A stretch of 64,000 nucleotides of DNA from an uncultured Ruminococcus sp. (GTDB lineage: Bacteria; Bacillota; Clostridia; Oscillospirales; Ruminococcaceae), in the NCBI GenBank assembly GCA_947627275.1, contig CANQVK010000014.1, positions 666 to 64,665 of the forward strand, in the 5' to 3' direction. Positions 1 through 64,000 of the stretch are shown in pieces. The position numbers were made by a program, and so were the translations under genes. How positions within the stretch are numbered: the stretch's first letter is position 1; each line of letters opens with the position of its first letter. A model generated the notes under the pieces. That model made no database searches, had not been told where the DNA came from, and worked only from the letters and a program-made list of their open reading frames with translations.

Positions 1-2
1 TA

Positions 3-1019
3 ACTGCGATAAAAATTCCCGACAGTATAACAAAAATTGGAGATGCAGCTTTTTTCGCTTGTTATGTTTTAAAATCAGTAGAGCTCCCTGACAGTGTTGT
101 TGAAATTGGAGAAGAAGCGTTTGGCTACTGCAAAGAATTAACAAGCGTGAAAATCGGAAGCGGCATTAAGACTATTGATTACGGTGCATTTATATATTGT
201 AAGGCCCTTGCGTCAATTACAATTCCCGACAGCGTTACAAGTATTGAGGCGAATGTTTTCGATCATACAGCATGGTATGACGCTCAGCCGAACGGTTTAT
301 TGTATGTCGGAAATATTTGCTATGAATATAAAGAGGCAATGCCTGATAATACGCAAATTACTATCAAAGAGGGAACAAAGGGGATCGCAGATCAAGCATT
401 TAAAGACTGCGTCGGTTTAACGTCGGTAACTATCCCTGACAGTGTTGAAAATATAGGATACAGTGCATTTTTCGGATGCACCGGCTTAACGTCGGTAACT
501 ATTCCCGAAGAAGTTAAAGTCATTCAGGGACAAGCGTTCAGGAATACAGGATTGAGGACGATAACTCTGCCCAAAAGCGTTGAAAAAATCGGAATGTACG
601 CTTTTTGGGAATGCGGCAGTCTGCGATCTATAACAGTAGAAAATCCAAAGTGTGAATTTGACGACCGAGTATATACCATTCCTGACAGCACGACAGTTTA
701 TGGCTGCATCGGTTCTACGGCTCAGGCTTATGCTAAGAAGTACGGCAAGGATTTTGTGCCTCTGGACGGAGGTTCATATTATTTTGGCGATGTAAACAAC
801 GACGGCAGTATAGATTCAACAGACGCTTCGTTGATACTCAGCGAATACGCTCTCGTTGCAACGACCGGCAAAAGTATTCTTTCGGAGGAGCAGAAGCTTG
901 CCGCTGACGTTAATTTCGATAATATTGTCGATGCAAGCGACGCCTCTTTAATTCTCGGCTACTATTCCTATACGTCAACGGGAGGTACGGAGTCGTTTGA
1001 AACGTTCCTTGCCATATGA
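3..1019 (+). CDS. BspA-type leucine-rich-repeat protein with C-terminal dockerin (5'-partial, runs off window start)
   Basis: Frame is open from position 3 (TAIKIPDSITKIGDAAF...). Repeated LxSVTIPDSVxxIGxxAF units; C-terminal GDVNNDGSIDSTDAS...ADVNFDNIVDASDAS Ca-binding dockerin duplication. Confidence 0.92.
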   Translation, partial: TAIKIPDSITKIGDAAFFACYVLKSVELPDSVVEIGEEAFGYCKELTSVKIGSGIKTIDYGAFIYCKALASITIPDSVTSIEANVFDHTAWYDAQPNGLLYVGNICYEYKEAMPDNTQITIKEGTKGIADQAFKDCVGLTSVTIPDSVENIGYSAFFGCTGLTSVTIPEEVKVIQGQAFRNTGLRTITLPKSVEKIGMYAFWECGSLRSITVENPKCEFDDRVYTIPDSTTVYGCIGSTAQAYAKKYGKDFVPLDGGSYYFGDVNNDGSIDSTDASLILSEYALVATTGKSILSEEQKLAADVNFDNIVDASDASLILGYYSYTSTGGTESFETFLAI

Positions 1020-1042
1020 GAACAGATTATAAAGGTGAGAAT

Positions 1043-1091
1043 AAAAAGTCTGCGTTTCACGTTTTTCGTGATCCGCAGATTTTTATTTTTT
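1043..1091 (+). terminator. Rho-independent terminator after LRR-dockerin gene
   Basis: AAAAAGTCTGCG...CGCAGATTTTT inverted repeat followed by a T-rich tract. Confidence 0.75.
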
Positions 1092-1217
1092 TACAGATCT
1101 AAATTAATTGTGCATAATGGCTGAATTATTATGATTTATTTGTGCAAGTATACGAATTTTTGAAAAGTTTATAATTTTTTCGTCTTTTTTGCCTTTTAAA
1201 ATCACTTGTATATATAA

Positions 1218-1360
1218 GGAATCATAAAGAAATAAGTTATACTCGCCGCTATTGCAAAATGTCCAAAGAATGCTGAACAGAAAATTCGTATGCCAAGGAA
1301 GATGACGCAGACAGATTTTATGTCTGCATTACTGAATATTTTGTAATAGCGGCGAGTGTA
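1218..1360. mobile_element. MITE-like hairpin repeat element, copy A
   Basis: Inverted repeat ACTCGCCGCTATTGCAAAAT (1241-1260) / ATTTTGTAATAGCGGCGAGT (1338-1357); core TATGCCAAGGAAGATGACGCAG; near-copy at 4222-4342; left end matches the terminal repeat of 46629-46740. Confidence 0.6.
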
Positions 1361-1385
1361 TAGTAATCCATGAATGGAGGATGTT

Positions 1386-2489
1386 ATGAAAAAAGAAATT
1401 ATTACAATAATGTCTGCTTTTATTTGTTTTTCTTCTTTTTCCTGCAACGACAAAGATGTTTCATCAAATAAAAACGAGATCGCATTTGCATTTTTAGGTG
1501 GGAGTTGCTATGGTAACGGCATGATACATAGCAGCGATCCAGTGAGATATATAGATTTTAATACTATGGAAAGCAGCGTTCTATGCGCCAAACCGAATTG
1601 TGAACATAAAACATCGGAGTGTGTTGCAAAGCTTGTCGGAGACTGCCCCATTATGTATAATGACTATTTGTATTACTTCACTTCAACTCAAGGCGTTGAA
1701 GAAACAGGAAATGGAAAGCGCGAATACAAGATAAACTCAAAGCTGTGCAGGGTATCTCTTGATTCGTCGGAATCCGAGGATATTGCATATTTCACCGATT
1801 GTAAACCTCGCGACTATGACGGCTGGATGATTATAAATAATACTGTTTGGTTTATCGGAGATAATATGAATCCGACTCCTGACGAATATGGAAATATAGC
1901 GACAAGTAATCAGGGCGGAGAACATTACATTTGCAGTATTGATCTGGAAAGCAAGGAGTACGTTAACTATGGCAGCGTATATGACGGCGATAAGGAATAT
2001 GAGGAAGCCTCATGTACAAGCAGCGCTCAGATAAGAGGATATTATAATTCTAAAATTATGATTCGATATGAGTTCGCAAAAAGCTCTGAAACAAGAGGTC
2101 AGGATTTCAGGCGGAGATTTACGGAGTTAATGTTTGAATTTGATCCACAAACAAAAGAATTAAAAGAAAGCGATCTTCAAATGCCTTCTTATGTTGATGA
2201 GGATACATATGTGTATACGGATTTTGACCAAAACAAGACATATGTTATAGATAATTCAAAAACATATGAAGTAACATGTGATACAGGTCTTGATTCTTTT
2301 GCTGTAAACAATAAACTGTTTGTTTCTGATGAAGATAAATGGTATGATCTGACAGACTTGTCTGAGCATAGCATGGGCGAATATGCAGATTATGGCGTTG
2401 TTGCATTTTATGATAACTCTTATATTTTAAGTGATGGTAATATGAAATTCGTCAAACTCATCGAAGAAGAACTTCTTGCGCTAAAATAA
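1386..2489 (+). CDS. Lipoprotein paralog L1 (CxxPNCxH motif, probable beta-propeller-like)
   Basis: GGAGG RBS at 1376-1380, MKK start, lipobox SFSC, LCAKPNCEHKTSEC, ICSIDL..EY.NYGSVY, C-terminal KLIEEELLALK. Confidence 0.85.
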   Translation: MKKEIITIMSAFICFSSFSCNDKDVSSNKNEIAFAFLGGSCYGNGMIHSSDPVRYIDFNTMESSVLCAKPNCEHKTSECVAKLVGDCPIMYNDYLYYFTSTQGVEETGNGKREYKINSKLCRVSLDSSESEDIAYFTDCKPRDYDGWMIINNTVWFIGDNMNPTPDEYGNIATSNQGGEHYICSIDLESKEYVNYGSVYDGDKEYEEASCTSSAQIRGYYNSKIMIRYEFAKSSETRGQDFRRRFTELMFEFDPQTKELKESDLQMPSYVDEDTYVYTDFDQNKTYVIDNSKTYEVTCDTGLDSFAVNNKLFVSDEDKWYDLTDLSEHSMGEYADYGVVAFYDNSYILSDGNMKFVKLIEEELLALK

Positions 2490-2517
2490 TAAAAATTGAT
2501 ATATTTTTCTATACCTA

Positions 2518-2546
2518 TTGACAATATAACAAATATATGGTATAAT
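2518..2546 (+). promoter_or_regulatory. sigmaA promoter for small secreted gene S1
   Basis: TTGACA-17 nt-TATAAT, exact consensus. Confidence 0.85.
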
Positions 2547-2612
2547 AAAATTTATGAGAAACACGACTTAGGTTAGTTGAATTATAACGCTTAAAAAGCG
2601 GCGGCTTCCGTT

Positions 2613-2939
2613 ATGGCTGTAGCTTCTCTCGCTTCCGTAATGGTCGGCATGAGCTCAAGCGCTTATTACACATCTCGTCCTTTTGGGCATGGCTCAACTG
2701 CTTACAACGCAACATCTATAAACAATGTCTACGCTTCGATGAATACGACTTTGGAAAAAACATACATAAAGGTAGGAGTCACGAAACTGAATGATTATGA
2801 CGTAAACGAATACTTTTCCGGCTCTGTTACGGATCATGTAGAGACAACTGCGTATGAATTAGGCATAAACAAGTCAACTTCTTACCACCAAGAGGGTAAA
2901 CTCGGTTACACTTACACTAATATCACTATGAACGCATAA
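2613..2939 (+). CDS. Small secreted-type protein S1 (signal-peptide n-region lost)
   Basis: MAVASLASVMVGMSSSA hydrophobic/cleavage segment nearly identical to S3; upstream codons homologous to S3 TFKKVVASV are frame-broken; no strong SD. Confidence 0.7.
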   Translation: MAVASLASVMVGMSSSAYYTSRPFGHGSTAYNATSINNVYASMNTTLEKTYIKVGVTKLNDYDVNEYFSGSVTDHVETTAYELGINKSTSYHQEGKLGYTYTNITMNA

Positions 2940-2951
2940 AAAATTATATTG

Positions 2952-3013
2952 TTGACTGGCTGCTGATGATCTGCGGCAACAGAACATGTAAGGGCATCAG
3001 CGGCTGTCAGCAA
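2952..3013 (+). terminator. Stem-loop between S1 and L2
   Basis: GCTGCTGATG / CATCAGCGGC inverted repeat extended by TGAC/GTCA. Confidence 0.55.
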
Positions 3014-3046
3014 TTTTAATTTATAGTATTGCAAAGAGGGGATATA

Positions 3047-4203
3047 ATGAAAAGAAACATATTTATTTTGTCAGTTCTTTTTTTATTTTTGCCATTAGTA
3101 TCATGTGAGGGTAAAAAAGAAAATCCAACTAATGAGTTTAATAATGAAATTATATATATATAGAAAGGTTGAATAACAATTATGGTGACGGCAAAATAAT
3201 AGGCTCATCTCATAAATTATCTGAGAATTATCTTAAATATTTAAAATATCAGGATATGAGTACTGCACCTTTTTGTTCTAAACCAAACTGCACTCATAAA
3301 ACAGATGACTGTTTGGCAAAAGCAGTAGGAAATTGTCCGATACTCACAAAAAACGGCGTATTTTTTTTCAGTGATAAATATGGAGTGGAAGAGAAAAAAG
3401 ATGGAAAAAGAGAATTTGAAATTGATTCCAAATTGTGCAGAGCATCTTTGGATTCTTCTGAAATCGAAACAGTCGCCGAATTTACAGACTGTGTTCCGCG
3501 TGAATATGACGGCTGTATGGTAATAGACGGCGTTTTGTGGTTTACCGGTGATGATATGAATCCCATTACCAATGAATATGGGGCTATTATATCGTCAAAC
3601 GTGGGCGGAACTCATTATTTATGCAGTATTGATCTTAAAACAGGCGAATATACAAATTACGGAAGTGTATATAACGGCGAGAATTACGACAAATCAAGTC
3701 ATGCGTCCATTGTTGGATATTACAACTCAAATCTGTTGATTAATTATGAATACGCAGCATCGCCGGATTATGAAGACCCAAGTGCGCCGTGGTTTGGTTT
3801 GAGCGATTTAATGTTTGAATTTGATCCGAAAACAAAAGAAATGAAGGTTTCCGATATTCCGTCAAGACCGATTTTCTTTGATTTGGAGTCGGAAACATTG
3901 GCTTACTGTGAATATGACGCCAACAAGATAATTGTATTGGCAGATAACAAGAGATATGAACTTAATATGGATATTGCTAAGATTGATGGCGGTATCGCCA
4001 ACTATGCTCCTGTTTATAATAATAAAATCATTATGCTTGGCAGCGGAAAGTGGTATGATATAACAGATCAATCAGAACATTATCTAGGTGAATATGCCGG
4101 TTGGGATTTTGAAGATTACTATGACGGTTGTTACATTTTATCCAACCCAAGAAGAACCAAATACGTCAAACTTACTGAAGAAGAACTTCTTGCGCTAAAA
4201 TAA
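3047..4203 (+). pseudogene. Lipoprotein paralog L2, frameshifted at a (TA)6 tract (possibly phase variable)
   Basis: ATG 3047 gives MKRNIFILSVLFLFLPLVSC (lipobox) and stops at TAG 3161-3163. Removing one TA from 3151-3162 joins it to ORF 3169-4203 (FCSKPNCTHKTDDC; KLTEEELLALK). Confidence 0.85.
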
Positions 4204-4221
4204 TAAAATTCGATAGATATA

Positions 4222-4342
4222 CTAGACGCTATTGAAAAATGCCCAAAGGATGCAGAACAGAAAATCCGTATGTCAAGGAAGATGACGCAGACAGACGGAT
4301 TTTATGTCTGCCTTACTGGATATTTTTCAATAGCGGCGAGTG
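4222..4342. mobile_element. MITE-like hairpin repeat element, copy B (left-truncated copy of A)
   Basis: CGCTATTGAAAAAT / ATTTTTCAATAGCG inverted repeat; core TATGTCAAGGAAGATGACGCAG; colinear with 1241-1360. Confidence 0.6.
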
Positions 4343-4383
4343 TAACATACGATAAAAACGATAATCAAAATTCAGGAGATTTT

Positions 4384-5541
4384 ATGAAAAATAAAATATT
4401 ATTTGCAACTGTTATAGTGGCATTTTTGACGTCAGGATGCGGCGGCAATGATGTAACTTCAAAAGGTAATATTCAGTCGGATAGCGATTTTACTTCTACT
4501 CATTCAGACGACAGCGTTCATAATTGCATTGATGCTCAATATATAGATTCAGGGGAAAATATATATGATAATGGCATGATCTATGGAAGTGACGCTCCCA
4601 AAACCTATTTGGATTTTGAAACAATGGAAAAGACTGTTTTATGCGCATTGCCTAATTGCAATCACTCCACATCTGAATGTATTGCTGCAAAAATTGGCAG
4701 AACTCCTATTATCTTTAATGACTATATTTATTATTTTGATGTTAAAGATGGTGTAAAAGAAAATTCGGATGGCAGAGAATTTTACATAGATTCTCAACTT
4801 AAGAGAGTTTCACTGACAAATTCTGAAATTGAAGACATAGTTCAATTTACAGATTGTGAACCCAGAGAATACGGTGGATGCGTTATTCTTGACGGAATTC
4901 TTTATTTTTGCGGCGATGACATGAATCCTACCAAGGACGAATATGGCGGAATATCTTATGCTAATGGAGGCGGTACTCATTTTTTATGTAGTATTGATCT
5001 TAATACGGGTGAATATGTTAATTATGGAAGTATTTACGATGAAGATAAGCAATATGAAAGCTCGGCTCAGACGAGTACTGCCCATGTAATCGGTTATTAT
5101 AATTCCAAGATTTATATCCAATATAGTTTTATGAAGGAATATATTGACGATCCGAACATTGAAACTCGTGAAAAATTCACGATCCTTAATTTTGAATTTG
5201 ACCCTTTAACAGGAAATTTGTCGCAAAGCGAACTTCTGTCGGGTTCGTTTATGAATGGAAATACCTATGTTTGCAGTAATTATCCTGACAATTCATCAAC
5301 TGTTATAGATGGCGATCAGAAATATACAATCAATGGAGCGGACGCAAAATTTGTTGGGAAATATTTCGACAAAAAGCTATTTGTTTACGATCGTTGGTAT
5401 GATGTTACAGATAAATCGTTGCATTTGCTTGGAGAAGATCGAAAATTTGTAACTATGTATGAGAATTTCTATATTATATCCAACCAATCAGGAACTAGAT
5501 ATGAAAAACTCACCGAAGAAGAACTTCTTGCACTAAAATAA
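4384..5541 (+). CDS. Lipoprotein paralog L3
   Basis: CAGGAG RBS then MKNKILF...LTSGC lipobox; LCALPNCNHSTSEC; KLTEEELLALK. The ORF-track start at 4270 lies inside the repeat element. Confidence 0.85.
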   Translation: MKNKILFATVIVAFLTSGCGGNDVTSKGNIQSDSDFTSTHSDDSVHNCIDAQYIDSGENIYDNGMIYGSDAPKTYLDFETMEKTVLCALPNCNHSTSECIAAKIGRTPIIFNDYIYYFDVKDGVKENSDGREFYIDSQLKRVSLTNSEIEDIVQFTDCEPREYGGCVILDGILYFCGDDMNPTKDEYGGISYANGGGTHFLCSIDLNTGEYVNYGSIYDEDKQYESSAQTSTAHVIGYYNSKIYIQYSFMKEYIDDPNIETREKFTILNFEFDPLTGNLSQSELLSGSFMNGNTYVCSNYPDNSSTVIDGDQKYTINGADAKFVGKYFDKKLFVYDRWYDVTDKSLHLLGEDRKFVTMYENFYIISNQSGTRYEKLTEEELLALK

Positions 5542-5569
5542 TAAAAATTTATATATTTTTCTATATCTA

Positions 5570-5598
5570 TTGACAATATAGAAAATATATGGTATAAT
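5570..5598 (+). promoter_or_regulatory. sigmaA promoter for S2
   Basis: TTGACA-17 nt-TATAAT. Confidence 0.85.
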
Positions 5599-5663
5599 AA
5601 AATTTATGAGGAAACGACTTAGGTTAGCTGAATTATAACGCTTAAAAAGCGGCAGCTTCCGTT

Positions 5664-5996
5664 ATGGCTATTTCAACACTTGTTGTAAGCACAGTTGGAG
5701 TTAACACGAATGCTTATTGGGCAACTGTGTCTTTTGCTAATGATTATGCAACAGCATATAATGCAACAAGTTATAATTCTGTATATGCTTACACTGATTC
5801 AAGTGTTTCAAATACTACAAGAACGGTTTATATTGCAAATGTGAATTATAATGTCAATCCATTGCGTTCTCCTTACTTTAAATCAAGTACTAATGGTAGG
5901 GTTGTAGCCAATTATACTGGCTCAGGATTTAACACCTCTAAAACGGATCATTCTTTAGCAGGCTACGGTAGCCATTCAATTTATATGAATGCTTAA
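5664..5996 (+). CDS. Small secreted-type protein S2 (n-region lost)
   Basis: MAISTLVVSTVGVNTNA signal remnant; shares TAYNATS.N.VYA and C-terminal MNA with S1; same damaged 5' region as S1. Confidence 0.7.
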   Translation: MAISTLVVSTVGVNTNAYWATVSFANDYATAYNATSYNSVYAYTDSSVSNTTRTVYIANVNYNVNPLRSPYFKSSTNGRVVANYTGSGFNTSKTDHSLAGYGSHSIYMNA

Positions 5997-6006
5997 ACGA
6001 AATAAT

Positions 6007-6039
6007 AAGGCTGTTGTTATAAATTGATGCAACAGCCTT
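6007..6039 (+). terminator. Stem-loop between S2 and L4
   Basis: AAGGCTGTTG / CAACAGCCTT perfect 10-bp stem. Confidence 0.65.
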
Positions 6040-6065
6040 TGTTCGTATGAAAGGAAAAGATTATA

Positions 6066-7202
6066 ATGAAAAAAATTGCTTATTATGCAATTGCCATGTT
6101 ATTTGCTTTATCATCATGTAACAGTAAGAATGAAACAAAAAACATTTTAATTGAAAGTAATGATAACATATTCGTTGCAGAGTATGCTGATAATTATAAA
6201 AACGGACGAATTATTGGCGGCAACTCTGAAGGAAACACCGATGCACCGTCAATGTATGTAGATTACAATACTATGGAGAAAACAATTCTTTGTTCTAAAC
6301 CAAATTGTACTCATAAAAATAGCGAGTGTCCGGCAAAGGTTATTGGAACTGCTCCAATACTTACAGAAAATAATATATGTTTTTTTGATTGCAGTTATGG
6401 TGTTGTAGAAAAAAAGAGTGGAAAGAGAGAATTGGAAATAAATTCTAAATTATGTAAATTATCTTTAGATACATCTGAAATAGAGACAATTGTTGAATTT
6501 AATGATTGCGTGCCGGATAATTCAAGAGGCTTTGTTCTTAACGATAATAAAATATATTTTACCGGAGACGATCTTGATCCAACATCGGATGAATACGGAG
6601 GAATTTTTTATTCCAATATAGGCGGAACTCATTATTTATGTAGTATTGATCTTAAAACAGGCGAATATACAAATTACGGAAGTATTTATGACGATGACAA
6701 AAAATTTGAAGGAGCAAAAAGTTCCAGCTCGGCAAGAATATTGGGGATATATGATTCTAAGCTGATTATAAATTATGAATTTAGCAAAACGAACGATGAT
6801 GCGGTCTATGGAAATTTTACTGAACTTGTATTTGAGTTTGATTTTGATTCCAATCAATGGACACTAAGCGATATTCCAAATATGCCAATTTTTGTTGATT
6901 ATGATACTATAGTCTATTATGATAATGATATAGATAGATGTATTATAATTGATAATGGAGAACGTACGGAACTTGATACTGGTAAAGTTACTCTTGCTTC
7001 AATTCAAAATAATAAGCTTTTTATTCGTGATGATTTGAATAATTTTGCTTTAAAATGGTATGACCTTTCGGATATGTCAAAGCATCATGTAAAAGGATAT
7101 GATGGCTATATGCCAGTAAGTATTTACAATGATAGCTACATTCTTACAAGAGGTAATAATACAGCTAAACTCACCGAAGAAGAACTTCTTGCACTAGAAT
7201 AA
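6066..7202 (+). CDS. Lipoprotein paralog L4
   Basis: MKK...ALSSC lipobox; LCSKPNCTHKNSEC; KLTEEELLALE. Confidence 0.85.
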   Translation: MKKIAYYAIAMLFALSSCNSKNETKNILIESNDNIFVAEYADNYKNGRIIGGNSEGNTDAPSMYVDYNTMEKTILCSKPNCTHKNSECPAKVIGTAPILTENNICFFDCSYGVVEKKSGKRELEINSKLCKLSLDTSEIETIVEFNDCVPDNSRGFVLNDNKIYFTGDDLDPTSDEYGGIFYSNIGGTHYLCSIDLKTGEYTNYGSIYDDDKKFEGAKSSSSARILGIYDSKLIINYEFSKTNDDAVYGNFTELVFEFDFDSNQWTLSDIPNMPIFVDYDTIVYYDNDIDRCIIIDNGERTELDTGKVTLASIQNNKLFIRDDLNNFALKWYDLSDMSKHHVKGYDGYMPVSIYNDSYILTRGNNTAKLTEEELLALE

Positions 7203-7230
7203 TAAAAATTGATATATTTTTTTATACCTA

Positions 7231-7259
7231 TTGACAAATTGGAAATAATATGTTATAAT
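7231..7259 (+). promoter_or_regulatory. sigmaA promoter for S3-L5-ABC unit
   Basis: TTGACA-17 nt-TATAAT. Confidence 0.85.
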
Positions 7260-7431
7260 GACATTGACGATAAAAAATATCATAACTCAAACTAATTAAA
7301 TTACAATAATAAGGTTAATTCAAAATTAATTTGTGGTCAGTTTTATTGTATATGGTAGGCTGAACTCAACATTATTTTAAAGGGCATAACATACGATAAA
7401 AACGATAATCAAAATTCAGGAGGTAGTTAAT

Positions 7432-7779
7432 ATGAAAAAAACTTTTAAAAAAGTGGTAGCTTCCGTTATGGCTGTAGCTTCTCTCGCTTCTGTTGTGGTC
7501 GGCATGAGCGCAAGCGCGGCAACTGGATACACTTCAAATCTTTCTGGTGGAACAGGCTCTTTGAGCGTTTCAGACGGTTTTGTATATGCTTCGACAACTT
7601 CAAGTAAAGCACAGTATTTGTACGTTGGAATAACAAGAACCACTCCCGAGGGAAATACTGATAGTGATGGCGGAAAAGGCAGAACCAGTGCTAGTGCAAC
7701 AGTATATGGTGACTATTCTCACGCATGGTCTTTTCATCAGACAGAAACAGGCAGCGATACTTTATCAGTAGGAAGATAA
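7432..7779 (+). CDS. Small secreted protein S3 with intact Sec signal peptide
   Basis: GGAGG RBS; MKKTFKKVVASVMAVASLASVVVGMSASA signal; Ser/Thr/Gly-rich ~86-aa mature part. Confidence 0.85.
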   Translation: MKKTFKKVVASVMAVASLASVVVGMSASAATGYTSNLSGGTGSLSVSDGFVYASTTSSKAQYLYVGITRTTPEGNTDSDGGKGRTSASATVYGDYSHAWSFHQTETGSDTLSVGR

Positions 7780-7790
7780 AATGAACTTAA

Positions 7791-7823
7791 GTGAAACCAT
7801 ACGAGCAATTCGTATGGTTTCGC
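7791..7823 (+). terminator. Stem-loop between S3 and L5
   Basis: GAAACCATACGA / TCGTATGGTTTC perfect stem. Confidence 0.65.
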
Positions 7824-7845
7824 AATATTTATAAGGGGCGTTTAA

Positions 7846-8988
7846 ATGAAATTTTTGATTAAAGCGATACTTGTGCCTGTTTCAATGTTGTTCCTTTTTG
7901 CGTGCGGAAACAACGGTGATACGCTGAATGAGGAAAAAATCCAAACTCAGGGATATGTAAAGGCTGTATGTAATTTATACAATAACGGTCGTATTTATAA
8001 CGATCAAAAAGCCATGTATGTAGATTTTGATACGCTCGAATCCGTTCCCCTCTGCTCTAAACCCAATTGTAATCATACGAGTTCGGACTGCGTTGCAAAT
8101 ATGGTCGGACAATGCCCGATAGTATATAATAACTACGTTTATTATCTGACTTTCAAGCATGGAGTTAATGAAGTCGGAAACGGAAAAAGAGAGTTTTATA
8201 TAAATTCAAAACTTAACCGTGTTTCAATGGAAACATCTGAAATGGAAACTGTTAAAGAGTTTCATGATGGTGTTCCAATTATTGCAGACGGATATTATCT
8301 GAATGGGAATGAACTATATTTTATAAGTACTGATATGGGACCTGACGAAGACGAATACGGAAATATATCTGTATCTGATTTTGGCGGAACACAGTTTTTA
8401 TGCTGCATCAACCTTGATACCGGAGAATACATAAATTATGGAAGTGTTTATGAAGGTGATAAACAATACGAGGGAGCGTCTCATTCGCGTGCCGCTACTA
8501 TAATCGGCGCAAAAGATTCAAAATTATATATTTTTTACAGCTATCGTGAAAAGAATTATTCTGTGGAAGAATTGCAGAAAATGCAGGAATCAGGCGTTGA
8601 TATGCAGGATACTTTTACTGATCTGAATTTCGAGTTTGATATGAATACAAAAACACTGTCCGAAAGTGAGCTTCCAGCACTGTCATATGTGGACTCAGAT
8701 TCGTATGTTTATTATGATCATACAAAAGAAAAAGCAATAGTTTTTTATCGTGGAAATGAATATGAGCTTGATGCTGATACGAGATATAATACATCAGTTA
8801 TCAACGGAAAGTTATTTACGCAGGATACACAGAAATGGTACGAATTAAGCGATATGTCAGAACACGATATGGGAAAGTACGGTAATTTTAAAGCAATAGC
8901 GTATTATGACAACTGCTATATTCTTGCATATGAAAATCAAACCGTCAAACTCACCGAAGAAGAACTTTTGGCGCTTGACAAGGAGTGA
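7846..8988 (+). CDS. Lipoprotein paralog L5 (coupled to ABC ATPase)
   Basis: LFAC lipobox; LCSKPNCNHTSSDC; KLTEEELLALDKE; its 3' end carries the AGGAG RBS of the next gene. Confidence 0.85.
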   Translation: MKFLIKAILVPVSMLFLFACGNNGDTLNEEKIQTQGYVKAVCNLYNNGRIYNDQKAMYVDFDTLESVPLCSKPNCNHTSSDCVANMVGQCPIVYNNYVYYLTFKHGVNEVGNGKREFYINSKLNRVSMETSEMETVKEFHDGVPIIADGYYLNGNELYFISTDMGPDEDEYGNISVSDFGGTQFLCCINLDTGEYINYGSVYEGDKQYEGASHSRAATIIGAKDSKLYIFYSYREKNYSVEELQKMQESGVDMQDTFTDLNFEFDMNTKTLSESELPALSYVDSDSYVYYDHTKEKAIVFYRGNEYELDADTRYNTSVINGKLFTQDTQKWYELSDMSEHDMGKYGNFKAIAYYDNCYILAYENQTVKLTEEELLALDKE

Positions 8989-8993
8989 TGATC

Positions 8994-9734
8994 GTGAATA
9001 AGCTTGGATTGCAGAAGATAAACAAGCACTACGGCAAGAAAAAACATGCGCTATGCGACTTTACATTTGAATTTACCAACGGGATTTACGGACTTCTCGG
9101 ACCGAACGGAGCAGGCAAATCCACGCTTATGAACATTATTACGGATAATCTTCTCCCCGATAAGGACGGCGGAAAAATTTTCTGGAACGGCGAGGAAACG
9201 AGGCTTCTCAAAGATAAATTCCGCAGCCGATTAGGATTTATGCCTCAGCAGCAGAACCTCTATGAGAGCATGACTGCGCGGAAGTTTTTGAACTATATTG
9301 CTGCGCTGAAATGCCTTGATAAAAGGTCGGCTGAAAAGGAGATCTCCGAAATAGTAGAGCGTGTAGAGCTTACCGACAGCATTGACAAAAAAATGGGCGG
9401 ATTTTCGGGCGGAATGAAGCAGAGAGTGCTGATTGCCGCCGCGCTTCTGGGCGACCCCGACCTTATAATCCTTGACGAGCCGACGGCAGGTCTTGATCCG
9501 AAGCAGAGGGTAATAATCCGCAATATGGTTTCGGTTTTGGGCAGGGACAAAATAATCATTATTTCGACGCATATCGTCTCGGACATTGAAACGATAGCAA
9601 AGGAGGTACTTTTCATAAAAGAGGGGCATCTGATAGACAGCGGTACTATGCCCGACCTGACCGAAAAGGTCGAAAGCGGCGATAAGACCCTTGAAAACCT
9701 GTATATGCAGTACTACGGCGAGGTGCAGTCATGA
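8994..9734 (+). CDS. ABC transporter ATP-binding protein
   Basis: Walker A GPNGAGKST, signature FSGGMKQR, Walker B IILDEP, H-loop STH. GTG 8994 is best spaced from the RBS (alternatives 8985/8988). Confidence 0.95.
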   Translation: MNKLGLQKINKHYGKKKHALCDFTFEFTNGIYGLLGPNGAGKSTLMNIITDNLLPDKDGGKIFWNGEETRLLKDKFRSRLGFMPQQQNLYESMTARKFLNYIAALKCLDKRSAEKEISEIVERVELTDSIDKKMGGFSGGMKQRVLIAAALLGDPDLIILDEPTAGLDPKQRVIIRNMVSVLGRDKIIIISTHIVSDIETIAKEVLFIKEGHLIDSGTMPDLTEKVESGDKTLENLYMQYYGEVQS

Positions 9735-11902
9735 GAGTTTTGGCTACAGAACTTAAAAAGCTGCTGAGCAATAAAATTTTCCTGCTGATAATTGCCGCTG
9801 TTTTCGTTCTGAACGGCTATCTTATGTTCAGGACGGCGAACTCGGGCGACGCCAAGCCTGCGGACTACAAAGCCGTTTATGCGGAGCTTGAAGGTCTGAG
9901 CGATACCGAGAAGCTTCAATGGCTCAATGACAGGCTCGGTGAATTTGAGGGGCAGCATTCGTTCAGTTGGACGGTTTTAGGCGAGCTTCGTGATGAAGCC
10001 GCAAATATTGCGGGCTATTCGGACTATCTTGATTCTATAGATTCACAGGCGAGATCAATGACGAGCGTTTCGATTTTTGCAAAGCCCGACACTTTCAACT
10101 ACCGCAGCATTGTGAGAACTCCGCCCGCATATGACAAGGTACGTGACGTTGAGCCGATTTTTGACGTTTCAAAGGGAATCGCCCTTGCAACGGACAACAG
10201 CTTCACGGATATTTTGAGCGGCTTTATTGTGCTGTTTGCTGTTTTGGCGCTGATGATCTCCGACAGAGAGCAGGGAATGTCGGGACTTCTTTTTTCTTTA
10301 AGGCGGGGCCGCAGCTATTTGCTCCTGAGTAAAACAGGCGCGCTTGCAATTGCGATTTTCGGCGCTATATTGCTTATTTATGCCGAGAATCTCATAATAG
10401 CTTCTTGTCTGTACGGTCTGGGCGAGCTGTCAAGACCCGTTCAGTCTCTTAACGGATTTATCGGCTGTAATCTGAAAATAAGCGTTATTGGATATTTGAT
10501 CTTATACGTTCTGTTCAAGTTCATTGCAATGTTTGTGATCGGAGCGTTTCTTTCGCTTATTGCGGTGAATACTAAAAATATCGTATCTTTTTACGGCATA
10601 TCGGCAGTTATCCTGATTGCGGAGGGCGTTGCCTATGCGAAGATACATCCGCTGTCGATATACAGTATTTTCAGATATATCAATCTTATTTCGTTTACAA
10701 AGGTCAACGAGATATTCTGCAATTACAAAAACATAAATTTTTGGGAATATCCCGTTCCGCTGATACCGACTTCTATTGGCGCAGTACTTGTCATCGCTGC
10801 GATATGCGTTGTGTTGTCATCGTATATGTACGCAAAGAAACGTAATCTTGAATTCAGAAAAATCGGATTCAAATTCAGGTTCGGGAAAGGAAATAAAATT
10901 CATTCCAGACTTTATTATACGCTTTACAAGTCGCTCATAATGCAAAAGGGAATATTTATTATCGCCGTTTTTATTGTGGTATCTGTATTTATGGGTGAAG
11001 CCTTTATCAAAAAATACGACCCCATCGACGTCTATTACGAATATTATACGACTGAAACAGAGGGCGAAATTACGCAGGAAACCATTGATTTCTACGACAG
11101 TGAAGCTATCAGGTTCGATGAGCTTAACGCGCGTCTGGAAAATCCCGATATTACCTCTGAGGAGGAAAGAGAAATTTATAAGCAGCTTGCGCCGACAATG
11201 GGATTTTATCCGTCGTATGAACGCCTGAATCAAATCAAGGACATCGAAAACGCGCATATTTTTTACGATACGGGATATAAACGCGCGTTTGGAATAAACG
11301 GTTATGACGATGATATGAAATACGCATTTGCGGCGATACTGCTTTGTCTGTTTCTGATCTCTCCGCTGATAGCCAATGACAATAAATATCGGATGAAATC
11401 GGTTATCAATTCTACAAGCTCAGGCAGAAAAAGTTATATCCGCAGAAATATTTTAACGGCTGCGCTGTATGGATTTGCGGCGTCGCTTCTGTGGATAATT
11501 CCCTATATGGTCACTATTTCCCGATATTACGGACACGGCGGACTTTCGGCTTCGATACGCAGTATCACTGATCTTATAAATTTTCCTCTGAACATCAGCG
11601 TATTGCAGTATATAATTCTTATATGCCTGCTGAGAACAGTTTCCGTACTTTTTACAGCTATGATAATGCTCTGGGTATCTTCGATGTGCAGGAATGTAAT
11701 TTCGGCTGTGCTTATTAATTTCGCCGTATTTGCTCTGCCGATCATAATTTATTTGCTCGGTGCGGAATTTATGGCGAATATCGGATTTAATCCTCTGCTA
11801 AGCGTTAATGTTATGTTAAATGAATTTTCAATTGTGCAGATCATGATACCGCTAATTGGCGTAATTGCAGTTATGATCTGTGAAATTCAAAATAGAAAGT
11901 GA
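9731..11902 (+). CDS. Large ABC-2-like exporter permease with two similar halves and extracellular loops
   Basis: ATGA overlap with the ATPase; many TM segments; repeated motifs SDREQGMSGLLFSLRRGR / NDNKYRMKSVINSTSSGR. Confidence 0.85.
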   Translation: MRVLATELKKLLSNKIFLLIIAAVFVLNGYLMFRTANSGDAKPADYKAVYAELEGLSDTEKLQWLNDRLGEFEGQHSFSWTVLGELRDEAANIAGYSDYLDSIDSQARSMTSVSIFAKPDTFNYRSIVRTPPAYDKVRDVEPIFDVSKGIALATDNSFTDILSGFIVLFAVLALMISDREQGMSGLLFSLRRGRSYLLLSKTGALAIAIFGAILLIYAENLIIASCLYGLGELSRPVQSLNGFIGCNLKISVIGYLILYVLFKFIAMFVIGAFLSLIAVNTKNIVSFYGISAVILIAEGVAYAKIHPLSIYSIFRYINLISFTKVNEIFCNYKNINFWEYPVPLIPTSIGAVLVIAAICVVLSSYMYAKKRNLEFRKIGFKFRFGKGNKIHSRLYYTLYKSLIMQKGIFIIAVFIVVSVFMGEAFIKKYDPIDVYYEYYTTETEGEITQETIDFYDSEAIRFDELNARLENPDITSEEEREIYKQLAPTMGFYPSYERLNQIKDIENAHIFYDTGYKRAFGINGYDDDMKYAFAAILLCLFLISPLIANDNKYRMKSVINSTSSGRKSYIRRNILTAALYGFAASLLWIIPYMVTISRYYGHGGLSASIRSITDLINFPLNISVLQYIILICLLRTVSVLFTAMIMLWVSSMCRNVISAVLINFAVFALPIIIYLLGAEFMANIGFNPLLSVNVMLNEFSIVQIMIPLIGVIAVMICEIQNRK

Positions 11903-11907
11903 GAGAC

Positions 11908-12675
11908 ATGAAGAAAAAAATTATATCAGCAGTGTGTATACTGTTGGCTATGAATTTAATTAGCTGTGGAAGCTGGGCAGATCCATATCCGATAGATTAT
12001 TCGGCAAAGGACAATCTTGCGATAGAGTATATGAATGGAAAATATGGTGAAAATTTTAACATTTCCGTAGGCACGATAAGTGAGCATACATGGGCTCCAA
12101 TGGAAGAACCTTTCAGCGTATATTACTATACAATGGTAAGTCCTGAGGGTGCGGCAGAGGATGAAAAATATTACGTCTATTCCGATGACAACGAAACTCA
12201 TGAAGAGTCATGGATAGTCGGCGATGGCTATATGATGAACATTGTTGAGCCGTATATCAGACAGTTTGTTGAGGAATCTCTGAAAGAACACGCTCCCTGT
12301 GCTGATACGTATTTCATTATATGGGGGGCGGGAAGTGCAGATATTCGTGAACAAACGACATTATTTACAAGCACTTTCTGCTTCAGTCCTGATTTTCCTG
12401 TTATCTCATCATACGATGAGTTTTTAGAGGAAGCGAAAAATGTTTACCTTGATTTGTGTATATTTGTACCTGATTCCGAGCAGAATATTGATTCTGTAGC
12501 TCAGGACTGGCAGGAATGGCGAGAATATATGTATGGTAACTTTAATGAAGGGATAAATCTTTGGTTGGAAACTGTCGAGGACGAGAGCTTTTTCGGGGCG
12601 GATGATACGTTACCGGATAAACACTTGAATTTTAAAACAACACATACAATAAACCTAAAGGATTGGAGAGAATAA
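11908..12675 (+). CDS. Acidic lipoprotein of unknown function (unrelated to L1-L5)
   Basis: MKKKIISAVCILLAMNLISC lipobox; AIEYMNGKYGENF N-terminal motif. Confidence 0.75.
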   Translation: MKKKIISAVCILLAMNLISCGSWADPYPIDYSAKDNLAIEYMNGKYGENFNISVGTISEHTWAPMEEPFSVYYYTMVSPEGAAEDEKYYVYSDDNETHEESWIVGDGYMMNIVEPYIRQFVEESLKEHAPCADTYFIIWGAGSADIREQTTLFTSTFCFSPDFPVISSYDEFLEEAKNVYLDLCIFVPDSEQNIDSVAQDWQEWREYMYGNFNEGINLWLETVEDESFFGADDTLPDKHLNFKTTHTINLKDWRE

Positions 12676-12711
12676 AATGAGCAGAGAAAACAACATTGAT
12701 TTAGATGAAAT

Positions 12712-12807
12712 AATGTTATGTTAAATGAATTTACGCCGGTGCAGATTGCGATCCCTGCATTGGCATTGGTAGGTTTTGCCGTCAGGAAAAAACTTTATAA
12801 ATTATAG
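12712..12807 (+). pseudogene. Orphan alternative C-terminus of the ABC permease
   Basis: 12711-12732 is identical to 11806-11827; reads NVMLNEFTPVQIAIPALALVGFAVRKKLYKL* versus permease NVMLNEFSIVQIMIPLIGVIAVMICEIQNRK*. Confidence 0.8.
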
Positions 12808-12836
12808 TGAACGTAAAAATAAATTTTACGTTCGCT

Positions 12837-12885
12837 ATAGACCTCCTCGGAAATCGGAGAAGCGCTGGATTCCGAGGAGGTCTAT
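12837..12885. terminator. Strong hairpin closing the accessory locus
   Basis: ATAGACCTCCTCGGAA / TTCCGAGGAGGTCTAT 16-bp inverted repeat; a second hairpin lies at 12808-12835. Confidence 0.6.
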
Positions 12886-13003
12886 TGAATTTCCTGCAAA
12901 GCGAAAGCGTCCCCTGCTAAAGTTGACGGTCAAAGCTGGACAAATAAAAAAAAATGTGGTATAATAATTTCTGCAATAAAAAATCAAAGCAGAGGTAAAA
13001 AAT

Positions 13004-14155
13004 ATGAACAAAAAAGAGACAGCAGAGATAAAGAAGAACTTTTCGGATAAAAGCGGATTTTTCATTATGGACAGAGTTCTTACGGGCTTTGTGGACGCAG
13101 AAAAAAACGTCCGCTACTATAAAACGTCGTCGTGTCTGACGATGCCTGTTGAGGAGCATGACGTATACGATGAAACGCTGAAAAAAGTCCTCAACACAAA
13201 CGTGGGAAAGAATTTCTGCGAATATCAGTTTCCAAACGAAGCCTACGAGGAGGGACAGCCGCAGGAGATACTTTACAGTCTGCTCCGTTCTGAGCTTAAG
13301 GACGACATTATCTGCGAGAATTTCATGAATCATATAGCGAACAATTTCAGTCACGAAGGGCCGTATGCGGTCATTACGGCATATTGTACATACACTATCC
13401 GCCGCAAGGACAAAAACGACGAGTTTGCGGAGGGCGAGGACGAGCTTTACCGCTATCTGCTCACAGCGCTCTGTCCCGTGAATACAGGCAGCGACGGCTT
13501 TGTTTTCGACAGCTTCAATAACGAGATAACAAAGAAAGTAAACACCGAACTTATCATCAGCAAAGCGCCCTCCGAGGGATTTTTGTATCCTGTTTTCAGC
13601 AACAGAAGCTCCGATATAAACCATGTAATGTGTTATATGAAGTCCGCCTCAAAGCCGAATATTTCGCTTGTTGAGAACGTTCTGGGCTGTACGTTCGTGA
13701 TGTCTGCGGATAACGAAAAGGCAAGCTTTCAAAATATTCTTAAGGGCGTTGTAGGCGACGATCTGGACTATATGGTCATAAAGACCGTAAATGAAAAGCT
13801 ACAGGAGGTAGTTGAGGAAAATAAGGACGATACGGACAAAACAGTCATTGACAATTCCAAGCTTAAGGGTATTCTTACCGATATAGGGATCCCACAGGAG
13901 CGTGTAGAGATGACGGACCCTGTGTACGAGAAATTCTGCGGAGACGCGCCGCTTACCGTGAGCAATCTTATCGAGACGAAAACGGTGCTGACTTCTCCCG
14001 GAATAACCGTGAATATCAAGCCGTCGGCAGCCGATAAGGTGCGTACAAGCGTGGTAAACGGACGGCGATGTCTGCTTATAGATCTTGACGACCCCACCAT
14101 TGAAATAAACGGTCTGCCTGTCAGACTGGAGGAGAAAAAGGAGGTCATGGCATAG
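13004..14155 (+). CDS. DUF4317 family protein
   Basis: MNKKETAEIKKNF start and FLYPVFSNRSSDINH motif recognised as typical of this Clostridia family; RBS GAGGT. Confidence 0.8.
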   Translation: MNKKETAEIKKNFSDKSGFFIMDRVLTGFVDAEKNVRYYKTSSCLTMPVEEHDVYDETLKKVLNTNVGKNFCEYQFPNEAYEEGQPQEILYSLLRSELKDDIICENFMNHIANNFSHEGPYAVITAYCTYTIRRKDKNDEFAEGEDELYRYLLTALCPVNTGSDGFVFDSFNNEITKKVNTELIISKAPSEGFLYPVFSNRSSDINHVMCYMKSASKPNISLVENVLGCTFVMSADNEKASFQNILKGVVGDDLDYMVIKTVNEKLQEVVEENKDDTDKTVIDNSKLKGILTDIGIPQERVEMTDPVYEKFCGDAPLTVSNLIETKTVLTSPGITVNIKPSAADKVRTSVVNGRRCLLIDLDDPTIEINGLPVRLEEKKEVMA

Positions 14156-14173
14156 AAACGCCTATCATCGTTA

Positions 14174-14334
14174 AGAGCCTGTTTAGTATCTCGGCGTGTG
14201 CGAATTTTCGAGCATAATTTTGCCGAATACAAGTCAAAAATCCACAGGCATATTGTCATATGGCAAGGATTTTTAACGCAGTAATCGGAAAATTTGCTGA
14301 AAATACGTGCGTGAGGAGATACTAAACAGGCTCT
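14174..14334. mobile_element. MITE-like element, copy C
   Basis: Perfect 18-bp terminal inverted repeats AGAGCCTGTTTAGTATCT / AGATACTAAACAGGCTCT; core CAGGCATA..TATGGCAAGGATTTTTAACGCAG. Confidence 0.75.
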
Positions 14335-14422
14335 AAAACAGGGGGACAAAGCCCCCCTGACAAATTAACGATATTGGGCAGGCACGCAGTATTGCGAGGT
14401 CTGCCGTGTTTCTTTTGACGAT

Positions 14423-15679
14423 ATGCAGAAGATAAAGGATATTTTTCACAGCGAGCATTTGAAAGAGATAAGATTTTTTTTCAAATGGCTGTTTATAGGC
14501 TCGGTCATGGGAGTTCTTATAGGACTTACGGGCGCTTTATTTCATTTCTGCTCCGGCGAGGCGGAGAGCTTCCGGACAGAACACACATGGCTGATATTTC
14601 TGCTTCCTGCTGCCGGAGCGGCGATAGCCTGCTTGTACGACGTACTCAATTACAGCCATGATAAAGGAACTAACCTTGTGCTTTTAGCCGTCCGCGACAA
14701 TAAAATAATGGGAATACGCCATGCCGTGTGTATTTTCATAGCGACTGTGCTTACCCATTTATGCGGCGGTTCAAGCGGACGAGAGGGTGCGTCACTGCAA
14801 ATCGGGGCGGCGCTCGGTTCGTTTACGGGACGTAAGCTGAAATTCAACGACGATGATAAGCGGATAATGACAATGTGCAGCATGAGCGCAATGTTTGCGG
14901 CGGTTTTTGGTACTCCCGTAACAGCTGCCATTTTTTCTATGGAAGTGGTCAGCGTTGGAATTTTCTACTACTCGGCAATAGTTCCATGCGTTACGGCTGC
15001 GCTGACAGCGGGATATATTTCATCGCTTTTCGGAAATACCCATATACAGGTAAGTGTAAATATGCCTGATGCAGACCCTTTGCTGTATCTGAAAGTCGTG
15101 CTTATAGGAGCTGTATGCGCCGGTATCAGCGTGCTTTTCTGTGTACTTCTGGGCGGTACGAGTAAGCTTTTCAAAAAAATCAAAAACCACGCTCTGAGGG
15201 CGGCGGCAGGCGGCGTTATCGTAGTTCTGCTGACCGTGATCGAGGGCAGCGGCATGTACAACGGAACGGGCGGAGCGGCAATAATCTCGGCATTTGTCAA
15301 AAGTCCGTTCTTTGCGGCGTTCATTATAAAAATGCTGTTTACGGCAGTCACTCTCGGTTCGGGCTTCAAGGGCGGAGAAATATTTCCCGTGTTTTTTATC
15401 GGTTCGTCTTTCGGGAGCGTTTTTGCGCCGCTGCTGGGGCTGGACTGTTCTGTTGGAGCGTCAGTCGGCATGGCTGCGCTTTTCTGCGGCGTTACAAACT
15501 GTCCCGTTGCTTCGATACTGTTGAGTATCGAGCTTTTCGGCAGCGAGGGCATCGGAGTTTACGTGCTTGCCTGTGCGGTGAGCTACATGCTTTCGGGTTA
15601 CAGAGGTCTGTACAGCGAGCAGAAAATATTGTACTCAAAAATCAAAACCAAGTATATAAATAAACGCATCGGCGGATAA
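14423..15679 (+). CDS. ClC/EriC chloride channel family protein
   Basis: GSSGREGA and GFKGGEIFP selectivity-filter motifs; multiple TM helices. Confidence 0.92.
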   Translation: MQKIKDIFHSEHLKEIRFFFKWLFIGSVMGVLIGLTGALFHFCSGEAESFRTEHTWLIFLLPAAGAAIACLYDVLNYSHDKGTNLVLLAVRDNKIMGIRHAVCIFIATVLTHLCGGSSGREGASLQIGAALGSFTGRKLKFNDDDKRIMTMCSMSAMFAAVFGTPVTAAIFSMEVVSVGIFYYSAIVPCVTAALTAGYISSLFGNTHIQVSVNMPDADPLLYLKVVLIGAVCAGISVLFCVLLGGTSKLFKKIKNHALRAAAGGVIVVLLTVIEGSGMYNGTGGAAIISAFVKSPFFAAFIIKMLFTAVTLGSGFKGGEIFPVFFIGSSFGSVFAPLLGLDCSVGASVGMAALFCGVTNCPVASILLSIELFGSEGIGVYVLACAVSYMLSGYRGLYSEQKILYSKIKTKYINKRIGG

Positions 15680-15745
15680 CGTCGTCAACTTATATGGGAA
15701 AAGAACTCTCATAAGTTGATGACGTTGCAGTTCCCTGCAAAGCTG

Positions 15746-16138
15746 TTACATAAGATTTTTAGGTCTTGAGGAATTAACGCCTGCAATACCGCCGACAGCG
15801 CCTGCTGCTGCGAGTAACATCAGTTTCCTGAGATCGGTAAATTCCCCGATTGCGACGGACGCCGAAAGCAGAACGGCGTATATGACCGCGCCGCATATTG
15901 CGCCGTCGATCATTCCACGCCGTCTGCGGTAACGTCCGCATAAATGACCGCTGAAATAGCCGCTTATGAACAGCGTCAGCAGATTGAAAAGCTTACCGAA
16001 CATCATACCCTTAAATACTAAAAAAGACACCGCAGAGAATAAAACGCACCCTGCAAGTCCGCATAGTATTCCAAAAAATATAGGTATGCCGAAGCTCAGA
16101 AAAGTATTTTCCCATATGCTTTTTCTGTAATGACCCAT
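15746..16138 (-). CDS. TIGR04086-like small membrane protein
   Basis: Four Gly-rich TM segments, GRYRRRRGMIDG loop, AGAVGGIAGVN end; GGAGG RBS before ATG 16138. Confidence 0.7.
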   Translation of the reverse strand: MGHYRKSIWENTFLSFGIPIFFGILCGLAGCVLFSAVSFLVFKGMMFGKLFNLLTLFISGYFSGHLCGRYRRRRGMIDGAICGAVIYAVLLSASVAIGEFTDLRKLMLLAAAGAVGGIAGVNSSRPKNLM

Positions 16139-16190
16139 AAAAAGCCTCCACATAATATTTACTTAATATTATGCGGAGGCTTGTTTTTTT
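16139..16190 (-). terminator. yajC terminator overlapping the RBS of the downstream gene
   Basis: Minus-strand hairpin AAGCCTCCGCATAATATT / AATATTATGTGGAGGCTT followed by a T run and then ATG. Confidence 0.6.
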
Positions 16191-16716
16191 ATTCGTTTTC
16201 GGAGGGATCGGCGTCCTCGGCTTTCTTGGATTTTTTTGATTTCTTCTTGTCGCTGTCGTCGGTAACTCCTGCCGCTGCAAGAGGCGATTTTGTTTTGGAC
16301 TGCGCTTCCTTTGCTCTTTCGGCAGCCGAAACGTTTTCGGCAACAGCCCATTTTTTGATCCTCAGCTTGTGACGTTCGCCGCCTGTTTCTATAACTATAG
16401 TGTCGTCGCCGATGCGGAATACCATTCCGACAATACCGCCGCTGGTGATGATCTCATCGCCGACCTGCAAGCTGTTCTGCATGTTTTTGGTTTCCTGATC
16501 GCGTTTTTTCTGCGGTCTTATAGCCATAAAGTAGAGTAGCACGAACATAAGCACAAGGGGGATGACCAAGGTCATTATCGGGTTGCCGGCAGCCTGCTGA
16601 TTTCCCGAATCTGAAGCGGCGGCTTCGCCCTCTGCGAATGCGTTCATTGCATAAGCTCCTGCCGACATCATCGTAATGATCGCTGTTACGAGAATATACG
16701 CTGTTTTTCTTTTCAT
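16189..16716 (-). CDS. yajC: Preprotein translocase subunit YajC (N-terminal extension)
   Basis: YFMAIRPQKKR...LQVGDEIITSGGIVG motif; AAGGAG RBS before ATG 16716. Confidence 0.92.
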   Translation of the reverse strand: MKRKTAYILVTAIITMMSAGAYAMNAFAEGEAAASDSGNQQAAGNPIMTLVIPLVLMFVLLYFMAIRPQKKRDQETKNMQNSLQVGDEIITSGGIVGMVFRIGDDTIVIETGGERHKLRIKKWAVAENVSAAERAKEAQSKTKSPLAAAGVTDDSDKKKSKKSKKAEDADPSENE

Positions 16717-16889
16717 AAAGCTTCTCCTTTTTTTCCGATAAAACTGTTTAAGAATTTTTGAACAGGTCTTATAATAACTAAAATTCATTATACCATATAC
16801 AGGGAAAAAATGCAAGCTTTTTTTAAAATTATTTTATCTCTCCCGCACGAAAATCAATTTTCAAAATATATTCAGTAAAATTTTCTAAA

Positions 16890-16919
16890 TGTAGGGACAC
16901 GGCACGCCGTGTCCCTACA
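16890..16919. repeat. REP-like palindrome with GTAG end
   Basis: TGTAGGGACACGG-CACG-CCGTGTCCCTACA perfect 13-bp arms. Confidence 0.7.
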
Positions 16920-17043
16920 AATTCATATATTTCACATTATCTTTTAAAATTGATTTTCGTGTATCAAGAAGCAGCTTCTTGACAAAAGCAATGGATTATT
17001 GTATAATAAACTTATCAAAAAAAGCTGAAAAGGAGTTTTTATT

Positions 17044-17997
17044 GTGGAATTTCTTTTAACAGACGATAATGAAATAACCCTCGAAATAGAAAAGCTTATG
17101 CTGGAAAGCTGCGGACTATCGGTCGTAACGGCAGGCTCGGGAGAGGAGGCTGTACGGCTTGCGTCGGAGAAGGAGTTTTTCATGATCTTCATGGATATAC
17201 ATATGCCGGAGATGAACGGTTTCCGCGCGTCTGAGCTTATCAGGGAGAGCAGTCCGAATGTGCCGGTTATTGCGCTTTCCGCCGATGAAATTGCTCCGGA
17301 CGATCCCGAATACATAAAAAGCGGAATGAACGGTTCTCTGCTCAAGCCGCTTCAAATGGACGATTTAAAAGAGCTGCTGAATCGTTTTCTCGTTATCGAC
17401 TTTGAGGGAGAAAACGTTGAAAGCTCTGACGATACTTTGTTCTGTTATGATGAGCTTTTCGCTGTTATGAAGGATAAAAAGGCCGTACTGCGGCTTCTCA
17501 CGCAATTTCTCAGCGTACATAGCCATGACTGCGAAATGCTGAACGAGTATGTAAAAAACGGGGAGATAATTTCCGCGAGGGAAATACTTCACAACGTTAT
17601 CGGAATTTCGGGAAATATGTTCTGTAAGCGGCTTTACCGTGTTTCGGGCAGACTGAGCGACGAACTGAAAAAAGGCGTTTCGGACAGTCTCGACAGCTTT
17701 ACGGAAATCTGGAACGACACTTTCAAAGAGCTTTCCGACTGCCGCAAAAAGCTTTCGGAGGAGGAAGAAACTTCCGCAGGTTCGGAGGATTGGCAGTCGC
17801 TTCGTGAGAATTTTGCCTCGCTCTGCGAAGATTTTGACGTTTCCGCAGCGGAGCTTTTTGTTGAAAACATGGGAGTTTTTGAGGCAAATATGACTCCCGA
17901 AGATTTCAAACAGCTTAAAAACGCAGTATCAGGCTATGATTTCCCATGGATAACAGATAATTTGGAGGTGCTTTATGTACAAGGTTCTCTTGGTTGA
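17044..17997 (+). CDS. Receiver-domain protein with Hpt-like domain
   Basis: REC (TDDNE, FMDIHMP, LLKP) then helical domain with REILHNVIGISGN His motif. Confidence 0.75.
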   Translation: MEFLLTDDNEITLEIEKLMLESCGLSVVTAGSGEEAVRLASEKEFFMIFMDIHMPEMNGFRASELIRESSPNVPVIALSADEIAPDDPEYIKSGMNGSLLKPLQMDDLKELLNRFLVIDFEGENVESSDDTLFCYDELFAVMKDKKAVLRLLTQFLSVHSHDCEMLNEYVKNGEIISAREILHNVIGISGNMFCKRLYRVSGRLSDELKKGVSDSLDSFTEIWNDTFKELSDCRKKLSEEEETSAGSEDWQSLRENFASLCEDFDVSAAELFVENMGVFEANMTPEDFKQLKNAVSGYDFPWITDNLEVLYVQGSLG

Positions 17998-18751
17998 AGA
18001 TGACGCCGCACTTCGGTTCATCTATTCAAAAATGAAAACTTGGTCGGAATGCGGATTTTCTATTGCCGCCGAAGCTTCAAACGGAAAAGCGGCTCTTGAA
18101 ACCCTCGAAAAAAATTCCTTCGACCTGATTTTTACAGACATAAGAATGCCGTTTATAGACGGCATAGAAATGCTGCGAAAGCTCAATGAATCGGGAAATA
18201 CGCTTCCCGTTATATTCGCCAGCTCCTATGACGAGTTTGAGTATGCGCGGCAGGGGCTTATTCTCGGAGCGTTCGATTATCTGCTGAAACCCGTAGATCA
18301 GCGGAAGCTGGAGGACGTTCTTCTGCGCGTAAAAAAGCGTATAGATGAAATGGATCAGGGCAGCCGCATACAGCCGTCCGTCGAGGAAGTCCTGAAACAG
18401 CTTGACGTTTCTGCGGACACCAATAAATTTGTAAATCAGGTGGCGATGTACTGCTCTCAGCATTACGGGGAGATCATCACCGTTGACGATATTGCCGAGG
18501 CGCACGCCTACAGCAAGGATTACTTCGGCAAGCTGTTCAAGCAGCATTTTGGCGTGACCTTCCACGAGTTCTACTCAAAGATAAAAATAGAATACGCCAA
18601 GGAGCTTATCCGCACAGGCAACTACAAGGCATATGAGATAAGCGATATACTGGGGTATTCTTCTGTGGATTATTTCACTAAGGTGTTCAAGGAATTTACG
18701 GGTATGACCCCGTCAAAGTACAAGGCTGAGCTGACGCCGTCAAAAAAGTGA
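17975..18751 (+). CDS. YesN-type response regulator (REC + AraC HTH)
   Basis: LLVEDD, FTDIRMP, YLLKP; C-terminal ISDILGYSSVDYFTKVFK AraC signature. Confidence 0.92.
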   Translation: MYKVLLVEDDAALRFIYSKMKTWSECGFSIAAEASNGKAALETLEKNSFDLIFTDIRMPFIDGIEMLRKLNESGNTLPVIFASSYDEFEYARQGLILGAFDYLLKPVDQRKLEDVLLRVKKRIDEMDQGSRIQPSVEEVLKQLDVSADTNKFVNQVAMYCSQHYGEIITVDDIAEAHAYSKDYFGKLFKQHFGVTFHEFYSKIKIEYAKELIRTGNYKAYEISDILGYSSVDYFTKVFKEFTGMTPSKYKAELTPSKK

Positions 18752-18761
18752 GGAATAAAAT

Positions 18762-19835
18762 ATGAACAACTATGCTGAAATACTTGTGGTGGACGATATG
18801 CCCGATCACATTGCTTATTCGGGTAATCTGCTTCGTGCCGAGGGGTATCGTGTTTTTGCGGCTGCAAGCGGAAAGGCAGCGATACGTTTTCTTGAAAAGC
18901 GTATTCCCGACCTTATCCTGCTTGATATTCAGATGGGCGATATAAACGGTCTTGAAGTCTGCGAGATGATAAAGTCGAATAAGAAAACACGGGATATTCC
19001 GATCATATTTCTTACATCGGAAACAAGTCCCGAGATAATAAGTCGGGGTTTTGAGCTTGGCGGCTGTGATTATGTAAAAAAGCCGTTTATCAAGGAGGAG
19101 TATCTTGCGCGTATCAAGACGCACTTGCAGGTTTCATTTCAGCAGAAAGAGCTGACCGCAGCGAATAATGAGCTTACGCAGTTCTGTTCTGCGGTGTCTC
19201 ACGACTTGAAAGCGCCGTTCAACATAATCAACATGCTTATAGAAATGCTTCGTTCCGAATTGGGCGAAAATCCCGATGAAAGCATTGCCACTATAATGGA
19301 TATGATAGTATCAAAGGCTACCCAGACGAAAACAATGATAGAGCGGCTTTTTGATTTCTCGAAGATGTGCAATGTCAATGCGGTAGTACGTCAGGTGGAC
19401 ATCAGACCTATCGCCGAGGAGACGTATCACGACCTTAAGGAGCTTGAGCCCGATCGGGATATAGAGTTCATATGCGGAGAACTTCCTCTTGTTGACTGCG
19501 ACGAGGTGCTTATGAGGATAATGCTGAAAAATCTGCTTTCCAACGCTATAAAGTACACCTCAAAGCGTGAAAAGGCGGTTATCGAGCTTTCGGGACATTC
19601 AGAACAGGGCTACAACGTTATAAAGATCAAGGACAACGGTTCGGGATTTGATATGACGTATTCAAATAAGCTTTTTCAGGTATTTCAGCGGCTTCATTCC
19701 GAGGAGGAATTTGAGGGCAGCGGCGTAGGACTCGCGCTTATTCATCGTATAATGGAACGTCATGGCGGCAGAGTAGAAGCATACGGCGAGGTCGATAAAG
19801 GCGCGGAGTTTTCGCTTTGGTTTCCGAAACGATGA
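18762..19835 (+). CDS. Cytoplasmic hybrid histidine kinase (REC-HisKA-HATPase)
   Basis: REC LLDIQM; H-box VSHDLKAPF; N-box NLLSNAIKY; DNGSGF; GSGVGLA; no TM segment. Confidence 0.9.
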   Translation: MNNYAEILVVDDMPDHIAYSGNLLRAEGYRVFAAASGKAAIRFLEKRIPDLILLDIQMGDINGLEVCEMIKSNKKTRDIPIIFLTSETSPEIISRGFELGGCDYVKKPFIKEEYLARIKTHLQVSFQQKELTAANNELTQFCSAVSHDLKAPFNIINMLIEMLRSELGENPDESIATIMDMIVSKATQTKTMIERLFDFSKMCNVNAVVRQVDIRPIAEETYHDLKELEPDRDIEFICGELPLVDCDEVLMRIMLKNLLSNAIKYTSKREKAVIELSGHSEQGYNVIKIKDNGSGFDMTYSNKLFQVFQRLHSEEEFEGSGVGLALIHRIMERHGGRVEAYGEVDKGAEFSLWFPKR

Positions 19836-19846
19836 TATGCAAATAC

Positions 19847-19875
19847 AAAAAGGACTGCCGAAGCAGTCCTTTTTT
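19847..19875. terminator. Bidirectional terminator
   Basis: AAAAAGGACTGC-CGAA-GCAGTCCTTTTTT between convergent genes. Confidence 0.85.
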
Positions 19876-19880
19876 AATAA

Positions 19881-20408
19881 TTAGTCGTTATCGGGTTCAA
19901 GTACGGCATAGTTTCCGTCGGCACGCTTGTACACAACGTTTATCGTACCTGTTTTCGCATTGAGGAACATAAAGAACTCGTGGCTCAGAAGGTTCATTTG
20001 GAGAATAGCCTCCTCTACGTCCATGGGGCGCAGCTTGAATTTCTTTTCCTTGATAACCGTATAATCGGAGACTTCCTCGACAGGCTCGGCGAAAGCGTCC
20101 TTAAATGCGGTATCCTTCAGCTTCTTCTCGATCTTGGTCTTGTTCTTGCGGATCTGTCTGATGATCTTGTCAACAGCGTCGTCAAGAGCGTCGTTTTTAT
20201 CCACCGCCGCACGTTCGGAACGGTAGATAATGCTGTTATATTTTACAGTAAGCTCGACAACGATCTGATTTTTTATCTCTGACAGAACGATTTTTGCGTC
20301 CGCCTCGTCGCCGAAAAATTTACTGAGCTTTGAATCAATTTTCTCCTGTGCATATTCGGTAAAATTCTGTGGGATCTGCATTTTTTTTGCTGTAATGGTT
20401 GTTTTCAT
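19881..20408 (-). CDS. hpf: Ribosome hibernation promoting factor (long HPF/RaiA)
   Basis: DAVDKIIRQIRKNKTK and C-terminal PMDVEEAILQMNLLSHEFFMF...NVVYKRADGNYAVLE. Confidence 0.95.
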   Translation of the reverse strand: MKTTITAKKMQIPQNFTEYAQEKIDSKLSKFFGDEADAKIVLSEIKNQIVVELTVKYNSIIYRSERAAVDKNDALDDAVDKIIRQIRKNKTKIEKKLKDTAFKDAFAEPVEEVSDYTVIKEKKFKLRPMDVEEAILQMNLLSHEFFMFLNAKTGTINVVYKRADGNYAVLEPDND

Positions 20409-20663
20409 ATATAGTAGTCCTCCTTTGAGACTTTCGGAACGACGTTGAAGCAGGGGAGCATGTCCCGTTGCAGTCTCTGCCGAATCGAAGTCTGACTTAT
20501 ATGGAATAGAAATTCCATAATCATATTATACCATAATAAGAAAGCGTTTACAATAGAGTTTTGTTAATTTTGTATATTCTGTACAATCGAAGCAGAAATA
20601 TTTGTTAAAAATAGCAATATTTCCTTTTTGAGGAATGTTATCAATTTAAGCGTACAAATATTT

Positions 20664-20696
20664 GGATTCCAAAGGGACGGTGTTCCTTTGGAATCC
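20664..20696. repeat. GGATTCCAAAGG...CCTTTGGAATCC palindromic repeat
   Basis: 12-bp perfect arms; the same arm recurs at ~43595 and 58623-58646. Confidence 0.65.
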
Positions 20697-20707
20697 AGAT
20701 GCTCAGA

Positions 20708-22075
20708 TCAGCTGCAAAGGCTATTAAGCATGGTCGTAACGATATTTTCAGCAACAGCAGGCGTACTGTACTTATTTTCAAGAACTACGCAGAACGCAAT
20801 AGGATTCTTGGTATCGTCAACAAATCCCACGAGCAGAGCGTTTTCCTCCGCGCCGTCCTTTACCTGTGCAGTACCGCTTTTGATAGCCACGTTGTATCCG
20901 GGAATTGAATATTGGTAATGATTTGCGCCGTTGGTCATAAGTATCTGTTTTACGGCGGACGCTGTTGAGGCGCTGAAAAGCTTGTCGCTGTATGATGTTT
21001 CCGCCGTATCAACGGTTTTTCCGTTTACATCGGTGACGTGTTCGATAAGGTGCGGCATCGTCATTTTGCCCGTTTCGTTGGCAATTGCGCTTTGCCACAT
21101 CATAAGCTGTACAGGGCTTACAAGGGTCTTGCCCTGTCCGATGCAGCCCCATTGTGTGGAGAAATCCGAGGGATCGGTAAGCTTTGTTGACGCTTTTTCG
21201 CATTGAATGCCGTCAATATCAATATATCCGACCTCTGCCTCGGTTTCATCGTCGCTGACCGCATACCCCAGTTTGGTATACATTTCCTTTACACGGTCAA
21301 GCGGCAGATCGGAGTCCTCCACAAGCTGTGCAAAAAACGGATTACAGCTGTTTTCGACTGCCTGTTGTATATTCTGTTCGCCGTGACCCCAAGTATTATG
21401 ACAGTCGATCTTGCCGTCCGATTTATTTATGTAGTAACCCGAGCAGCTGAACTTTTTTGAAAAAAGAGCGCTTTGACCCATAATTTCCATAGCCGAGATA
21501 ACTGTTGAAACCTTTTGGGTAGAGCCGGGTACGGTTCGGTACATTGCTTTCTGCATGAGAGTTCCCGATTTCATGTTTTCGAGACCTGCGTAGCCTTTGG
21601 AGGGGTCTATATTGGGCAGACTTGTGCAGACAAGCAGTTCGCCTGTTTTATAGTTGTATGCGACAGCGCAGCCGTCCGCCCCCATAAAAGCATCGTAAGC
21701 GGCTCGGTTAGCCTTATGGTCGAGAGTAGTATAGATAGCGGCTTTACCGCCTTTTTTCACAAGACCGCTGTTGAAGCTGTAATTATTGAGACTGTCAAGA
21801 TTCTGCGCCACAAGGGTATTTTCCATTTGTCCCTTGTCGTCGCCGATAAGGTTGCCCACATCTATGAAGTGATTGTTAGGATAGTCGCCATTTCCCGAGC
21901 CGTCGAAAAGCACGTCGCCGTTTCTGTCGTAGACATTGCCGAGCTTATAGTTTTCGGAATGCGACATATAAAAGGGCGCCTGCTTGTTTATACGCACCGT
22001 AAGGGCGACGATTCCCGCAATAAAAGCAAGCAGAAACAGGGTCATAATATGCTGACATCTTCTTATACTTTTCAT
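20708..22075 (-). CDS. Class B penicillin-binding protein (PbpA-like transpeptidase)
   Basis: N-terminal TM; SxxK (STQK), SCN and KSG motifs. Confidence 0.9.
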   Translation of the reverse strand: MKSIRRCQHIMTLFLLAFIAGIVALTVRINKQAPFYMSHSENYKLGNVYDRNGDVLFDGSGNGDYPNNHFIDVGNLIGDDKGQMENTLVAQNLDSLNNYSFNSGLVKKGGKAAIYTTLDHKANRAAYDAFMGADGCAVAYNYKTGELLVCTSLPNIDPSKGYAGLENMKSGTLMQKAMYRTVPGSTQKVSTVISAMEIMGQSALFSKKFSCSGYYINKSDGKIDCHNTWGHGEQNIQQAVENSCNPFFAQLVEDSDLPLDRVKEMYTKLGYAVSDDETEAEVGYIDIDGIQCEKASTKLTDPSDFSTQWGCIGQGKTLVSPVQLMMWQSAIANETGKMTMPHLIEHVTDVNGKTVDTAETSYSDKLFSASTASAVKQILMTNGANHYQYSIPGYNVAIKSGTAQVKDGAEENALLVGFVDDTKNPIAFCVVLENKYSTPAVAENIVTTMLNSLCS

Positions 22076-23352
22076 GACGTCCTCCTTTTCGCTTGTTTAC
22101 GGGATTTCTTGGGCTTTGGATTCTTGAATACCGGCGACTGAGCGGCGGCTATCATGCCGATCATCAGACCGCTTGCGACCATGGAGCTTCCTCCTGCCGA
22201 GATAAACGGAATAGTTACGCCTGTAAATGGTATCATATTGCATGAACCGAAAATATTCAAAGCCATTTGTACCGTAAACGCCGCGCAGACGCCTGCGCAC
22301 ATCGTTGCGTGATAGTAGGAACGGGGCGGATTTACAAGAGGCATTGCAACAATGACGAGCAGCATAAGCGCAGTCATAAGGGCGTAGAGAAGTCCCCATT
22401 CCTCGCATATGGTGGAGAAAACTATATCGCTTTCATAGGCGACAACATTATGGAGAAAGCCTTCTCCCGGACCTTTGCCGAACCAACCGCCCTCCGCGAT
22501 ACCGATAAGAGCTTTGGTTTGCTGATAGCCGTTTACGTCGTCATTCCATATATCCACGAAAAGTCTGTCTTTAACATACGGCGGAGCAAGAATAACAGCC
22601 ACGATACCTGCCGCTGCCACGCATGAGCCTGCAATTATCAGCGTTTTCTTTGAAAATTTGGCTTTTGGGTAGCATATACGCAGCAGGAATCCCGATGCGT
22701 ATATCGCCGCAAATGTCGGTATACTGCCCAGATCTCTGCACCACCATTGGAACAGGATAACAGCGGCGACAATTCCGAAAAGGATAAGATTTTCATATAC
22801 CACATTGAAGCCGAGTACCTTGTGCTTGTTCTGCTGCTCCGAGATAGAGGTGGCGCAGGCGAGTACAAGAAGCGGCTTAATGAACTCCGAGGGCTGTATA
22901 GTCATAAATCCGAGGTCTATCCACATGCTGCGGCTGCCGCAGAAAAGGAATATCACGATCATCAGCACGCCGATACCCACCCAGACAAACTTCTTTTTAT
23001 CCTGGATCCAGCGGTGATTTCTGCACGCTATACAGCCTATCCGGCATGAGACAAGGGCGGCGATGCCGGTTATAAAGTGCTTTAGATCAAGGTGAACTCC
23101 GCCGAAGCATGATTGGAAGATATTGCTCATGTTCAGTATCAGAAGGAGCATGAAGTCTACCGCATATGTACGTTGCTTAAAGAACGGCATTACGATGAAG
23201 TACGCCGCATCAAGTCCGATAACAGCCGTACACAGGGTTATGACATCGTTGACGCTTTCGTAGTTGCCGTTCTGAAAAACGTTGAAAAGCATTGCGCCGT
23301 GAGCAATGATGACAAATACGCATGAAAAAAAATATGAGACAGGGTTGCTCAA
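22072..23352 (-). CDS. FtsW/RodA/SpoVE family SEDS protein
   Basis: TIQPSEFIKP, DLGS, GGWFGKGPG, ESDIVFSTICEEWG, GVTIPFISAGGSS motifs. Confidence 0.93.
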   Translation of the reverse strand: MSNPVSYFFSCVFVIIAHGAMLFNVFQNGNYESVNDVITLCTAVIGLDAAYFIVMPFFKQRTYAVDFMLLLILNMSNIFQSCFGGVHLDLKHFITGIAALVSCRIGCIACRNHRWIQDKKKFVWVGIGVLMIVIFLFCGSRSMWIDLGFMTIQPSEFIKPLLVLACATSISEQQNKHKVLGFNVVYENLILFGIVAAVILFQWWCRDLGSIPTFAAIYASGFLLRICYPKAKFSKKTLIIAGSCVAAAGIVAVILAPPYVKDRLFVDIWNDDVNGYQQTKALIGIAEGGWFGKGPGEGFLHNVVAYESDIVFSTICEEWGLLYALMTALMLLVIVAMPLVNPPRSYYHATMCAGVCAAFTVQMALNIFGSCNMIPFTGVTIPFISAGGSSMVASGLMIGMIAAAQSPVFKNPKPKKSRKQAKRRTS

Positions 23353-23762
23353 TTACGCTCCCTCCTTTTTCTGAAAATAAGACGGCGATTGCCGAGAGTT
23401 ATAATATCGTTGTCGTACAGGCGGACGTGCTGAACGTGAACGCCGTTTACATAAATTCCCGATTTTGAGCCAATGTCTGTGATAGTCCATTTGCCGTCGG
23501 TAACGTTGAGCATAGCGTGATACCTCGATACCGACATATCGGGCAGACGTATATCCGCAGAAGCGTGTCTGCCTATCAGTATTTCATCGCATTCGAGAGC
23601 GTATGAACGGTTCTGATCGGCAAGTTCCATATCGGCGGAGATCTTGCTCCACGCCTTTCTTTCCGACCGCCTTTCGCTGTACGAAGCCAATATCAGTACC
23701 AGCGCACATATATCCAAGGCAGCTGCTGCCGCCGCGCATAATATAAGATTCATGGATCCCAT
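23349..23762 (-). CDS. Membrane-anchored FHA domain protein
   Basis: N-terminal hydrophobic helix; IGRHASADI, VSRYHA, DIGSKSG FHA motifs. Confidence 0.9.
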   Translation of the reverse strand: MGSMNLILCAAAAAALDICALVLILASYSERRSERKAWSKISADMELADQNRSYALECDEILIGRHASADIRLPDMSVSRYHAMLNVTDGKWTITDIGSKSGIYVNGVHVQHVRLYDNDIITLGNRRLIFRKRRERN

Positions 23763-23921
23763 AAAAACACCCCTTACTTTAGCGAGTATTATAGTGAACG
23801 TCAAAATGTTTTGTCGTTTGCTATAATTCTTGTGTTTTGAATTTTCAGCAACTTTATTATAACACATATTGATGTCTATTGCAAGGGATGTACTTTTTTG
23901 TAATTTATATTTAAGGTAATC

Positions 23922-24746
23922 TTAATCTTTATAAAGTGAAATTTTATATTTTTGGCAGAACTCCGCTGCATTTCTTTTTATAGTATGATCAAGTTTTCCA
24001 TAACAGAAATTTTTAATATGCTCGGGAATATCGCCATAGAACGCTTCTGCGATTCCTCCTGCAATACAAGCCATAGTGTCTGCGTCGCCGCCGAGTGAAA
24101 CAGCGTTTCTTACAGCGCTTTCATAGTCGTTTGAATCAAGAAATGCAGTGACAGCAGGCGGTACGCTGTAGCTTGCGCTGCTGTCAAAGCTGTAATAGGG
24201 TCGTATATCGTCAACCGAATAGCTAAGATCATATCTGAACTTTTCACATATAAAATTTTTTATGCTCTCCTTGGAGCTGTTATGGGCGGCAAGAAAGACA
24301 GCGCATGCCACCGCCTGCGCCCCTCTTATGGCTTCACGGCAGTTATGCGTATACAGACAGCTTGCCTTAGCCTGAAGAAGAACCTGTTCAACGCTATCAT
24401 AGGCGTAACCGATAGGTACTGCGCGCATGGCCGCACCGTTGCCGTAGCTGCGCTGTATTCTCATATTTTTCACATCAGAAGCCCACTTGGTAAATAAATA
24501 TCCATACCCTGCATTAGGAAAATAGGAATAAAACTGCTTGTACTGAACAGCAAATTCCCTTGCACGCTGTTTTAGCCGACGTTTATTTATCGGACTGCCG
24601 TTTAACAGTATTGCTCTGCATACGGCAGCGGTCATAACGCTGTCATCGGTGAACGTGCATTCTCTGCGTAAAGGAAAATCGTATTCTTTTGTGCAGTGAA
24701 GTTCGTAATATGAACCGATTATGTCTCCGAAAATCGCACCGAACAT
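23922..24746 (-). CDS. ADP-ribosylglycohydrolase family protein
   Basis: GAIFGDIIGS, FTDDS, GNGAAMR, LGGDADT motifs. Confidence 0.92.
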   Translation of the reverse strand: MFGAIFGDIIGSYYELHCTKEYDFPLRRECTFTDDSVMTAAVCRAILLNGSPINKRRLKQRAREFAVQYKQFYSYFPNAGYGYLFTKWASDVKNMRIQRSYGNGAAMRAVPIGYAYDSVEQVLLQAKASCLYTHNCREAIRGAQAVACAVFLAAHNSSKESIKNFICEKFRYDLSYSVDDIRPYYSFDSSASYSVPPAVTAFLDSNDYESAVRNAVSLGGDADTMACIAGGIAEAFYGDIPEHIKNFCYGKLDHTIKRNAAEFCQKYKISLYKD

Positions 24747-24788
24747 TTTATTCCTCCAATTGCAAATCGTTTGGTTCTGTTACAGAAA

Positions 24789-24814
24789 TACGGCACACCG
24801 TAAGGCATGCCGTA
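24789..24814. repeat. Short REP-like hairpin after guaB
   Basis: TACGGCA...TGCCGTA inverted repeat. Confidence 0.4.
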
Positions 24815-24829
24815 ATTTTCATATAGTTA

Positions 24830-26486
<1,657 letters not shown>

Positions 26487-26512
26487 ATTTAAACCAAAGT
26501 TTATTAACTTTA

Positions 26513-26541
26513 ATAATAACATTTTTTCGTCATTATGTCAA
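26513..26541 (-). promoter_or_regulatory. guaB sigmaA promoter
   Basis: Minus strand TTGACA-17-TATTAT. Confidence 0.6.
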
Positions 26542-26681
26542 TAGCTGCGAAAAAAAGATATATAGAAAATAGATGTGGAATAAACGGCGGTATTTGTAGA
26601 ATATAGCGATATATACTCTCCTAAACTAAGAAAACAAACATCGGGATCCCAAAGTGACGGCGTTGTGCAGTCTTAAAATTT

Positions 26682-27536
26682 TTATCTGACCGTTGAATTT
26701 TTTGCGTATATTATCAGAATCTCGGCAGCGTCCGAAGAATCTATTACGCCGTCGCCGTTCATATCGCCTACTATCTGCTGTTTTGGAGTAAACTGAGGGG
26801 GCGTTCCCGTTGAGATGTTTGAATACTCGATAAGAACGCCGGATGCGTCGGAGGAATCCACCGTTTCGTCTCCGTTGACGTCGCCGGAGATAAAGTTATC
26901 GAGGTCAATAAAATCAATGTTATTTTCAAGAGCGTATTTTTCCGCGCAGCTTCCAACTGTGCCTTTTATAAGAAATCCGTGAACGGCAACGCTTCCCTGA
27001 CTGTGAAAATCCGCTTCCATGCCAAGAGCGTCCTTACCGATATAGGTCACGCTCGGAGGGATTTCCGTATCGAGCTTATCGCAGCCGAAAAACGCCTCGC
27101 TGCCGATAGAAGTCAGCGTACTCGGCATACTTACCGCAACAAGCTTCGGGCAGGAGAAAAAGCAGTCGTTAGGTATAGCTGTGATACCCTCTCCTATAGC
27201 GACCTCTTTAAGCTCGTTGCAGCTCATAAAAGCCTGTTCCCCGATAGACCTCACGGTCGTGGGGATAGTGAGCTTTTCAAGGCTCAGGCTGCCCATATAA
27301 GCCTTTTCGGAAATGGCGACAACACTGTATTCTTCGATTTTTTCGGGAACGACGGTTTCCTTGACGCTGCTCGGAACGGCAGCCGAAATAATTACCGCCG
27401 TTTTACCGTCGTCATTTATCTGATAGGTATAGCCTATCCCGTCAATTACCGCCGTAAGCTCCGTCTGCTCTGCCGCCGTCTTGGGGAATGCCGATAATGC
27501 AGCGATCCCGCCGACCAGAATGCTCAAAACCTTCAC
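26682..27536 (-). CDS. Secreted BspA-type LRR protein with dockerin
   Basis: GTG start with GGAGG; LEKLTIPTTVRSIGEQAF repeats; GDVNGDETVDSSDAS / GDMNGDGVIDSSDAA dockerin. Confidence 0.88.
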   Translation of the reverse strand: MKVLSILVGGIAALSAFPKTAAEQTELTAVIDGIGYTYQINDDGKTAVIISAAVPSSVKETVVPEKIEEYSVVAISEKAYMGSLSLEKLTIPTTVRSIGEQAFMSCNELKEVAIGEGITAIPNDCFFSCPKLVAVSMPSTLTSIGSEAFFGCDKLDTEIPPSVTYIGKDALGMEADFHSQGSVAVHGFLIKGTVGSCAEKYALENNIDFIDLDNFISGDVNGDETVDSSDASGVLIEYSNISTGTPPQFTPKQQIVGDMNGDGVIDSSDAAEILIIYAKNSTVR

Positions 27537-28708
27537 AAAAGCCCCTCCCTTCGTATTATTTTTCCGTCTATCATAACGAGTATCGGTTCGGACATAAGAG
27601 CAAGGGGATCGTCGCCTTTTTTATAAAGCTGGATATCCGCATCTTTTCCTGCCGCAAGACTTCCTACAGAATCATCTATTCCGAGAATTTCGGCAGGAGC
27701 TATAGTAAGACATTTCAACGCAGTTTCCCTGTCGAGTCCGCCCTTGACAGCCGCCTGTGCCGACAGAGGAAGATACTGTATCGGTATGACCGTATGGTCT
27801 GTGCAGACAGCGGTCTTTACGCCGTTTTCCGACAGAACGGCGGCGTTTTTCAGTTCAAGACCTTTCATTTCCGGCTTGCAGCGGTCGCAGATGAGGGGAC
27901 CGCATATCACGGGGATTTTTTCATCGCTCAGAATATCGGCGATCTTGTATCCCTCCGTACCGTGAATAATGACCGCCTCAAGAGAAAACTCCTTGGAAAT
28001 GCGTATTGCGGTGCATATATCGTCCGCGCGGTGGCAATGGAAAAAAGCTTTCTGCTTGCGGTCGAGCAGCGGCATGAGAGCCTCGCATTTTATATCATAC
28101 TCGGGCGGCTCGTAGTTCTCGTTGTCGGAGTAGTAACTGTCCATATCGTGAGCGTAGCGGCGAGCCTTATACAGTCCCTCACGGATAACAGCCGCCGTAG
28201 CCATACGTGTTACAGGCGTTTCGCCCTTGTCGTTGTAGACTCTTTTGGGATTTTCTCCGAGAGCGAATTTAATGCCGCAGTTTTTTATCAGCATATCGTC
28301 AACGCGTCTGCCTGCGGTCTTTATTGCGCATATTTCGCCGCCGCAGGCATTTGCGCTTCCGGGGCATGAGGCAGCGGCGGTAATGCCCCTTGCACGAGCC
28401 TCCTCAAAGCAGCGGTCAAACGGATTTATGCCGTCTACGGCACGCATTTGCGGAGTGAAAGGGTCGGTGGATTCGTTGCAGTCGTCGCCCTCGAAATCAA
28501 TACCGTCCTCGATAATGCCTAAATGCGTATGTGCGTCGATAAAACCCGGGAGCAGAGTACCGCCCCCGGCATTTATACTGTCTGCGGGAATATCCGCAGG
28601 TTCTCCCTCTCCGACAGCCGAAATGCTGCCGCTGTTTGTTTCCAGCCAGCCGTTTTCAATAGTTCCGACGCTGTCCATGGTTAATATTTTTGCATTATAT
28701 ATAAGCAT
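27533..28708 (-). CDS. Metal-dependent amidohydrolase
   Basis: PGFIDAHTH, KFALGENPK, HCHRADD, HGTEG, GSLAAGKDAD motifs. Confidence 0.92.
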   Translation of the reverse strand: MLIYNAKILTMDSVGTIENGWLETNSGSISAVGEGEPADIPADSINAGGGTLLPGFIDAHTHLGIIEDGIDFEGDDCNESTDPFTPQMRAVDGINPFDRCFEEARARGITAAASCPGSANACGGEICAIKTAGRRVDDMLIKNCGIKFALGENPKRVYNDKGETPVTRMATAAVIREGLYKARRYAHDMDSYYSDNENYEPPEYDIKCEALMPLLDRKQKAFFHCHRADDICTAIRISKEFSLEAVIIHGTEGYKIADILSDEKIPVICGPLICDRCKPEMKGLELKNAAVLSENGVKTAVCTDHTVIPIQYLPLSAQAAVKGGLDRETALKCLTIAPAEILGIDDSVGSLAAGKDADIQLYKKGDDPLALMSEPILVMIDGKIIRREGLL

Positions 28709-28721
28709 AAAAATCTCCGTT

Positions 28722-29219
28722 TTAACTGAACTTTATGGCTTCCGTTATCAGTTCGACAGTTCTCATGGGACTGCCGCTGCTGTCGATATGGATAGTCGAA
28801 TGCTTTAAGTACACATCACGGCGTGAATTGAAGCGTTCTTCAAGCTCCTCCTTGGTAGACGACGCCGCAATGGGGCGGTTGCTGTCGCCGTTGATACGTT
28901 CATAGCAGGTCTCGAAGTCAACGTCGAGAAATATAACTTCTCCCGACTCTGCCGCAGCGACAGCTGATACGGGATCGAGCATAGCGCCGCCGCCGCATGC
29001 GACAACAGCCTTTTTTCCGCAGAGCGACTTTATAATATCGGCTTCGGTCTTACGGAAATACGGTTCGCCTTTTTGAGAGAATATCTCGGGTATAGACATG
29101 CCCTGCGATTCAACGATAAGGTCGTCCGAATCATAAAAGCTCATTCCGAATTTTTTAGCGGCAAGCTTGCCCACGGTAGTTTTTCCGCAGCCCATAAAGC
29201 CGCAAAGAAAAATGGTCAT
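28722..29219 (-). CDS. aroK: Shikimate kinase
   Basis: GFMGCGKTT P-loop, DSD, FRKTE, GGG, RP motifs. Confidence 0.95.
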   Translation of the reverse strand: MTIFLCGFMGCGKTTVGKLAAKKFGMSFYDSDDLIVESQGMSIPEIFSQKGEPYFRKTEADIIKSLCGKKAVVACGGGAMLDPVSAVAAAESGEVIFLDVDFETCYERINGDSNRPIAASSTKEELEERFNSRRDVYLKHSTIHIDSSGSPMRTVELITEAIKFS

Positions 29220-29256
29220 AGTAACCTCCTGTAATGTTTTAGTTTACGGTATCGCC

Positions 29257-30108
29257 TTAATTTGATGAAGCAGCCGAGTTCATGCGGTTTACCTCGTTTT
29301 CAACTTCTATAATAATATCCGAAATATCTTCGGGGTCGAATTTGCCGCCGTACCACAGCTCATGCGCTTTGACCGCCTGATACACGAGCATAGCCGCACC
29401 GCCGACAGCAGTACGTCCCAAGGCTCGCGCTTTTTTCATAAGAAGCGTTTCGGAGGGATTATATATTACATCGAAAAAGCTCAGGCAGTTGCCGATAACT
29501 TCGTCCGAAACAGCGCAGGCGTCCGTTTTCGGGAACATTCCTACGGGTGTGGCGTTTATCATAAGATCGAACTGTCCCTCGATCTCGGAAACGAGACAGA
29601 TCCTTACGGAGGCGTCCTCGCACTTTGAAAGGATCTCCGCCATAACAAGCTGTGCCGTTTTAATATCCTGAGGGATAACGGCGATAGTCAGCTCTGCTCC
29701 GTGAAGGGCGGCTTCAATGGCTATCATTCTGCCTACTCCGCCGCATCCGAGAAGCAGTACGTTTCCGCCCAGCGGAAGAAGCTCCGCCGAACGCAGAAAG
29801 CCGTCGCAGTCCGTGTTATAGCCCGTCATAATGCCGTTATCGTTTGAAATGCAGTTGACAGAGTTATATCTGAGGGCGCTTTCGCCGAGCTTGTCTGTCA
29901 TTGGAATAATGGCGGTTTTGTGCGGAATAGTGATATTGAAGCCTTTAAGCTCCCGAAGCATTTCCTTTTTAGAGGAAAGCTCCTCGGGGGCGATGTCGAT
30001 AAGCTCGTAGCTGTAATCGGCGATGCCGCTGAGAGCGAACAGCTTTTCATGTATAAGAGGCGACATGGAGTGACCCAGAGGGTGTCCGATAAGTCCGTAT
30101 TTATCCAT
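29257..30108 (-). CDS. aroE: Shikimate dehydrogenase
   Basis: YGLIGHPLGHSMSPLIH, NITIPHK, GYNTD, NATPVGM. Confidence 0.95.
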   Translation of the reverse strand: MDKYGLIGHPLGHSMSPLIHEKLFALSGIADYSYELIDIAPEELSSKKEMLRELKGFNITIPHKTAIIPMTDKLGESALRYNSVNCISNDNGIMTGYNTDCDGFLRSAELLPLGGNVLLLGCGGVGRMIAIEAALHGAELTIAVIPQDIKTAQLVMAEILSKCEDASVRICLVSEIEGQFDLMINATPVGMFPKTDACAVSDEVIGNCLSFFDVIYNPSETLLMKKARALGRTAVGGAAMLVYQAVKAHELWYGGKFDPEDISDIIIEVENEVNRMNSAASSN

Positions 30109-31015
30109 ATATATCAGCTCCTTCCAGACCGGCAAGGTTTTCGATATTAAGCGCTTTTACACCGGCGAGAGTTTTTTTGACAAGTCCCGTGAGAGTTTTT
30201 CCGGGGCCAAATTCCACAAAAGTATCCGCGCCGTCCGCCTGCATCTGAGCAAGCTCCGAGGTGAAACGGACGGGCGATACGATATGCTTTGCCAGAAGCG
30301 ACGGCATATCGCTGAAATCGGTCAGTTCGCCGCCTGTTACATTTGAATAGAATCCGACGTTCGGCGATTTGAATACGACAGCTTTTGCAGCCTCGTAGAA
30401 CTTGTCCGCCGCCGACTGCATAAGCTTTGAATGAAATGCTCCTGCGACTTTCAGAGGAACTACTCTTGCTTTAAGCTCCGTAAATTTCTCCGTAACCTCG
30501 GTGATGCCCTCGGGAGTTCCAGCGATCACGGTCTGCTGGGGCGAATTGTAGTTTACTGCGGCAGCGTAATTTTTTGCCTGCGAGCATATTTCTTCGACCT
30601 TCTCGGGGGCAATTTTCATGACCGCCGCCATAGCGCCTTTATGCTCCGATGCAGCCGCCTCCATAGCTTCGGAACGAGCCTTTATTAGCCTGAATCCGTC
30701 CTCGGGGGACACCATTCCCGATATAACGAGAGCGGCATATTCTCCCAATGAATGACCCGATACGGCGTCGAACTTATAGCCTTTTTCAATAGCCGCGGAA
30801 ATGCAGACAAGAGAGGTCAGCATGATTGCGGGCTGTGCGTTGATGGTTTTTGAGAGTTCATCGGCAGGCATATCGAAGCATACGGTTCTCATATCCCGTC
30901 CGAGGATCTCCGATGCCGTGTCGTAGAGCCTTGCCGTCGAGGGAAAGGCTTCGGCAATATCCCTGCCCATTCCCTGAGACTGTGCGCCTTGTCCGACAAA
31001 TAATGAAATTGTCAT
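30101..31015 (-). CDS. fabD: Malonyl-CoA:ACP transacylase
   Basis: GQGAQ, AQPAI, GHSLGEY, AFHS, EFGPG. Confidence 0.95.
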   Translation of the reverse strand: MTISLFVGQGAQSQGMGRDIAEAFPSTARLYDTASEILGRDMRTVCFDMPADELSKTINAQPAIMLTSLVCISAAIEKGYKFDAVSGHSLGEYAALVISGMVSPEDGFRLIKARSEAMEAAASEHKGAMAAVMKIAPEKVEEICSQAKNYAAAVNYNSPQQTVIAGTPEGITEVTEKFTELKARVVPLKVAGAFHSKLMQSAADKFYEAAKAVVFKSPNVGFYSNVTGGELTDFSDMPSLLAKHIVSPVRFTSELAQMQADGADTFVEFGPGKTLTGLVKKTLAGVKALNIENLAGLEGADIYG

Positions 31016-31071
31016 GTTGTATACTTTCCTTTCTGTATGTACTGATTTTTTTATCGCAAGCTTCATCAGTG

Positions 31072-31240
31072 AGTATATACTAAACGCTATAGCAAATCAC
31101 GCATATCTGACAGCATATTTTACACACAGCATCGTTGTCGTCCTTGCCATACGACAGTATGCCTGCGTCCTCCGCCTTGCTATGTGCAAAATCTGCTTGT
31201 CATTTATTGCGCGTTTTGCTATAGCGTTTAGAATAATACT
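31072..31240. mobile_element. MITE-like element, copy E
   Basis: TAAACGCTATAGCAAA / TTTGCTATAGCGTTTA terminal repeat; minus core CAAGGCGGAGGACGCAGGCATACTGTCGTATGGCAAGG. Confidence 0.72.
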
Positions 31241-31394
31241 AATTTTCAATCACCCTATAGACGATCTTGACAGCTATAATTTCGTCACTCTGCGTCATCT
31301 AAACTTGACAGGCGATAGCCTGCCTGCGTTTGGTTTCCTTGATTGACAAAATTCTGTCTGCCAATCTTGTCTACAGTTTTATTAAAAATTAGTA
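31237..31394. mobile_element. MITE-like element, copy F (abuts copy E)
   Basis: TACTAATTTTCAAT / ATTAAAAATTAGTA ends; minus core CAAGGAAACCAAACGCAGGCAGG..CCTGTCAAGTTTAGATGACGCAG. Confidence 0.62.
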
Positions 31395-31683
31395 TAAAAA
31401 CACAAACAATGTAACGATTTTACCGAATTATTTTAATGTTCTCTGTTAAAATTGACGAATTTTTCTTATCATCACATTAAATGACTAAAAAATTCTTGCA
31501 AAAAATCCGGAAATGATTTACAATATATAGTGTATACTGTTTTGAGATAAAACAGCTTACTTTAATACTATAACACATATTTTCAAATTTTACAACACTT
31601 TTTTCAAAAATTTCAATTTTAATACACTTATAATTAAAGTGCGGAGCCAATTTTCTCATTGGCTCTGATAAAGGAGTAACGGA

Positions 31684-32670
31684 ATGGGAATCAATATCTT
31701 GGCAATGGGAAGCTATCTTCCCGAACAAACGCTTACAAACGACGATTTCGTAAAATTTGTTGATACAAATGACGAATGGATACGTACCCGCACAGGTATC
31801 TGCGAAAGGCATATGGCAGGCTGGGAGCCTGCATGGCTTATGGGAAAAAACGCCGCTCTCAAGGCTATTGAAAGGGCAGGTATCGACCCGAAGGACATCG
31901 GACTGATAATCGTCAGCTCCGTTACTTCGGATTTCCTTACTCCCAGTATGGCAAGCATACTGCAATACGAGCTGGGGGCTGAGAATGCCGCCGCATTTGA
32001 CCTCAACGCAGCCTGCTCTGGATTTGTTTATACTCTCGATACGGCAAGGAGATTCCTTGAGACTGACAGCTCAATGAAATATGCGCTTGTGGTATCTGCG
32101 GAGGCTCTTTCACGTTTCACCGATTTTGAGGACAGAGGCACATGTATACTTTTCGGAGACGGCGCTGCCGCTGCTGTTATTGAAAGCAGCGATAAGCTGT
32201 ATTCCTCATTCCTTGCTTCGGACGGAAGCGGCGCAAGAAAGCTTTTTGCAAGGAATTGTCACGTAGCTCCCGAAGTTAAGGTGGAGTCCGATTTTGACGA
32301 CGGTTTCCCCGAAAAGCCTATACACAAGCTTTATCAGGACGGACGAGAGGTGTATAAATTCGCTGTCAAGGCTCTCCCTCATGCGTTTGATTCCGCTGCG
32401 GAAAAGATAGGCTTGACAAGTTCGGATATGGACTGGTTCATACCTCATCAGGCAAATATCAGGATAATTGAAACTGCCGCAAAGAATCTTCACATAAGTA
32501 CGGATAAATTTATCGTTACGGTCGATCACCACGGCAACACTTCAAGCGCCTCTATCCCTCTTGCCCTCTGCGAGGCTATCGAAAAGGGCGATGTGAAACG
32601 AGGTCAGAAGCTCGCTCTCATAGGCTTCGGGGCAGGTCTTACTTACGGAAGCGTTATAATAGAATACTGA
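31684..32670 (+). CDS. fabH: 3-oxoacyl-ACP synthase III
   Basis: WIRTRTGI, AACSGF catalytic Cys, FGDGAAA, PHQAN, HGNTSSAS. Confidence 0.97.
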   Translation: MGINILAMGSYLPEQTLTNDDFVKFVDTNDEWIRTRTGICERHMAGWEPAWLMGKNAALKAIERAGIDPKDIGLIIVSSVTSDFLTPSMASILQYELGAENAAAFDLNAACSGFVYTLDTARRFLETDSSMKYALVVSAEALSRFTDFEDRGTCILFGDGAAAAVIESSDKLYSSFLASDGSGARKLFARNCHVAPEVKVESDFDDGFPEKPIHKLYQDGREVYKFAVKALPHAFDSAAEKIGLTSSDMDWFIPHQANIRIIETAAKNLHISTDKFIVTVDHHGNTSSASIPLALCEAIEKGDVKRGQKLALIGFGAGLTYGSVIIEY

Positions 32671-32699
32671 TCTATCTTTAAAATTAAGGAGTTGTATAT

Positions 32700-33626
32700 A
32701 TGAAAACAAGAATCACAGAACTGCTCGGCTGCGAATATCCGATAATTCAGGGCGGTATGGCATGGGTCGCCGAGCATAACCTTGCCGCGGCAGTATCGAA
32801 TGCAGGCGGAATCGGTCTTATTGCAGGCGGCTCTGCTCCCATTGATTACCTCCGAGATCAGATACGTATGTGCAAGGAAAAAACAGATAAGCCATTCGGC
32901 GTAAATATCATGCTTATGAGTCCGAATGCGGACGACCTTGCCCAGCTGTGCATTGACGAAAAAGTTGCCGTTGTAACTACAGGCGCAGGAAATCCCGGAA
33001 AATTCATCCCTGCATGGAAAGAGGCAGGAATAAAGGTCATTCCCGTTATCCCCTCGGTTGCGCTTGCAAAGAGAATGGAACGTGCAGGCGCAGACGCCGT
33101 TGTTGCCGAGGGTACGGAGTCGGGCGGTCATATAGGCGAAAATACGACTATGTGCCTTGTTCCGCAGGTCGTTGACGCACTTGAAATCCCTGTAATTGCG
33201 GCAGGAGGTATTGCTGACGGCAGAGGTGTTGCGGCATCGTTCATGCTCGGAGCGGAGGGCGTACAGCTTGGCACACGTTTCCTTGCATCGGAGGAATGTC
33301 AGATACATCCCACGTTCAAGGAGCTTGTCGTCAAGGCTAAGGACACCGACAGCGTTGTAACGGGACGTTACACGGGTCATCCATGCAGAAATATCAAGAC
33401 AAAATTCTCAAAGAAACTCGCAAACGGTGAGAAAGACGGCTCTCTTACTCCCGAGGAGTTTGAGGAACTTACTCTCGGTTCGCTGAGAAAGGCTGTACAG
33501 GACGGAAATCTTGACGAGGGTTCGTTCCTTTGCGGAGCTATCGCAGGAATGATAAATGATGTCAAGCCCTGTAAGGAAATTGTTAAGGAAATTATGGAGC
33601 AGGCTGAAAAACTCCTCAACAGATAA
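32700..33626 (+). CDS. fabK: Enoyl-ACP reductase II
   Basis: PIIQGGMAWVA, EGTESGGHIG, AAGGIADGRG. Confidence 0.95.
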   Translation: MKTRITELLGCEYPIIQGGMAWVAEHNLAAAVSNAGGIGLIAGGSAPIDYLRDQIRMCKEKTDKPFGVNIMLMSPNADDLAQLCIDEKVAVVTTGAGNPGKFIPAWKEAGIKVIPVIPSVALAKRMERAGADAVVAEGTESGGHIGENTTMCLVPQVVDALEIPVIAAGGIADGRGVAASFMLGAEGVQLGTRFLASEECQIHPTFKELVVKAKDTDSVVTGRYTGHPCRNIKTKFSKKLANGEKDGSLTPEEFEELTLGSLRKAVQDGNLDEGSFLCGAIAGMINDVKPCKEIVKEIMEQAEKLLNR

Positions 33627-33639
33627 AAGGTCTGAAACA

Positions 33640-33924
33640 ATGGATAAATTAAGTTTTAAATACTGTCCTATATGCAGTAAAGAACTTGATACAGGAACAG
33701 CAAAATTTCCTGCACCGAACTCAATTCTTAATTGTATTGAAGCTGAGGGAAAATATTATTCTGATAAAACTGCTGAAGAATATGAGGGGCATCCTGTCAG
33801 GAAACTTTTTAAAAAACATGACCATTCGTTCACCATACAAACTCTTGGAGCAAATAATTTCGCAGGATATTGCAAGAATTGCAACAGAATCTTTGTGGAA
33901 TTTGAAGTTATAGATGAAATATGA
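33640..33924 (+). CDS. Small zinc-ribbon-like hypothetical protein (CPIC...CKNC), PF20097-like
   Basis: Two CxxC pairs at the termini; AT-rich; ATG 33640. Confidence 0.6.
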   Translation: MDKLSFKYCPICSKELDTGTAKFPAPNSILNCIEAEGKYYSDKTAEEYEGHPVRKLFKKHDHSFTIQTLGANNFAGYCKNCNRIFVEFEVIDEI

Positions 33925-33943
33925 AAAATCGGAGGATTAAAAT

Positions 33944-34684
33944 ATGGCTACAGCAATCATAACGGGAGCGTCTCAGGGAATCGGCGCATGTATAGCAAAG
34001 AGACTTGCAAAAGACGGCTTTGACGTTGTTATAAATCATTACCCCAGCGACGGCGATAAGGAAAAGGCTCTTGCCGTTGCGGGGGAATGCCGTGCATTCG
34101 GCGTAAAGGCTGAATGCTATGCGGCTGACGTTTCAAAATTCGACCAGTGCGAAGCGATGGTAAAGCAGGTCAAGGCGGACTTCGGCAGCATTGACGCTCT
34201 CGTAAACAACGCAGGGATCACGAAAGACGGTCTGCTTGCACGTATGAAGGAGGCGGACTATGACGCGGTTATCGCCGTAAATCAGAAGAGCGTTTATAAT
34301 ATGCTCAAGCATGTCTGCTCGGTCATGATGAAGCAGAGACACGGCAGAATCGTCAATGTTTCGTCCGTTGCGGGACTTTACGGAAATCCGGGTCAGGTGA
34401 ACTATTCAGCCTCAAAGGCGGCAATTATCGGCATGACAAAGACGGTGGCAAAGGAGTTCGGCTCACGCAATATCACATGCAACGCCGTAGCTCCCGGATT
34501 TATCCACACTCCCATGACGGACGTTCTTTCAGACGACCTTAAAGCGAAAATGCTTGGGGCTGTGGCTCTCGGCAGATACGGCGAACCCGAGGAGATAGCT
34601 TCGGTAGTATCGTTCCTCGTTTCCGAAGATTCGTCTTACGTTACGGGACAGGTCATTGAAATTTCAGGCGGCTTATCAATGTAG
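33944..34684 (+). CDS. fabG: 3-oxoacyl-ACP reductase
   Basis: TGASQGIG, NNAGIT, YSASK, NAVAPG. Confidence 0.96.
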   Translation: MATAIITGASQGIGACIAKRLAKDGFDVVINHYPSDGDKEKALAVAGECRAFGVKAECYAADVSKFDQCEAMVKQVKADFGSIDALVNNAGITKDGLLARMKEADYDAVIAVNQKSVYNMLKHVCSVMMKQRHGRIVNVSSVAGLYGNPGQVNYSASKAAIIGMTKTVAKEFGSRNITCNAVAPGFIHTPMTDVLSDDLKAKMLGAVALGRYGEPEEIASVVSFLVSEDSSYVTGQVIEISGGLSM

Positions 34685-34747
34685 GCAAATTTCATTTCGG
34701 CGTGGCGAGTATAGCTTTGAAAAACAGGAAGGGAAAATGTATAGAAT

Positions 34748-36004
34748 ATGAGTAGACGAGTTGTAATTACGGGCATGGGAGCTGTTACTCCCCTCGGTAC
34801 AGGAGTTGAGAAATTCTGGGACGGCATTAAGGCTAACAAGATCGGCTTTTCCTATATTGACGCTTTTGATACGGAGGCGACAGGCGTAAAGATCGCAGGC
34901 ATTGTACGGGACTTTGACGAAACTGCATACTACGGCGTAAAAGGCTGTTTTGATAAAAAGGACGCAAAGCGTATGGATAAATTCACGAAATACGCTGTTG
35001 TTGCCGCTCACGAGGCTATGGAGGACGCAGGAACGGACTTTTCCGATATTGACGCATACAGAGCAGGCGTACTTGTCGGTTCGGGTATCGGCGGTATCGA
35101 CCTTACTCTTTCGGAGTATTCAAAATACCTTGAAAAAGGTCCGGGACGTGTTTCGGCGTTTTATGTGCCTATGATGATAAGTAATATGGCGGCAGGAACT
35201 ATCGCCATGAAAACAGGCTTCCGCGGCGTTAATTTTGATATTTCCTCCGCATGCGCTACAGGAACTCACGCTATAGGCGAGGCGTTCCGCAAAATAAAGG
35301 ACGGTTATCTTGACGTATGTCTTGCAGGCGGTACGGAAAGCACGAACGTTGAATTTACGTTCGCAGGCTTTGCCAATATGAAGGCTCTTACAAAGAGCGA
35401 CGACCTTGAAAGAGCGTCTATACCGTTCGACAAGGAGCGCCACGGATTCGTTCTCGGCGAGGGAAGCGGCGTTCTCGTTCTTGAGGAATACGAGCATGCC
35501 AAGGCAAGAGGAGCTAAGATATACGCCGAGATAGCAGGCTACGGCGCTACGGACGACGGCTATCACATGACTTCCCCCATGCCTACGGGCGAAGCGGCAG
35601 GAATGGGCATGACTCTTGCAATGCAGGAGGCAGGTCTGAAGCCCTCCGATATAGATTATATCAACGCTCACGGCACGTCCACCGGTCTTAACGACAAGTA
35701 CGAAACGGCGGCTATAAAGCTTGCTTTCGGCGAAGACGCTTATAACGTTAAAATAAGCTCTACCAAATCCATGACAGGTCATCTTCTGGGGGCGGCAGGA
35801 GCTGTAGAGGCTATCGTATGCGCAAAGACCATTCAGGAGGGACTTATCCATGCAACGGTCGGTTATAAAGTCCCTGACGAGGAGTGCGACCTCGATTACT
35901 GCGTAAACGGCAATATCGAGCAGGAGGTCTGCGCCGCCTTGTCAAATTCACTTGGCTTCGGCGGACATAACGGCACGCTCTGCTTTAAGAAAGTCAATGA
36001 TTAA
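34748..36004 (+). CDS. fabF: 3-oxoacyl-ACP synthase II
   Basis: SACATG, NAHGTST, KSMTGHLLGAAG, NSLGFGGHN. Confidence 0.97.
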   Translation: MSRRVVITGMGAVTPLGTGVEKFWDGIKANKIGFSYIDAFDTEATGVKIAGIVRDFDETAYYGVKGCFDKKDAKRMDKFTKYAVVAAHEAMEDAGTDFSDIDAYRAGVLVGSGIGGIDLTLSEYSKYLEKGPGRVSAFYVPMMISNMAAGTIAMKTGFRGVNFDISSACATGTHAIGEAFRKIKDGYLDVCLAGGTESTNVEFTFAGFANMKALTKSDDLERASIPFDKERHGFVLGEGSGVLVLEEYEHAKARGAKIYAEIAGYGATDDGYHMTSPMPTGEAAGMGMTLAMQEAGLKPSDIDYINAHGTSTGLNDKYETAAIKLAFGEDAYNVKISSTKSMTGHLLGAAGAVEAIVCAKTIQEGLIHATVGYKVPDEECDLDYCVNGNIEQEVCAALSNSLGFGGHNGTLCFKKVND

Positions 36005-36016
36005 GGAGGTTATGAC

Positions 36017-36487
36017 ATGAGCGAGATTTTTGGAATGGTAGATATTGAGATCATTGAAAAGCTTGCGGATATTGCCGCTTCAAGGGAGCTTTCCGAAATA
36101 ACCATTGCTGACGGCGAAAAGACGATAACAGTCAAAGGCAAGAAATGTTTGCCTCCGCCTGCAATGACTGTGCCTGTGGGTATGCCTGCGGCTGTTTCCA
36201 CACCTGTTGCGCAGGCTGCTTCCGAGGCTGAAAAGCAGGAAGCCGTTCCCTCGGGAAATATTGTAAAATCGCCTATCGTAGGTACTTTCTATCAAGCTCC
36301 CTCGCCCGATAAACCGCCTTTTGTAAAGGTCGGCGATACGGTGAAAAAGGGCGACGTTATCATGATAATAGAGTCCATGAAGCTTATGAACGAGGTGCAG
36401 TCCGAGTTTGACGGCGTGGTTGACCGTATTCTTGTTACGGACGGTCAGGCAGTTGAATTTGACCAACCTATCATGGTTATAAAATAA
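36017..36487 (+). CDS. accB: Biotin carboxyl carrier protein
   Basis: SPIVGTFY, IESMKLMNE biotinylation site. Confidence 0.96.
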   Translation: MSEIFGMVDIEIIEKLADIAASRELSEITIADGEKTITVKGKKCLPPPAMTVPVGMPAAVSTPVAQAASEAEKQEAVPSGNIVKSPIVGTFYQAPSPDKPPFVKVGDTVKKGDVIMIIESMKLMNEVQSEFDGVVDRILVTDGQAVEFDQPIMVIK

Positions 36488-37023
36488 TGCCTGTTCCGTT
36501 TTATTTAAATGGATTTACAGCTGAATACAAAGAAAAAAGTGATTTTATCTCCGTTAATATTGCGGATTCTCAGAACGGCAGACTTTTTGAGATATGGTAT
36601 TACGGCGAGTTCCTTGAAATAAAAGAGCTGAAATATCCGCTTATTGTGGGTACGGAATTTTCCGTTTCAAAGTTTATAGCAAAGTCAGTGAAAACAGGAG
36701 AAGAAATTCTCCTGTTTGACCGTGCTTTTCACGGCTATGACGCAATGTTCTGCGAAAGCTTTACAAAAGAACAAATTGAAAACCGTCCGCTGAAAAAGCT
36801 TGATATACCGCCGTCAAAAATCAAAATAGAATTTTTTTATGGAATTGATTTTGACGATGAAAAGGACGATTATGATTTTGATGAAAACGGCAGATGTATA
36901 CTTCTTAACGGCAAAACTATGCCATGGGAAGAAGTAAAGGCAAATGGAATGGACAGTATTGCACTGTATTATAAATCAGAAAAAGGCAAATGGATAAACT
37001 TTGCCGAAGAAGAATTGGCATAA
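36487..37023 (+). CDS. Hypothetical protein inserted in the acc/fab operon
   Basis: 178-aa ORF translationally coupled to accB (TAATG); acidic/aromatic, AT-rich; no recognisable motif. Confidence 0.7.
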   Translation: MPVPFYLNGFTAEYKEKSDFISVNIADSQNGRLFEIWYYGEFLEIKELKYPLIVGTEFSVSKFIAKSVKTGEEILLFDRAFHGYDAMFCESFTKEQIENRPLKKLDIPPSKIKIEFFYGIDFDDEKDDYDFDENGRCILLNGKTMPWEEVKANGMDSIALYYKSEKGKWINFAEEELA

Positions 37024-37039
37024 AAGGATTGGAGAAAAC

Positions 37040-37486
37040 ATGTCGGAAGTTTTAATGAATAAAGAACAGATAATGGAAATAATACCCCATAGAGATCCTT
37101 TTCTTCTCATTGATGAGATAATCGAAATGGAAGTGGGCGTAAGGGTAAAGGCAAGAAAATATATAAAGGAGGACGATTTCTGGTTCAAGGGACATTTTCC
37201 GAATTATCCCGTGACGCCCGGAGTTCTCATGGTAGAGATGCTTGCGCAGGCAGGCGCGGTATGTATGCTGTCAAAGCCCGAATTTAAGGGCAAGATAGGT
37301 CTTTTCGGCGGTATCGACAAGGCTAAGTTCCGCAGACAGGTAGTCCCCGGTGACGTTCTCGACCTTGAGGTTGAGATCATACGTCAGCGAGGTCCTGTAG
37401 GAACGGGAAAGGCTCTTGCATCGGTAGACGGCGAAAAAGCGGTTTCCTGTGAAATAACCTTTGTTGTTGCGGACAGCAATTCCTAA
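37040..37486 (+). CDS. fabZ: 3-hydroxyacyl-ACP dehydratase
   Basis: IPHRDPFLLID, FKGHFP, PGVLMVEMLAQ. Confidence 0.96.
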   Translation: MSEVLMNKEQIMEIIPHRDPFLLIDEIIEMEVGVRVKARKYIKEDDFWFKGHFPNYPVTPGVLMVEMLAQAGAVCMLSKPEFKGKIGLFGGIDKAKFRRQVVPGDVLDLEVEIIRQRGPVGTGKALASVDGEKAVSCEITFVVADSNS

Positions 37487-37511
37487 GACCCACACAAAGG
37501 AGTTCAATTAA

Positions 37512-38861
37512 ATGTTTAAAAAAATATTGATTGCCAACAGAGGAGAAATTGCGGTGCGTATTATCCGTGCATGCCGCGAGTTAGGCGTTCGCTGTGCCGC
37601 TGTATATTCAACTGCGGACAGGACTTCTCTCCATGCTCAGATAGCCGACGAAGCGGTATGTATAGGACCTCCCGCAACAAAAGACAGCTACCTCAATATG
37701 AACGCCGTTATACAGGCGGCGGTGAACGTGGGGGCGGAGGCGATACATCCCGGCTTCGGATTTTTGTCCGAAAACGCAGAATTTGCCCGTCTCTGCGAAA
37801 AAAACGGAATAGTATTCATCGGGCCTTCGTATAAATCTATTGAGATGCTGGGCGACAAGGCGGCTGCCAAGGAGACTATGGCGGCTGCCGGAGTTCCTGT
37901 TATACCCGGTTCAAAGGGAGCTGTCAGGAGCATCGCAGAGGCAAAGGAAATTGCGGAGAAATGCGGTTATCCCGTGCTTGTAAAGGCGTCTGCCGGCGGC
38001 GGTGGACGAGGTATACGCCGTGTTGATTCCCCCGAGGAGCTGGAGCCTCAGATCATCGCCGCTCAGCAGGAGGCGTTAAGCTTTTTCGGCGACGATACGG
38101 TGTATATCGAGAAATTTCTCGTAAATCCGCATCATGTTGAAATACAGATAATGGCTGACAAAAAGGGCAATGTTATATATCTCGGCGAACGCGACTGCTC
38201 GATGCAGAGACGTAATCAGAAGATACTTGAAGAATGCCCCAGTCCTATCGTAAGTCCGGAGCTTCGTAAGAAAATGGGCATGGCGGCTGTTACGGCAGCC
38301 AAGGAGTGCGGCTATTACAACGCAGGTACTATAGAGTTCCTTGTGGACGCAAACCGTGACTTCTATTTTATGGAGATGAATACGAGGATACAGGTAGAAC
38401 ATCCCATAACCGAGGAAGTGACAGGCTTTGATCTTGTCAAGGCGCAGATAGAGGTCGCCGCAGATCTGCCGCTGCGCATTACTCAGGAGGACGTAAGGCT
38501 TACGGGTCACGCCATTGAGTGCCGTATAAATGCGGAAAATCCAAAGCTTAATTTCCGTCCCTCACCCGGCACTATAAACGCCCTGTACGTTCCCGGAGGG
38601 CCGGGAATACGCATTGACGGCGCAGTTTATCAGGGCTACACCATTACGCCATACTATGATTCCATGATAAGCAAGCTTATCGTTCACGGCTCGGACAGAG
38701 ACGAGGCTATCCGCAAGATGAGGTGGGCGCTGTCCGAGTTTATTGTAGACGGCGTTGATACGAATATCGACTTCCAGCTTGAGATCATCAAACAGCCGGA
38801 ATTTATCGGCGGCGATTACGATAACGGCTTCCTTACACGCTATATGGAAGCCAAGAAGTAA
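37512..38861 (+). CDS. accC: Biotin carboxylase
   Basis: LIANRGEIAVRI, GGGGRG, RDCSMQRRNQK, EMNTRIQVEH. Confidence 0.97.
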   Translation: MFKKILIANRGEIAVRIIRACRELGVRCAAVYSTADRTSLHAQIADEAVCIGPPATKDSYLNMNAVIQAAVNVGAEAIHPGFGFLSENAEFARLCEKNGIVFIGPSYKSIEMLGDKAAAKETMAAAGVPVIPGSKGAVRSIAEAKEIAEKCGYPVLVKASAGGGGRGIRRVDSPEELEPQIIAAQQEALSFFGDDTVYIEKFLVNPHHVEIQIMADKKGNVIYLGERDCSMQRRNQKILEECPSPIVSPELRKKMGMAAVTAAKECGYYNAGTIEFLVDANRDFYFMEMNTRIQVEHPITEEVTGFDLVKAQIEVAADLPLRITQEDVRLTGHAIECRINAENPKLNFRPSPGTINALYVPGGPGIRIDGAVYQGYTITPYYDSMISKLIVHGSDRDEAIRKMRWALSEFIVDGVDTNIDFQLEIIKQPEFIGGDYDNGFLTRYMEAKK

Positions 38862-38874
38862 GGCGGTGATATAG

Positions 38875-39720
38875 ATGTTTAATGACTTTTTTAACGTTGT
38901 AAAAACACGTTTCAACGGAACTTCCGATGAAGATTCCGTGCCGATGTTCAAGTGTCCGAGATGTCAGAGTACTTATGCGCTGAGCAGATATGAGGAGTTG
39001 CACAGGGTATGCCCCGCATGCGGCTATCATGGCAGACTTTCCGCACCCGAACGTATTGCTCTTACCTTTGATAAGGGCAGCTTCGAGGAGTTTGACGGCA
39101 ATATGATAAGCTGCGACCCGATAAGCTTTCCGGATTATCCGCAGAAGCAGGAGGAGCTTCGCAGATCTACAGGTCTGAACGACGCCATTATCACGGGAAC
39201 AGCATTGTTAAAGGGGATCAAAACCGTTGTGGGCGTTATGGATTCCAGATATATGATGGCGTCTATGGGCAGCGTAGTAGGGGAGAAGATCACGCGTGCC
39301 TTTGAGTATGCTACGGAAAACGACCTGCCCGTTATCATGTTCACGGCTTCGGGCGGCGCAAGAATGCAGGAGGGAATAGTTTCGCTCATGCAGATGGCAA
39401 AGACCTCGGGCGCTGTAAAGCTTCACAGCGACAAGGGCGGACTGTATGTAACGGTTCTCACAGATCCGACTACAGGCGGCGTTACGGCAAGCTTCGCCTC
39501 TTTGGGGGACATTATTATCGCCGAGCCGAAAATACTTATCGGCTTTGCAGGCAGACGCGTTATCGAAAGCACCATGAAACAGCGTCTGCCCGAGGATTTT
39601 CAGCTTGCTGAATTTATGCAGGATAAGGGCTTCGTGGATATGATAGTCGAAAGAAAGAAAATGCGTTCTGTTCTTGCCAATATTTTGGCATTGCACGGCT
39701 GCGGAGAAAAGGAGGTCTGA
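38875..39720 (+). CDS. accD: Acetyl-CoA carboxylase carboxyltransferase beta
   Basis: CPRC...CPAC zinc finger, MASMGSVVGEK, GGARMQEG. Confidence 0.96.
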   Translation: MFNDFFNVVKTRFNGTSDEDSVPMFKCPRCQSTYALSRYEELHRVCPACGYHGRLSAPERIALTFDKGSFEEFDGNMISCDPISFPDYPQKQEELRRSTGLNDAIITGTALLKGIKTVVGVMDSRYMMASMGSVVGEKITRAFEYATENDLPVIMFTASGGARMQEGIVSLMQMAKTSGAVKLHSDKGGLYVTVLTDPTTGGVTASFASLGDIIIAEPKILIGFAGRRVIESTMKQRLPEDFQLAEFMQDKGFVDMIVERKKMRSVLANILALHGCGEKEV

Positions 39721-39723
39721 GCT

Positions 39724-40530
39724 TTGGAGAACAATAAAACTGCATGGGAGCGTCTTGCGCTCGTCCATACAAAGGGCAGACCTACCATAAGGGACTATAT
39801 ACCGCTTATTTTTACGGATTTTTACGAAATGCACGGCGACCGTCTTTTCGGAGACGATCATGCTGTCATAGGCGGTATCGCACGTCTTGACGGCAGACCT
39901 GTAACTATTATAGCTCAGGTAAAGGGAAGAAATCTCAACGAAAACAAGGATTGCAACTTCGCTATGCCGCTTCCCGAGGGCTACAGAAAGGCTCTGCGGC
40001 TTGCGAAACAGGCTGAGAAGTTCCACCGTCCTGTGATATGCTTTATAGATACCCCCGGAGCTTATGCTGGTATGGCGGCTGAGGAAAGGGGACAGGGCGA
40101 AGCTATCGCAAAGAATATAGCCGAGTTTATGACGCTGCGCACGCCCATTATATCCATAGTGCTGGGAGAGGGCGGCAGCGGCGGAGCTTTGGCGTTAGGC
40201 GTATGCGACGAGCTTGCTATGCTGGAGAACGCTCAGTACTCCGTAGTATCGCCGAGAGGCTTTGCGAGCATATTATGGAAGGACGCATCCCGTGAGGAGG
40301 AAGCGTGCAATATAATGCAGGTCACAGCGGACGATATGGTGCGTCTCGGAGTGGCGGAAACCGTCATTGAAGAACCCCTCGGAGGGGCACATAACGATTT
40401 AGACAAAATTTCCGAAAATATTAAAGAATATTTGTCACTCAAAATTACAGAAAAATGCGAAAAAGATATTGACGAATTGCTAAAAGCAAGGTATACTAAG
40501 TTTAGAAAGATTGGCGAGTTCATGGAATAA
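39724..40530 (+). CDS. accA: Acetyl-CoA carboxylase carboxyltransferase alpha
   Basis: MHGDR, PEGYRKALRL, IDTPGAY, GEGGSGGALA; TTG start. Confidence 0.95.
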   Translation: MENNKTAWERLALVHTKGRPTIRDYIPLIFTDFYEMHGDRLFGDDHAVIGGIARLDGRPVTIIAQVKGRNLNENKDCNFAMPLPEGYRKALRLAKQAEKFHRPVICFIDTPGAYAGMAAEERGQGEAIAKNIAEFMTLRTPIISIVLGEGGSGGALALGVCDELAMLENAQYSVVSPRGFASILWKDASREEEACNIMQVTADDMVRLGVAETVIEEPLGGAHNDLDKISENIKEYLSLKITEKCEKDIDELLKARYTKFRKIGEFME

Positions 40531-40580
40531 ACCGATTTTAGAAAAATTAATAAGAATAATTGAAAATGGAGGAAAAAATT

Positions 40581-40817
40581 ATGGTATTTGACAAGGTTAA
40601 GGAGCTTATCGTAGAGCAGCTCGGAGTTGAGGAAGAAAAGGTAACGGCAGAGGCAAGCATTCAGGACGATCTGGGTGCGGATTCTCTTGATATTGTAGAC
40701 CTCATTCAGACTATCGAGGACGAGTATGACCTTTCTATTCCAGACGAGGCTGTAGAGGGCATCAAGACCGTAGGCGACATTGTAAGCTACATTGAGAACA
40801 ACACAGAGACTGAATAA
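40581..40817 (+). CDS. acpP: Acyl carrier protein
   Basis: DLGADSLD phosphopantetheine site; GGAGG RBS. Confidence 0.97.
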
Positions 40818-40827
40818 TTTCAGTATC

Positions 40828-40905
40828 AAAAAGACCCCCGATGAAAAGTCGGGGGTAAAATTATTAGAGTTAAAAAAGACGGCTGAAAATTTATTTCAGC
40901 CGTCA
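40828..40905. terminator. Twin hairpins between convergent acpP and oxidoreductase genes
   Basis: ACCCCGAT...GTCGGGGT and GACGGCTGAAA...TTTCAGCCGTC stems. Confidence 0.7.
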
Positions 40906-40910
40906 TATTT

Positions 40911-41444
40911 TTATGCGTTCATTCCAAGCTCGAAAGCCTTGAAGTTATTGGTAATAAGCTGCGCCTTTGCAGGGGGAACGATCTTCTCGATAGCCTTTTT
41001 AAAGACGTCAACGGTAAACAGCTCAGTTTCTTTAAGAACCTTGCCAAGAAGAACGATATTCGAGCCGCCCTTAAGTTCGTTGTCGTCCGCAAGCTGAGAC
41101 GAGGGAACGGCATATATATCTATATCCGTGCGTGTACACTCGTTCTCGATAAGGGTGCTGTCGTAGAAAACTTTTCCGCCGGGCTTTACATCGTTTACAA
41201 ATTTATCGAACGAGGGCTGGTTCATTGCGATGAGAATATCGGGAGCAAGAACCAAAGGCGAGCCGATCGGCTCATCGGAGATACATACGGAACAATTCGC
41301 CGTACCTCCGCGCATTTCCGGACCGTATGAGGGGAGCCATGAAAGCTCCTTGTTATCCATAAGACCGCAGTAGGCAAGTATTTTTCCGGCAAAAAGCACT
41401 CCCTGTCCGCCGAAGCCTGCCAAAAGTATTTCAGTAGTTGCCAT
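40911..41444 (-). CDS. 2-oxoacid:ferredoxin oxidoreductase gamma subunit
   Basis: [18 protein letters not shown]. Confidence 0.93.
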
Positions 41445-42199
41445 TACTTTCCGCCCTCCTCTGATGTAGTGTCCTTGTATACGCCAAGGGGATAGTATGG
41501 GATCATTTCATCCTGAAGTCTCTTGAGCGCCTCTGTAGGCGTAAGTCCCCAGTTAGTGGGGCAGGTGGAAAGAACTTCGATGATAGAGAAGCCTTTTTTA
41601 GCCTTCTGAGTTTCAAAAGCCTTTCTGATAGCCTTCTTTGCGTCACGGATATGAGGAACGCTGTCTACCGCTACACGATGAGCGTAGGCAGTTCCGGTAA
41701 GCGTGGAAAGCATTTCGCATACTCTTACGGGGTAGCCTGCAAGCTGAGGATCGCGTCCGAACGGAGTTGTCTGCGTTACCTGTCCGGGAAGAGTTGTGGG
41801 AGCCATTTGTCCGCCCGTCATGCCGTAGATAGTGTTGTTTATAAAGATAACGACGATATTTTCGCCTCTTGTAGCCACATGAACGGTCTCAGCCGTACCT
41901 ATAGCGGCAAGGTCGCCGTCGCCCTGATATGTAAATACAAATTTATCGGGATTTGTACGCTTTACGCCTGTAGCGACTGCCGGAGCGCGTCCGTGGGGAG
42001 CTTCGATCATATCGCAGCCGAAGTAGTCGTATGCCATTACAGAGCATCCAACGGGACATACGCCTATAGTATCGCCCTCTATACCCATTTCGTCCATAAC
42101 CTCTGCAACGAGTCTGTGTACGATACCGTGAGTACAGCCGGGGCAGTAATGGAACGTCACATCAAGAAGTGACTTTGGTCTTTCAAATACAACAGACAT
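41444..42199 (-). CDS. 2-oxoacid:ferredoxin oxidoreductase beta (TPP-binding) subunit
   Basis: YCPGCTHG, HGRAPA, QGDGDLAAIG...NNTIYGMTGGQ. Confidence 0.93.
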   Translation of the reverse strand: MSVVFERPKSLLDVTFHYCPGCTHGIVHRLVAEVMDEMGIEGDTIGVCPVGCSVMAYDYFGCDMIEAPHGRAPAVATGVKRTNPDKFVFTYQGDGDLAAIGTAETVHVATRGENIVVIFINNTIYGMTGGQMAPTTLPGQVTQTTPFGRDPQLAGYPVRVCEMLSTLTGTAYAHRVAVDSVPHIRDAKKAIRKAFETQKAKKGFSIIEVLSTCPTNWGLTPTEALKRLQDEMIPYYPLGVYKDTTSEEGGK

Positions 42200-43278
42200 T
42201 ACTCAGCACCTCCGACTTTCTTTATCTCTGCCAGAACTTCGGCAGGAGTGGGGATAACGCCGCCTGTACGTCCGTAGAACTCTACGGGCTTGGAGCAGTT
42301 TATCGCAAGTTTGATGTCATCTATCATCTGACCCATTGACATCTCAACGCTGAGGAGCTTCTTTGCGCTCTTTGCAGCCTCGTTTATCTCCTTAACAGGG
42401 AACGGCCAGAGTGTCTTGGGGCGGAAAAGTCCAGCTTTAATGCCCTGCGCTCTTGCCTCGTTTACAGCGGACTTTACAACTCTTGCAGTTGCGCCGAAAG
42501 CGCAGAGAAGTATATCGCAGTCCTCGGTAAGATAAAGCTCGGCGTCCGTTTCTTTAGCCTTGATAATATCATATCTTGCGAAACGGTCGGAAACGGATCT
42601 TTCAAGCTCATCGGGCTTCAGGTAGAGCGAGTTGATGATATGATGCGCTCTCTTGCCCTTGTGACCGTCGGCAGCCCAGCCGCTCTTATCAACGGAATTT
42701 GCCTTGATCTCGGGGAACGAAACAGGCTCCATCATCTGACCGAGAAGTCCGTCCGCAAGGATCATAGCGGGCATACGGTATTCGTCGGCTTTATCGAAAG
42801 CTCTGACTACCATGTCAACCATTTCCTGAACGGAAGCGGGCGCAAATACGAGAAGGTGGAAATCGCCGTGACCGAGAGCCTTCGTAGCCTGCCAGTAGTC
42901 CGCCTGCGAAGGCTGGATACCGCCAAGACCCGGACCGCCTCTCTGAACGTTGATGATGACCGCCGGAACGTCCGAACCGGCAATATAGGAGATTCCCTCA
43001 CTTTTCAGAGAAAGTCCCGGAGAAGAAGACGACGTCATAGCGCGAACGCCCGTTGAAGCGGCGCCGAGAACCATATTGATAGCTGCGATCTCGGATTCTG
43101 CCTGTAAAAATACGCCCCCTGCCTTATTCATACGCTTAGCCATGTAAGCGGCAAGCTCTGTCTGGGGAGTTATAGGGTAACCGAAGAAACACTTGCAGCC
43201 TGCTCTTATAGCGGCTTCGGCGAGAGCTTCGTTGCCCTTCATAAGATTTCTTTCCAAAGCTTTTACAGCCCCTTTCAT
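42199..43278 (-). CDS. vorB: 2-oxoacid (ketoisovalerate-type) oxidoreductase alpha subunit; true start may be TTG 43257
   Basis: MKGNEALAEAAI, GYPITPQTE, QAESEIAA, TSSSSPG. Confidence 0.88.
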   Translation of the reverse strand: MKGAVKALERNLMKGNEALAEAAIRAGCKCFFGYPITPQTELAAYMAKRMNKAGGVFLQAESEIAAINMVLGAASTGVRAMTSSSSPGLSLKSEGISYIAGSDVPAVIINVQRGGPGLGGIQPSQADYWQATKALGHGDFHLLVFAPASVQEMVDMVVRAFDKADEYRMPAMILADGLLGQMMEPVSFPEIKANSVDKSGWAADGHKGKRAHHIINSLYLKPDELERSVSDRFARYDIIKAKETDAELYLTEDCDILLCAFGATARVVKSAVNEARAQGIKAGLFRPKTLWPFPVKEINEAAKSAKKLLSVEMSMGQMIDDIKLAINCSKPVEFYGRTGGVIPTPAEVLAEIKKVGGAE

Positions 43279-43485
43279 TTATTTTTCAACCTTGATGGCG
43301 CAATCAGGACACATCATAGCGCACATAGCGCAGCCGATGCAAGCGGCGTCGTTAGTGCATATTGCATAGAAATAGCCCTTTTTATTACGCTTTTCTTTTT
43401 GAAGCTCCACAATTTTCTTGGGGCAGGCGGTAGCGCAAAGTCCGCAGCCCTTGCAGCGCTCAGTTATAACAGTCATTTTTGCCAA
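43279..43485 (-). CDS. 2x[4Fe-4S] ferredoxin-like delta subunit
   Basis: CKGCGLCATACP and CIGCAMCAMMCP; TTG start with AAGGTGG RBS. Confidence 0.92.
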   Translation of the reverse strand: MAKMTVITERCKGCGLCATACPKKIVELQKEKRNKKGYFYAICTNDAACIGCAMCAMMCPDCAIKVEK

Positions 43486-43594
43486 AATACTCACCACCTT
43501 TAATAGTAACGCTATCTGCAACTTAAGCGGAGGAACGCCGGCTTATCGCCCCGTCCCCTCTGCCCTTGGGCGTCTCACCACCCGTGGGGAGTCA

Positions 43595-43687
43595 CCCCTT
43601 TGGAATCTCAGTTGTCGTAAATTTCCCTGTATAAAGCCACGTTACGTATTTGAAACTTTATCTCACATGGCTTTATACAGGAAAATT
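43595..43687. repeat. Intergenic repeat arm plus long hairpin
   Basis: CCCTTTGGAATC arm at ~43595; CCTGTATAAAGCCA / TGGCTTTATACAGG perfect 14-bp stem (43626-43681). Confidence 0.55.
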
Positions 43688-43775
43688 TACGATATAGGAT
43701 TCAAATAGTCTCCTTTTAACAGAGAATACAGGTAACAATATCTCGCTTAGTTGTAGGCAGTATAATAGTTGTTAT

Positions 43776-44447
43776 TTACAAATCCCAAATAGGCTTTACA
43801 TATATTTTTACAGGACGGACGTTTCCGATTCCGTCAACAGCGCATAATTCCTCGGGATATGTTGTGAATTTAAGCGGCAGACCTGTTATTTCTGCGACCC
43901 TGTCCGCAAAATCCCTTGACTGTGCGATGATCTCAGCCGTAGTCTCGCAGCCTAAATTAGTATTGTTGACGACCGCCGTATGCTTCATACGGGACGCTTC
44001 TTCTATTTCAAACATAAGCTCTGCGGCAGCTTCGGCAGTTTCCGTAAGATTGCGCCGCTGGTTGATAACGTAAAACATATCGAGCTCGTCACGGAAACCG
44101 TTAAGAGCCTGCGCATACCTGCCCAAAGCGAAAGCGCCTGCATCGTCTCCGCCGACATCTATAATAAGGCAGCCGTCTCCCGAGGCAAGCTGTTCAATAT
44201 CGAACTGCACCGAGGGTACGTCGAGATTGCTGTTTGCGAAGTCGGGAGCGATCAACTCAATGCCGTTTTCCGCAAAAAGCTGTTTAAAATCCGCAGTTCG
44301 GAAATACGGATTGACCAGATCGAGATCGACAACGGTAACAGACTTCCATTCCTTAGCCGCTTCAACGGCGAGGTTCACGGAGAGATTGGTTTTTCCGCAG
44401 CCGTAGTGACCGGTAATAACTGTAATTCTTTTCATATTTTCCCTCAT
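43776..44447 (-). CDS. ParA/MinD-like P-loop nucleotide-binding protein
   Basis: GHYGCGKTN Walker A, DLDLVNPYFR, IIDVGGD. Confidence 0.85.
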   Translation of the reverse strand: MRENMKRITVITGHYGCGKTNLSVNLAVEAAKEWKSVTVVDLDLVNPYFRTADFKQLFAENGIELIAPDFANSNLDVPSVQFDIEQLASGDGCLIIDVGGDDAGAFALGRYAQALNGFRDELDMFYVINQRRNLTETAEAAAELMFEIEEASRMKHTAVVNNTNLGCETTAEIIAQSRDFADRVAEITGLPLKFTTYPEELCAVDGIGNVRPVKIYVKPIWDL

Positions 44448-44670
44448 TTAACGGCGGACTCGGGAAACTGAGATGTTCCCGAACACCGCTCTGTTTTTAA
44501 TTATATCACTTTCCGATACAAAATGCAATAAGATTGAATTAGCAAATACTAACATTGTAACAAATATAACTGCTCAGCAAGCTGAGCAGTCGAAACAATA
44601 TCATCGGGGAACTCCTTTTTATCTCAACTGGAATTGCTGTAAGGAAAAGACGCTGCGGCTGAGAAGCAGA

Positions 44671-45012
44671 CTAAAAGTTTCCGCCGTTCCAGCCCCAGTC
44701 GGCGGTTGCGGCATATTTCACATATATCCGCGACGGGTCGATAGAGAGCCTATCCTGAAGTATGCCGCATATTCCGGCAGTCAGCTTATTGAACGCCGCA
44801 GGGTCGGCTTTGCCGTAAACGCTGACCTCGACCATGGCGGCAGGGGAGTCGTTGCCTTTGAAATAGAGTATATGCTCTGGTTCGATACCGACCATGAGCC
44901 ACGCTTCGGACTTTCCGGGGATAGCTGAGATCGCTTTTCCAAAATCTGATTTCAGCTTGATTTCAGCGTCCTTTGAAACAGGAACGTTTGTTTTAACATT
45001 TATAAAAGGCAT
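44671..45012 (-). CDS. MIF/phenylpyruvate tautomerase family protein
   Basis: N-terminal Pro (MPFINVKTN), GKSEAWLMV, RIYVKY...WGWNG. Confidence 0.9.
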   Translation of the reverse strand: MPFINVKTNVPVSKDAEIKLKSDFGKAISAIPGKSEAWLMVGIEPEHILYFKGNDSPAAMVEVSVYGKADPAAFNKLTAGICGILQDRLSIDPSRIYVKYAATADWGWNGGNF

Positions 45013-45025
45013 AAATATTTCCTCC

Positions 45026-45727
45026 TCAGAAAAGATATACTTCGCCGTCTATTTCATAAACGGCAATGACAAATGGATTCATATGCTTGGTAAGAAGAAA
45101 ACTTCCCTCATCTGTCTCATAGCACGTATCACCGCCGATCTCCACCAGCTTTCTGGAGGAGATCTTATCTGCGGCGCCGCTGTCTACTGTGGCAAGCTGT
45201 CCCGAAACTTTTTGAAAATACGCCGCCGCCGTTTCATCAGTTTCGTCAAGACAGTCTGAAACGCAGATATAATTTATTGTGAAATTTTTGCCGAGGGAGG
45301 TTTCAACAGAATTGTAAAGGCTGTTGAAATAATCGTCCGTATCGGAATAGCCGTTATGTTCGCATACATATTCCAGAAATCCGGGATAATACAGGCTTTT
45401 AAGAAGCTCGGCGTCCTTGGTATTCAGCGCGGCGATAAAGTCGTGGAGCTTGTATATTTCCGTGAAATTCTGGTCGTCGGCATCGTCGTTTGCAAAATAT
45501 CGCGAGTCGTAGCAAATCTTGTAGGTTATTTTTTCATCGAAGTCGTGGCTGCGTTCGCTCATATGCGAGCCGTAGGGCATATCCTCCTGAGCAATGGTTC
45601 CCTTGCCGTCCGTATCGAAATCGCCCACCATGTTTTTACCCGATCCTCCGGAGCTTTTTCCGCCGCAGCCGACTGTTGAAGCGGCGGTCATAACGACAGC
45701 CAAAGCAGTACATACTATTTTCTTCAT
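45026..45727 (-). CDS. Hypothetical lipoprotein
   Basis: MKKIVCTALAVVMTAASTVGC lipobox. Confidence 0.75.
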   Translation of the reverse strand: MKKIVCTALAVVMTAASTVGCGGKSSGGSGKNMVGDFDTDGKGTIAQEDMPYGSHMSERSHDFDEKITYKICYDSRYFANDDADDQNFTEIYKLHDFIAALNTKDAELLKSLYYPGFLEYVCEHNGYSDTDDYFNSLYNSVETSLGKNFTINYICVSDCLDETDETAAAYFQKVSGQLATVDSGAADKISSRKLVEIGGDTCYETDEGSFLLTKHMNPFVIAVYEIDGEVYLF

Positions 45728-45737
45728 ATAAATGCTC

Positions 45738-46481
45738 CTATCCGAATGTATAGTATTTTCCGTCTTTTTCAGCGAAAACAATATCCGTTTCGCTTATAAT
45801 GCGGTGTTCTTCGCCGTCCTCGCCTTTTGCAAATATAAAGAATGTAAGGTACTCAAAGCCGTCCGCCTGTTCGGCAGCGAAGTTGTAGTAGTCCATATCG
45901 AAAATATCGTCAAGATAAGAGAAGAAATTCTTGATGCGGCTTTCTTCGGTTTCGTCCTCGGTGAGTGACGGACGTTCGCCTCGTATGCGGGTTATTTCAA
46001 ATTTACCGCTGTAGCCTTTGTCATTTTCCGATTCCGAATCGGCGTATATCTCGGCAAGCATACATTCTCTGAGATTGCTGCACTGAGCCTCAAAAGAGTT
46101 CTGTAACGTATATTCGCCGTTGTTTTCAGAAGAATCGCTGTAGTTTTCACGGAGATATTTGTCGTATCTTTCGGCGTAGTCGGGAAAAAGAGCATTTTTA
46201 TACGCATCGAAATCGCCGTTTTGAAAGGAAAGAAAGTAATTTTCGAGAGCAAGCATCAGTTCGGCAGGTATGGCTGTGTCGTCATAGTAGAGCTTTATCC
46301 CGTTTCGGTCGATACGGTACGTGCCGAGATCGTATTCTTCGCTGTCCTCATCGGGAGTTATAATCTCGCCGACGCCGTTTTCTCCGACAGAAACAGAAGA
46401 AGCGGAGTCCTTTTCGCATGAAGCAAGACAGATAAGACATGCCATAGCGGTAAGAACCGCAATAATTTTTTTGAATTTCAT
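45738..46481 (-). CDS. Hypothetical lipoprotein (possible distant paralog of neighbour)
   Basis: MKFKKIIAVLTAMACLICLASC lipobox; acidic. Confidence 0.75.
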   Translation of the reverse strand: MKFKKIIAVLTAMACLICLASCEKDSASSVSVGENGVGEIITPDEDSEEYDLGTYRIDRNGIKLYYDDTAIPAELMLALENYFLSFQNGDFDAYKNALFPDYAERYDKYLRENYSDSSENNGEYTLQNSFEAQCSNLRECMLAEIYADSESENDKGYSGKFEITRIRGERPSLTEDETEESRIKNFFSYLDDIFDMDYYNFAAEQADGFEYLTFFIFAKGEDGEEHRIISETDIVFAEKDGKYYTFG

Positions 46482-46628
46482 ATAGATCTCCGTTCGGTTT
46501 TATTATCACTATCTGCAACTTAATCGGCGGGTATAAGTTGTTGATAATAATATTATATCTCCAAATCTCACATATAATATGGTCTTTAGATGAAAGTTCT
46601 GTGATTTTCGTAGGGCGTTAAGACGTCA

Positions 46629-46740
46629 GGAATCATAAGGGAATAAGTTGTGCGTTTATGCTCAGGATGATATGTTCTGTGCAACACAGCAAAGTGCAAA
46701 TCAGACAAGCATAAACATGTAACTTATTTCTTTATGATCC
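46629..46740. mobile_element. MITE-like long hairpin directly after the typA stop
   Basis: GGAATCATAAGGGAATAAGTT...GTTTATGCT / AGCATAAAC...AACTTATTTCTTTATGATCC terminal repeats. Confidence 0.6.
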
Positions 46741-46741
46741 C

Positions 46742-48562
46742 TTAGTTCTTTGCTTTGATCTTAGCTCTTTGAGAGTTGCTGAGTATTCTCTTGCGTATGC
46801 GAAGGCTCTTGGGCGTTACCTCGAGAAGCTCGTCGTCCGCCAGAAATTCCAGACAATCTTCAAGGCTGAGTATTCTGTGCGGAACAAGGCGGAGCGCATC
46901 GTCGCTTCCGCTTGCACGGGTATTTGTAAGGTGCTTTCTCTTGCAGACGTTTACAACAAGGTCGTCGTTCTTGGGGGAAGCGCCGACTATCATTCCCTCG
47001 TAAACGGGCGTACCGGCAGGTATAAATAGCTGACCTCGCTCCTGTGCGTTGAACAGACCGTAGGTCACAGCTTCGCCCGTTTCAAATGAAACGAGAGAAC
47101 CTGTGCTGCGGCGGTCGATGTCGCCCTTATATGGCTGATAATCTTCAAAGACGTGGCTCATAATGCCTTCGCCCTTTGTATCGGTAAGAAATTCGCTTTT
47201 ATAGCCGAAAAGTCCTCTTGCAGGCACAAGAAATTCGATGCGCATACGGCTGCCCTGAGGGTGCATGGAAACAAGCTCGCCCTTGCGACTGCCCATTTTC
47301 TCCATAACAGAGCCGACGCAGTCCTCGGGAACGTCTATAACAAGTCTCTCGATAGGCTCTAATTTTCTGCCGTTTTCGCCCTCTTTGAAAAGCACTCTCG
47401 GGGTGGAAACAGCAAGCTCGTAGCCCTCGCGGCGCATATTTTCAATGAGGATCGAAAGGTGCATCTCGCCTCTGCCTGCTACTCTGAATGAGTCGGTGGA
47501 CTCGGTTTCCTCAACACGGAGAGAAACGTCCTTGAGAAGCTCCTTGAAAAGACGTTCGCGAAGCTGTCTTGAAGTAACGAATTTGCCCTCTTTTCCTGCA
47601 AAGGGGCTGTCGTTTACAGAGAATGTCATTTCAACGGTAGGCTCTGAGATCTTTACGAAGGGCAGAGGCTCGGGAGCGTCCGTTGAACAGATAGTATCGC
47701 CGATAGTTATGCCGTCGATACCCGAGATCCACACAATATCTCCCACCTTTGCCGATTCTGCGGGAACTCTCTGCAAGCCTTGTATCTGAAGCAGGGAAAC
47801 GATCTTCGAGTTGTAATTTTTCTTTGAGCCTGTATAGTCGCAGACTGTCACCTGCTGATTGACCTTGATGTTTCCACGGACTATACGTCCTATGCCGATA
47901 CGTCCGACATATTCGTTATAGTCGATAGAGGAAATAAGCATCTGCAAGGGTTCTTCTTCTTCGCCTTTGGGAGGGTCTATATAGTTGATAATAGTATCGA
48001 AAAGCGGTTTCAGGTCGGTTCCTGCTTCATACTGACTGAGGGAAGCAGTACCGCTTCGTCCCGAGCAGAAAAGGATAGGCGATTCGAGCTGTTCGTCGTT
48101 TGCGTCAAGGTCGAGGAGAAGCTCGAGTACTTCGTCGCCGATCTCGTCGAGACGTGCATCGGGACGGTCTATCTTGTTTACGACAACGATTATTTTATGA
48201 CCCATTTCAAGGGCTTTTGAAAGAACGAAACGTGTCTGCGGCATAGGACCCTCCGCAGCGTCAACGAGCAGCAGAACGCCGTCTACCATTTCCAGAACGC
48301 GCTCCACCTCGCCGCCGAAATCGGCATGTCCGGGAGTATCAATGATATTGATTTTTATATCGTTATACATTACGGACGTGTTTTTTGCAAGGATAGTGAT
48401 CCCGCGTTCACGCTCGATGTCGTTGGAATCCATAACTCTCTCGGCTACAGCCTGATTTTCACGGAATACGCCGCCCTGTTTGAGCATTTCATCGACCAAC
48501 GTTGTCTTTCCGTGGTCAACGTGAGCGATAATAGCGATGTTTCTCAAATCTTCTCTGATCAT
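46742..48562 (-). CDS. typA: Translational GTPase TypA/BipA
   Basis: [52 protein letters not shown]. Confidence 0.97.
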
Positions 48563-48591
48563 ATTTATCTTTCCTCCAAAAATATAAAGAT

Positions 48592-49224
48592 TTACATAAG
48601 TTTTTCCAGTTCATAGCGCAGAGCGTCGAAGTTGGTAAAGCTTTTCGGGATATAAATGGTTTTTTTACGGGAATATGAAGTGAACGGGCGAAAGCCTTTC
48701 AACTGCGCCTTTACACGCAGAAATTCCCTGCTCTCGCTTATGTCAAAAACGTTTTCAATTGCATATCCGCTGTAGCTGATAACCTCTTTATTGCATATAA
48801 ACGCATCGAGGTGAGCTGTTTCACGTACCTTCTGCATATTGGCTGTCACTTTCATACGCTGGAACACACCGTTTCGGTGGTTTATGCTGTACGACTTTCC
48901 CAGCAGGGTGTCGTTGCCGAAAGCCTCGGCGAGGTCAACGCGGTACAGTGTGTTTTCGTCAAATACATAAGCTGCAAAGTAATTGCTGTTGCGGTTCATT
49001 TTAAGATAGCCCGACAGTATCAGCAACGCAATAATAACAAATGTTATAAGCCATACTATATCGTATGAATCCGTTTCCGTTTCCATTGCGGCAAATCCGT
49101 AAGCGAAGATACCGAGGAATAATACGACAACGGAAACAGCGACCTTTTTCCAGACAACGCTTGTCACCTTTTGCTGATATGTAACGTGTAAGTTATCGGC
49201 ATCGTCGATCCTGCTTATGGTCAT
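48592..49224 (-). CDS. Hypothetical two-TM membrane protein
   Basis: Two hydrophobic helices then a soluble domain; AAGGAG RBS. Confidence 0.65.
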   Translation of the reverse strand: MTISRIDDADNLHVTYQQKVTSVVWKKVAVSVVVLFLGIFAYGFAAMETETDSYDIVWLITFVIIALLILSGYLKMNRNSNYFAAYVFDENTLYRVDLAEAFGNDTLLGKSYSINHRNGVFQRMKVTANMQKVRETAHLDAFICNKEVISYSGYAIENVFDISESREFLRVKAQLKGFRPFTSYSRKKTIYIPKSFTNFDALRYELEKLM

Positions 49225-49237
49225 ATAGTTGATCTCC

Positions 49238-49756
49238 TTATCGTTGGCGGAATTTATTGCCCAGTTTTTCTTTCAGGAGGCGGCGCAAATCGTCTGCCGT
49301 ACCCTCGGTTATTTCGGATTTGTTGATAATATACACCGATGTCGGGGTTATGTACATCAGAAACCATTCTTTCTTTTCAATGACTTTAAAAAGGTTGTCG
49401 TAGCCGACTTCCTGACGGGCGTTGTGAGTATCCCCAATTTCCTCGGTTATAAAGCTGTTTTCTCCAAAACTGTAGCAGATGACAGTATTCGGAAACTGAT
49501 GTTGATGCCGTTTGAAAACAGTATTCTCGTAAAAGAATGTGCGGTAAACAAGATATGCGCTGAAAACAGCCAGAAATACTATATGGAACATCAGGTTTAT
49601 ATCTGCTCCGAATATTTTTGCAATCAGCAGCAAGCCTGTCAATACCAAATTTACAATATATACAGCATAAAAAAAGATCATTGCAATAAGGTTCCGACCG
49701 CTCCACAGCATTTGTCTTATATGTCTTACCGTATATCTTACAGTTGCCTTTATCAT
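49238..49756 (-). CDS. YcxB family protein 1
   Basis: Two TMs then YDNLFKVIEKKEWFLMYITPTSVYIINK YcxB-type C-terminus. Confidence 0.8.
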   Translation of the reverse strand: MIKATVRYTVRHIRQMLWSGRNLIAMIFFYAVYIVNLVLTGLLLIAKIFGADINLMFHIVFLAVFSAYLVYRTFFYENTVFKRHQHQFPNTVICYSFGENSFITEEIGDTHNARQEVGYDNLFKVIEKKEWFLMYITPTSVYIINKSEITEGTADDLRRLLKEKLGNKFRQR

Positions 49757-50295
49757 ACATTTGCTCCTTTACATTGTTTAAACCGGCTGCCGAGCTTGTC
49801 TTTTAAAAGCTGTCTCAGTTCATCGGTAGTGCCGACTGTAAGATTGCTGTTTTTGACAATGCAGACCTCGGAGGCGTTAAAGTAAATGAAAAACCAGTCT
49901 CCCCATTCCACGGCGGAATGTATAGAAGCATAACGCTTGTAACGTTCGGCGGAATAGTTCTCGGACTGAGAGATCATACCGAAAGAATCGTCAGAGAAAA
50001 TAAATCGGCGGCGGAATTTATCGGGAGTAAGGCTTTTTTTTGAAAAAAAGACATTCCAAATTTCAACGAGACAGGTTATAAGACGGCTGTCAAAATAAAC
50101 GACTAAAATGCAGTATATAATTTTATAGATCGGCGCTGACGAAGTGTTGCCGAACAGCCATATGAAAAATGTCGTGTAGATGATAAGTTTCAGGATAAGC
50201 CCCTGTTTGTAGCTTTTGAAAGATTTTGACGTTCTGTAATAGCTGCGGTTGGCTTCAAGATATTCTTTTGTGTAGGTGTTTTCGGCTGTTATCAT
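49753..50295 (-). CDS. YcxB family protein 2
   Basis: Two TMs; YASIHSAVEWGDWFFIYFNASEVCIVK. Confidence 0.78.
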   Translation of the reverse strand: MITAENTYTKEYLEANRSYYRTSKSFKSYKQGLILKLIIYTTFFIWLFGNTSSAPIYKIIYCILVVYFDSRLITCLVEIWNVFFSKKSLTPDKFRRRFIFSDDSFGMISQSENYSAERYKRYASIHSAVEWGDWFFIYFNASEVCIVKNSNLTVGTTDELRQLLKDKLGSRFKQCKGANV

Positions 50296-50837
50296 CTGCA
50301 CTTCCTCCTGAATTTTTTTCCGAGCTTTTCCGCAAGGAGAACTGACAGTTCCCCGGAAGTACCCTCCGTTATCTCGTATTTTCCTATAACGCAGACTTTG
50401 GTTTTATCAATTCGCACAAGGAAAAATTGTTCCGTTTCCATTGCCGATTGAAGCGTATCGTAGCCGCACCGTCTGAATCCCCATTCTTCATCGGATTTGT
50501 ACTCATGGAGAAATTCCTTATCGTCAAATGTGATGTTATTGACGAACTGCTCGGGAACATTGGCTTTTGTTTCTTTTTTTACCTTGAACTTTTTCAAAAT
50601 TTCGTAAACGGTAAAAAATATATTTACTGCGAATAACAAAGCATAAATCAGGATATATTTTGTTACCCATTCCGCTTTGCCGAAAAAAGGCAGCAGATAG
50701 CAAAGCATACCGACGCTCATTACGCTAAGTGCCAAATATAAAATGATGTTCGTGACGAACTTCCAGTCGAATCTGGAATACGCCTTATAGAAAGCCCACA
50801 TATGTTCGCCGGTGTATTTTACGTTAGCCTTTATCAT
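50292..50837 (-). CDS. YcxB family protein 3
   Basis: MIKANVKYT start; YDTLQSAMETEQFFLVRIDK. Confidence 0.78.
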   Translation of the reverse strand: MIKANVKYTGEHMWAFYKAYSRFDWKFVTNIILYLALSVMSVGMLCYLLPFFGKAEWVTKYILIYALLFAVNIFFTVYEILKKFKVKKETKANVPEQFVNNITFDDKEFLHEYKSDEEWGFRRCGYDTLQSAMETEQFFLVRIDKTKVCVIGKYEITEGTSGELSVLLAEKLGKKFRRKCR

Positions 50838-50847
50838 AAATTTTCCC

Positions 50848-51369
50848 CTATTTTTCGATAAAATTTTCACCGAGCTTGTCTTTTAAAAGCTGTCTCAGTT
50901 CTTCGGGAGTTCCCTCGATTATTTCGGAACTTCTGATAGCGACCTGTCCGATATTTTTTATCTGTATCACAAAAAAATCGCCGTTTTCCCATGCGAACTC
51001 CAACATCTCGTAGCGGTGTTCATTTACGCCGTTTGTCATTCGGGACTCGTTGGTTATTTTAAGTGAAATATCGCTGAACTCAAAAATAATATGACCGTCG
51101 GGCTGAGTTTCGTTGTATTTTTTGAGCATTTTCTTCGGATTAAGAAGAATATAATACAATATTATATAAAAAAGCGTTACGCCCCAAAGAGGTATGGCAA
51201 GCACAGTAAAAAGATTGAAAAAATTTTTGCCTGTCAGGACACAAAATACAGCGAAAGCAGTAGTTGCAGCAGTCGTCACAAGCCATATTATTCTTTGCTT
51301 GAGGGGCATAACGTCCGCTCTCAACGCTTTAAAGTGTTCGATTGTATATTTTACATCGGCTTTTATCAT
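50848..51369 (-). CDS. YcxB family protein 4
   Basis: MIKADVKYT start; YEMLEFAWENGDFFVIQI. Confidence 0.78.
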   Translation of the reverse strand: MIKADVKYTIEHFKALRADVMPLKQRIIWLVTTAATTAFAVFCVLTGKNFFNLFTVLAIPLWGVTLFYIILYYILLNPKKMLKKYNETQPDGHIIFEFSDISLKITNESRMTNGVNEHRYEMLEFAWENGDFFVIQIKNIGQVAIRSSEIIEGTPEELRQLLKDKLGENFIEK

Positions 51370-51491
51370 AGCAGTCTCCTGTTGCAGAATTTATATATTT
51401 ATGCACAATATAGGCGTATTTCCGTACAAATGCTCTTTTTTTCCGGGCATAAAAAAATCCGCTTAAAGCGGAGCAACAATGTTATAAAAAT

Positions 51492-51577
51492 TGGTGGGAG
51501 AGGATGGATTCGGACCATCGAAGCTGAAAAGCAACAGATTTACAGTCTGCCCCCTTTGGCCACTCGGGAACTCTCCC
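51492..51577 (-). tRNA. tRNA-Tyr (GTA)
   Basis: Cloverleaf GGGAGAG...CTCTCCC ACCA; anticodon arm GCAGA-CTGTAAA-TCTGT; long variable arm. Confidence 0.95.
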
Positions 51578-51611
51578 ATACAATTTTTGTTTATCGGCTT
51601 TGACCGATAAA

Positions 51612-51687
51612 TGGAGCTGGTGGACGGACTCGAACCCCCGACCTGCTGATTACAAATCAGCTGCTCTACCAACTGAGCTACACCAGC
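51612..51687 (-). tRNA. tRNA-Thr (TGT)
   Basis: GCTGGTG...CACCAGC TCCA; anticodon arm CTGAT-TTGTAAT-CAG; GGTTCGAGTCC. Confidence 0.97.
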
Positions 51688-51702
51688 TTAACTGACTTAA
51701 TA

Positions 51703-51731
51703 ATTATACCACAAGCTTTTAAATTTGTCAA
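51703..51731 (-). promoter_or_regulatory. sigmaA promoter for tRNA-Thr/Tyr
   Basis: Minus strand TTGACA-17-TATAAT. Confidence 0.8.
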
Positions 51732-51763
51732 GCTTTTTTTGAAATTTTTTCAAAAAATTTTTA

Positions 51764-51840
51764 TGGTCGAGGCGACAGGACTCGAACCTGCGGCATCTTG
51801 GTCCCAAACCAAGCACTCTACCAAACTGAGCTACGCCTCG
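51764..51840 (-). tRNA. tRNA-Pro (TGG)
   Basis: CGAGGCG...CGCCTCG ACCA; anticodon arm CTTGG-TTTGGGA-CCAAG. Confidence 0.97.
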
Positions 51841-51871
51841 GACAATCTTTACTGTCCTTGACAGCTTTTAT

Positions 51872-51900
51872 ATTATATCAGAACTTTGCGGAAATGTCAA
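51872..51900 (-). promoter_or_regulatory. sigmaA promoter for tRNA-Pro
   Basis: Minus strand TTGACA-17-TATAAT. Confidence 0.8.
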
Positions 51901-52006
51901 TAGCTTTTTTGGAAATTGTATAACTGCACAAATCCAACAATTTGATATTGTACAGATTAAACAAAAACACGGGACGGCGCAAAGACCGTCCCGTAATTAT
52001 CATGAA

Positions 52007-52285
52007 TCATTCAGCTGTATCTTCCTTTGCGTCGTCAGCAGCTTCTTCGGCGGCTTCTTCAGCATTGTCGGTCTTGTCCGCTTCCTCGGCAGCAGCATTA
52101 GCTTCGTCGAGAACCTCGTCAATATCGAAATCAATATCCTCGTCTGTATCGTAAGGATCGGGGTAATCGTACATATCGTTATCGTAATCGTTATTTGATT
52201 CCTTGCCCTTCAATACCTTTGCCGCTACTACGCCTACAGCTACAGCTGCGCCCGCAACGAGAAGACCTGTTAAAAGTTTGCTCAT
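52007..52285 (-). CDS. Small membrane-anchored acidic protein
   Basis: One N-terminal Gly/Ala/Val helix then a D/E-rich tail; followed by hairpin GGGACGG...CCGTCCC. Confidence 0.7.
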   Translation of the reverse strand: MSKLLTGLLVAGAAVAVGVVAAKVLKGKESNNDYDNDMYDYPDPYDTDEDIDFDIDEVLDEANAAAEEADKTDNAEEAAEEAADDAKEDTAE

Positions 52286-52393
52286 AATAATCCTCATTTC
52301 TCCGCAAGTAATCTTAGCTTACCGACACGCTTGCGGCCGCCCTCGATAATCATATTATTTATTATAACACATTCTTTTAATAATTTCAAGGGT

Positions 52394-53116
52394 TTACATA
52401 TTTTTTGTTAAAAACATCAAAATTGAAAGGGCTGAAATTGGTGCTGTTTCACAACGGAGGATCCTTTTTCCAAGCCATACACGTTCTGCGCCTGCAAAAA
52501 CGGCTTTTTCGACTTCCGAAATATCGAATCCGCCTTCGCTGCCTATGATTATTCCTGCGGACTTTATTCCGTCGAAATCAACAGTTCCGAAAGACTTTCC
52601 TCCCTCTCCTTCGTACAGTATCACGGTCTTGTCGATCTCCTTTATCGTTTCGAGACATTGAGAGAAGCTCGATATGGACGTTATTTCGGGAATTATGCCC
52701 CGTCCCGACTGCTTTGCGGCTTCTTCCGCTATTTTTGCGAGACGGGGGAGTTTTTTTGTAAAATCTTTTTCAGAGGGACGCGATATGCAGCGTTTTGTAA
52801 GCATGGGGACTACTCTTGCCGCTCCTAATTCCGTGGCTTTTTGAATGACGTATTCCAGCTTGTCGAGCTTCGGTACGGCTTGGAACAGCGTGACTTCAAC
52901 GGACGGCTCGGCTTCGCAGGGATGTTTTTTTATAAGGTCAAGATATACCGAATCTTCGGTGATCCGGCGTATTTGGCAGTCGTAGTCGATTCCGCCGCAG
53001 CATATCGTCAGTTCTTCGCCCGGACGCATTCTCAGGGAACGTCCGATATGACGGGCGTTTTCTCCTGTCAGAAAAATATCGTTTTCTGTTATATCGTTTA
53101 CAAAAAATCTTGGCAT
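52394..53116 (-). CDS. rsmE: 16S rRNA m3U1498 methyltransferase
   Basis: HIGRSLRMRPG, KATELG, AAKQSGR, IGSEGGF, LGKRILRCETA. Confidence 0.95.
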   Translation of the reverse strand: MPRFFVNDITENDIFLTGENARHIGRSLRMRPGEELTICCGGIDYDCQIRRITEDSVYLDLIKKHPCEAEPSVEVTLFQAVPKLDKLEYVIQKATELGAARVVPMLTKRCISRPSEKDFTKKLPRLAKIAEEAAKQSGRGIIPEITSISSFSQCLETIKEIDKTVILYEGEGGKSFGTVDFDGIKSAGIIIGSEGGFDISEVEKAVFAGAERVWLGKRILRCETAPISALSILMFLTKNM

Positions 53117-53415
53117 TTTTACCGCTCCGTTTCACTTTTTATGTGATTTATTATATCATTATTTTATAGTGCATGTCAACTGTTTCCGAGAAGGTCTGAT
53201 GATCTAAGCGATTTGCACAATTCAGAAACATGAATTTTGACAATTTCTCCAAATTTTTTCCAATCATCTAAATGTACATAAAATATTCACAATTGTTGTA
53301 TCATTTTGTGATATAATACGTTTATAAAATGACATGAAATTCGGTTTTGTTCCGAATACTTGATATGTGCGTATTTGCCTATAAAACATTTTCTGATATT
53401 GAAAGGATGATCGTT

Positions 53416-55431
53416 ATGAAGTTCACCAAAAAGCTTACAGCCGTGGCTGCTTCGGCTGTATTGGCGGCGTCTTCGATACCTGTGGCTGATCTCAGCGTTT
53501 CCGCCGCAGATCATAACTACATGGAAGCTCTTGCGATGTCGCTGTATTTCTATGATTCAAACGCCTGCGGCAAGGGTATTACGGACGGACCTCTTACATG
53601 GAGAGGCGACTGCCATACTTATGACGCCGAAGCTTCGGTCGGCTCTCTCGACGGCTCTCTTAAATCTGCGGTAGACCCCGACGGCGACGGCAAGGTCGAT
53701 GTTTCAGGCGGCTGGCACGATGCAGGCGACCACATAAAGTTTAACCTCACTATTGGCTTCGCAATGTCGAGTCTCGGTATGTCCGAGTACTTCAACCCGG
53801 GCATTTACGAAAAGGCAGGCTGCCGAGATCACCTCGAATATGAGCTTCGCTGGGGAGCCGACTATCTCATGAAAACAACTTTTCTTGATGATTCGGGCAA
53901 TGTTGCCGCAATTGCAGGAACTGTCGCAGACGGCAACGTTGACCACGGTATCTGGAGTTCGCCCGAAGTGCAGACTTATGACAGACCTGTTTACTGGCTT
54001 ACGGCTTCAAAGAATAACTCTGCTGTATGCGGCGAAATGGCTTGCGGACTTCTCGCCTCCGCTTATGTTCTCAAGGATAGCGACCCTGCTTATTCCGCGG
54101 AGTGCGTGAAGTATGCAAAGGCGCTTATTGATTTCGGCACAAAGAACAAGGGCAACAACTGCGACGGTATGAGCTTCTACAGCACAGATTCAATGTGTGA
54201 GGATGAAATGGCTCTTGCGTCCGCATGGCTCTACGTTCTTGGGGAGGGCGACAAGCCTGCCCTCGAACCGAATGCGGGACAATACAACGGCGTCTACGAT
54301 TACTATTTGTACAGTTGGGACAAAGTATGGCAGGGATACGCCGCACTTATGTATAAGGCAACAGGGGACAGCGTATTTGTTGATGAGCTTAAATTTGAAC
54401 TCAATAATCAAGGCGGTCTGAGCGAGGGTACTTACAATGCGAACGGCTGGGGCGCTTCAAGGTACAACTGCGCAAAACAGATGAACTCTTATCTTATTGC
54501 AGACGGCGACCCGTCGTCAAGCTATGCAAAGGGTGCAAAGTATCAGATAGATACGATTCTCGGCGATAATTCCACGGGCTACAGTTTCCTTATCGGTTTC
54601 GGAGACAGTTGGCCTACGCATATTCATCACCGCGCGGCAAATCCGGGCGGCGACGGTGTAACTTCCGCACAGAATCCGGAAGCTAAATACACTAACTACG
54701 GTATGCTTGTCGGCGGACTTGACGGCAGCGGCTATGAAGATCATGCTGACAGATACCAGTATACCGAGGGCGCGCTGGATTACAACGGCTGCTTTGCTAT
54801 TGCGTGTTCGTTTGCGGCTGCTTTGTATGGCGGCGACGCGGCGACATTTGACGCTGTAAAGAAATCGGCAGACGAAATAAACGACAGCTTCAAATTTGCT
54901 GAAGGCGATCCTAAGCCTCCCGTACCTCCTGAGACTACGACTGTGACTACAGTTCCCGTAACACAGCCGACTACCGTTGTTACCACAGTTCCGGGCGGCG
55001 ACCAGAAGGAACAGGAGTTTACCGATGTAATTTCCGAGATCGGAAACGATTATGTAGTTTTCAAGGATAAGGGCAGATTCACAGTTGCTCGTTCAGAGGA
55101 TTTAGAGAAGTTCAGAGCGATCGGCACAGGAAAAACGGTTACAGTTAATTTCCTTGACTATAAGGGAGATCAGATAATGGTTCTTAACAGTATCAAGGCT
55201 GAATCGGAGGACATTGTATACGGTGACGCAAACTGCGACGGAACGGTATCTATCGCCGATTCCACTGCTATTCTTCAGCATCTCGGCAATCAGGACAAAT
55301 ACGGACTTTCCGAACAGGGTCTTAAAAATGCCGATATTGACGGAAAATCAGGCGTTACTACAGAAGACTCGCTGACGATACAGATGATAGACGCTAAGCT
55401 TCTGACTATTGATCAGATTCCTTTAAAGTAA
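53416..55431 (+). CDS. GH9 endoglucanase with PT linker, small unknown module and dockerin
   Basis: Signal peptide; GGWHDAGD, HIHHRAA, YEDHADRYQYTEGALDYN; YGDANCDG dockerin. Confidence 0.92.
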   Translation: MKFTKKLTAVAASAVLAASSIPVADLSVSAADHNYMEALAMSLYFYDSNACGKGITDGPLTWRGDCHTYDAEASVGSLDGSLKSAVDPDGDGKVDVSGGWHDAGDHIKFNLTIGFAMSSLGMSEYFNPGIYEKAGCRDHLEYELRWGADYLMKTTFLDDSGNVAAIAGTVADGNVDHGIWSSPEVQTYDRPVYWLTASKNNSAVCGEMACGLLASAYVLKDSDPAYSAECVKYAKALIDFGTKNKGNNCDGMSFYSTDSMCEDEMALASAWLYVLGEGDKPALEPNAGQYNGVYDYYLYSWDKVWQGYAALMYKATGDSVFVDELKFELNNQGGLSEGTYNANGWGASRYNCAKQMNSYLIADGDPSSSYAKGAKYQIDTILGDNSTGYSFLIGFGDSWPTHIHHRAANPGGDGVTSAQNPEAKYTNYGMLVGGLDGSGYEDHADRYQYTEGALDYNGCFAIACSFAAALYGGDAATFDAVKKSADEINDSFKFAEGDPKPPVPPETTTVTTVPVTQPTTVVTTVPGGDQKEQEFTDVISEIGNDYVVFKDKGRFTVARSEDLEKFRAIGTGKTVTVNFLDYKGDQIMVLNSIKAESEDIVYGDANCDGTVSIADSTAILQHLGNQDKYGLSEQGLKNADIDGKSGVTTEDSLTIQMIDAKLLTIDQIPLK

Positions 55432-55439
55432 TTATTTAT

Positions 55440-55470
55440 AACGCTGCGTGGTGAAAATCATGCAGCGTTA
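55440..55470 (+). terminator. Terminator after GH9
   Basis: AACGCTGCGTG...CATGCAGCGTT followed by a T-rich tract. Confidence 0.7.
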
Positions 55471-55684
55471 TTTAATTTAACTTAAATAATAAAACCATTT
55501 TTGAATATAACAAATAATATAAAACTTATAATGAGGAAATACATAATAAATTCATTTAAAATACATAAAATTAAACAGTTTGTTGAAGTGCATAGTTTTT
55601 TTACCGTGATTATGTATAAAATTAACAAAGCTTTTATGTTCAATACGGAGAAAATAGCGGAAAACGAGCTGTTTTAACCATAAT

Positions 55685-55712
55685 GTAATCTGTATGTAAC
55701 CGAAATGTAACC
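55685..55712 (+). promoter_or_regulatory. Triple direct repeat, candidate OmpR-family operator
   Basis: TGTAAT-N5-TGTAAC-N5-TGTAAC, 11-bp period, upstream of TGTATAAT (-10 at 55733-55738). Confidence 0.55.
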
Positions 55713-55791
55713 AAAAATGCGGAGAAATTATGTATAATAAATGTACAACGTATTATAGGCACAAATCTTTTTAGAAAGAAGTGTGAGATCA

Positions 55792-58395
55792 ATGATCAAT
55801 TTTAAGAAAGTTAAATCGGTCGTTCTCAGCGGAATGATGGCTGTCGCTTCTGTGGCAGGTTCGTTTGTCTCAGCTGCTCCCTCTCTTAATGCGGCTGCTG
55901 CCGGCTCTGACGACTATGCAAAACTCCTTCAGTACTCTCTCTATTTTTACGATGCGAATATGTGCGGCGATGAGGTAGGGCAGAAATCGGGAATGACATG
56001 GAGAGGTAACTGCCATACCTCCGATGAGGTGAACGGCGGCTTCCACGATGCCGGCGACCACGCTATGTTCGGTCTTCCTCAGGGATTTGCAGCTTCTGTT
56101 CTCGGCGTAAGCTACTACGAATTCAAGGACGCTTACGATGCAACAGGTCAGGGCGAGCACCTTAAAGTCGTCACAGATCATTTCTGCGATTTCTTCAAGC
56201 GTTCCACAAAGCTCGACGGCAACAGAGTTTCAAACTTCCTCTATCAGAAGGGCGACGGTGACGAAGACCACAGCTATTGGGGTCCTCCCGAAAAACAGGG
56301 AGGTTCAAGAAGAATGTTCTGGACTTCCAACGGAGCAAGCGATATAGCTGCTGATTATGCTGCCGCTCTCGCTCTTAACTACCTCAACTTCGGCAATACC
56401 GAGGATCTTAAGTACGCAGAAGCTCTTTATAACTTCTCCACTCAGTACAATCAGGTTGCTGTAGAAGGTACTATCCCATTCTACAAATCAAGCAGTTGTC
56501 AGGATGAACAGGCAAATGCTGCCGGCTGGCTTTACATTGCTACGAAGAATGAAAAGTACAAGAACGATTGTGCGGGCAAACAGGCTCAGTACCTCGGCTG
56601 GGTAGACGGCTGGGAGAACAGAGAGCTTGGCGCAGCTACTGTTTATGCAGAGATCACAGGCGACTGGAGCAAGGTGAACGACTGGATCGGCAGTAAGGCT
56701 AACGGCAACGGCTACTTCTTCCTCGATAAGTGGGGCAGCGCAAGAATCAACTGCTCAATGCAGCTTTCAGCTCTTATAGCTTCAAAGCACTCCAACGCCG
56801 ACTATACTTCATGGTGTCAGGGTCAAATGGATTTCATTCTCGGACAGAATCCTGCAAACACCTGCTTGGTTATCGGATATGCTGCTAACTCCGCTAAGAA
56901 TCCTCATCACAGAGCAGCTTCCGGATTTAATTCCTACAACGAATTCAACGGCGAGAATCATCCTCAGTCTATAAGCCCCAACGGTCACAGCCTTATCGGT
57001 GCGCTTGTCGGCGGTCCTACTGACGCTTCAGGCGGCGGATATGTGGACGATATGAACGACTACGTTGCTAACGAGGTTGCTATCGACTATAACGCAGGTC
57101 TTGTTGGCGCTGCTGCCGGTCTTTATCACTTCAAGAAGACGGGTAGGACGGTTTCCTCTATCGAGGGTGTTGACAAGATCTACAGCGGCAGTGTTACACC
57201 CACTCCCACTCCTACAGAGCCTTCTGTGACACCTCCCACAACAACAGCAAATCAAAATCCAAGTACTATTACTACTACACCTGTTCAGCCCTCCGGCGGA
57301 GATATTGTTCTTACTCCCAGCGATATGAAGGTTGGAACTGAAAAGGGCGACGACGGAGAGATTAACAACTACGCTGAATTCAGCCCCAAGGGCGCTAAGT
57401 CGGCTACACTTTACCTTACAGTAAAGTCCAACGATACAGAGGTATCAGGTGCATTCGGTACATGGACAGGAACATGGGATCAGGAAGACTTCACGGGCGT
57501 TAAAGTAGGTGCAGACAAGACCGTCGCTATCGACTATACGATCCCTTCAAAAGTTGGTTCAACAGTTAAGGCGATGGTATTCTGGCCTCACGGCGACAAT
57601 GTTGTTATCGACAAGATAGTTCTCCACACAGGAAGCAGCAGCACACCTACGCCTACTCCTACAAATCCCCCCACAACAACTCCTCCTACATCAAGCGGAA
57701 ACGGACAGTATGAGAACAAGCTCAATCAATCGGTCGATTACAATAAGCTCCCCGAGAACGATAAGATGATCGGTTGGGAATGGGCTGATTTCGGAATCGG
57801 CGCAAATGAAACGATCAAAAAGGTCGAGATAAATATCTCCGCAAACGGAAATATCGGCAAATGGCAGGGCGCATTCGGCTCGTCCACAAAGGTTTCTCCC
57901 GATTACTGGACTCAGACAGACGAGATGGAGCAGACGTTCAGCGGAAACAAGGGTACTATCACATGGAATATCGACTCGGCTACTGCAAAGATCATTCAGA
58001 CTCAGTACGGCGGTGAGCTTAAGTTCGGTATCTGGTGGATCGACTGCAAGCAGTTTACAATTGATTCTATCAAGGTTTATACAGACGGTTCAAGCACCGT
58101 TACACCCACAAATCCTCCCGCAACAAATCCCCCTGCGACCAATCCTCCCACAGGCAACGTATCGCTTTACGGCGACGCAAACTGCGACGGCAAGGTAACT
58201 ATCGCAGATTCAACAGCTATCCTCCAGCATCTCGGAAATCAGGATAAGTACGGTCTTTCCGCTCAGGGTCTTGCTAATGCGGACGTCTGCAATAACGGCG
58301 ACGGCGTTATGTCAAGCGACGCTCTTGCAATTCAGATGGTCGATGCTTCGATCCTGAAGGCAAGCGATCTTCCTGTTAAGAAGCTTCCGAACTAA
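55792..58395 (+). CDS. GH9 endoglucanase with two CBM-like modules (CBM79-like by inference) and dockerin
   Basis: GGFHDAGD, PHHRAAS, YVDDMNDYVANEVAIDYN; two Trp-rich beta modules between P/T linkers; YGDANCDG dockerin. Confidence 0.92.
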   Translation: MINFKKVKSVVLSGMMAVASVAGSFVSAAPSLNAAAAGSDDYAKLLQYSLYFYDANMCGDEVGQKSGMTWRGNCHTSDEVNGGFHDAGDHAMFGLPQGFAASVLGVSYYEFKDAYDATGQGEHLKVVTDHFCDFFKRSTKLDGNRVSNFLYQKGDGDEDHSYWGPPEKQGGSRRMFWTSNGASDIAADYAAALALNYLNFGNTEDLKYAEALYNFSTQYNQVAVEGTIPFYKSSSCQDEQANAAGWLYIATKNEKYKNDCAGKQAQYLGWVDGWENRELGAATVYAEITGDWSKVNDWIGSKANGNGYFFLDKWGSARINCSMQLSALIASKHSNADYTSWCQGQMDFILGQNPANTCLVIGYAANSAKNPHHRAASGFNSYNEFNGENHPQSISPNGHSLIGALVGGPTDASGGGYVDDMNDYVANEVAIDYNAGLVGAAAGLYHFKKTGRTVSSIEGVDKIYSGSVTPTPTPTEPSVTPPTTTANQNPSTITTTPVQPSGGDIVLTPSDMKVGTEKGDDGEINNYAEFSPKGAKSATLYLTVKSNDTEVSGAFGTWTGTWDQEDFTGVKVGADKTVAIDYTIPSKVGSTVKAMVFWPHGDNVVIDKIVLHTGSSSTPTPTPTNPPTTTPPTSSGNGQYENKLNQSVDYNKLPENDKMIGWEWADFGIGANETIKKVEINISANGNIGKWQGAFGSSTKVSPDYWTQTDEMEQTFSGNKGTITWNIDSATAKIIQTQYGGELKFGIWWIDCKQFTIDSIKVYTDGSSTVTPTNPPATNPPATNPPTGNVSLYGDANCDGKVTIADSTAILQHLGNQDKYGLSAQGLANADVCNNGDGVMSSDALAIQMVDASILKASDLPVKKLPN

Positions 58396-58442
58396 AAGCG
58401 GATAACTATTGGATGATTTAAAAATATGATCTTATAAAATTT

Positions 58443-58486
58443 ATCCCGTCAGAGCGCATTTACCGCAGCTCTGACGGGATATTTTT
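58443..58486 (+). terminator. Terminator after second GH9
   Basis: ATCCCGTCAGAGC...GCTCTGACGGGAT followed by a T run. Confidence 0.8.
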
Positions 58487-58512
58487 TGCTGTTAGTATCC
58501 ATGTTTGCCACA

Positions 58513-58646
58513 GCCGTGTCCATCTTGAGGGAACACCCTCTCTTGCAGGGCATTCCCTCTTTCAAAACAGTCCACGGAACTGTTTTGAAATTCACCCTTT
58601 GCGGAGCGCTTAAACGCTATGTGGGACACCGTCCCTTTGGAATCCC
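58513..58646. repeat. Clostridial intergenic repeat with TTTCAAAACAGT hairpin and CCCTTTGGAATCCC arm
   Basis: Shares ACACCGTCCCTTTGGAATCC with the reverse complement of 20664-20696. Confidence 0.55.
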
Positions 58647-58654
58647 GATATTGA

Positions 58655-58810
58655 TAGTAATCCTACTTGAAATTAGAACAAGTTCACTGATAAAAATTAT
58701 CCATAGCTGCGTTGTCGTCGTCACCGTACGACAGTACGCTTTCCTCCTCCGCCTTGCTATGAAAAGTTTTTATTCAGTTCATTTTGTCCAAATCTCAAGT
58801 AGGATTACTA
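58655..58810. mobile_element. MITE-like element, copy G
   Basis: Perfect 16-bp terminal repeats TAGTAATCCTACTTGA / TCAAGTAGGATTACTA; minus core CAAGGCGGAGG..GCGTACTGTCGTACG..GACAACGCAG. Confidence 0.75.
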
Positions 58811-58841
58811 TAGTTAGATTAAGTTGATGACATTGTTGATC

Positions 58842-58931
58842 AGCCAAAAATTGCGTTTTTCGTTTTTGGTTTAGCCAAAAATTGCTCATTTGATATTCAT
58901 ATTTGACAACTTTGTCCTTTTGTGTTAAAAT
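58842..58931 (+). promoter_or_regulatory. Xylanase promoter with upstream 13-bp direct repeats
   Basis: AGCCAAAAATTGC at 58842-58854 and 58873-58885; TTGACA 58903-58908, 17 nt, TAAAAT. Confidence 0.65.
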
Positions 58932-58996
58932 AAAATAGGTGATTTTTTATTGCCGAGAGATGTAATGAAGCATTTATCTATGGAGGGATGATCACA

Positions 58997-60958
58997 ATGA
59001 AGAATTCAAAATTCACACGATATGCGGCGGCTGTTCTTGCTGCTGCAATGACTGTTTCCGCAGCGCCGGCTGTTTATGCGGCTGACGGAGACTTGTCCGC
59101 CGCAACAGGCAAGGTCGTATACAGCTTCGATTTCGAGGACGGCGATGTTTCCGCTTTCTGCAACAGAGGTGAGAACGATACTACAGAGATTTCGGCTTCC
59201 GATGAAGCGTTTGTAAGCGGCAAGAAATCGCTTCTGGCAAGCGGACGCTCTAAGGATTGGAACGGTCCTGCTTTCCGTCTTGACGACAAGCTTGAACCTT
59301 ACACAGAGTACTATATCAGCGCAAAGATAAAGGGCAGATATTATACGGGAGCTACTTTCAGTTTCCAGTATACAAATTCCGACGGCGAAACAAAGTATTC
59401 CAATCTTGTTCAGAATCTCAATGGCAGCGATTGGATGTCCGTTGAAAATGTAAAGGTAAGCTTTACCGATGAAATGACAGATGTTTACGTGTACTTTGAG
59501 GGCGGTCAGGACGACATTTTCATAGATGATTTTACCGTGGTAGAAGTTCCTTCTGTTGAGATAGAACAGGATATACCCGGTCTTAAGGACGTTTTTGCCA
59601 ACGATTTCAAGATCGGAACGGCGATGACTCCCGGCGATCTGAGTTCAAAACCTACTACCTCGCTGGTCGAAAAGCATTTCAGCGGAAGTATTACGGCAGG
59701 CAATGAAATGAAGCCCGATTCCGTTCTTAATCAGGCTGCCTGTCAGGCTTATTATGAGGAAACAGGAGACGATACAGTTCCGCAGATCTCTTTTTCTGCT
59801 GCCAAGCCGCTTCTTAACTACTGCCGCGACAATAATATTCCCGTAAGGATCCATACTCTCGTATGGCACAGTCAGACGCCCGACTGGTTCTTCAAGGAGG
59901 GCTATACCAATGACGGCGAATGGGTCTCCAAGGAGATAATGCTTAAGCGTATGGAGAACTACATCAAGGCTTACTTCGAGACGCTTACAGAGCTTTACCC
60001 CACTATTGACTTCTACGCCTGCGACGTTGTGAACGAGGCATGGCTGGAGGACGGAAATCCCCGTCAGCCCGGCGAACAGGGCAGCGGCGGCTCTGCGAAG
60101 TCCGCATGGGTACAGGTTTTCGGCGATAATTCCTTTATTGAGCCTGCCTTTACATTTGCAAGAAAGTATGCTCCCGAGGGCTGCAAGCTTTACTATAATG
60201 ATTACAACGAATACATGGACGGCAAGATGAACGCTATTATCGAAATGGCAAAGGACTTCAAGGAAAAGGGCATTATCGACGGTATCGGAATGCAGTCTCA
60301 CCTTGACGCGCGTCAGAGCCTCGACGCAGCTTTCCCCTCTGTCAGCATGTATAACAAGGCGCTTGATAAATACGCTGAGCTTGGACTCGATATTCAGGTA
60401 ACCGAGCTTGACGTTACAACTCCCGAAAACCCTACCGAAGCGGACTTCAAGGTGCAGGCAGATTATTATAAGGGCATTTGGGATTCTATCTACGCTCATA
60501 AGGACAATATTTCCGCTGTTGTACTCTGGGGTATCACCGATGACGGCAGTTGGAGAGCGAAGCAGTATCCGCTTCTCTTTGATGCGGAATACAAGGCTAA
60601 GCCGGCGTTTTACTCCATTATCGAGGGACATAAAGTTCCCGATGTAAAGCCTACCGACCCTGTTACTACAGACGTTAAGCCGACAGACCCCGTTCCGACA
60701 GACGAAGCCACTGATCCCACATCTTCCGAGGTAAGTCTCCTTGGCGACGCAAACTGTGACGGAGATGTAACGATTGCCGATTCCACCGCAATTCTTCAGG
60801 CTCTCGGAAATCCTGACAAGTATGGACTTTCAGTGCAGGGAGCAGCCAATGCTGACTGCTGCAATCCCGGAGACGGCGTTCTGCCAAGCGATGCGCTTGC
60901 AATTCAGAAAATAGACGCAAAAGTAATTACTAAACTTCCTGAGATCACCGAAAAATAA
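58997..60958 (+). CDS. CBM22-GH10 endo-xylanase with dockerin
   Basis: Signal peptide; FDFEDG...WNGP CBM22; NEMKPD, HTLVWHSQTP, DVVNE acid/base, QVTELD nucleophile; GDANCDG dockerin. Confidence 0.93.
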   Translation: MKNSKFTRYAAAVLAAAMTVSAAPAVYAADGDLSAATGKVVYSFDFEDGDVSAFCNRGENDTTEISASDEAFVSGKKSLLASGRSKDWNGPAFRLDDKLEPYTEYYISAKIKGRYYTGATFSFQYTNSDGETKYSNLVQNLNGSDWMSVENVKVSFTDEMTDVYVYFEGGQDDIFIDDFTVVEVPSVEIEQDIPGLKDVFANDFKIGTAMTPGDLSSKPTTSLVEKHFSGSITAGNEMKPDSVLNQAACQAYYEETGDDTVPQISFSAAKPLLNYCRDNNIPVRIHTLVWHSQTPDWFFKEGYTNDGEWVSKEIMLKRMENYIKAYFETLTELYPTIDFYACDVVNEAWLEDGNPRQPGEQGSGGSAKSAWVQVFGDNSFIEPAFTFARKYAPEGCKLYYNDYNEYMDGKMNAIIEMAKDFKEKGIIDGIGMQSHLDARQSLDAAFPSVSMYNKALDKYAELGLDIQVTELDVTTPENPTEADFKVQADYYKGIWDSIYAHKDNISAVVLWGITDDGSWRAKQYPLLFDAEYKAKPAFYSIIEGHKVPDVKPTDPVTTDVKPTDPVPTDEATDPTSSEVSLLGDANCDGDVTIADSTAILQALGNPDKYGLSVQGAANADCCNPGDGVLPSDALAIQKIDAKVITKLPEITEK

Positions 60959-60966
60959 TATTGAAT

Positions 60967-61006
60967 AAAAAACCGTTGCAGTATTATCGGTACTGCAACG
61001 GTTTTT
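60967..61006. terminator. Bidirectional terminator between xylanase and xylA
   Basis: AAAAAACCGTTGCAGTA / TACTGCAACGGTTTTT. Confidence 0.85.
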
Positions 61007-61025
61007 CAGCTATGGACGGTTATTT

Positions 61026-62348
61026 TTAAAGTCCGAACATAACGTTGTTCACGATAGCTTCAAGCATTTCCTGTCTGCCGCTGGTGAGGGAGTCGGTCAC
61101 TTCGCCCTTTTCAAGAGCGTATTTTTCAAGCTCGGCAAATCCGACCTTACCGTCGATGATGTCCTTGCCGATTCCCGAATCCCACGAAGAATAGCGTTCC
61201 TCAACGAATTTGTCTATTCTGCCGTCCTCGATGAGCTTAACTGCAATGCGAAGTCCGAGAGCGAATGTGTCCATACCCGCAATGTAGCTATGGAAAATGT
61301 CCTCGGGAGTAAACGAACCTCTCCTTGCCTTTGAATCGAAGTTCAGACCGCCGTTTGTAAATCCGCCTGCTTTCAGCACTTCGTACATGCACATAGCCGC
61401 TTCGTATACGTTCGTGGGGAACTGGTCGGTATCCCAGCCGAGGAGCGTATCTCCCTGATTTGCGTCTATCGAGCCGAAAGCTCCGTTTTCACGGGCAACT
61501 CTCAGTTCGTGCTGGAACGTGTGCTGCGCCAATGTTGCGTGATTTGCCTCGATGTTCATTTTGAAATCTTTTTCAAGACCGTATTTTCTCAGGAAGCCCA
61601 ACACTGTTGCGGTATCGAAGTCGTACTGATGCTTGGTAGGCTCTTTCGGCTTCGGCTCTATGTAGAAATCGCCCGTATAGCCAATAGAACGTGCATACTC
61701 AACAGCCATTTTCATAAGACGCGCCATGTTGTCAAGCTCCAGTCCCATGTTGGTGTTGAGGAGCGTTTCGTAGCCCTCGCGTCCGCCCCAGAAAACGTAG
61801 CCCTGACCGCCTAATTTCACAGTCGAGTCGATAGCTTTTTTTATCTGAGCTGCCGTATACGCAAAAACGTCGGCAGAGGGGGACGTTCCGGCGCCGTGCA
61901 TATAACGGGGGTGGTCGAAGCATTTTGCGGTTCCCCAAAGACATTTTATACCGGTCTGAGCCTGTTTTTCTTTGATGTAATCGGTGATCTCGTCAAGCTT
62001 TTCGTTAGACTCGGCGAGCGTTCCGTACTCGGGGGAGAGATCGCGGTCATGGAAGCAGAAGTATCCGATAGACAGCTTTTCCATGATCTCGAAAGCGGCG
62101 TCCACCTTTGCTTTTGCACGAGCCGTTGGATCGGTTTCGCCCCATGTTTTGTCGGCAGTTCCGCAGCCGAACATGTCTGTTCCGTCGCCGCCCATTGTGT
62201 GCCACCATGAAAGGGCAAACTTAAGATGCTCTTTCATCGTCTTTCCGGCTATCACCTCATCGGGAGCGTAGTACTTGAACGAGAGAGGGTTGCTCGAGTT
62301 TTTTCCCTCGTAGGGAATTTTGCCGATGTTGCTGAAATATTCTTTCAT
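61026..62348 (-). CDS. xylA: Xylose isomerase (class II)
   Basis: [44 protein letters not shown]. Confidence 0.97.
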
Positions 62349-62501
62349 AATAACCTCCGAAAATATAAATTTAACAGGTCTATCAGAAAACCTGAGAACA
62401 ATTAAATTATAGCATTATTGCTAAAAAATGACTAATCAAATCTTGCTTTTTATGAAACGTAATTTGCGGAAATTTTAATAAACTGTTAAGTCAATGATGT
62501 A

Positions 62502-63368
62502 TCAATTGTTGTCCGAGTTTTTGAAAAGCTTTCTGAACTCCGAGGGCGTGCAGTTTTTGTGAGCTTTAAATATCCTGTTGAAGGTCGTTATACTGGAAAA
62601 TCCGGAACGCATAGCTATATCGGTGACTGAAATTTCGGGGTCGCAAAGCAGTTGTTCAGCCATTTTTATGCGCTTGCAGTTGATGTATTGAATGCAGGAC
62701 ATGTTGTTATACTTTTTAAAAAGCCGTGAAAAATGAAATTTGCTGTACCCAGCTATCGCCGCCAGCGTATCGAGGGAAAGCTCCTCGGTAAAGTTGTGAT
62801 TTATGTAGTTCATAACATATTTCAGCTTCATGCTGTCATCGGAGCTGAGTTCGCCGTCCTCGGGAGCGTCGCCCGTCTGTCTGAGCTGAGCCTCGCGAAC
62901 GGCGGTAAGAATGCTGAGCAGATTCATATAAATTCGTGCGTCGGCAACGGGCGACTTTGAATAGTAATCGGAATAAATATCGAGGATGCCTTTTCGCGCG
63001 ATCAGGTAAAGCTCTCTATCGGGTTCGGGAGTAATGTATACTGCGGAACTGAATACAGGCAGCAGGGAGTCAAGGATAACGTTGCCGCCGAGTTGGGTGT
63101 TGTCGCATTGAAAAATAATGCGCCGTCCCTCTCTTGCCGGCATTGAGTGAAGCTCGCCCGGCGGAATTATGAGGATCTCCTTTTCCTTAAGCACATACTC
63201 CCTGTCGCCGGAAATAACGGAAAAATCATTTGTAAGTGGAATAATTATTTCCACCGCATTGTGCCAGTGAGTGGGATATGCTTCTGTTTCATCGTTATCA
63301 TAAAGCATAACGACGCGCTTGTTCTCGTATTCAACGGTTTCATACACTCCCGTTAAATTTTTTATCAT
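62502..63368 (-). CDS. AraC family transcriptional regulator (cupin + HTH)
   Basis: HWHNAVEII and IPPGELH cupin; GYSKFHFSRLFK, GFSSITTFNRIFK HTH; start may be 63368 or 63401. Confidence 0.93.
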   Translation of the reverse strand: MIKNLTGVYETVEYENKRVVMLYDNDETEAYPTHWHNAVEIIIPLTNDFSVISGDREYVLKEKEILIIPPGELHSMPAREGRRIIFQCDNTQLGGNVILDSLLPVFSSAVYITPEPDRELYLIARKGILDIYSDYYSKSPVADARIYMNLLSILTAVREAQLRQTGDAPEDGELSSDDSMKLKYVMNYINHNFTEELSLDTLAAIAGYSKFHFSRLFKKYNNMSCIQYINCKRIKMAEQLLCDPEISVTDIAMRSGFSSITTFNRIFKAHKNCTPSEFRKLFKNSDNN

Positions 63369-63591
63369 TTTATTCACCTTCTTGAAAGATAAATTTTGCA
63401 AGAGGAAAGCCGTTTCTTATATCTAAATTATACACCAAAGTGATATATTTTGTAAATAGTGTTTGAACAATTTGTTAAAATTCAGCAATTCATGACCGAA
63501 GCACCGCAATTTTTGGTTAGTGATATTGTTCAAAAAGATATATAATTGATTCATAACGTAGATAACAGTACAAAACGAGGAAGGTATGTAA

Positions 63592-64000
63592 ATGGCAGTG
63601 AAGTTTTCTGAAATAAATTACAACGGATTCGGTAGCTGCGTCTGCCTTGAAAACGGCACGGTGAAGCTTATAGCTACCGCCGATGTCGGGCCGAGAATAG
63701 TTTATTTTGGATTTATCGACGGCGAAAATATTCTTTTTGAGGATAACGACCGCAATTTCTATGAGATAAACCGAGGCTACGGAGTATGGTACGCTTACGG
63801 CGGACACAGGATATGGACAGCGCCCGAGACCATGCCCGAAACTTATCTTCCCGATAACTCGGGGGTTACGGTCGAATTTTGCGGCGATGTGCTGACCCTG
63901 ACTTCTCCCCTGACAATTTTTGGGAAGAAAATAAGCATGGAAATAACCATGGACGAGGGCAGCGGCGCTGCAATAGTCAACAAAATCGAAAACTGCTCGG
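63592..64000 (+). CDS. Hypothetical galactose-mutarotase-like (DUF4380-like) protein, 3'-partial
   Basis: GAGGAAGG RBS; MAVKFSEINYNGFGSCVCLENGTVKLIATADVGPRIV...YGGHRIWTAPE; open to the window end; not in the ORF track because it has no stop. Confidence 0.7.
   Translation, partial: MAVKFSEINYNGFGSCVCLENGTVKLIATADVGPRIVYFGFIDGENILFEDNDRNFYEINRGYGVWYAYGGHRIWTAPETMPETYLPDNSGVTVEFCGDVLTLTSPLTIFGKKISMEITMDEGSGAAIVNKIENCS

Follow-up and report, generated by a model that had tools for sequence, protein, structure and literature searches.

A tandem array of secreted proteins, lipoproteins and an ABC exporter in a rabbit-gut Ruminococcus suggests an undescribed bacteriocin-like toxin/immunity system often linked to quorum sensing

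Introduction

In a Ruminococcus from the rabbit gut, genes for small secreted proteins (S), each with a lipoprotein gene (L) on its 3′ side, form a tandem array that ends in an ABC exporter. What might such an array do for the cell that carries it? In the rumen and hindgut, Ruminococcus and its relatives act as keystone degraders of fibre; to our knowledge, very little is known about competition among their strains. The initial annotation of this locus saw an intact terminal unit preceded by an archive of variant effector/immunity cassettes, and compared the whole with lactococcin 972 loci.

Here we describe the anatomy of the array, the folds of its proteins, its distribution, the linkage of S with L, and its regulatory context. 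We refer to the whole 64-kb stretch of DNA that was analysed as the window; related loci carry three-digit designations (L001 and so on) that distinguish them from the lipoproteins L1 to L5. The data suggest an undescribed toxin/immunity (bacteriocin-like) system that is often linked to quorum sensing.

Results

Architecture of the array

The locus, which lies entirely on the + strand, encodes five paralogous lipoproteins (L1 to L5) and three secreted proteins (S1 to S3), followed by an ABC-2 ATPase, a fused permease of 723 aa and a further lipoprotein. Every element that the initial annotation had set in order was found in its place. The array block is AT-rich, with a GC content of 28–40% versus 46–48% in the ABC genes.

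Each S gene is located behind a sigma-70 promoter (TTGACA-17-TATAAT) that matches the consensus at 12/12 positions and carries the TG of an extended −10 element. Promoter P1 (2518..2546) precedes S1 (2577..2939), P2 (5570..5598) precedes S2 (5664..5996), and P3 (7231..7259), with a leader of 170 nt on its 3′ side, precedes S3 (7432..7779). The P3 leader contains the motif GGTCAGTT, which is common to S leaders that adjoin Agr modules in related loci. A strong hairpin (z −5.2 to −6.9) is present 3′ of each S gene: at 2947..3013 between S1 and L2* (−33 kcal/mol, z −5.2), at 6007..6039 between S2 and L4 (−20 kcal/mol, z −5.6), and at 7791..7823 between S3 and L5 (a hairpin/attenuator, z −6.9). 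Such a hairpin is a conserved feature, reaching z < −3 in 19 of the 22 S/L pairs. An Rfam scan of positions 1–16 kb returned nothing but a spurious, sub-threshold retroviral element within S2.

A second kind of hairpin, drawn in the initial annotation as a repeat preceding L1 and L3, is indeed present but is unrelated to the system. Copy 1 (1238..1362), an inverted repeat of 125 nt with an RNA fold of −52 kcal/mol (z −7.8), stands where a promoter and S gene would precede L1; copy 2 (4218..4345), which is 87–91% identical to copy 1, is located 5′ of L3. Their sequencing depth in the source metagenome is 294 and 72, respectively, versus about 10 for the flanks, and copy 1 is joined to many differing flanks among the metagenome contigs. 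Because of this high depth and these many different flanks, the repeat is a multi-copy dispersed element that is not specific to the system. A search for it in the related loci and in JGI metagenome contigs gave only a chance 20-mer.

One probable working unit and several orphan lipoproteins

S3 is the sole intact S gene of the array. Both S1 and S2, which are recognized by the S-family HMM, carry an in-frame TAA at codon 6 (position 2592 in S1, where it truncates the signal peptide), so that the remaining ATG lies only downstream and leaves, in S1, a residual ORF of 2613–2939. Because this residual start has neither a Shine-Dalgarno sequence nor a charged n-region behind it, S1 and S2 are probably disabled. 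A programmed frameshift at the A-run of S1 and S2 was considered and ruled out, since the TAA at codon 6 is in frame and no start lies upstream of it.

Several observations bear on the activity of the terminal unit, S3-L5-ABC. The sister strain L004 possesses exactly this single unit between the same flanks (its array is about 6 kb shorter, and the strains compared are 87% identical), which bears out its earlier designation as the working unit. The dN/dS ratio of S3 is about 0.25, indicating purifying selection; this also holds for all genes among near strains, a short-range comparison in which positive selection was not seen. An exact 255-nt contig covers S3 in one RNA run; it is the single contig from the one metatranscriptome with the locus and does not suffice to derive expression ratios.

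The upstream units probably represent variant effector/immunity cassettes, as annotated, but they are not a silent archive, because L1, L3 and L4 are intact and two of the units have consensus promoters. L1 (1386..2489; family HMM E=1.7e-155) and L3 (4384..5541) both have no S gene on their 5′ side. The L1 ORF opens at 1374, and translation probably begins with the ATG at 1386, which has GGAGG 5′ of it. L4 (6066..7202) is, by sequence comparison, the cognate partner of S2. The mature part of S2 is orthologous to the intact S of L001, L024 and L028, other genomes have intact S-L pairs orthologous to S2-L4, and L4 shares 72% identity with the L encoded 3′ of the closest relative of S2 (in L028). 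Likewise, L1 and L3 have S-linked relatives, being 68% identical to an L of L040 and 67% identical to an L of L001, respectively. In L2* (3047..4203), the reading frame is broken by a +2 slip within the (AT)n run at 3143–3153; the allele in another rabbit-gut sample (run X4) is 2 nt shorter and forms an intact gene of 384 aa. Judged from their sequences, L1, L3 and L4 more plausibly represent orphan immunity genes that are expressed.

S and L are candidate new families with predicted folds

As the initial annotation had noticed, S1 to S3 combine a common signal-peptide core with mature parts that have diverged: identity is 36% between S1 and S2 and about 20–30% between S3 and either of them. 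Sec cleavage of S3 is predicted after A29, which would release a mature part of 86 aa. Structure prediction gives mature S as a β-sandwich of about 90 aa. No Pfam or NCBIfam entry matched S1 to S3 at E<=1, and by sequence S qualifies as a new family. P0122 and P0124, two longer proteins (156–167 aa) with DUF2712 hits, were the weakest matches (E 1.6e-9 and 2.3e-3) and were set aside, as judged by sequence they have only the signal-peptide region in common with S. Foldseek searches of S against PDB and BFVD yielded generic Ig/FN3/CBM-like matches at E>=0.01, the best being the CBM56 domain and FN3 domains (E about 0.01). Because these are the only matches, no toxin fold, that of lactococcin 972 included, can be assigned to S, and no sequence or fold relative of S was detected among known toxins.

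The five lipoproteins are strongly diverged paralogues, as had been claimed. L1, L3, L4 and L5 are 46–50% mutually identical and have in common the motif C-x4-C-x-H-x4-C and, at the C terminus, the helix KLTEEELLAL. All five have a bacterial lipobox (L1 FSSFSC, L2 PLVSC, L3 LTSGC, L4 ALSSC, L5 LFAC), and at least 90% of the 58 homologues have kept Cys20 of L5 (7846..8988). No Pfam or NCBIfam match was found for L, which by sequence appears to be a new family. We are confident from structure prediction that L is a β-propeller lipoprotein: the AF2 model of L5 has a pLDDT of 88.6, and its Foldseek matches are propellers. The best PDB match is the Eubacterium rectale protein EUBREC_1955 (3s25), which is 7-bladed β-propeller-like (Foldseek E=3.6e-7, TM-score 0.44/0.54). 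This closest structural counterpart is nevertheless without sequence relation to L, and a search of PDB sequences with the L profile found nothing. With these scores and no Pfam match, L does not group with the DUF5050-like/3s25 propellers.

These folds raise the question of whether the system acts in metabolism. S might be a CBM-like binding accessory to propeller lipoproteins that, with the ABC-2 exporter, handle a surface polymer or a plant-fibre compound, with no antagonism involved. The CBM56 match (E=0.01) fits this proposal, as do the fibre-degrading hosts, the dockerin and glycoside-hydrolase genes nearby, and the origin of EUBREC_1955, a functionally uncharacterized propeller that a gut Firmicute encodes. 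The fold matches, however, are weak and generic, and hypervariability, arrays, mobile carriage, Agr/LytTR control and S/L asymmetry (see below) are atypical of metabolic systems. We consider such a role very unlikely.

The array ends in an ABC-2 exporter

The end of L5 overlaps the start of the ATPase gene (8985..9734), and this arrangement suggests translational coupling. GldA and DrrA are the best matches of the ATPase, which falls in an ABC-2 class (DrrA/GldA/lantibiotic protection) that includes lantibiotic-protection and PSM-export transporters. The permease (9731..11902) has two halves, each consisting of TM1, an extracellular domain of about 120 aa, and TM2-6, that are recognizable as an internal repeat (E=1.7e-9). 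No significant Pfam or NCBIfam match was obtained for the permease itself, and a PDB sequence search was empty; ABC2_membrane_2 is matched by 2 of 19 permease orthologues (best E 4e-7). By these sequence features, the transporter classes as an ABC-2 (type V) exporter.

The 258-aa lipoprotein that follows (11899..12675) is lineage-specific, has no significant Pfam or NCBIfam match, and is present twice in L004. Beyond it lies an orphan permease 3′ end (12711..12807) that is 80% identical to 11806–11850 and 82% identical to the true permease end of L006. Sequence comparison identifies this tail as the probable ancestral permease end, displaced by insertion of the 258-aa lipoprotein gene.

S is probably gained and lost next to a constant partner

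The unit [S]-L-ATPase-permease occurs in about 45 loci of Ruminococcus and other Oscillospiraceae, and the conserved module [L]1-6-ATPase-permease, in which the last L overlaps the ATPase start, in about 25 loci. The search of 185,579 species genomes gave 32 loci, and most Oscillospiraceae are without the system. Synteny across genomes shows that cassette number varies from 1 to 6 per locus, as the initial annotation had anticipated. Some loci are flanked by relaxase/integrase elements or serine-recombinase islands.

The linkage of S with L is asymmetric. Every S gene has an L gene directly 3′, and S without L was never seen, whereas 34 of the 65 unique L genes are without S and arrays composed only of L exist. 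Several S-less L genes are 88–99% identical to S-linked ones (97.6% in L006, 98.8% and 99.4% in L012, 99.1% in L039, and 90% in L019), suggesting that in these loci S was lost recently and L was kept. The reverse assignment, with L as the toxin and S as its antidote, was ruled out, as L often occurs without S and S never without L.

S and L also vary together. Their identity matrices are correlated (r=0.68; Mantel 0 of 2000), and in the majority of pairs the closest S from a different genome is accompanied by the closest L; co-variation of this kind would be expected from physical linkage alone. Divergence increases from the permease (55–76% identical) through L (about 40–48%) to mature S (about 20–35%). 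Variable S genes followed by L, orphan L genes and co-varying types make up the pattern of polymorphic toxin-immunity genes. The variant-cassette interpretation is supported by the L004 array, the orthologous pairs, the S-L asymmetry and control by Agr/LytTR.

The constancy of L can be explained in another manner. L and the ABC proteins could form a physiological surface machine, with S inhibiting the L of rivals and the adjacent L being a resistant allele of the target; arrays of L would then be redundant and leave one L or more uninhibited. Bacteroidales BSAP toxins are a model for this arrangement. It would account for the strict tie of L to a conserved exporter whether S is present or absent, for the frequency of L-only arrays, for use of the L domain as an extracellular sensor (see below), and for S types that follow the adjacent L type. 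Set against it, up to six L genes would widen sensitivity if the toxicity of S acts dominantly through L, and retained immunity is a simpler explanation for S-less L genes that are 98–99% identical to S-linked ones. Moreover, a system with 32 loci in the genomes searched has no evident housekeeping role. We regard this alternative as unlikely, but L-ABC could have a primary physiological role, because the coupling of L to the transporter is invariable and extends to loci without S.

Polymorphic surface proteins on mobile elements might also shield a phage receptor or make it variable, and the large extracellular domains of the permease could be such a receptor; Pip/YhgE, which are large ABC-2-like membrane proteins, are phage receptors in Firmicutes. 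When L5 was compared by tblastn with plasmids and phages no match was found, the 50,697 phage records contain no L homologue, and PADLOC gave generic ATPase matches only, none of them involving S, L or the permease. Nor would such a role account for control by quorum sensing or for the secreted partner, and we consider a phage-related function extremely unlikely.

Agr-type modules and sigma factors accompany the system

An Agr-type module (LytTR regulator, AgrC-like kinase, AgrB and AgrD) is located directly 5′ of S in at least seven lineages. Agr-type genes of 11 related loci score above Pfam cut-offs, and the module lies beside S in L009, L014, L021, L022, L023, L030, L031, L034, L038, L040 and L041. 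One of these, L023, is from the cultured strain R. flavefaciens SAb67 and has the order Agr-S-L-ABC. In L001, all six S promoters carry direct repeats of the LytTR type, TTCACTGCAA-N12-TTCACTGCAA. L012 has kept the LytTR regulator and kinase and has lost AgrB and S. No Agr module was found in the 64-kb window by tblastn with Agr proteins. Iterated-profile matches at 17–19.8 kb appear to be to receiver and kinase domains, judging from L004, which has Response_reg/HTH_AraC genes in the equivalent place.

Sensor-like arrangements occur as well. In L020 and L032, the L-ABC operon includes an ECF-like sigma factor gene followed by one for a protein with a TM segment and an L domain, which suggests that the L domain serves there as the extracellular sensor of a sigma/anti-sigma pair. 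The cultured R. flavefaciens MC2020 has a sigma/anti-sigma-L-ABC locus and no S.

These arrangements invite the view that S proteins are polymorphic signals and that L domains are their receptors, in signalling or kin recognition with output through the ABC transporter or the sigma/anti-sigma pair. The fusion of L to an anti-sigma-like TM protein beside an ECF-like sigma factor, the Agr linkage that sets S within a communication circuit, and the cognate pairing of S and L are all compatible with this view. Ordinary L proteins, however, are lipoproteins without a cytoplasmic part, an exporter of the drug/peptide-resistance class would be an unusual signalling output, and loss of S with retention of L, with S never found alone, is unexpected for a signal. 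Taken together, we judge signalling to be distinctly unlikely. The same low probability applies to the idea that S proteins are non-toxin ligands, read by ABC-associated L lipoproteins and by the anti-sigma fusions, that form a protein-based self/non-self or strain code in Gram-positive gut anaerobes, atop Agr. As far as sequence indicates, the anti-sigma fusions would suit a ligand/receptor relationship as well as immunity.

Discussion

A model for the function of the array

We lean, somewhat beyond even chances, towards a model in which S is a Sec-exported bacteriocin, L is a cognate immunity protein that binds it and operates with a shared ABC-2 exporter, and the upstream cassettes of the window are orphan immunity cassettes with S disabled. 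In this model, an S precursor of about 115 aa would be exported by Sec and cleaved after an A-x-A motif to give a β-sandwich protein of about 90 aa, which would harm related bacteria that have no matching L. L would be anchored in the membrane, where its variable propeller would bind the cognate S at the cell surface. The conserved C-terminal helix of L and its CCHC motif may serve the conserved exporter, which all L paralogues would share and which would clear S from the envelope as LanI with LanFEG does. The toxicity of S, its binding by L and the role of the exporter are all three functions that we infer.

Expression could be arranged to suit these roles, with the strong promoter and the hairpin behind S keeping expression of S high and that of L and the ABC genes lower. 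S would be driven by an Agr-type module in many relatives and by a consensus sigma-70 promoter in the window. Recombination across the 3′ end of L, the promoter and the region coding for the signal peptide might allow cassettes to be gained, lost and shuffled. In the window, S3-L5-ABC would be the live unit, and L1, L3, L4 and, in some cells, L2 would provide orphan immunity after their S partners were lost or disabled.

If S is indeed a toxin, it would represent a new class of protein bacteriocins that depend on Sec. Immunity would then follow a new design in which a cognate β-propeller lipoprotein feeds a shared ABC-2 exporter, and the related loci would amount to a natural library with dozens of S/L pairs of matched specificity. 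A function would thereby be assigned to two new families, S and L. The distribution would also conform to the pattern expected of bacteriocins, which includes quorum-sensing producers, toxin-less strains with pheromone sensor and immunity genes, sensor-coupled immunity through sigma/anti-sigma pairs, and carriage on mobile islands. The cultured R. flavefaciens strains SAb67 and MC2020 make the system directly testable.

Comparison with known systems

The comparison with lactococcin 972 in the initial annotation stands as an analogy. Both systems have a gene for a small, Sec-dependent, unmodified, β-rich protein just 5′ of that for an ABC ATPase, and both have a membrane protein of about 700 aa with a presumed immunity role. 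By sequence, the system described here does not qualify as a member of the lactococcin 972 family. The family HMM (Pfam Lactococcin_972/TIGR01653) has no match in 32 S-family members, and no Lcn972 entry occurs among the top 50 PDB matches of S, a predicted β-sandwich. The ATPase scores 117.9 bits with L_ocin_972_ABC (TIGR03608), against a cut-off of 254.85 bits, and GldA and DrrA score higher; the permease, having no NCBIfam match, has none to TIGR01654. In addition, the permease here is an ABC-2 tandem rather than the 7-TM family associated with Lcn972, and a cognate propeller lipoprotein, arrays of cassettes and control by Agr are additional features of the system.

Toxins under Agr/LytTR control and class II bacteriocins (Blp, Pln) likewise have a LytTR regulator, kinase and pheromone module directly 5′, and the LytTR-type direct repeats of L001 extend the resemblance to the S promoters. 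In contrast, S is Sec-dependent and much larger, and the window has a consensus sigma-70 promoter instead of Agr. A producer-protecting ABC-2 exporter, as proposed here, would resemble Pmt, which acts on staphylococcal PSMs.

Polymorphic toxin arrays (CDI, Rhs, T6SS, T7SS and the AID islands of Bacteroidales) would share with the system, as proposed here, tandem variant effector-immunity cassettes, orphan immunity genes, immunity-only arrays, recombination at conserved junctions, and mobile carriage. They differ in that S has no conserved delivery domain besides its Sec signal peptide, in that the whole mature part is variable, and in that the putative immunity protein lies outside the cytoplasm as a lipoprotein and is linked to an ABC exporter.

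Lantibiotic immunity may provide a further parallel. The ATPase matches the lantibiotic-protection subfamily TIGR03740 (E=2.6e-42), its 145 bits lying under the cut-off of 309.75 bits. No modification genes of a lantibiotic cluster were found in the window locus or in related loci; instead of a modified peptide, the putative effector here is a folded protein with a mass of about 10 kDa, the two halves of the permease form one fused protein, and L is a 360-aa β-propeller unrelated to NisI or SpaI. Despite these differences, L and its exporter would, as proposed, reproduce the two layers of LanI and LanFEG: a surface lipoprotein that binds the toxin and an ABC-2 exporter that expels it.

Architecture of the cassette block

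ORF listing, alignments and repeat finding reproduced the block that the initial annotation had described at positions 1218-12807, in which genes for five lipoproteins (L1-L5) and three small secreted proteins (S1-S3) accompany an ABC transporter. The lipoproteins L1 (1374 or 1386-2489), L2 (3047-4203, broken), L3 (4384-5541), L4 (6066-7202) and L5 (7846-8988) were confirmed by alignment as diverged paralogs with mutual identities of 46-50%. S1 (2613-2939), S2 (5664-5996) and S3 (7432-7779) indeed share a signal-peptide core and diverge in their mature parts. A promoter that matches TTGACA-17-TATAAT perfectly and has an extended −10 element precedes each S gene, and a strong hairpin follows it (z = −5.2 to −6.9). 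L5 overlaps the start of the ABC ATPase gene (8985-9734), and genes for a 723-amino-acid (aa) permease (9731-11902) and a 258-aa lipoprotein (11899-12675) follow. The cassette block has a GC content of 28-40%, versus 46-48% for the ABC genes.

The 258-aa lipoprotein occurs 3′ of the permease only in the window lineage, with two copies in the sister strain (locus L004, 8316-9894). An orphan permease 3′ end at 12711-12807 shares 82% identity with the genuine end of the permease gene at the related locus L006. Insertion of the 258-aa lipoprotein supplied a new permease 3′ end and stranded the ancestral one. On the 5′ side, window 147-1019 encodes a leucine-rich-repeat protein with a dockerin-like C-terminal repeat, a cellulosome-type surface protein; an LRR_5+Dockerin gene also lies approximately 5.5 kb upstream of the L array in another genome (L003).

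S1 and S2 have in common an in-frame TAA at codon 6, beyond which the sole remaining start is an internal ATG that lacks both a Shine-Dalgarno sequence and a charged n-region. Slippage of +2 within an (AT)n run (3143-3153) breaks the L2 frame at its start, and a 2-nt-shorter allele in a second rabbit-gut sample (run X4) encodes an intact 384-aa lipoprotein. This run could represent slipped-strand on/off switching or else ordinary population polymorphism. An Rfam match to the retroviral RSV_RNA within the S2 coding sequence (5700-5875, minus strand) scored 26 bits, below the gathering threshold of 105, and was rejected as spurious.

One part of the initial description needs correcting. The 125-nt element preceding L1 (1238-1362) and L3 (4218-4345), previously counted as a component of the cassette units, folds into a long hairpin (−52 kcal/mol, z −7.8) whose two copies differ by compensatory changes. 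In contigs of the rabbit-gut source metagenome its depth is 294 and 72 versus approximately 10 for the flanks (7-30x), and it is joined to many different flanks and has a variable centre. Given this raised depth and flank diversity, it is a dispersed element outside the cassette system. It is also found in RNA-run contigs, has no match in Rfam, and could be a MITE-like or small-RNA family.

Distribution and divergence of the cassettes

A scan of 185,579 species genomes, together with look-ups of gene context, yielded about 45 loci, which were annotated with family HMMs. Their conserved core is one to six L genes followed by the ATPase and permease, with S, where found, directly 5′ of an L. Related loci differ in the number and order of their cassettes, as had been anticipated: L001 carries six S-L pairs, L003 has six L genes without S, and the sister strain (L5 96% identical) retains only S3-L5-ABC between the same flanks, so that the window holds approximately 6 kb of additional cassettes. 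Identity falls from 55-76% in the permease through about 40-48% in L to about 20-35% in mature S; dN/dS is about 0.25 in S3, indicating purifying selection, versus 0.06 in L5. An exact S3 contig was present in one RNA run.

S and L appear to diverge together. Their identity matrices correlate (r=0.68, with 0/2000 permutations as high), the nearest S neighbour across genomes is usually the nearest L neighbour too, and the window S2-L4 pair matches that of L028 (S 61%, L 72%). What is conserved between S and L is the presence of a strong hairpin rather than its sequence (z below −3 in 19/22 pairs).

The association is asymmetric. An L lies directly 3′ of every S, but 34 of the 65 unique L genes lack an S partner. 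At five loci (L006, L012, L039, L019 and L010), L genes without S share 88-99% identity with S-linked ones from other genomes; repeated, recent losses of S have therefore left L in place. This asymmetry and repeated loss are most simply explained if L confers immunity to S. They are less simply explained if S inhibits the L-ABC of rivals, with the neighbouring L being a resistant allele, or if the system masks phage receptors.

S and L are new protein families

S, L, the permease and the terminal 258-aa lipoprotein have no match in Pfam or NCBIfam. L5 homologues form only 88 clusters among 5.8 billion proteins, all unnamed and all from Ruminococcus or other Oscillospiraceae. Across 58 L homologues, a C-x4-C-x-H-x4-C motif is invariant and a C-terminal helix, KLTEEELLAL, nearly so. 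Relatives of S3 numbered four by single-sequence search and about 33 by profile search; an exhaustive profile search gave 29 matches among 1.84 billion cluster representatives. The chief conserved feature of S is a near-invariant His within an A-x-S-x-H motif.

Structural comparison of the two families had been proposed with the initial annotation. The AlphaFold2 model of L5 is confidently all-beta (pLDDT 88.6, pTM 0.85) and resembles beta-propellers in Foldseek; the best match is the uncharacterised 3s25 of Eubacterium rectale (E=3.6e-7, TM-score only 0.44/0.54). The mature domain of S is predicted confidently as a small beta-sandwich (pLDDT >87 over residues 31-115), whose fold matches, CBM56 and FN3 domains, are weak and generic (E>=0.01). 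The weak CBM-like resemblance suggests, as a less likely reading, a non-antagonistic polymer-handling system, which again accounts less simply than immunity for the S/L asymmetry and S loss. The ATPase falls in the ABC-2 class (GldA, DrrA, lantibiotic-protection, PSM-export), below every family cut-off, and the permease comprises two ABC-2-type halves in internal tandem, each with a large extracellular loop.

Regulatory and mobile context

In 11 loci, representing at least seven lineages and including cultured R. flavefaciens SAb67 (L023), an Agr-type module lies immediately 5′ of S. In this module a LytTR regulator and AgrC-like kinase accompany AgrB and a 51-aa AgrD-like peptide, with Pfam scores above gathering cut-offs. 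All six S promoters of L001 carry TTCACTGCAA-N12-TTCACTGCAA 5′ of a TATAAT whose −35 element is poor, which we take to be the canonical LytTR-site layout (compare AgrA, PlnC and ComE sites). L012 keeps the LytTR regulator and kinase and lacks AgrB and S; both of its L genes share 99% identity with S-linked ones. Partial copies of agrD, from its 3′ end (93-96% identical), precede internal S genes in L038 (9573-9662), L041 (5025-5114) and L039 (1901-1984 and 3708-3797). The duplicated unit of these arrays therefore began inside agrD.

In two Ruminococcus genomes, the L-ABC operons of L020 (1349-3327) and L032 (11158-13190; R. flavefaciens MC2020) include an ECF-like sigma factor gene, whose stop overlaps the start of a gene for a 475-aa membrane protein. 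This protein begins with a cytoplasmic segment of approximately 75 aa, crosses the membrane by a single helix and carries an L domain on the extracellular side, and thus the L fold serves there as a predicted extracytoplasmic sensor. Its propeller appears to be a novel anti-sigma sensor domain. Such a fusion would favour a signal/receptor or kin-recognition system, although the S/L asymmetry and repeated loss of S are more simply explained by immunity.

Some loci lie on elements with a MobL relaxase, integrase, resolvase and PemK, and others adjoin a large serine recombinase at cotJC. In L038, L040 and L041 (about 450-4800 and 13500-16200), Agr-S-L-ABC shares an element with DUF3991/Toprim, MobL relaxase, tyrosine integrase, PemK and serine recombinase genes. 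One S protein of this element (P0102) is labelled Holdemanella sp. by NCBI, pointing either to transfer between families or to a binning error. In L042-L044 (5150-7570), an S-L-ABC island lies beside cotJA, cotJB and a truncated cotJC (Mn-catalase), with the large serine recombinase adjacent; an intact cotJC-like gene (3356-4024) is directly 5′ of the L001 array. This arrangement suggests site-specific insertion at cotJC.

A model for S/L/ABC function

Two new protein families, S and L, form this system, of which full-text literature searches found no description. We infer each functional step of the following model, which we hold to be slightly better than an even bet. S would be a protein bacteriocin exported by Sec, and L would bind it outside the cytoplasm as the cognate immunity protein. 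An ABC-2 exporter that is conserved and common to all L paralogs would clear S from the envelope, possibly linked to L through the conserved C-terminal helix. The promoter and an attenuator hairpin may set a high S:L ratio, with S probably under Agr quorum-sensing control in many lineages and driven from the consensus sigma-70 promoter in the window. Recombination that adds, removes or shuffles cassettes could act on the conserved stretch where units join (the 3′ end of L, the promoter and the signal-peptide coding region), which corresponds to repeat families D3/D4 found in the window. The live unit of the window would be S3-L5-ABC, S1 and S2 appear disabled, and L1, L3 and L4 would be orphan immunity genes, as would L2, phase-variably.

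The S/L/ABC proteins failed family membership tests (HMM and cut-off) for lactococcin-972 and LanI/LanFEG, and no Lcn972 entry was among the top 50 PDB fold matches of S. The system resembles lactococcin-972 loci in its predicted working, and the predicted role of L with a shared ABC-2 exporter resembles LanI immunity with LanFEG. Its cassettes evolve in a manner similar to polymorphic toxin/orphan-immunity arrays.

Follow-up and report, generated by a model that had tools for sequence, protein, structure and literature searches.

Why would the DNA between the genes of an array be nearly identical when the genes themselves are strongly diverged? The question is raised by part of the window, a 64,000-nucleotide stretch of a contig from an uncultured Ruminococcus, in which a preliminary description had recognized two tandem ~3-kb units with conserved junctions and divergent genes, and had proposed that the junctions act as recombination handles or that the genes are under diversifying selection. 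Our analysis suggests that the inter-cassette DNA stays nearly identical because cassettes recombine there, and that close strains carry different cassette sets for the same reason. The full account, in which an ancient array of gene pairs undergoes recombination and conversion at its junctions and an effector-immunity role is the most likely function, is in our judgment probably correct.

Organization of the locus

Region 1238-12675 is a single locus of a rabbit-gut Ruminococcus, in which five ancient, strongly diverged cassettes, pairing a small secreted-protein gene (S) with a lipoprotein gene (L), precede an ABC ATPase/permease operon. Its features are as follows (window coordinates, strand).

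1238-1360 (+): R1, a copy, with an internal deletion, of a dispersed intergenic repeat that has a rod-like structure
1386-2489 (+): L1, orphan lipoprotein of the L family (no S upstream), an open reading frame with a lipobox
2454-2618 (+): junction J1, with the L1 3' end (KLIEEELLALK), promoter 2518-2546, then a leader of 60 nt and the relic of an S start
2613-2939 (+): S1, lacking ATG, Shine-Dalgarno and the basic signal-peptide N-terminus (alignment to the S3 and L030 starts)
2941-3022 (+): hairpin after S1, a 23-bp stem then a U-rich tail (-38.6 kcal/mol, z = -6.0)
3047-4203 (+): L2, frameshifted in (TA)6 at 3151-3162; (TA)5 would give an intact gene
About 3600-3680 versus 6616-6700: ~80-nt high-identity tract inside L2/L4 (sliding window)
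4218-4344 (+): R2, second dispersed-repeat copy, between L2 and L3
4343-4378 (+): 36-nt 5'UTR/ribosome-site segment with 100% identity to 7387-7422, which precedes S3
4384-5541 (+): L3, orphan lipoprotein; cognate S type found in L030 and L026
5506-5669 (+): junction J2, apparently copied from the J1 tract; promoter 5570-5598, the start replaced by CTG (5628), and a TAA (5643)
5664-5996 (+): S2, which lacks a canonical start and whose signal peptide is chimeric
6007-6039 (+): hairpin after S2 (z = -5.7)
6066-7202 (+): L4, lipoprotein; predicted beta-propeller (model pLDDT 90)
7167-7274 (+): junction J3, the L4 3' end plus a perfect promoter (7231-7259)
7275-7431 (+): long S3 5'UTR, with a LytTR-box promoter relic and an AGGAGG ribosome site
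7432-7779 (+): S3, the only S in the window with an intact start and full Sec signal peptide
7791-7823 (+): hairpin after S3
7846-8988 (+): L5, lipoprotein, 92% identical to L001; its stop overlaps the ABC gene start
8985-9734 (+): ABC transporter ATP-binding protein, DrrA/GldA-like ABC-2 type
9731-11902 (+): membrane permease, 723 aa, always accompanied by L and the ATPase
11899-12675 (+): further lipoprotein at the operon end, unrelated to the L family

The layout previously reported for both units, with lipoproteins, perfect promoters, small genes and hairpins, is present, and the array extends past 7202 into a third junction, S3, L5 and the ABC transporter. In order, the window contains L1, S1-L2, L3, S2-L4 and S3-L5, of which only S3-L5 is fully intact. 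This order recurs in six independent assemblies from other samples (99.6-100% identity), and J2 is spanned by unitigs in rabbit-gut runs; it is therefore not an assembly artefact. Every small gene is followed by a strong hairpin (z = -5.7 to -6.0), that at 2941-3022 being probably a terminator or attenuator.

The S family is predicted to comprise Sec-secreted proteins of ~90 aa that fold as an 8-strand beta-sandwich (pLDDT 82) and whose Sec-type signal peptides have SSA or ASA as their last residues; the fold is generic, with no Foldseek match below E = 0.03. L is modelled as a beta-propeller lipoprotein co-inherited with S, and the top Foldseek match of the L4 model is 3s25, a 7-bladed propeller (E 4e-7). 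S, L and the permease had no family match in Pfam, NCBIfam, PADLOC or PDB, and the ATPase is a 249-aa ABC-2-type subunit.

Several cassettes are incomplete. L1 and L3 have no partner S in the window, although L1-type genes in L024 and L003 come after a 'VYL-type' S; R1 occupies the place expected for the partner S of L1. L030 carries an S gene (P0129) ahead of L3, and the segment at 4343-4378 is, judged from its sequence, the footprint of an S gene deleted from that position. Neither S1 nor S2 retains its start codon or ribosome site; the sole start left in S1 is internal Met13, and in both genes translation may still begin at Met13, preceded by a weak GGCGG site. For comparison with S2, the intact relative P0120 begins MKNKFKKSVAGITAF. 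The L2 frameshift varies as well, as a contig of run X5 lacks 2 nt at 3151.

The repeating unit is an S-L pair

Sliding-window comparison of 1215-4214 with 4215-7214 confirmed that divergence is non-uniform: three places alone (the repeat, the junction and the ~80-nt L2/L4 tract) reach an identity of 0.85-0.95, and it is 0.3-0.65 elsewhere. Genes between these elements are 45-65% identical with saturated synonymous sites (unit 1 versus unit 2; pS 0.68-0.77 among paralogs), as expected from the diverged coding interiors described earlier. The proposed 3-kb unit needs correction. The five L paralogs are about equidistant (42-49% amino-acid identity), so the repeating unit is a ~1.75-kb S-L pair rather than a 3-kb block. 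L4 is closer to many L genes of other genomes (49-72%) than to any paralog in the window, and relatives carry one to six S-L pairs ahead of an ABC ATPase and 723-aa permease.

The repeats that appeared to delimit the 3-kb units are indeed similar (1235-1360 versus 4215-4344, 86.9% over 130 nt by self-BLAST), but R1 and R2 are copies of an unrelated, high-copy dispersed element, and their likeness is thus uninformative about the units. The element occurs on more than 100 contigs per run, with a summed depth about 280x that of the flanks, and in 32 copies in other genomes and metagenomes. The left edge of R1, at 1237/1238, is set by many different flanks. R1 forms a long hairpin (z = -8.4), and an RNAalifold alignment of the family, for which there is no Rfam entry, contains 56 pairs, 18/56 with compensatory changes. 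Intergenic palindromic elements such as ERIC, RUP and Correia-type repeats are likewise non-coding, high-copy, ~120-160 nt long and folded into a long imperfect hairpin, amid unrelated flanks; R has no sequence similarity to them, and compensatory changes in its stem are not required of terminal repeats recognised by a transposase.

Ortholog comparisons argue against diversifying selection on the lipoproteins. With dN/dS of 0.07-0.21, L genes are under purifying selection. S orthologs evolve faster (0.25-0.41), and the one value near 1, S2 versus L029 (1.14), fits decay of a silenced gene.

Junctions are homogenised within genomes

J1 (2454-2618) and J2 (5506-5669) are 93.9% identical over 165 nt, with 9 mismatches and 1 gap (self-BLAST), in agreement with the approximately ten differences counted earlier by eye; J3 (7167-7274) is a third, shorter copy, 86-88% identical (self-BLAST). 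The junction combines the 3' end of L (KLTEEELLAL) with a perfect sigma-70 promoter, a leader and the first part of the signal peptide. The promoters at 2518-2546 and 5570-5598 match TTGACA-17-TATAAT at 12/12 positions and carry an extended -10 TG, the J1 leader is unstructured (z about 0), and the relic S start in J1 consists of TTG at 2577 followed by an in-frame TAA at 2592. The KLTEEELLAL motif, a C-terminal helix encoded by the L 3' end, is nearly invariant across 64 family members, and the rare codons CTC and ACC of this handle are conserved across genomes.

The signature of conversion lies in how these segments group. Identity in the 120 nt upstream of S is 0.85 within genomes and 0.57 between them, and in signal-peptide DNA 0.82 and 0.64; mature S is 0.56 within and 0.57 between genomes, with orthologs up to 0.82. 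Upstream and signal-peptide DNA therefore group by genome and mature S by type, so that paralogous junction tracts within a genome are more alike than orthologous positions between genomes. Breakpoints are discrete, with flanks that keep their own orthology; J2 has edges at about 5506 and 5669. Comparable homogenisation recurs in L026 (six junctions, 86% mean column identity) and in L003. On this sequence evidence the junctions are homogenised inside each genome and differ between genomes, the pattern of concerted evolution.

These observations suggest a mechanism in which each cassette would be bracketed by shared modules, namely the L 3' end, consensus promoter, leader with ribosome site, and signal-peptide coding sequence. 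Within a genome, homologous recombination between modules would copy one junction over another, and such gene conversion would keep junctions near-identical as cassette interiors remain old and different. J2 would be a copied J1-type tract that appears to have overwritten the native 5' end of S2, bringing a broken translation start into it. Between strains, the same recombination would add, delete or replace entire cassettes.

Related strains carry different cassette sets

Three related strains, each represented by metagenome contigs (a single contig for L030 and for X6), carry other cassette sets with breakpoints inside junctions, as in arrays joined at shared sequences. In L030, the flanks are 96-98% identical and the arrangement is L1-Sx-L3-ABC, with joints at the promoter, signal-peptide end, ribosome site and KLTEEELLAL segment. 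The X6 contig joins 7188 to 8969, placing S2-L4 directly before the ABC gene, and L001 has three L genes and no S. L029 holds the closest S2-L4 ortholog (91.6%), and its homology ends exactly at the right edge of J2; homology of both L029 and the X6 contig to the window begins at 5665-5679. A mosaic pattern is also evident in dS between the window and L030, which ranges from 0.04 to 0.41 gene to gene. S type covaries with adjacent L type (Mantel r = 0.82, p = 2e-4), a correlation for which linkage alone could be the source.

The proposal of recombination handles thus holds as an evolutionary process, upheld by identities within and between genomes, the L029 edge and the joints of three strains. 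Its within-population form, programmed switching, left no sign in the contigs, which drop rare variants.

A possible effector-immunity function

Our best guess is a bacteriocin-like toxin and immunity role, in which S proteins would be secreted effectors and L proteins cognate immunity or receptor lipoproteins acting with the ABC transporter. The strain would make one effector, S3, and keep four extra L genes as orphan immunity, since deletion would have removed the S partners of L1 and L3 and silencing would have affected S1 and S2, and strong predicted junction promoters would still drive the L genes. Purifying selection keeps L even where S has disappeared or gone silent, which is consistent with this role, as is the carriage of relatives on mobile elements. 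So are the genes of agr-type quorum sensing that L024/L025 and L031 have immediately upstream (LytTR regulator, kinase, AgrB and a peptide of 50 aa), and the LytTR-box-like repeats that precede S in L026 and L031. LytTR-type quorum-sensing genes are absent around the locus in the window, where a relic promoter lies upstream of S3; the S3 5'UTR is 93% identical to L030 and homologous to the regions upstream of S in L031 and L024, beside the agr-type genes there.

A more specific proposal, which we offer tentatively and do not favor on balance, is that S-L pairs form a previously undescribed class of Sec-secreted, folded (beta-sandwich) bacteriocins with cognate beta-propeller lipoprotein immunity, which mobile elements spread and which gut Ruminococcus commonly carry, and that the KLTEEELLAL segment with its conserved rare codons and the promoter/signal-peptide module form a dedicated recombination scaffold for collecting orphan immunity genes and exchanging effectors.

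Ruminococcus are major fibre degraders of herbivore and human guts, and competition among their strains is little understood. The locus defines an unannotated three-part system of secreted beta-sandwich protein, propeller lipoprotein and ABC transporter; public data contain about 150 clusters of S and over 100 of L. Its cognate pairs, orphan partners, quorum-sensing links and strain differences are characteristic of a polymorphic effector-immunity system. If the proposed function is true, it would add a new class of bacteriocin and immunity protein and would account for metagenome assemblies breaking at these loci.

Alternative explanations

Junction likeness could reflect functional constraint alone, with positions fixed since the duplications and no copying between cassettes. 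A perfect promoter, an obvious signal-peptide function and the near-invariant C-terminal motif in 64 family members are in keeping with this view, which we nonetheless rate very improbable, as the promoter spacer and unstructured leader are common to J1 and J2 and not J3, junction DNA is unconserved between genomes (0.57), and the S2-L4 ortholog with 92% identity is preceded by unrelated sequence. Selection would not preserve the broken start codon and in-frame stop common to J1 and J2. Promoter constraint, entertained earlier as a full explanation, is contradicted by this shared defect and by the mosaicism of other strains. Less credible still is the idea that a 3-kb block was recently duplicated in tandem and that its coding parts then diverged very fast under positive selection. 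Both blocks share gene order and S does evolve faster than L, but saturation of synonymous sites in all paralog pairs excludes a recent event, the pairs L1-L3 and L2-L4 are no more alike than the rest, every cassette has orthologs in other species, L ortholog dN/dS is low, and the R copies marking out the blocks are members of a dispersed family.

A programmed switching system, like those behind pilin or vls antigenic variation, might instead transfer silent S1 and S2 frequently, inside a single clone, to the site from which S3 is expressed. S3 alone has a translation start, S cassettes have 70 nt of signal-peptide DNA in common at 90% identity, and the L2 (TA)n tract varies between samples. 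We think such switching very unlikely, slightly more so than constraint alone: a single order, at 99.6-100% identity, recurs in six assemblies and five runs, contigs of runs X1-X5 contain no alternative J1, J2 or J3 joints, no recombinase gene adjoins the locus, S genes have no common 3' handle (the S3 end differs), and S1 and S2 have strong promoters, unlike silent cassettes. A reading that concerns function rather than history merits more weight, although it too is unlikely: S and L may not be weapons, L being a substrate-capture or accessory lipoprotein of the ABC system and S a secreted binding partner, with diversity tracking ligands or phage/host pressure. L is always in an operon with ABC genes, even without S; because L-ABC-permease modules without any S exist (L009, L001), L could be a transporter accessory and not an immunity protein. 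Its propeller is a common ligand-binding fold, and S weakly resembles carbohydrate-binding and FN3-like sandwiches. Against this stand the exporter-type ABC-2 class of the ATPase and the agr/LytTR control, mobile-element carriage and loss of S with retention of L that are typical of toxin-immunity loci. Junction recombination and conversion in an effector-immunity array remains our preferred reading.

Comparison with known systems

In the blp region of Streptococcus pneumoniae, leader-leader recombination yields chimeras and swaps gene sets (PMC4860687). The blp region and the pln loci of lactobacilli resemble the window in being strain-variable arrays of secreted effectors and immunity genes, in which shared 5' modules (regulated promoter plus leader) are joined to divergent mature parts. 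LytTR-type quorum sensing sits beside the array in blp/pln and, on the S-L side, only in relatives. S proteins have Sec signal peptides and folded ~90-aa mature domains in place of double-glycine leaders and small peptides, their partner is a beta-propeller lipoprotein of 380 aa where blp/pln have a small membrane immunity protein, and the ABC system, unlike that of blp/pln, has no peptidase-domain exporter; the locus thus has neither the double-glycine leaders nor the exporter that mark blp-like systems, and an antimicrobial role of S is putative.

Lactococcin 972 clusters also secrete a beta-rich small protein through Sec with an ABC ATPase and a ~700-aa membrane protein, but have no lipoprotein partner. 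Membership of that family was rejected: neither the Lactococcin_972 models nor the 7-TM immunity model in Pfam/NCBIfam matched S or the permease, the ATPase scores 118 bits against TIGR03608, under its 255-bit cutoff, and hhalign against a Lcn972 sequence gave a probability of 0.1.

Polymorphic toxin systems, such as CDI (cdiA-CT/cdiI) and Rhs arrays, contain orphan toxin-immunity modules. They share with the window tandem cognate pairs, effector genes without translation starts whose partners are kept, and short common sequences that permit recombination altering the deployed effector. The window differs in having no large delivery protein and no contact-dependent machinery, and its 'orphans' lie upstream of the intact pair with strong promoters.

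Concerted evolution by gene conversion is established in tandem families, including tuf, rRNA operons and the 5' ends of surface-protein genes. The junctions resemble these cases in being more alike within a genome, with sharp edges and old, divergent flanks; in the array, however, the converted tracts are junctions and signal peptides rather than functional gene bodies, and are also the cassette breakpoints between strains. The array offers an unusually clean natural case of concerted evolution confined to junctions, whose homogenised tracts double as breakpoints between strains.

Organization of the S–L array

In this uncultured Ruminococcus from the rabbit gut, genes for small Sec-secreted proteins of ~90 aa (S1–S3) and for beta-propeller lipoproteins (L1–L5) form an array ahead of ABC transporter genes, interspersed with two copies of a dispersed intergenic repeat (R1 and R2) and three junctions (J1–J3) that comprise an L gene 3′ end, promoter, leader and S start.

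Features of the array (window coordinates)
1238–1360: R1, repeat copy
1386–2489: L1, lipoprotein gene, followed by J1
2613–2939: S1, small secreted protein gene
3047–4203: L2, lipoprotein gene
4218–4344: R2, repeat copy
4384–5541: L3, lipoprotein gene, followed by J2
5664–5996: S2, small secreted protein gene
6066–7202: L4, lipoprotein gene, followed by J3 and a long 5′UTR
7432–7779: S3, small secreted protein gene
7846–8988: L5, lipoprotein gene
8985–9734: ABC ATPase gene
9731–11902: gene for a 723-aa permease
11899–12675: further lipoprotein gene

The lipoproteins, promoters, small genes and hairpins are as set out in the preliminary description, with a strong hairpin 3′ of each small gene, but the array runs on past 7202 and its framing as 3-kb units does not hold. 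The repeating unit is instead an S–L pair of ~1.75 kb, which relatives carry ahead of the same ABC genes in one copy (L018 and L021), at least three (L024), four (L003) or six (L026); L-ABC-permease modules without any S gene occur at two further related loci, L009 and L001. The five L paralogs of the window are about equidistant (42–49% amino-acid identity) and saturated at synonymous sites (pS 0.68–0.77), and therefore no recent 3-kb duplication took place; the apparent 3-kb period arises because two cassettes have R in the S position. Across genomes, S and its neighbouring L covary in type (Mantel r = 0.82, p = 2e-4), which makes the cassette an S–L pair, with the recognizable types (S2, L4), (S3, L5), (Sx, L3), Sx being the S type before L3 in the related locus L030, and a 'VYL-type' S paired with an L of L1 type. 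Six contigs from other samples have the same cassette order at 99.6–100% identity, and unitigs from rabbit-gut runs also cover the region, which excludes misassembly as the origin of this order.

Upstream, the locus is flanked by a BspA-type leucine-rich-repeat protein with a dockerin (147–1019), which suggests a cellulosome-type organism, and three tRNA genes lie at 51.5–51.8 kb (51495–51840). The related S–L array of L024 and L025 sits on a conjugative or integrative element, its neighbours including TraG, MobL, integrase, PemK and serine recombinase genes, and one S relative carries a Holdemanella annotation; these observations point to horizontal spread.

Junction similarity and gene conversion

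Self-comparison of the first 13 kb bore out the earlier observation that 2454–2618 and 5506–5669 are nearly identical (93.9% over 165 nt, with nine mismatches and one gap), and it revealed a third, shorter junction copy at 7167–7274 with 86–88% identity. The repeat elements are also closely alike, as had been noted (1235–1360 vs 4215–4344, 86.9% over 130 nt). When the two proposed 3-kb units are compared in 60-nt sliding windows, identity of 0.85–0.95 is confined to the repeat, the junction and one ~80-nt tract shared by L2 and L4; elsewhere it is 0.3–0.65, in agreement with the claim that the coding interiors are diverged.

Functional constraint accounts for part of the likeness among junctions: the C-terminal KLTEEELLAL hardly varies across 64 family members, and the promoters have perfect hexamers (TTGACA-17-TATAAT with an extended −10 TG). 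Promoter constraint as the full cause, however, leaves unexplained the broken translation start common to J1 and J2, as well as a promoter spacer and unstructured leader that both share and J3 lacks. (A structured RNA in this leader was considered and rejected, folding z being about 0.) Divergence between genomes is equally unaccounted for by constraint: in a set of 16 S genes from eight genomes, identity over the 120 nt preceding S is 85% within a genome and 57% between genomes, and that of signal-peptide DNA 82% vs 64%, whereas mature S DNA is 56% identical within and 57% between genomes, with orthologs reaching 82%. All six junctions of L026 have ~265 nt in common at a mean column identity of 86%, and two junction copies in L003 are 97% alike across 212 nt. 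The edges of the shared DNA also tell against constraint, as L029, the nearest S2–L4 ortholog (91.6%), has an intact 5′ end unrelated to the window, its homology starting at 5679, just beyond the edge of J2, while in an independent contig from metagenome run X6 homology starts at 5665. The shared defects, the within-genome likeness and these edges show that J2 is a recent J1-type tract copied over the native S2 start. Such copying is gene conversion, and the junction pattern across genomes represents concerted evolution. The L2/L4 tract (about 3600–3680 vs 6616–6700, motif GGTHYLCSIDLKTGEYTNYGS), which reaches 93% identity in one 60-nt window (3599–3658) against 45–65% in the rest of the genes, is probably a second, small conversion tract.

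Strain-level breakpoints

The proposal that the junctions are recombination handles swapping cassettes is supported, as an evolutionary mechanism, by strain joints that fall inside junction segments. In L030, whose L1, ABC gene and permease match those of the window at 96–98% identity, L1 and a junction are followed by a UTR and signal peptide of S3 type that lead into another mature S (P0129), and then by L3 and ABC. Its joints lie within the −35 region of the promoter, where the signal peptide ends (7520), at the ribosome site of L3 (4371) and within the segment encoding KLTEEELLAL (5506–5534 = 8947–8975). A contig from X6 joins 7188 to 8969, making S2–L4 the last cassette ahead of the ABC gene, and in L001 an L5 ortholog is followed by another L. 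Between the window and L030, dS is lowest for the ABC gene and permease (0.04), reaches 0.18 for L3 and is highest for the last lipoprotein (0.41), and this gene-to-gene spread is a mosaic pattern.

KLTEEELL-coding segments (window coordinates)
2454–2483
5506–5535
7167–7196
8947–8975
Also present at L gene 3′ ends in the related loci L001–L031

The second and third codons of this segment are CTC in 12 and ACC in 17 of 21 L genes from other genomes, which are the rarest codons for their amino acids in gene bodies (6% of Leu and 14% of Thr, respectively). The segment is conserved at the nucleotide level, more than the protein would require. In L016, a low-coverage assembly of the same strain, a 15-nt in-frame deletion lies within the L3 KLTEEE motif (window 5507–5521), and the first 53 nt at the contig end are unrelated to the window.

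Selection and cassette state

Because paralog dS is saturated, paralog dN/dS is uninformative and orthologs were used instead.

Ortholog dN/dS
L genes: 0.07–0.21
ABC ATPase: 0.05–0.14
Permease: 0.12–0.27
S, other genomes: 0.25–0.41
S2, window vs L029: 1.14 (7 synonymous, 27 non-synonymous changes)

Diversifying selection on the genes, also put forward in the preliminary description, fails for the lipoproteins at these values. The S2 ratio, from small counts, fits relaxed constraint on a silenced gene.

Only S3–L5 is a fully intact cassette in this strain. The beginnings of S1 and S2 can be aligned with that of S3 codon by codon, with ATG replaced by TTG or CTG, the ribosome site weakened and the sixth codon an in-frame TAA; the only remaining start is an internal Met, and the resulting signal peptide is without a basic N-terminus. 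L2 is frameshifted by (TA)6 at 3151–3162. Run X5, from a different rabbit-gut sample, yielded a contig with (TA)5, which restores a 384-aa L2 lipoprotein; the number of TA repeats thus switches L2 on or off in different strains or samples. Both L1 and L3 lack an S partner. Upstream of L3 lie R2 and a 36-nt UTR/ribosome-site segment identical to that before S3, and the close relative L030 has an S gene at this position; judged from these arrangements, the missing S looks like a gene deleted between two ribosome sites.

The R element

R stands outside the cassette logic, and the 87% identity of R1 and R2 arises because both belong to the R family, not from unit history. In rabbit-gut runs, summed R depth is ~280 times that of the flanks, and R is joined to many different flanking sequences at 1237/1238. 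We collected 32 copies from Ruminococcus MAGs and metagenomes (L033–L064), at most seven per MAG, three of them in Alistipes MAGs. Full-length R measures 156–161 nt, with variants of ~215 nt; both window copies are without ~35 nt between direct repeats, and exact-match patterns spanning this deletion returned 0 copies in genomes, a core pattern 24. The family adopts a long rod-like fold, with compensatory changes in 18 of the 56 pairs identified by RNAalifold, and Rfam gave no relevant match for the window, the region at relaxed E-values or the full-length copies. We rejected a role of R as a dedicated 5′ leader or riboswitch, given that its neighbours are unrelated genes, that its orientation is weakly biased and that a same-strand gene lies downstream in only 16 of 34 copies. 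R may be an undescribed structured RNA or mobile element. Just upstream of R1, depth at 1172–1215 is 33–58 vs ~7 in run X1, and up to 330 in X6, which suggests another repeated sequence.

S and L proteins, regulation and likely function

Sequence searches of Pfam, NCBIfam, PADLOC and PDB returned no match for S, L or the permease. For L, a confident model (pLDDT 90) shows a beta-propeller preceded by a lipoprotein signal, and the top PDB match is the 7-bladed Eubacterium rectale propeller 3s25. S is modelled (pLDDT 82) as a beta-sandwich of eight strands that follows a Sec signal peptide, for which Foldseek returned generic sandwiches (E > 0.03) and no specific structural relative. The S family is small and unannotated, with 26 clusters at 90% identity and about 150 at 50%; no cluster held a Pfam domain of note, and 62 distant S relatives scanned against Pfam likewise gave no match. 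Identity with lactococcin 972 was rejected on the family-model scans and a comparison with an Lcn972 sequence.

In L024/L025 and L031, the first S is immediately preceded by an agr-type set that consists of a LytTR regulator, a kinase, AgrB and a peptide of ~50 aa, and LytTR-box-like direct repeats precede S in L026 and L031. The long S3 5′UTR (7275–7431) is homologous to the agr-adjacent promoter region of these relatives and contains a GGTCAGTT box and a decayed −10. No agr/LytTR-type regulator was found near the locus in the window, where a consensus promoter is instead placed upstream of this UTR. The S3 5′UTR resembles the remnant of a quorum-sensing promoter that has come to lie 3′ of a consensus one.

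These agr links, together with mobile-element carriage, cognate pairing, loss or silencing of S and conservation of L, fit a reading of S as putative secreted bacteriocin-like effectors and L as putative lipoprotein immunity, backed by an ABC exporter. Alternatively, L could be a transporter accessory and S its binding partner. For the effector/immunity reading, the closest known logic is that of the pneumococcal blp region (PMC4860687). The S–L system is a new, unannotated form of an already known locus type.

Follow-up and report, generated by a model that had tools for sequence, protein, structure and literature searches.

A short leader lacking the normal start, shared by paralogous S genes of an uncultured Ruminococcus, may be a recently spread null allele

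Results

Organization of the S/B array

The DNA analysed here, called the window below, is a stretch of 64,000 nt of contig CANQVK010000014.1 (assembly GCA_947627275.1) from an uncultured Ruminococcus sp. of the rabbit gut; all coordinates are window positions unless another locus is named. The first 12.7 kb of the window are a tandem array of two kinds of genes, S and B, on the + strand. The S proteins are about 110 aa long, with a mature part of about 85-100 aa, while the B paralogues are about 45% identical to each other and have lipoprotein signals, the motif C..PNC.H....C and the ending KLTEEELLAL. The features of the array are the following (a slash in a peptide marks the cleavage site):

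1374-2489, + strand: B1
2455-2620, + strand: short-form 5' module of S1, comprising the final ~35 nt of B1, the promoter, a leader of 66 nt and ATGGCT
2518-2546, + strand: S1 promoter, TTGACA-17-TATAAT with TG extension, 12/12
2554-2571, + strand: upstream ATG of S1, at the predicted +1, with the 5-codon uORF MRNTT*
2592-2594, + strand: in-frame TAA, 7 codons 5' of the S1 ATG (S2 equivalent at 5643-5645)
2613-2939, + strand: S1 ORF, 108 aa; its first Met corresponds to residue 13 in intact relatives
2941-3022, + strand: hairpin 3' of S1 (-35.6 kcal/mol, z -6.8)
3047-4203, + strand: B2 lipoprotein gene, broken in this strain
4343-4378, + strand: end of a long leader including its SD, joined to the B3 start (36 nt, 100% identical to 7387-7422)
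4384-5541, + strand: B3
5507-5669, + strand: short-form 5' module of S2 (upstream ATG at 5606, TAA at 5643-5645)
5570-5598, + strand: S2 promoter, 12/12, with TG extension
5664-5996, + strand: S2 ORF, 110 aa, without SD; mature domain orthologous to intact genes of loci L020 and L022
6066-7202, + strand: B4, beta-propeller lipoprotein, intact, 3' of S2
7231-7431, + strand: S3 promoter (7231-7259) and long leader, GGAGG at 7419-7423
7432-7779, + strand: S3, whose signal peptide (MKKTFKK...ASA/A) is complete, unlike those of the other S genes in the array
7846-8988, + strand: B5 lipoprotein
8985-9734, + strand: ABC ATPase
9731-11902, + strand: permease, 723 aa
11899-12675, + strand: lipoprotein after the permease

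The block formed by B5, the ABC ATPase, the permease and the last lipoprotein (7846-12675) is the conserved core found 3' of S in relatives, and a strong hairpin stands 3' of every S gene of the array (z from -5 to -6.8). Before B1, an ORF at 147-1019 encodes units resembling leucine-rich repeats and, at its C-terminus, a dockerin-like segment (GDVNNDGSIDSTDASL... DVNFDNIVDASDASL), an architecture typical of cellulosomal Ruminococcus proteins. A MITE-like element of about 125 nt is present at 1238-1360 and at 4218-4344, just upstream of the SDs of B1 and B3; the two copies are 87% identical and have terminal inverted repeats of about 20 nt (ACTCGCCGCTATTGCAAAAT ... ATTTTGTAATAGCGGCGAGT). Its depth in the rabbit-gut runs is about 17 times that of its flanks, which shows that the element is multi-copy.

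None of 21 S proteins matched anything in Pfam, NCBIfam or the PDB sequences, and searches of the sequence families of the same collections with B and with the 723-aa permease were equally without a match. The structure predicted for S (pLDDT 43) is too poor for a fold search. The AlphaFold model of B5 (AF2, pLDDT 88) is a beta-propeller, and the best Foldseek match of the B model is PDB 3s25 (E 7e-7, TM 0.45/0.56), that is EUBREC_1955 of Eubacterium rectale, a 7-bladed beta-propeller-like protein. B differs from it by having only 11% sequence identity and by adding the lipoprotein signal and the C..PNC.H....C motif.

In relatives, genes of the agr type are found directly 5' of the S-B-ABC genes (L043, 435-2619; L047, 5024-7847; L017, 8692-9412; L018, 8582-9181; L022, 291-446). 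They encode a LytTR regulator, a kinase with HATPase_c_5, AgrB and a peptide resembling AgrD that contains ..YQP... In L043, L047, L017 and L018 quorum sensing, lipoprotein and ABC genes thus stand together, as they do in bacteriocin/immunity loci. No agr genes were found within this window. The middle of the long S3 leader (7335-7365, GGTCAGTTTTATTGTATATGGTAGGCTGAA) aligns to L043 2660-2710, with a TATATAAT -10 box and a GGTCAGTTT motif, and may be, from its sequence, a relic of an inner agr-dependent promoter. A literature search covering Ruminococcus, agr and bacteriocins gave nothing specific to the S-B-ABC system.

The missing start of S1 and S2

The start of S3 is a regular one: GGAGG (7419-7423) lies 8 nt 5' of ATG AAA AAA ACT TTT AAA AAA GTG GTA GCT TCC GTT ATG, which begins at 7432. 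The homologous text of S1 is ACGCTTAAAAAGCGGCGGCTTCCGTTATG at 2587-2615, and S2 has the same text at 5638-5666 but with GCA; the strings and coordinates quoted in an earlier, sequence-only reading of this DNA were found correct when we read them again. S1 and S2 lack all three elements of this start, namely GGAGG, ATG and a Lys-rich n-region, and not a single ATG, GTG or TTG is present between the in-frame TAA and the ATG at 2613 or 5664. Compared with intact orthologues, both the start codon and the ribosome-binding site are gone.

What S1 and S2 do have is an upstream ATG (2554 and 5606), at a measured distance of 7 nt past the -10 box, the distance which the sequence-only reading had given approximately for S1 and likened to leaderless mRNAs; the same is true of L051, the locus of a sister strain. 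The uORF that begins there in S2 (MRKRLRLAEL*, 5606-5638) differs in frame and in length from the MRNTT* of S1, hence it is not a conserved peptide. The promoters are in perfect state: the only 12/12 TTGACA-17-TATAAT sites of the region are those of S1, S2 and S3, and all three have the TG extension. S3 pairs with the anti-SD at -11.7 kcal/mol, S1 at -5.0 kcal/mol and S2 at -2.1 kcal/mol, random positions giving -2.2 kcal/mol. The value of S1 comes from a GGCGG, a candidate weak SD, which is placed 8 nt 5' of the ATG in both S1 and L051. As the short leader has neither an SD nor a start at the ancestral position, and as the in-frame TAA closes the frame, translation of S1 and S2 would be possible only from the internal Met. 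The products would begin with MAVASL (S1) and MAISTL (S2), with no K/R ahead of the h-region and hence without the charged n-region of a Sec-type signal peptide. The h-region and an AXA-type cleavage motif are retained (S1 ...VMVGMSSSA/Y, S2 ...STVGVNTNA/Y), aligned to the ASA/A of S3 and of relatives.

The leader RNAs are unremarkable: folding of the short leader gives a z of about 0, the consensus fold of the long leaders contains no structure, and a riboswitch or attenuator in the leaders was rejected. The sole match of an Rfam search of window positions 1-14000 at E<=1, RF01417, is spurious, with 26 bits where the gathering cutoff is 105.

The short leader is the derived state

We searched for relatives with a profile made of the S mature domain only, so that the signal peptide could not bias the result. 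In Ruminococcus and related MAGs, this profile matches S genes at about 17 independent sites (L002, L012, L017, L018, two in L019, four in L020, two in L022, L041-46, two in L047, and L048/49), and at all of them the gene carries AGGAGG and M[KRT][KN]..KK. The n-region has 3-4 K/R in S3 and in 19 of the 21 aligned family members. When 1.8 billion representatives were scanned in full with HMMER, 97 matches were obtained, nearly all aligned from profile position 1. The orthologue of S1, P0006 (63% identical), starts with MKKTFKK; the orthologues of S2 in L020 and L022 (58-61% identical to S2) are intact. Every cassette is intact in the related arrays of L020 (4/4), L019 (2/2), L022 (2/2) and L047 (2/2).

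The long leader of S3 is present in L002 (93% identity) and in L048 (B5 96% identical), which means that this leader is ancestral. Since the relatives carry the long leader or AGGAGG with MKK-type starts, the short form is the derived state. The search for intact orthologues proposed by the sequence-only reading thus bears out its claim that S1 and S2 lost the SD, the start and the charged n-region, relatives with S1-like and S2-like mature domains starting with MKK or MRK; the case that would have spoken against this claim, a short 5' end shared by all relatives as their normal form, does not occur. The sequence is identical across five separate assemblies, so the short form is not an assembly artefact. 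A candidate for a second truncated S1-type gene, P0096, was rejected, as an open in-frame GTG start encodes MNKTIRLAFKK. A pattern scan of JGI metagenomes for the shared signal-peptide DNA returned zero matches.

One lesion, present on several cassettes

The blocks of about 165 nt which contain the lesion in S1 (2455-2620) and S2 (5507-5669) are about 93% identical, while both flanks are only about 50% identical; aligned alone, the two upstream regions have 94% identity over 157 nt (E 9e-65). S1 itself is mosaic, with an h-region (2593-2662) close to that of S3 (7448-7517; 90% identity, E 2e-21), and the h-region of S2 is unrelated. The mature domains of S1 and S2 are about 35% identical, each being closer to orthologues in other species. 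This shows that the cassettes are older than the lesion, which must therefore have passed between S1 and S2 by gene conversion, and it agrees with the suggestion of the sequence-only reading that the two copies acquired the same 5' lesion by conversion or duplication.

A third copy is found in L051, the sister strain, which comes from the same rabbit-gut study (B5 97% and ABC ATPase 98.7% identical in nucleotides). Here the short leader is fused to an S3-type promoter spacer and stands on another cassette type, P0117, which has been inserted after B5 and ahead of the ABC gene. As P0117 of L051 shares the short leader, the allele is on at least three cassette types within the species. The mature domains of P0117, which has the short leader, and of P0004, which has the long one, are related (68% over 72 aa). 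In L048, a close relative which has only the S3-B5 unit, a remnant of 37 codons of a B 3' end (3483-3596, ...FVKLTEEELLALK) is still found ahead of the promoter, so that these two elements appear to travel as one recombination module. Taken together, the sequences speak for a single lesion that was copied by gene conversion or homologous recombination.

For the origin of this lesion, MAFFT favours a single deletion of about 137 nt, from about leader position 50 to codon 4-5. In a colinear alignment free of indels, TTG 2577 (CTG in S2 and L051) is exactly 36 nt before the main ATG, a distance equal to the first 12 codons of S3, and the lesion then reads as ATG>TTG/CTG with AAA>TAA at codon 6. 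There are at least three alignments of similar quality and statistics separate none of them. For the 43 nt between the -10 box and CTTAAAAAG we compared placements in the 5' part of the long leader, in the SD/ATG region and in the mid-leader, and none is favoured (shuffle p 0.06-0.9). The sequence-only reading had described both copies as one A short, which the colinear alignment with TTG 2577 does not require. It had also proposed that removing 24 nt and restoring one A would rejoin the upstream ATG to the frame; the arithmetic works for S1 (35 nt) but fails for S2 (34 nt).

S genes are lost while B genes are kept

In the interval from B2 to B3, a long leader survives as its final 36 nt, SD included, which are joined directly to the start of B3. 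An S gene, of the P0004 type of L002, appears to have been deleted here between similar SD/ATGAAAAATA sequences, and the promoter region 5' of B3 has been replaced by the MITE-like element. Many other loci have B arrays without any S gene.

Two damaged S genes were found elsewhere, both on low-coverage contigs. In L052 (16-60) the SD and the ATG are intact and the n-region reads ATG AAA AAG TTT TTT TAA (A5-G-T7-A5), which produces a frameshift; this frameshifted S is followed by an intact B, and a homopolymer sequencing error is possible. The S1 orthologue of L001 (339-695) has the MKKTFKK start, an in-frame TAG in the signal peptide (translated as Q in the source) and a frameshift near its 3' end.

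In this strain, a (TA)n tract of B2 (3143-3162) is longer by 2 nt near 3151, which breaks the gene into an ORF with the lipoprotein signal (3047-3162) and a body (3169-4203). The run X4 is without the extra 2 nt and has an intact B2 of 385 aa, yet the S1 lesion is present in it. The recurrent loss of S, by different mechanisms, with retention of B resembles the loss of effectors which leaves orphan partner or immunity genes. We infer an effector role for S and a partner role for B.

Discussion

We consider that the short leader of S1 and S2 is probably, with a probability of about 0.55, a recently spread null or strongly hypomorphic allele and not a programmed silent reserve. The allele would have arisen once and been copied between cassettes by way of a conserved module common to all cassettes, in which the B 3' end and the promoter are joined to the sequence that encodes the signal peptide. 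Starting at the internal Met would yield a signal peptide deprived of its Lys-rich n-region, and the production of secreted S would be abolished or strongly cut, a loss of expression which we read from the sequence; the B lipoprotein partner genes 3' of S would stay intact. The array is a fast-rearranging locus, linked to agr in relatives, in which small secreted proteins are encoded first, then lipoproteins and an ABC transporter.

Several observations count against a null allele. The three short-leader ORFs (108, 110 and 117 codons in S1, S2 and L051) are all open. The dN/dS of S2 with respect to its orthologues is 0.17-0.35 and its dN branch is 0.12, to be compared with 0.27 and 0.16, so the gene body has neither the relaxed selection nor the further disabling mutations of a pseudogene. 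The persistence of the allele over several recombination events could mean that it is tolerated or useful. Besides, a strong hairpin separates each S from its B, and the driving of B by the S promoter is only putative. As S2 shows no relaxed selection and as ORFs, promoters, hairpins, h-region and cleavage motif are all kept, the lesion would have to be recent or leaky.

The same facts could be explained if the short-leader genes were functional, their translation beginning at the internal ATG, either with low output or under a different regulation, perhaps with the help of GGCGG or of ribosomes loaded at the 5'-terminal AUG, and giving a product either exported by a 17-residue signal peptide without n-region or kept inside the cell. 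The intact ORFs of S1, S2 and L051, the purifying selection on S2 with a branch that is not accelerated, the retained h-region and AXA motif, the GGCGG of S1 and L051 (8 nt 5' of the ATG, -5.0 kcal/mol) and the presence of the allele on three cassette types in two strains all speak for it. However, the SD of S2 is not above background, the rest of the family has AGGAGG and 3-4 Lys/Arg in the n-region, the uORF differs between S1 and S2, the structure of the leader RNA is unremarkable (z about 0) and the partner B2 is broken in this strain; we therefore hold functional short-leader genes to be rather unlikely. It is also conceivable, though we judge it unlikely, that the short leader is a transferable module giving OFF or low output, strains setting their S repertoire by exchanging modules while the B partners stay on. 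If this were true, it would be a recombinational on/off switch of repertoire in a previously undescribed, agr-linked S-B-ABC system of competition or signalling.

The sequence-only reading had taken S1 and S2 for reserves which recombination with the S3 5' module would reactivate; by restoring SD, ATG and n-region, this would amount to a cassette switch that varies what is secreted. Homology to S3 does flank the lesion (86% over about 100 nt of promoter, 90% over 70 nt of signal-peptide coding sequence), the ORFs are still open, and the exchange of modules in evolution is clear from the hybrid in L051 and from the related mature domains of P0004 and P0117. Nevertheless, the copies supposed to be silent have perfect promoters, every cassette is on in related arrays, and no recombinase or dedicated machinery is present nearby. 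No chimeric joint of the S3 leader with S1 or S2 is present in the assembler contigs of five rabbit-gut runs, which hide rare variants, and the sole direction of transfer observed is the spreading of the null module, never a repair. Hence the claim of reactivation was not supported, and we regard programmed reserves as quite improbable. Least probable, to the point of being very hard to maintain, is phase variation by slippage in the A/T runs of the n-region (A7-C-T4-A6 in S3, A5 in S1 and S2). One alignment does set the A5 of S1/S2 against the A6 of S3, the frameshift of L052 is an independent one made purely of run-length changes (A5-G-T7-A5), and the state of B2 differs between samples by the length of (TA)n; but the tracts are short, at most 7 nt where at least 8 nt would be expected, restoring one A gives S1 and S2 neither an in-frame start nor an SD, and positions 2590-2600 and 5640-5650 are uniform in length in the contigs of all runs.

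Among known systems, the variable bacteriocin/immunity regions with disabled producers and orphan immunity genes, such as pneumococcal blp, are comparable in several respects: a link to quorum sensing (agr-type genes immediately 5' of the unit in L043, L047, L017 and L018), tandem cassettes for small secreted proteins with conserved leaders and variable mature parts, cassettes shuffled from strain to strain, an adjacent ABC transporter, and producers inactivated while the partner genes are retained. The array differs in other respects: S has Sec-type signal peptides whereas blp has double-glycine leaders, the S mature part of about 85-100 aa matches no bacteriocin family, and the partner in the array is a beta-propeller lipoprotein of about 370 aa. 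Lantibiotic self-protection relies on the LanI lipoprotein and the LanFEG ABC transporter, and loci of the lactococcin 972 type combine a Sec-secreted bacteriocin with an ABC transporter that has a large permease. Both recall the order found in the array, a strong promoter and a gene for a secreted peptide, then a hairpin, a surface lipoprotein, an ABC ATPase and a large permease, but the array has no match to the Pfam Lactococcin_972, LanI or LanFEG families and its 723-aa permease is without a Pfam match.

Silent cassettes that act through gene conversion are known from Neisseria pilE/pilS and Borrelia vlsE. The array resembles them in its tandem paralogous cassettes, whose flanks are conserved and whose cores vary, in having two copies without a usable 5' coding end, and in its signs of gene conversion between copies. 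It differs in that its defective copies keep full promoters (12/12), in that every copy is intact in the arrays of relatives, and in that the defective state is a recent derived allele, variation at an expression site being unseen in the contigs.

By itself, the lesion would be an ordinary case of mutational inactivation. If S1 and S2 carry a null allele, as we think probable, this would mean that a null 5' allele can spread sideways among paralogous cassettes by gene conversion, so that a single mutation silences several putative effector genes. The analysis also exposes an uncharacterised system widespread in Ruminococcus, made of S, a beta-propeller lipoprotein and an ABC transporter, often located after agr genes and variable in its cassettes from strain to strain. 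Should S turn out to be an effector and B the immunity factor or receptor paired with it, the loss of S with retention of B would be a record of competition among gut Ruminococcus.

Follow-up and report, generated by a model that had tools for sequence, protein, structure and literature searches.

A (TA) tract polymorphism interrupting a predicted beta-propeller lipoprotein gene in an ABC transporter-linked array: a probable recent slippage null allele in a Ruminococcus-like gut bacterium

Genes and features of the locus

The window, that is, the whole 64-kb stretch of DNA that was analysed, contains an A/T-rich 8-kb block of tandem paralogous genes (L1–L5) that ends directly at the gene for an ABC-2-type ATPase, which is followed by the gene for a multi-pass permease (Table 1). 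The window paralogues were 40–47% identical to L2, the gene with which this study is concerned. In general, members of this family are approximately 375 amino acids long and occur as one to five tandem, highly divergent copies directly upstream of the ABC ATPase and permease genes (positions 1374–11902 of the window; loci L006–L028). In 15 of the 20 fetched genome loci that carried the ATPase, the same ATPase–permease pair was immediately preceded by one to four family genes, and at locus L011, as on the Logan contig L005, only the ATPase was present before the contig ended. The related loci were recovered by an alignment-based search and not by a single-sequence search, and the latter found no close relative of the locus in the GTDB representative genomes. 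The array and transporter were hosted by Ruminococcus-like gut MAGs of rabbit, deer, sheep, and others. Across the related loci, the ATPases were 80–95% identical and the permeases 55–87%, whereas the lipoproteins were only 32–48% identical. Because the lipoproteins diverge to this extent beside so well conserved an ATPase, the family probably constitutes the variable, multiplied, and exported partner of a conserved transporter.

Table 1. Positions of the features of the lipoprotein array and of the L2 gene in the window
Feature	Position	Strand	Remarks
Paralogue L1	1386-2489	+	
Sigma-70-type promoter, TTGACA-17-TG-n-TATAAT	2518-2546	+	12/12 match, extended -10; after L1, upstream of s1
Small ORF s1	2613-2939	+	108 aa; paralogue of s2 and s3; no Pfam/NCBIfam family
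Hairpin with U-rich tail (AAUUUUAAUUU), terminator- or attenuator-like	2948-3014	+	Between s1 and L2
Shine-Dalgarno-like sequence AAGAGGGG	3034-3041	+	5 nt 5' of the L2 start codon; read from the sequence
Predicted L2 signal peptide, lipobox L-V-S-C, Cys20	3047-3106	+	From the sequence; Cys20 column at least 90% conserved among 63 members
Truncated L2 frame, window allele	3047-3163	+	38 codons and TAG at 3161-3163
(TA)6 tract, TATATATATATA, frameshift site	3151-3162	+	2-nt deletion at 3151 in X3 and X6
Rest of the L2 coding sequence (beta-propeller body)	3163-4203	+	Frame +2; intact, same in the (TA)5 strain
Paralogue L3	4384-5541	+	
Small ORF s2	5664-5996		
Paralogue L4	6066-7202	+	
Small ORF s3	7432-7779		
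Paralogue L5	7846-8988	+	Stop codon overlaps the start of the ABC ATPase
ABC-2-type ATPase (DrrA/GldA-like)	8985-9734	+	
Multi-pass permease	9731-11902	+	723 aa

The lipoprotein genes are interspersed with three small ORFs (s1–s3), which encode 108–115 amino acids with a signal-peptide-like start. Of the strong promoters upstream of L2, the one in front of s1 lies closest to it. This promoter is conserved in the alignment; identical promoters lie at positions 5570–5598 and 7231–7259, and the three follow L1, L3, and L4. From their sequences and positions, each of these three perfect promoters is predicted to drive one small ORF. Both s1 and s2 lack a segment of approximately 136 nt that bears a ribosome-binding site and an MKKTFKK start and that is present in s3; s3 itself had only three relatives in the database, and its AF2 model (pLDDT 48) was unusable. 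A strong hairpin was found between each of the small ORFs studied and the next L gene. The hairpin between s1 and L2 had a folding energy of -38.6 kcal/mol (z = -5.8), with equally good folds in 0 of 200 shuffles, and a similar terminator-like hairpin is located at positions 7791–7823, between s3 and L5. A search of positions 1–13 kb of the window against Rfam returned nothing above noise. One idea is that the small ORFs are bacteriocin-like and that the L proteins are their immunity partners.

Two repetitive or high-depth elements were also observed. An element of approximately 125 nt with terminal inverted repeats (TACACTCGCCGCTATT...) lies at positions 1233–1360 and 4215–4349, upstream of L1 and L3, and further joints of it occur near positions 14172–14337, 16889–16921, and 31074–31185. 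Because the word depth of this element in the contigs was 85–195x, compared with 6–10x in its flanks, it is a dispersed MITE/REP-like repeat. Very high contig depth was also recorded at positions 51492–51840, where it is attributable to a cluster of tRNA-Tyr, tRNA-Thr, and tRNA-Pro genes on the minus strand.

Interruption of the L2 reading frame in the TA tract

The L2 frame opens at ATG 3047–3049 with a predicted signal peptide (MKRNIFILSVLFLFLPLVSC), in which a positively charged n-region and a hydrophobic core precede the lipobox (MKRN-IFILSVLFLFLP-LVSC). The lipobox conforms to the pattern [LVI][ASTVI][GAS]C, with Cys20 encoded at positions 3104–3106, and L2 is accordingly classified from its sequence as a predicted bacterial lipoprotein and putative Lgt/Lsp substrate. 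In the window, the frame stops inside the (TA)6 tract, the final TA unit of which supplies the first two bases of the TAG codon. Downstream of this point, 1,041 nt remain open in frame +2 until position 4203, and the gene callers placed the start of this downstream ORF at TTG 3169, yielding a protein of 344 amino acids (P0001). When one TA unit is removed, L2 becomes a continuous protein of 384 amino acids (...NEIIYIERLNNNYGDGKII...).

A preliminary description of this DNA had already read the lipobox-bearing frame as ending at the TAG codon inside the tract, and all of its coordinates were verified. It had also proposed that a (TA)5 tract would restore an unbroken protein; this repaired L2 aligned in frame with 62 homologues and crossed the junction without a break in the resulting 63-sequence family alignment. 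The spacing between the lipobox cysteine and a YxxG motif, to which the same description had drawn attention, was borne out in this alignment by Cys20, Tyr45, Gly48, and Ile50, all of which fell in columns that were at least 90% conserved.

The tract occupies codons 35–39 of the 384-codon gene, in the 5' part of the coding sequence, and the length of its unit is not a multiple of three. Two, five, or eight units keep L2 in frame, and three, four, six, seven, or nine units lead to a stop within 36–43 codons. In its (TA)5 form, the tract encodes the Ile-Tyr-Ile of the region of residues 35–38 (Ile-Ile-Tyr-Ile, ATT ATA TAT ATA).

The repaired L2 protein and its homologues

A database search with the repaired L2 sequence identified 89 homologues, every one of which was unnamed or annotated as "hypothetical", and the named sources among them were Ruminococcus or Porcipelethomonas MAGs. 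No Pfam or NCBIfam family was found for L1–L5, the small ORFs, the permease, or a 258-aa lipoprotein. The family is marked by the invariant residues C76, N80, C81, H83, and C88 (C-x3-NC-x-H-x4-C) and by a conserved C-terminal KLTEEELLAL helix. Because the lipobox was present in all full-length homologues in the family alignment, the signal-less 344-aa protein P0001 is not a natural isoform but an artefact that the frameshift has introduced into the annotation. The closest orthologue, P0002 (380 amino acids), was 66% identical to the repaired L2 and carries IKYITRLDNSYDDGRIIG opposite IIYIERLNNNYGDGKIIG of L2 (in a longer stretch of the alignment, ...NKIKYITRLDNSYDDGRIIG... opposite ...NEIIYIERLNNNYGDGKIIG...). 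At the site of the tract, the DNA of P0002 reads AAA TAC ATA ACA and contains no TA tract, suggesting that the tract in L2 is young and lineage-specific.

The AF2 model of L2, built from the family alignment, was all-beta and had a pLDDT of 87 and a pTM of 0.86; its first beta strand (E35–38) is the IIYI segment encoded by the tract. The best Foldseek matches of this model in the PDB were propellers only, namely the kelch, prolyl-oligopeptidase, and acylaminoacyl-peptidase propellers and Sec12. Because the TM scores of these matches did not exceed 0.45 and their identities did not exceed 12%, L2 cannot be assigned to a specific propeller family. On the basis of the model, L2 is predicted to be a beta-propeller lipoprotein.

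Distribution of the two tract alleles

The L2 locus occurs in rabbit-gut metagenomes. The (TA)6 allele was found in the Logan contigs of four runs (X1, X2, X4, and X5), all derived from sample S1, and also in four ENA assemblies carrying P0001. The (TA)5 allele was found in run X3, which was derived from sample S2 of a different study; its contig has two bases fewer at position 3151 and is otherwise identical to the window over positions 2944–3400. Over positions 1–20000, X3 differed from the window by two SNPs, with the TA unit as the sole indel, and the number of SNPs was still only two over 1–26 kb. The (TA)5 allele was also found in X6, a relative with approximately 95% identity. Tract lengths were read from consensus contigs with a word depth of 4–9x, in which minority lengths within a sample are invisible, and the contigs of runs X7–X12 do not reach the tract. 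A search for a tract of variable length between exact flanks found nothing in genome contigs or metagenome contigs, and no RNA runs holding the locus were found.

Because the near-identical X3 strain and the approximately 95%-identical X6 both read (TA)5, this ON form is ancestral. Judged from these sequences, (TA)5 is the ancestral, functional state of L2, and (TA)6 is a real and very recent allele with one unit more. Its very recent origin follows from the survival of the intact (TA)5 allele in a near-identical strain elsewhere. The frameshift is the single lesion in L2; the 344 downstream codons are open and identical to those of the (TA)5 strain, and neither the multiple lesions nor the relaxed constraint of a decaying pseudogene was observed.

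Beyond the region of the array, the differences between X3 and the window were patchy, with 28 SNPs at positions 26549–30521, approximately 90 in total at positions 42841–47162 and 52955–57543, and 1-nt indels at positions 26549 (in an A7 run), 44645, and 58729. These patches of SNPs between two rabbit-gut strains have the look of segments imported by recombination into a clonal background, so the strains are very closely related but have recombined in places. The X2 and X4 contigs join position 43638 to position 46628 at a depth of 11–13x, omitting 2,989 bp and carrying 29 other letters between the two positions. The omitted segment contains an ATPase-like ORF and two lipoprotein ORFs (45026–45781 and 45738–46481), and the join is possibly a presence/absence polymorphism. 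In the ENA contig L004 (ERZ27249041 NODE_5893), which has low coverage, nucleotides 1–53 are unrelated to the locus, and the point of fusion lies 16 nt before the (TA)6 tract. These 53 nt had no match among the sequences of this analysis, and the foreign 5' end may reflect either a rearrangement or chimerism at the end of the contig.

Tract statistics and survey of the family genes

No dinucleotide run in the window is longer than the (TA)6 tract, and all others have at most four units. From dinucleotide-preserving shuffles, 0.01 (TA)6 tracts are expected per 64 kb, and one of 100 shuffles contained such a tract. The family genes have a GC content of 34.7%, compared with 44.6% for the window, and the codon usage of the five window paralogues gives a probability of 0.053 that the peptide IIYI is encoded as ATT ATA TAT ATA.

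The survey covered 47 family genes from 25 independent sources; these genes came from the window, from the Logan contig L005, and from related MAG or genome assemblies (24 loci). None of the other 46 family genes surveyed contained a coding (TA) tract of at least six units. Two of the surveyed genes contained (AT)5, and the one at locus L013 lies in frame at the homologous NIYIK position. TA tracts of at least four units were approximately three-fold denser in the family genes than in the flanks (28 of the 67 tracts, in 16% of the DNA), a density that could be explained by low GC content together with beta strands rich in Tyr and Ile. In-frame stops were found in gene 3 of L013 (11211–12305) and gene 2 of L022 (11189–12334), where WYD has become stop-YD and the sequence reads NGS-stop-LYF, respectively. 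From their sequences, both genes are point-mutation pseudogenes within tandem arrays. Because two family genes are interrupted by plain in-frame stops, the family loses copies by ordinary mutation.

A second (TA)6 tract, at positions 1065–1076 of L017, precedes the ATG codon of another family gene by 38 nt and falls within promoter-like sequence (TTTTTTGCAC...CACTTATATATATATAG). This tract was considered as evidence of hypermutability and rejected, since a relative with approximately 94% identity has one unit fewer together with substitutions, which points to ordinary divergence.

Interpretation of the (TA)6 allele

The (TA)6 allele of L2 is probably a recent null allele generated by slippage and not an evolved switch. 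L2 would ordinarily be exported by the Sec pathway and its lipobox as a beta-propeller lipoprotein, and it belongs to a tandem set of five divergent paralogues that precede a conserved ABC transporter. Slipped-strand mispairing during replication would have added one TA unit to the short, self-complementary (TA)5 tract, and the shift in frame would have placed TAG at codon 39, leaving only a signal-peptide stub of 38 residues. The 344-codon body of L2 would be left with no export signal, and both the export and the synthesis of one redundant paralogue would be abolished in one host population. In principle, a slip of one unit in the opposite direction could reverse the null allele, and because the intact allele coexists in a near-identical strain, the event is very young and still revertible. 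The tract itself would be an accidental, weak hotspot arising from A/T-rich codon choice in a redundant family with fast turnover, and its switching rate would probably be low.

The main alternative is genuine translational phase variation through a simple sequence repeat, in which the TA tract would be a reversible switch, ON with five or eight units and OFF with four, six, or seven. Such a switch would vary which of the five beta-propeller lipoproteins is displayed, for example, in response to phage, host IgA, or a competitor. We consider this reading unlikely, although several observations fit it equally well. The preliminary description had proposed an ON/OFF phase-variable lipoprotein that is currently OFF, and part of this proposal stood: L2 is OFF by one extra TA unit, its functional ancestral state is (TA)5, and the difference in tract length between S1, with (TA)6, and S2, with (TA)5, takes an otherwise intact ORF in or out of frame in near-identical strains. 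As the strain comparison suggested in that description would have it, tract length varies between close relatives, with no further inactivating decay. The tract is also unlikely by chance and is the only one of its kind in 64 kb; it belongs to a multicopy, hyper-divergent family beside a conserved ATPase, and the greater density of TA tracts in the family genes and the (TA)6 tract upstream of a start codon in L017 can be counted on the same side. Furthermore, the tract occupies the classic position just 3' of the signal peptide, where H. pylori oipA (PMC10564699) and M. fermentans p78 (cited in PMC3711429) likewise carry a repeat.

The step from a slippage polymorphism to a phase-variable lipoprotein was not supported. 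PhasomeIt applies a cut-off of at least six units to putative phase-variable dinucleotide repeats (PMC6321876), and the (TA)6 tract reaches it. L2 shares with the predictions of this type in Campylobacter and Neisseria a simple sequence repeat within an ORF and a frame-dependent truncation (PMC6321876), but differs from them in that only the OFF allele, with six units, falls in this hypermutable range, whereas the ON state has just five units and lies below the cut-off. Moreover, the PhasomeIt authors caution that a tract of cut-off length may have a mutation rate below 1e-5 and switch inefficiently (PMC6321876). The tract was not maintained beyond what composition and coding provide: codon usage accounts for it (p = 0.053), the orthologue P0002 does not have it, and neither do the 46 other family genes, which contain no such coding repeats and decay by nonsense mutations. 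All S1 assemblies read (TA)6, with no within-sample heterogeneity at the level of low-depth (4–9x) consensus contigs. The other biological option in the preliminary description, a recent pseudogene, can be retained in the form of a recent slippage-generated null allele, which fits at least as well as phase variation and shows no secondary decay.

An assembly or sequencing artefact, in which the true sequence would be (TA)5 and the gene intact, is very improbable. Coverage was low, with a word depth of approximately 4–9x, and several contigs break near the tract (X5 at 3052/3119; L003, which begins approximately 74 nt before it; and L004, with its foreign 5' end). However, all eight S1 assemblies, the four Logan runs and four ENA assemblies, produced by two pipelines, read (TA)6, and the same pipeline gave (TA)5 for X3, from an independent study, and for X6. 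Illumina reads seldom carry indel errors at a dinucleotide run of 12 nt, and such errors would be inconsistent across runs. The assembly error that had been entertained in the preliminary description is thereby effectively excluded.

Equally improbable is a leaky OFF allele, in which the P-site tRNA-Ile on AUA 3158–3160 would re-pair with AUA 3160–3162 (a +2 slip) with TAG in the A site, and reading would restart at GAA 3163 to give a low level of exactly the (TA)5 protein, since the geometry of the sequence, with a period-2 repeat that would permit perfect re-pairing after a 2-nt slip and a hungry stop codon directly at the end of the tract, is set against the rarity of +2 shifts, the lack of a stimulatory element and of conservation, the presence of the locus in no RNA run, and the (TA)5 tracts of the relatives, which show that the conserved state is not the frameshifted one. 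A role of the tract as the -10 element of an internal promoter was also considered and rejected, because it is followed by TTG 3169 at a distance of only 6 nt and every homologue requires the signal peptide.

Comparison with known systems

In H. pylori, which is not known to have canonical mismatch repair, switching has been proven by experiment. Like L2, the oipA gene of this species (and also sabA and babB) has a dinucleotide (CT) repeat in its 5' part, belongs to a family of surface-protein paralogues, and is toggled in frame by a single unit, and strains have been found to be "on" or "off" according to the number of CT units (PMC10564699). In contrast to the L2 tract, which has five or six units, is lineage-specific, and is explained by codon usage, the H. 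pylori tracts are longer and conserved across strains. The p78 gene product of M. fermentans resembles L2 in being a surface lipoprotein of an ABC-transporter operon that is toggled by slippage in a short coding repeat; the p78 repeat is a homopolymeric poly-A, whereas that of L2 is a dinucleotide, and the proteins are unrelated (cited in PMC3711429). High-frequency variation of p78 was seen in clonal cultures (cited in PMC3711429), whereas the tract lengths of L2 were read from consensus contigs. By analogy, L2 would work like oipA or p78 on paper, but its tract is not conserved.

L2 also resembles an ordinary frameshift null allele, in which a redundant paralogue is disabled by one indel within a short repeat, and the allele is fixed at the consensus level in one population. 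Unlike an ordinary pseudogene, L2 lacks secondary decay, and an intact allele exists in a near-identical strain.

Implications for the lipoprotein family

Phase variation of the simple-repeat type has been documented mostly in pathogens and mycoplasmas, and invertible promoters account for most of the variation known in gut bacteria. That a contingency switch operates at the TA tract, with slippage stochastically toggling members of a hyper-variable lipoprotein array in a commensal gut clostridial bacterium, seems to us rather doubtful. If the tract truly switches, however, it would rank among the few documented examples of phase variation by simple repeats in gut-commensal Clostridia and would mean that this mechanism also shapes surface display in Ruminococcus-like commensals. 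The Pfam-less lipoprotein/ABC module would then be a surface structure under fluctuating selection, with the array as the exposed, fast-evolving partner of the ABC-2 transporter and perhaps a target of phage, antibodies, or bacteriocins.

A fresh null allele, which we judge likelier, is an already known kind of event, and its value would be mainly practical, in that the 344-aa annotation starting at TTG 3169 should be read as a frameshift artefact. As such an allele, L2 would illustrate how A/T-rich codon choice for Ile-Tyr-Ile makes accidental slippage hotspots in the genes of this family.
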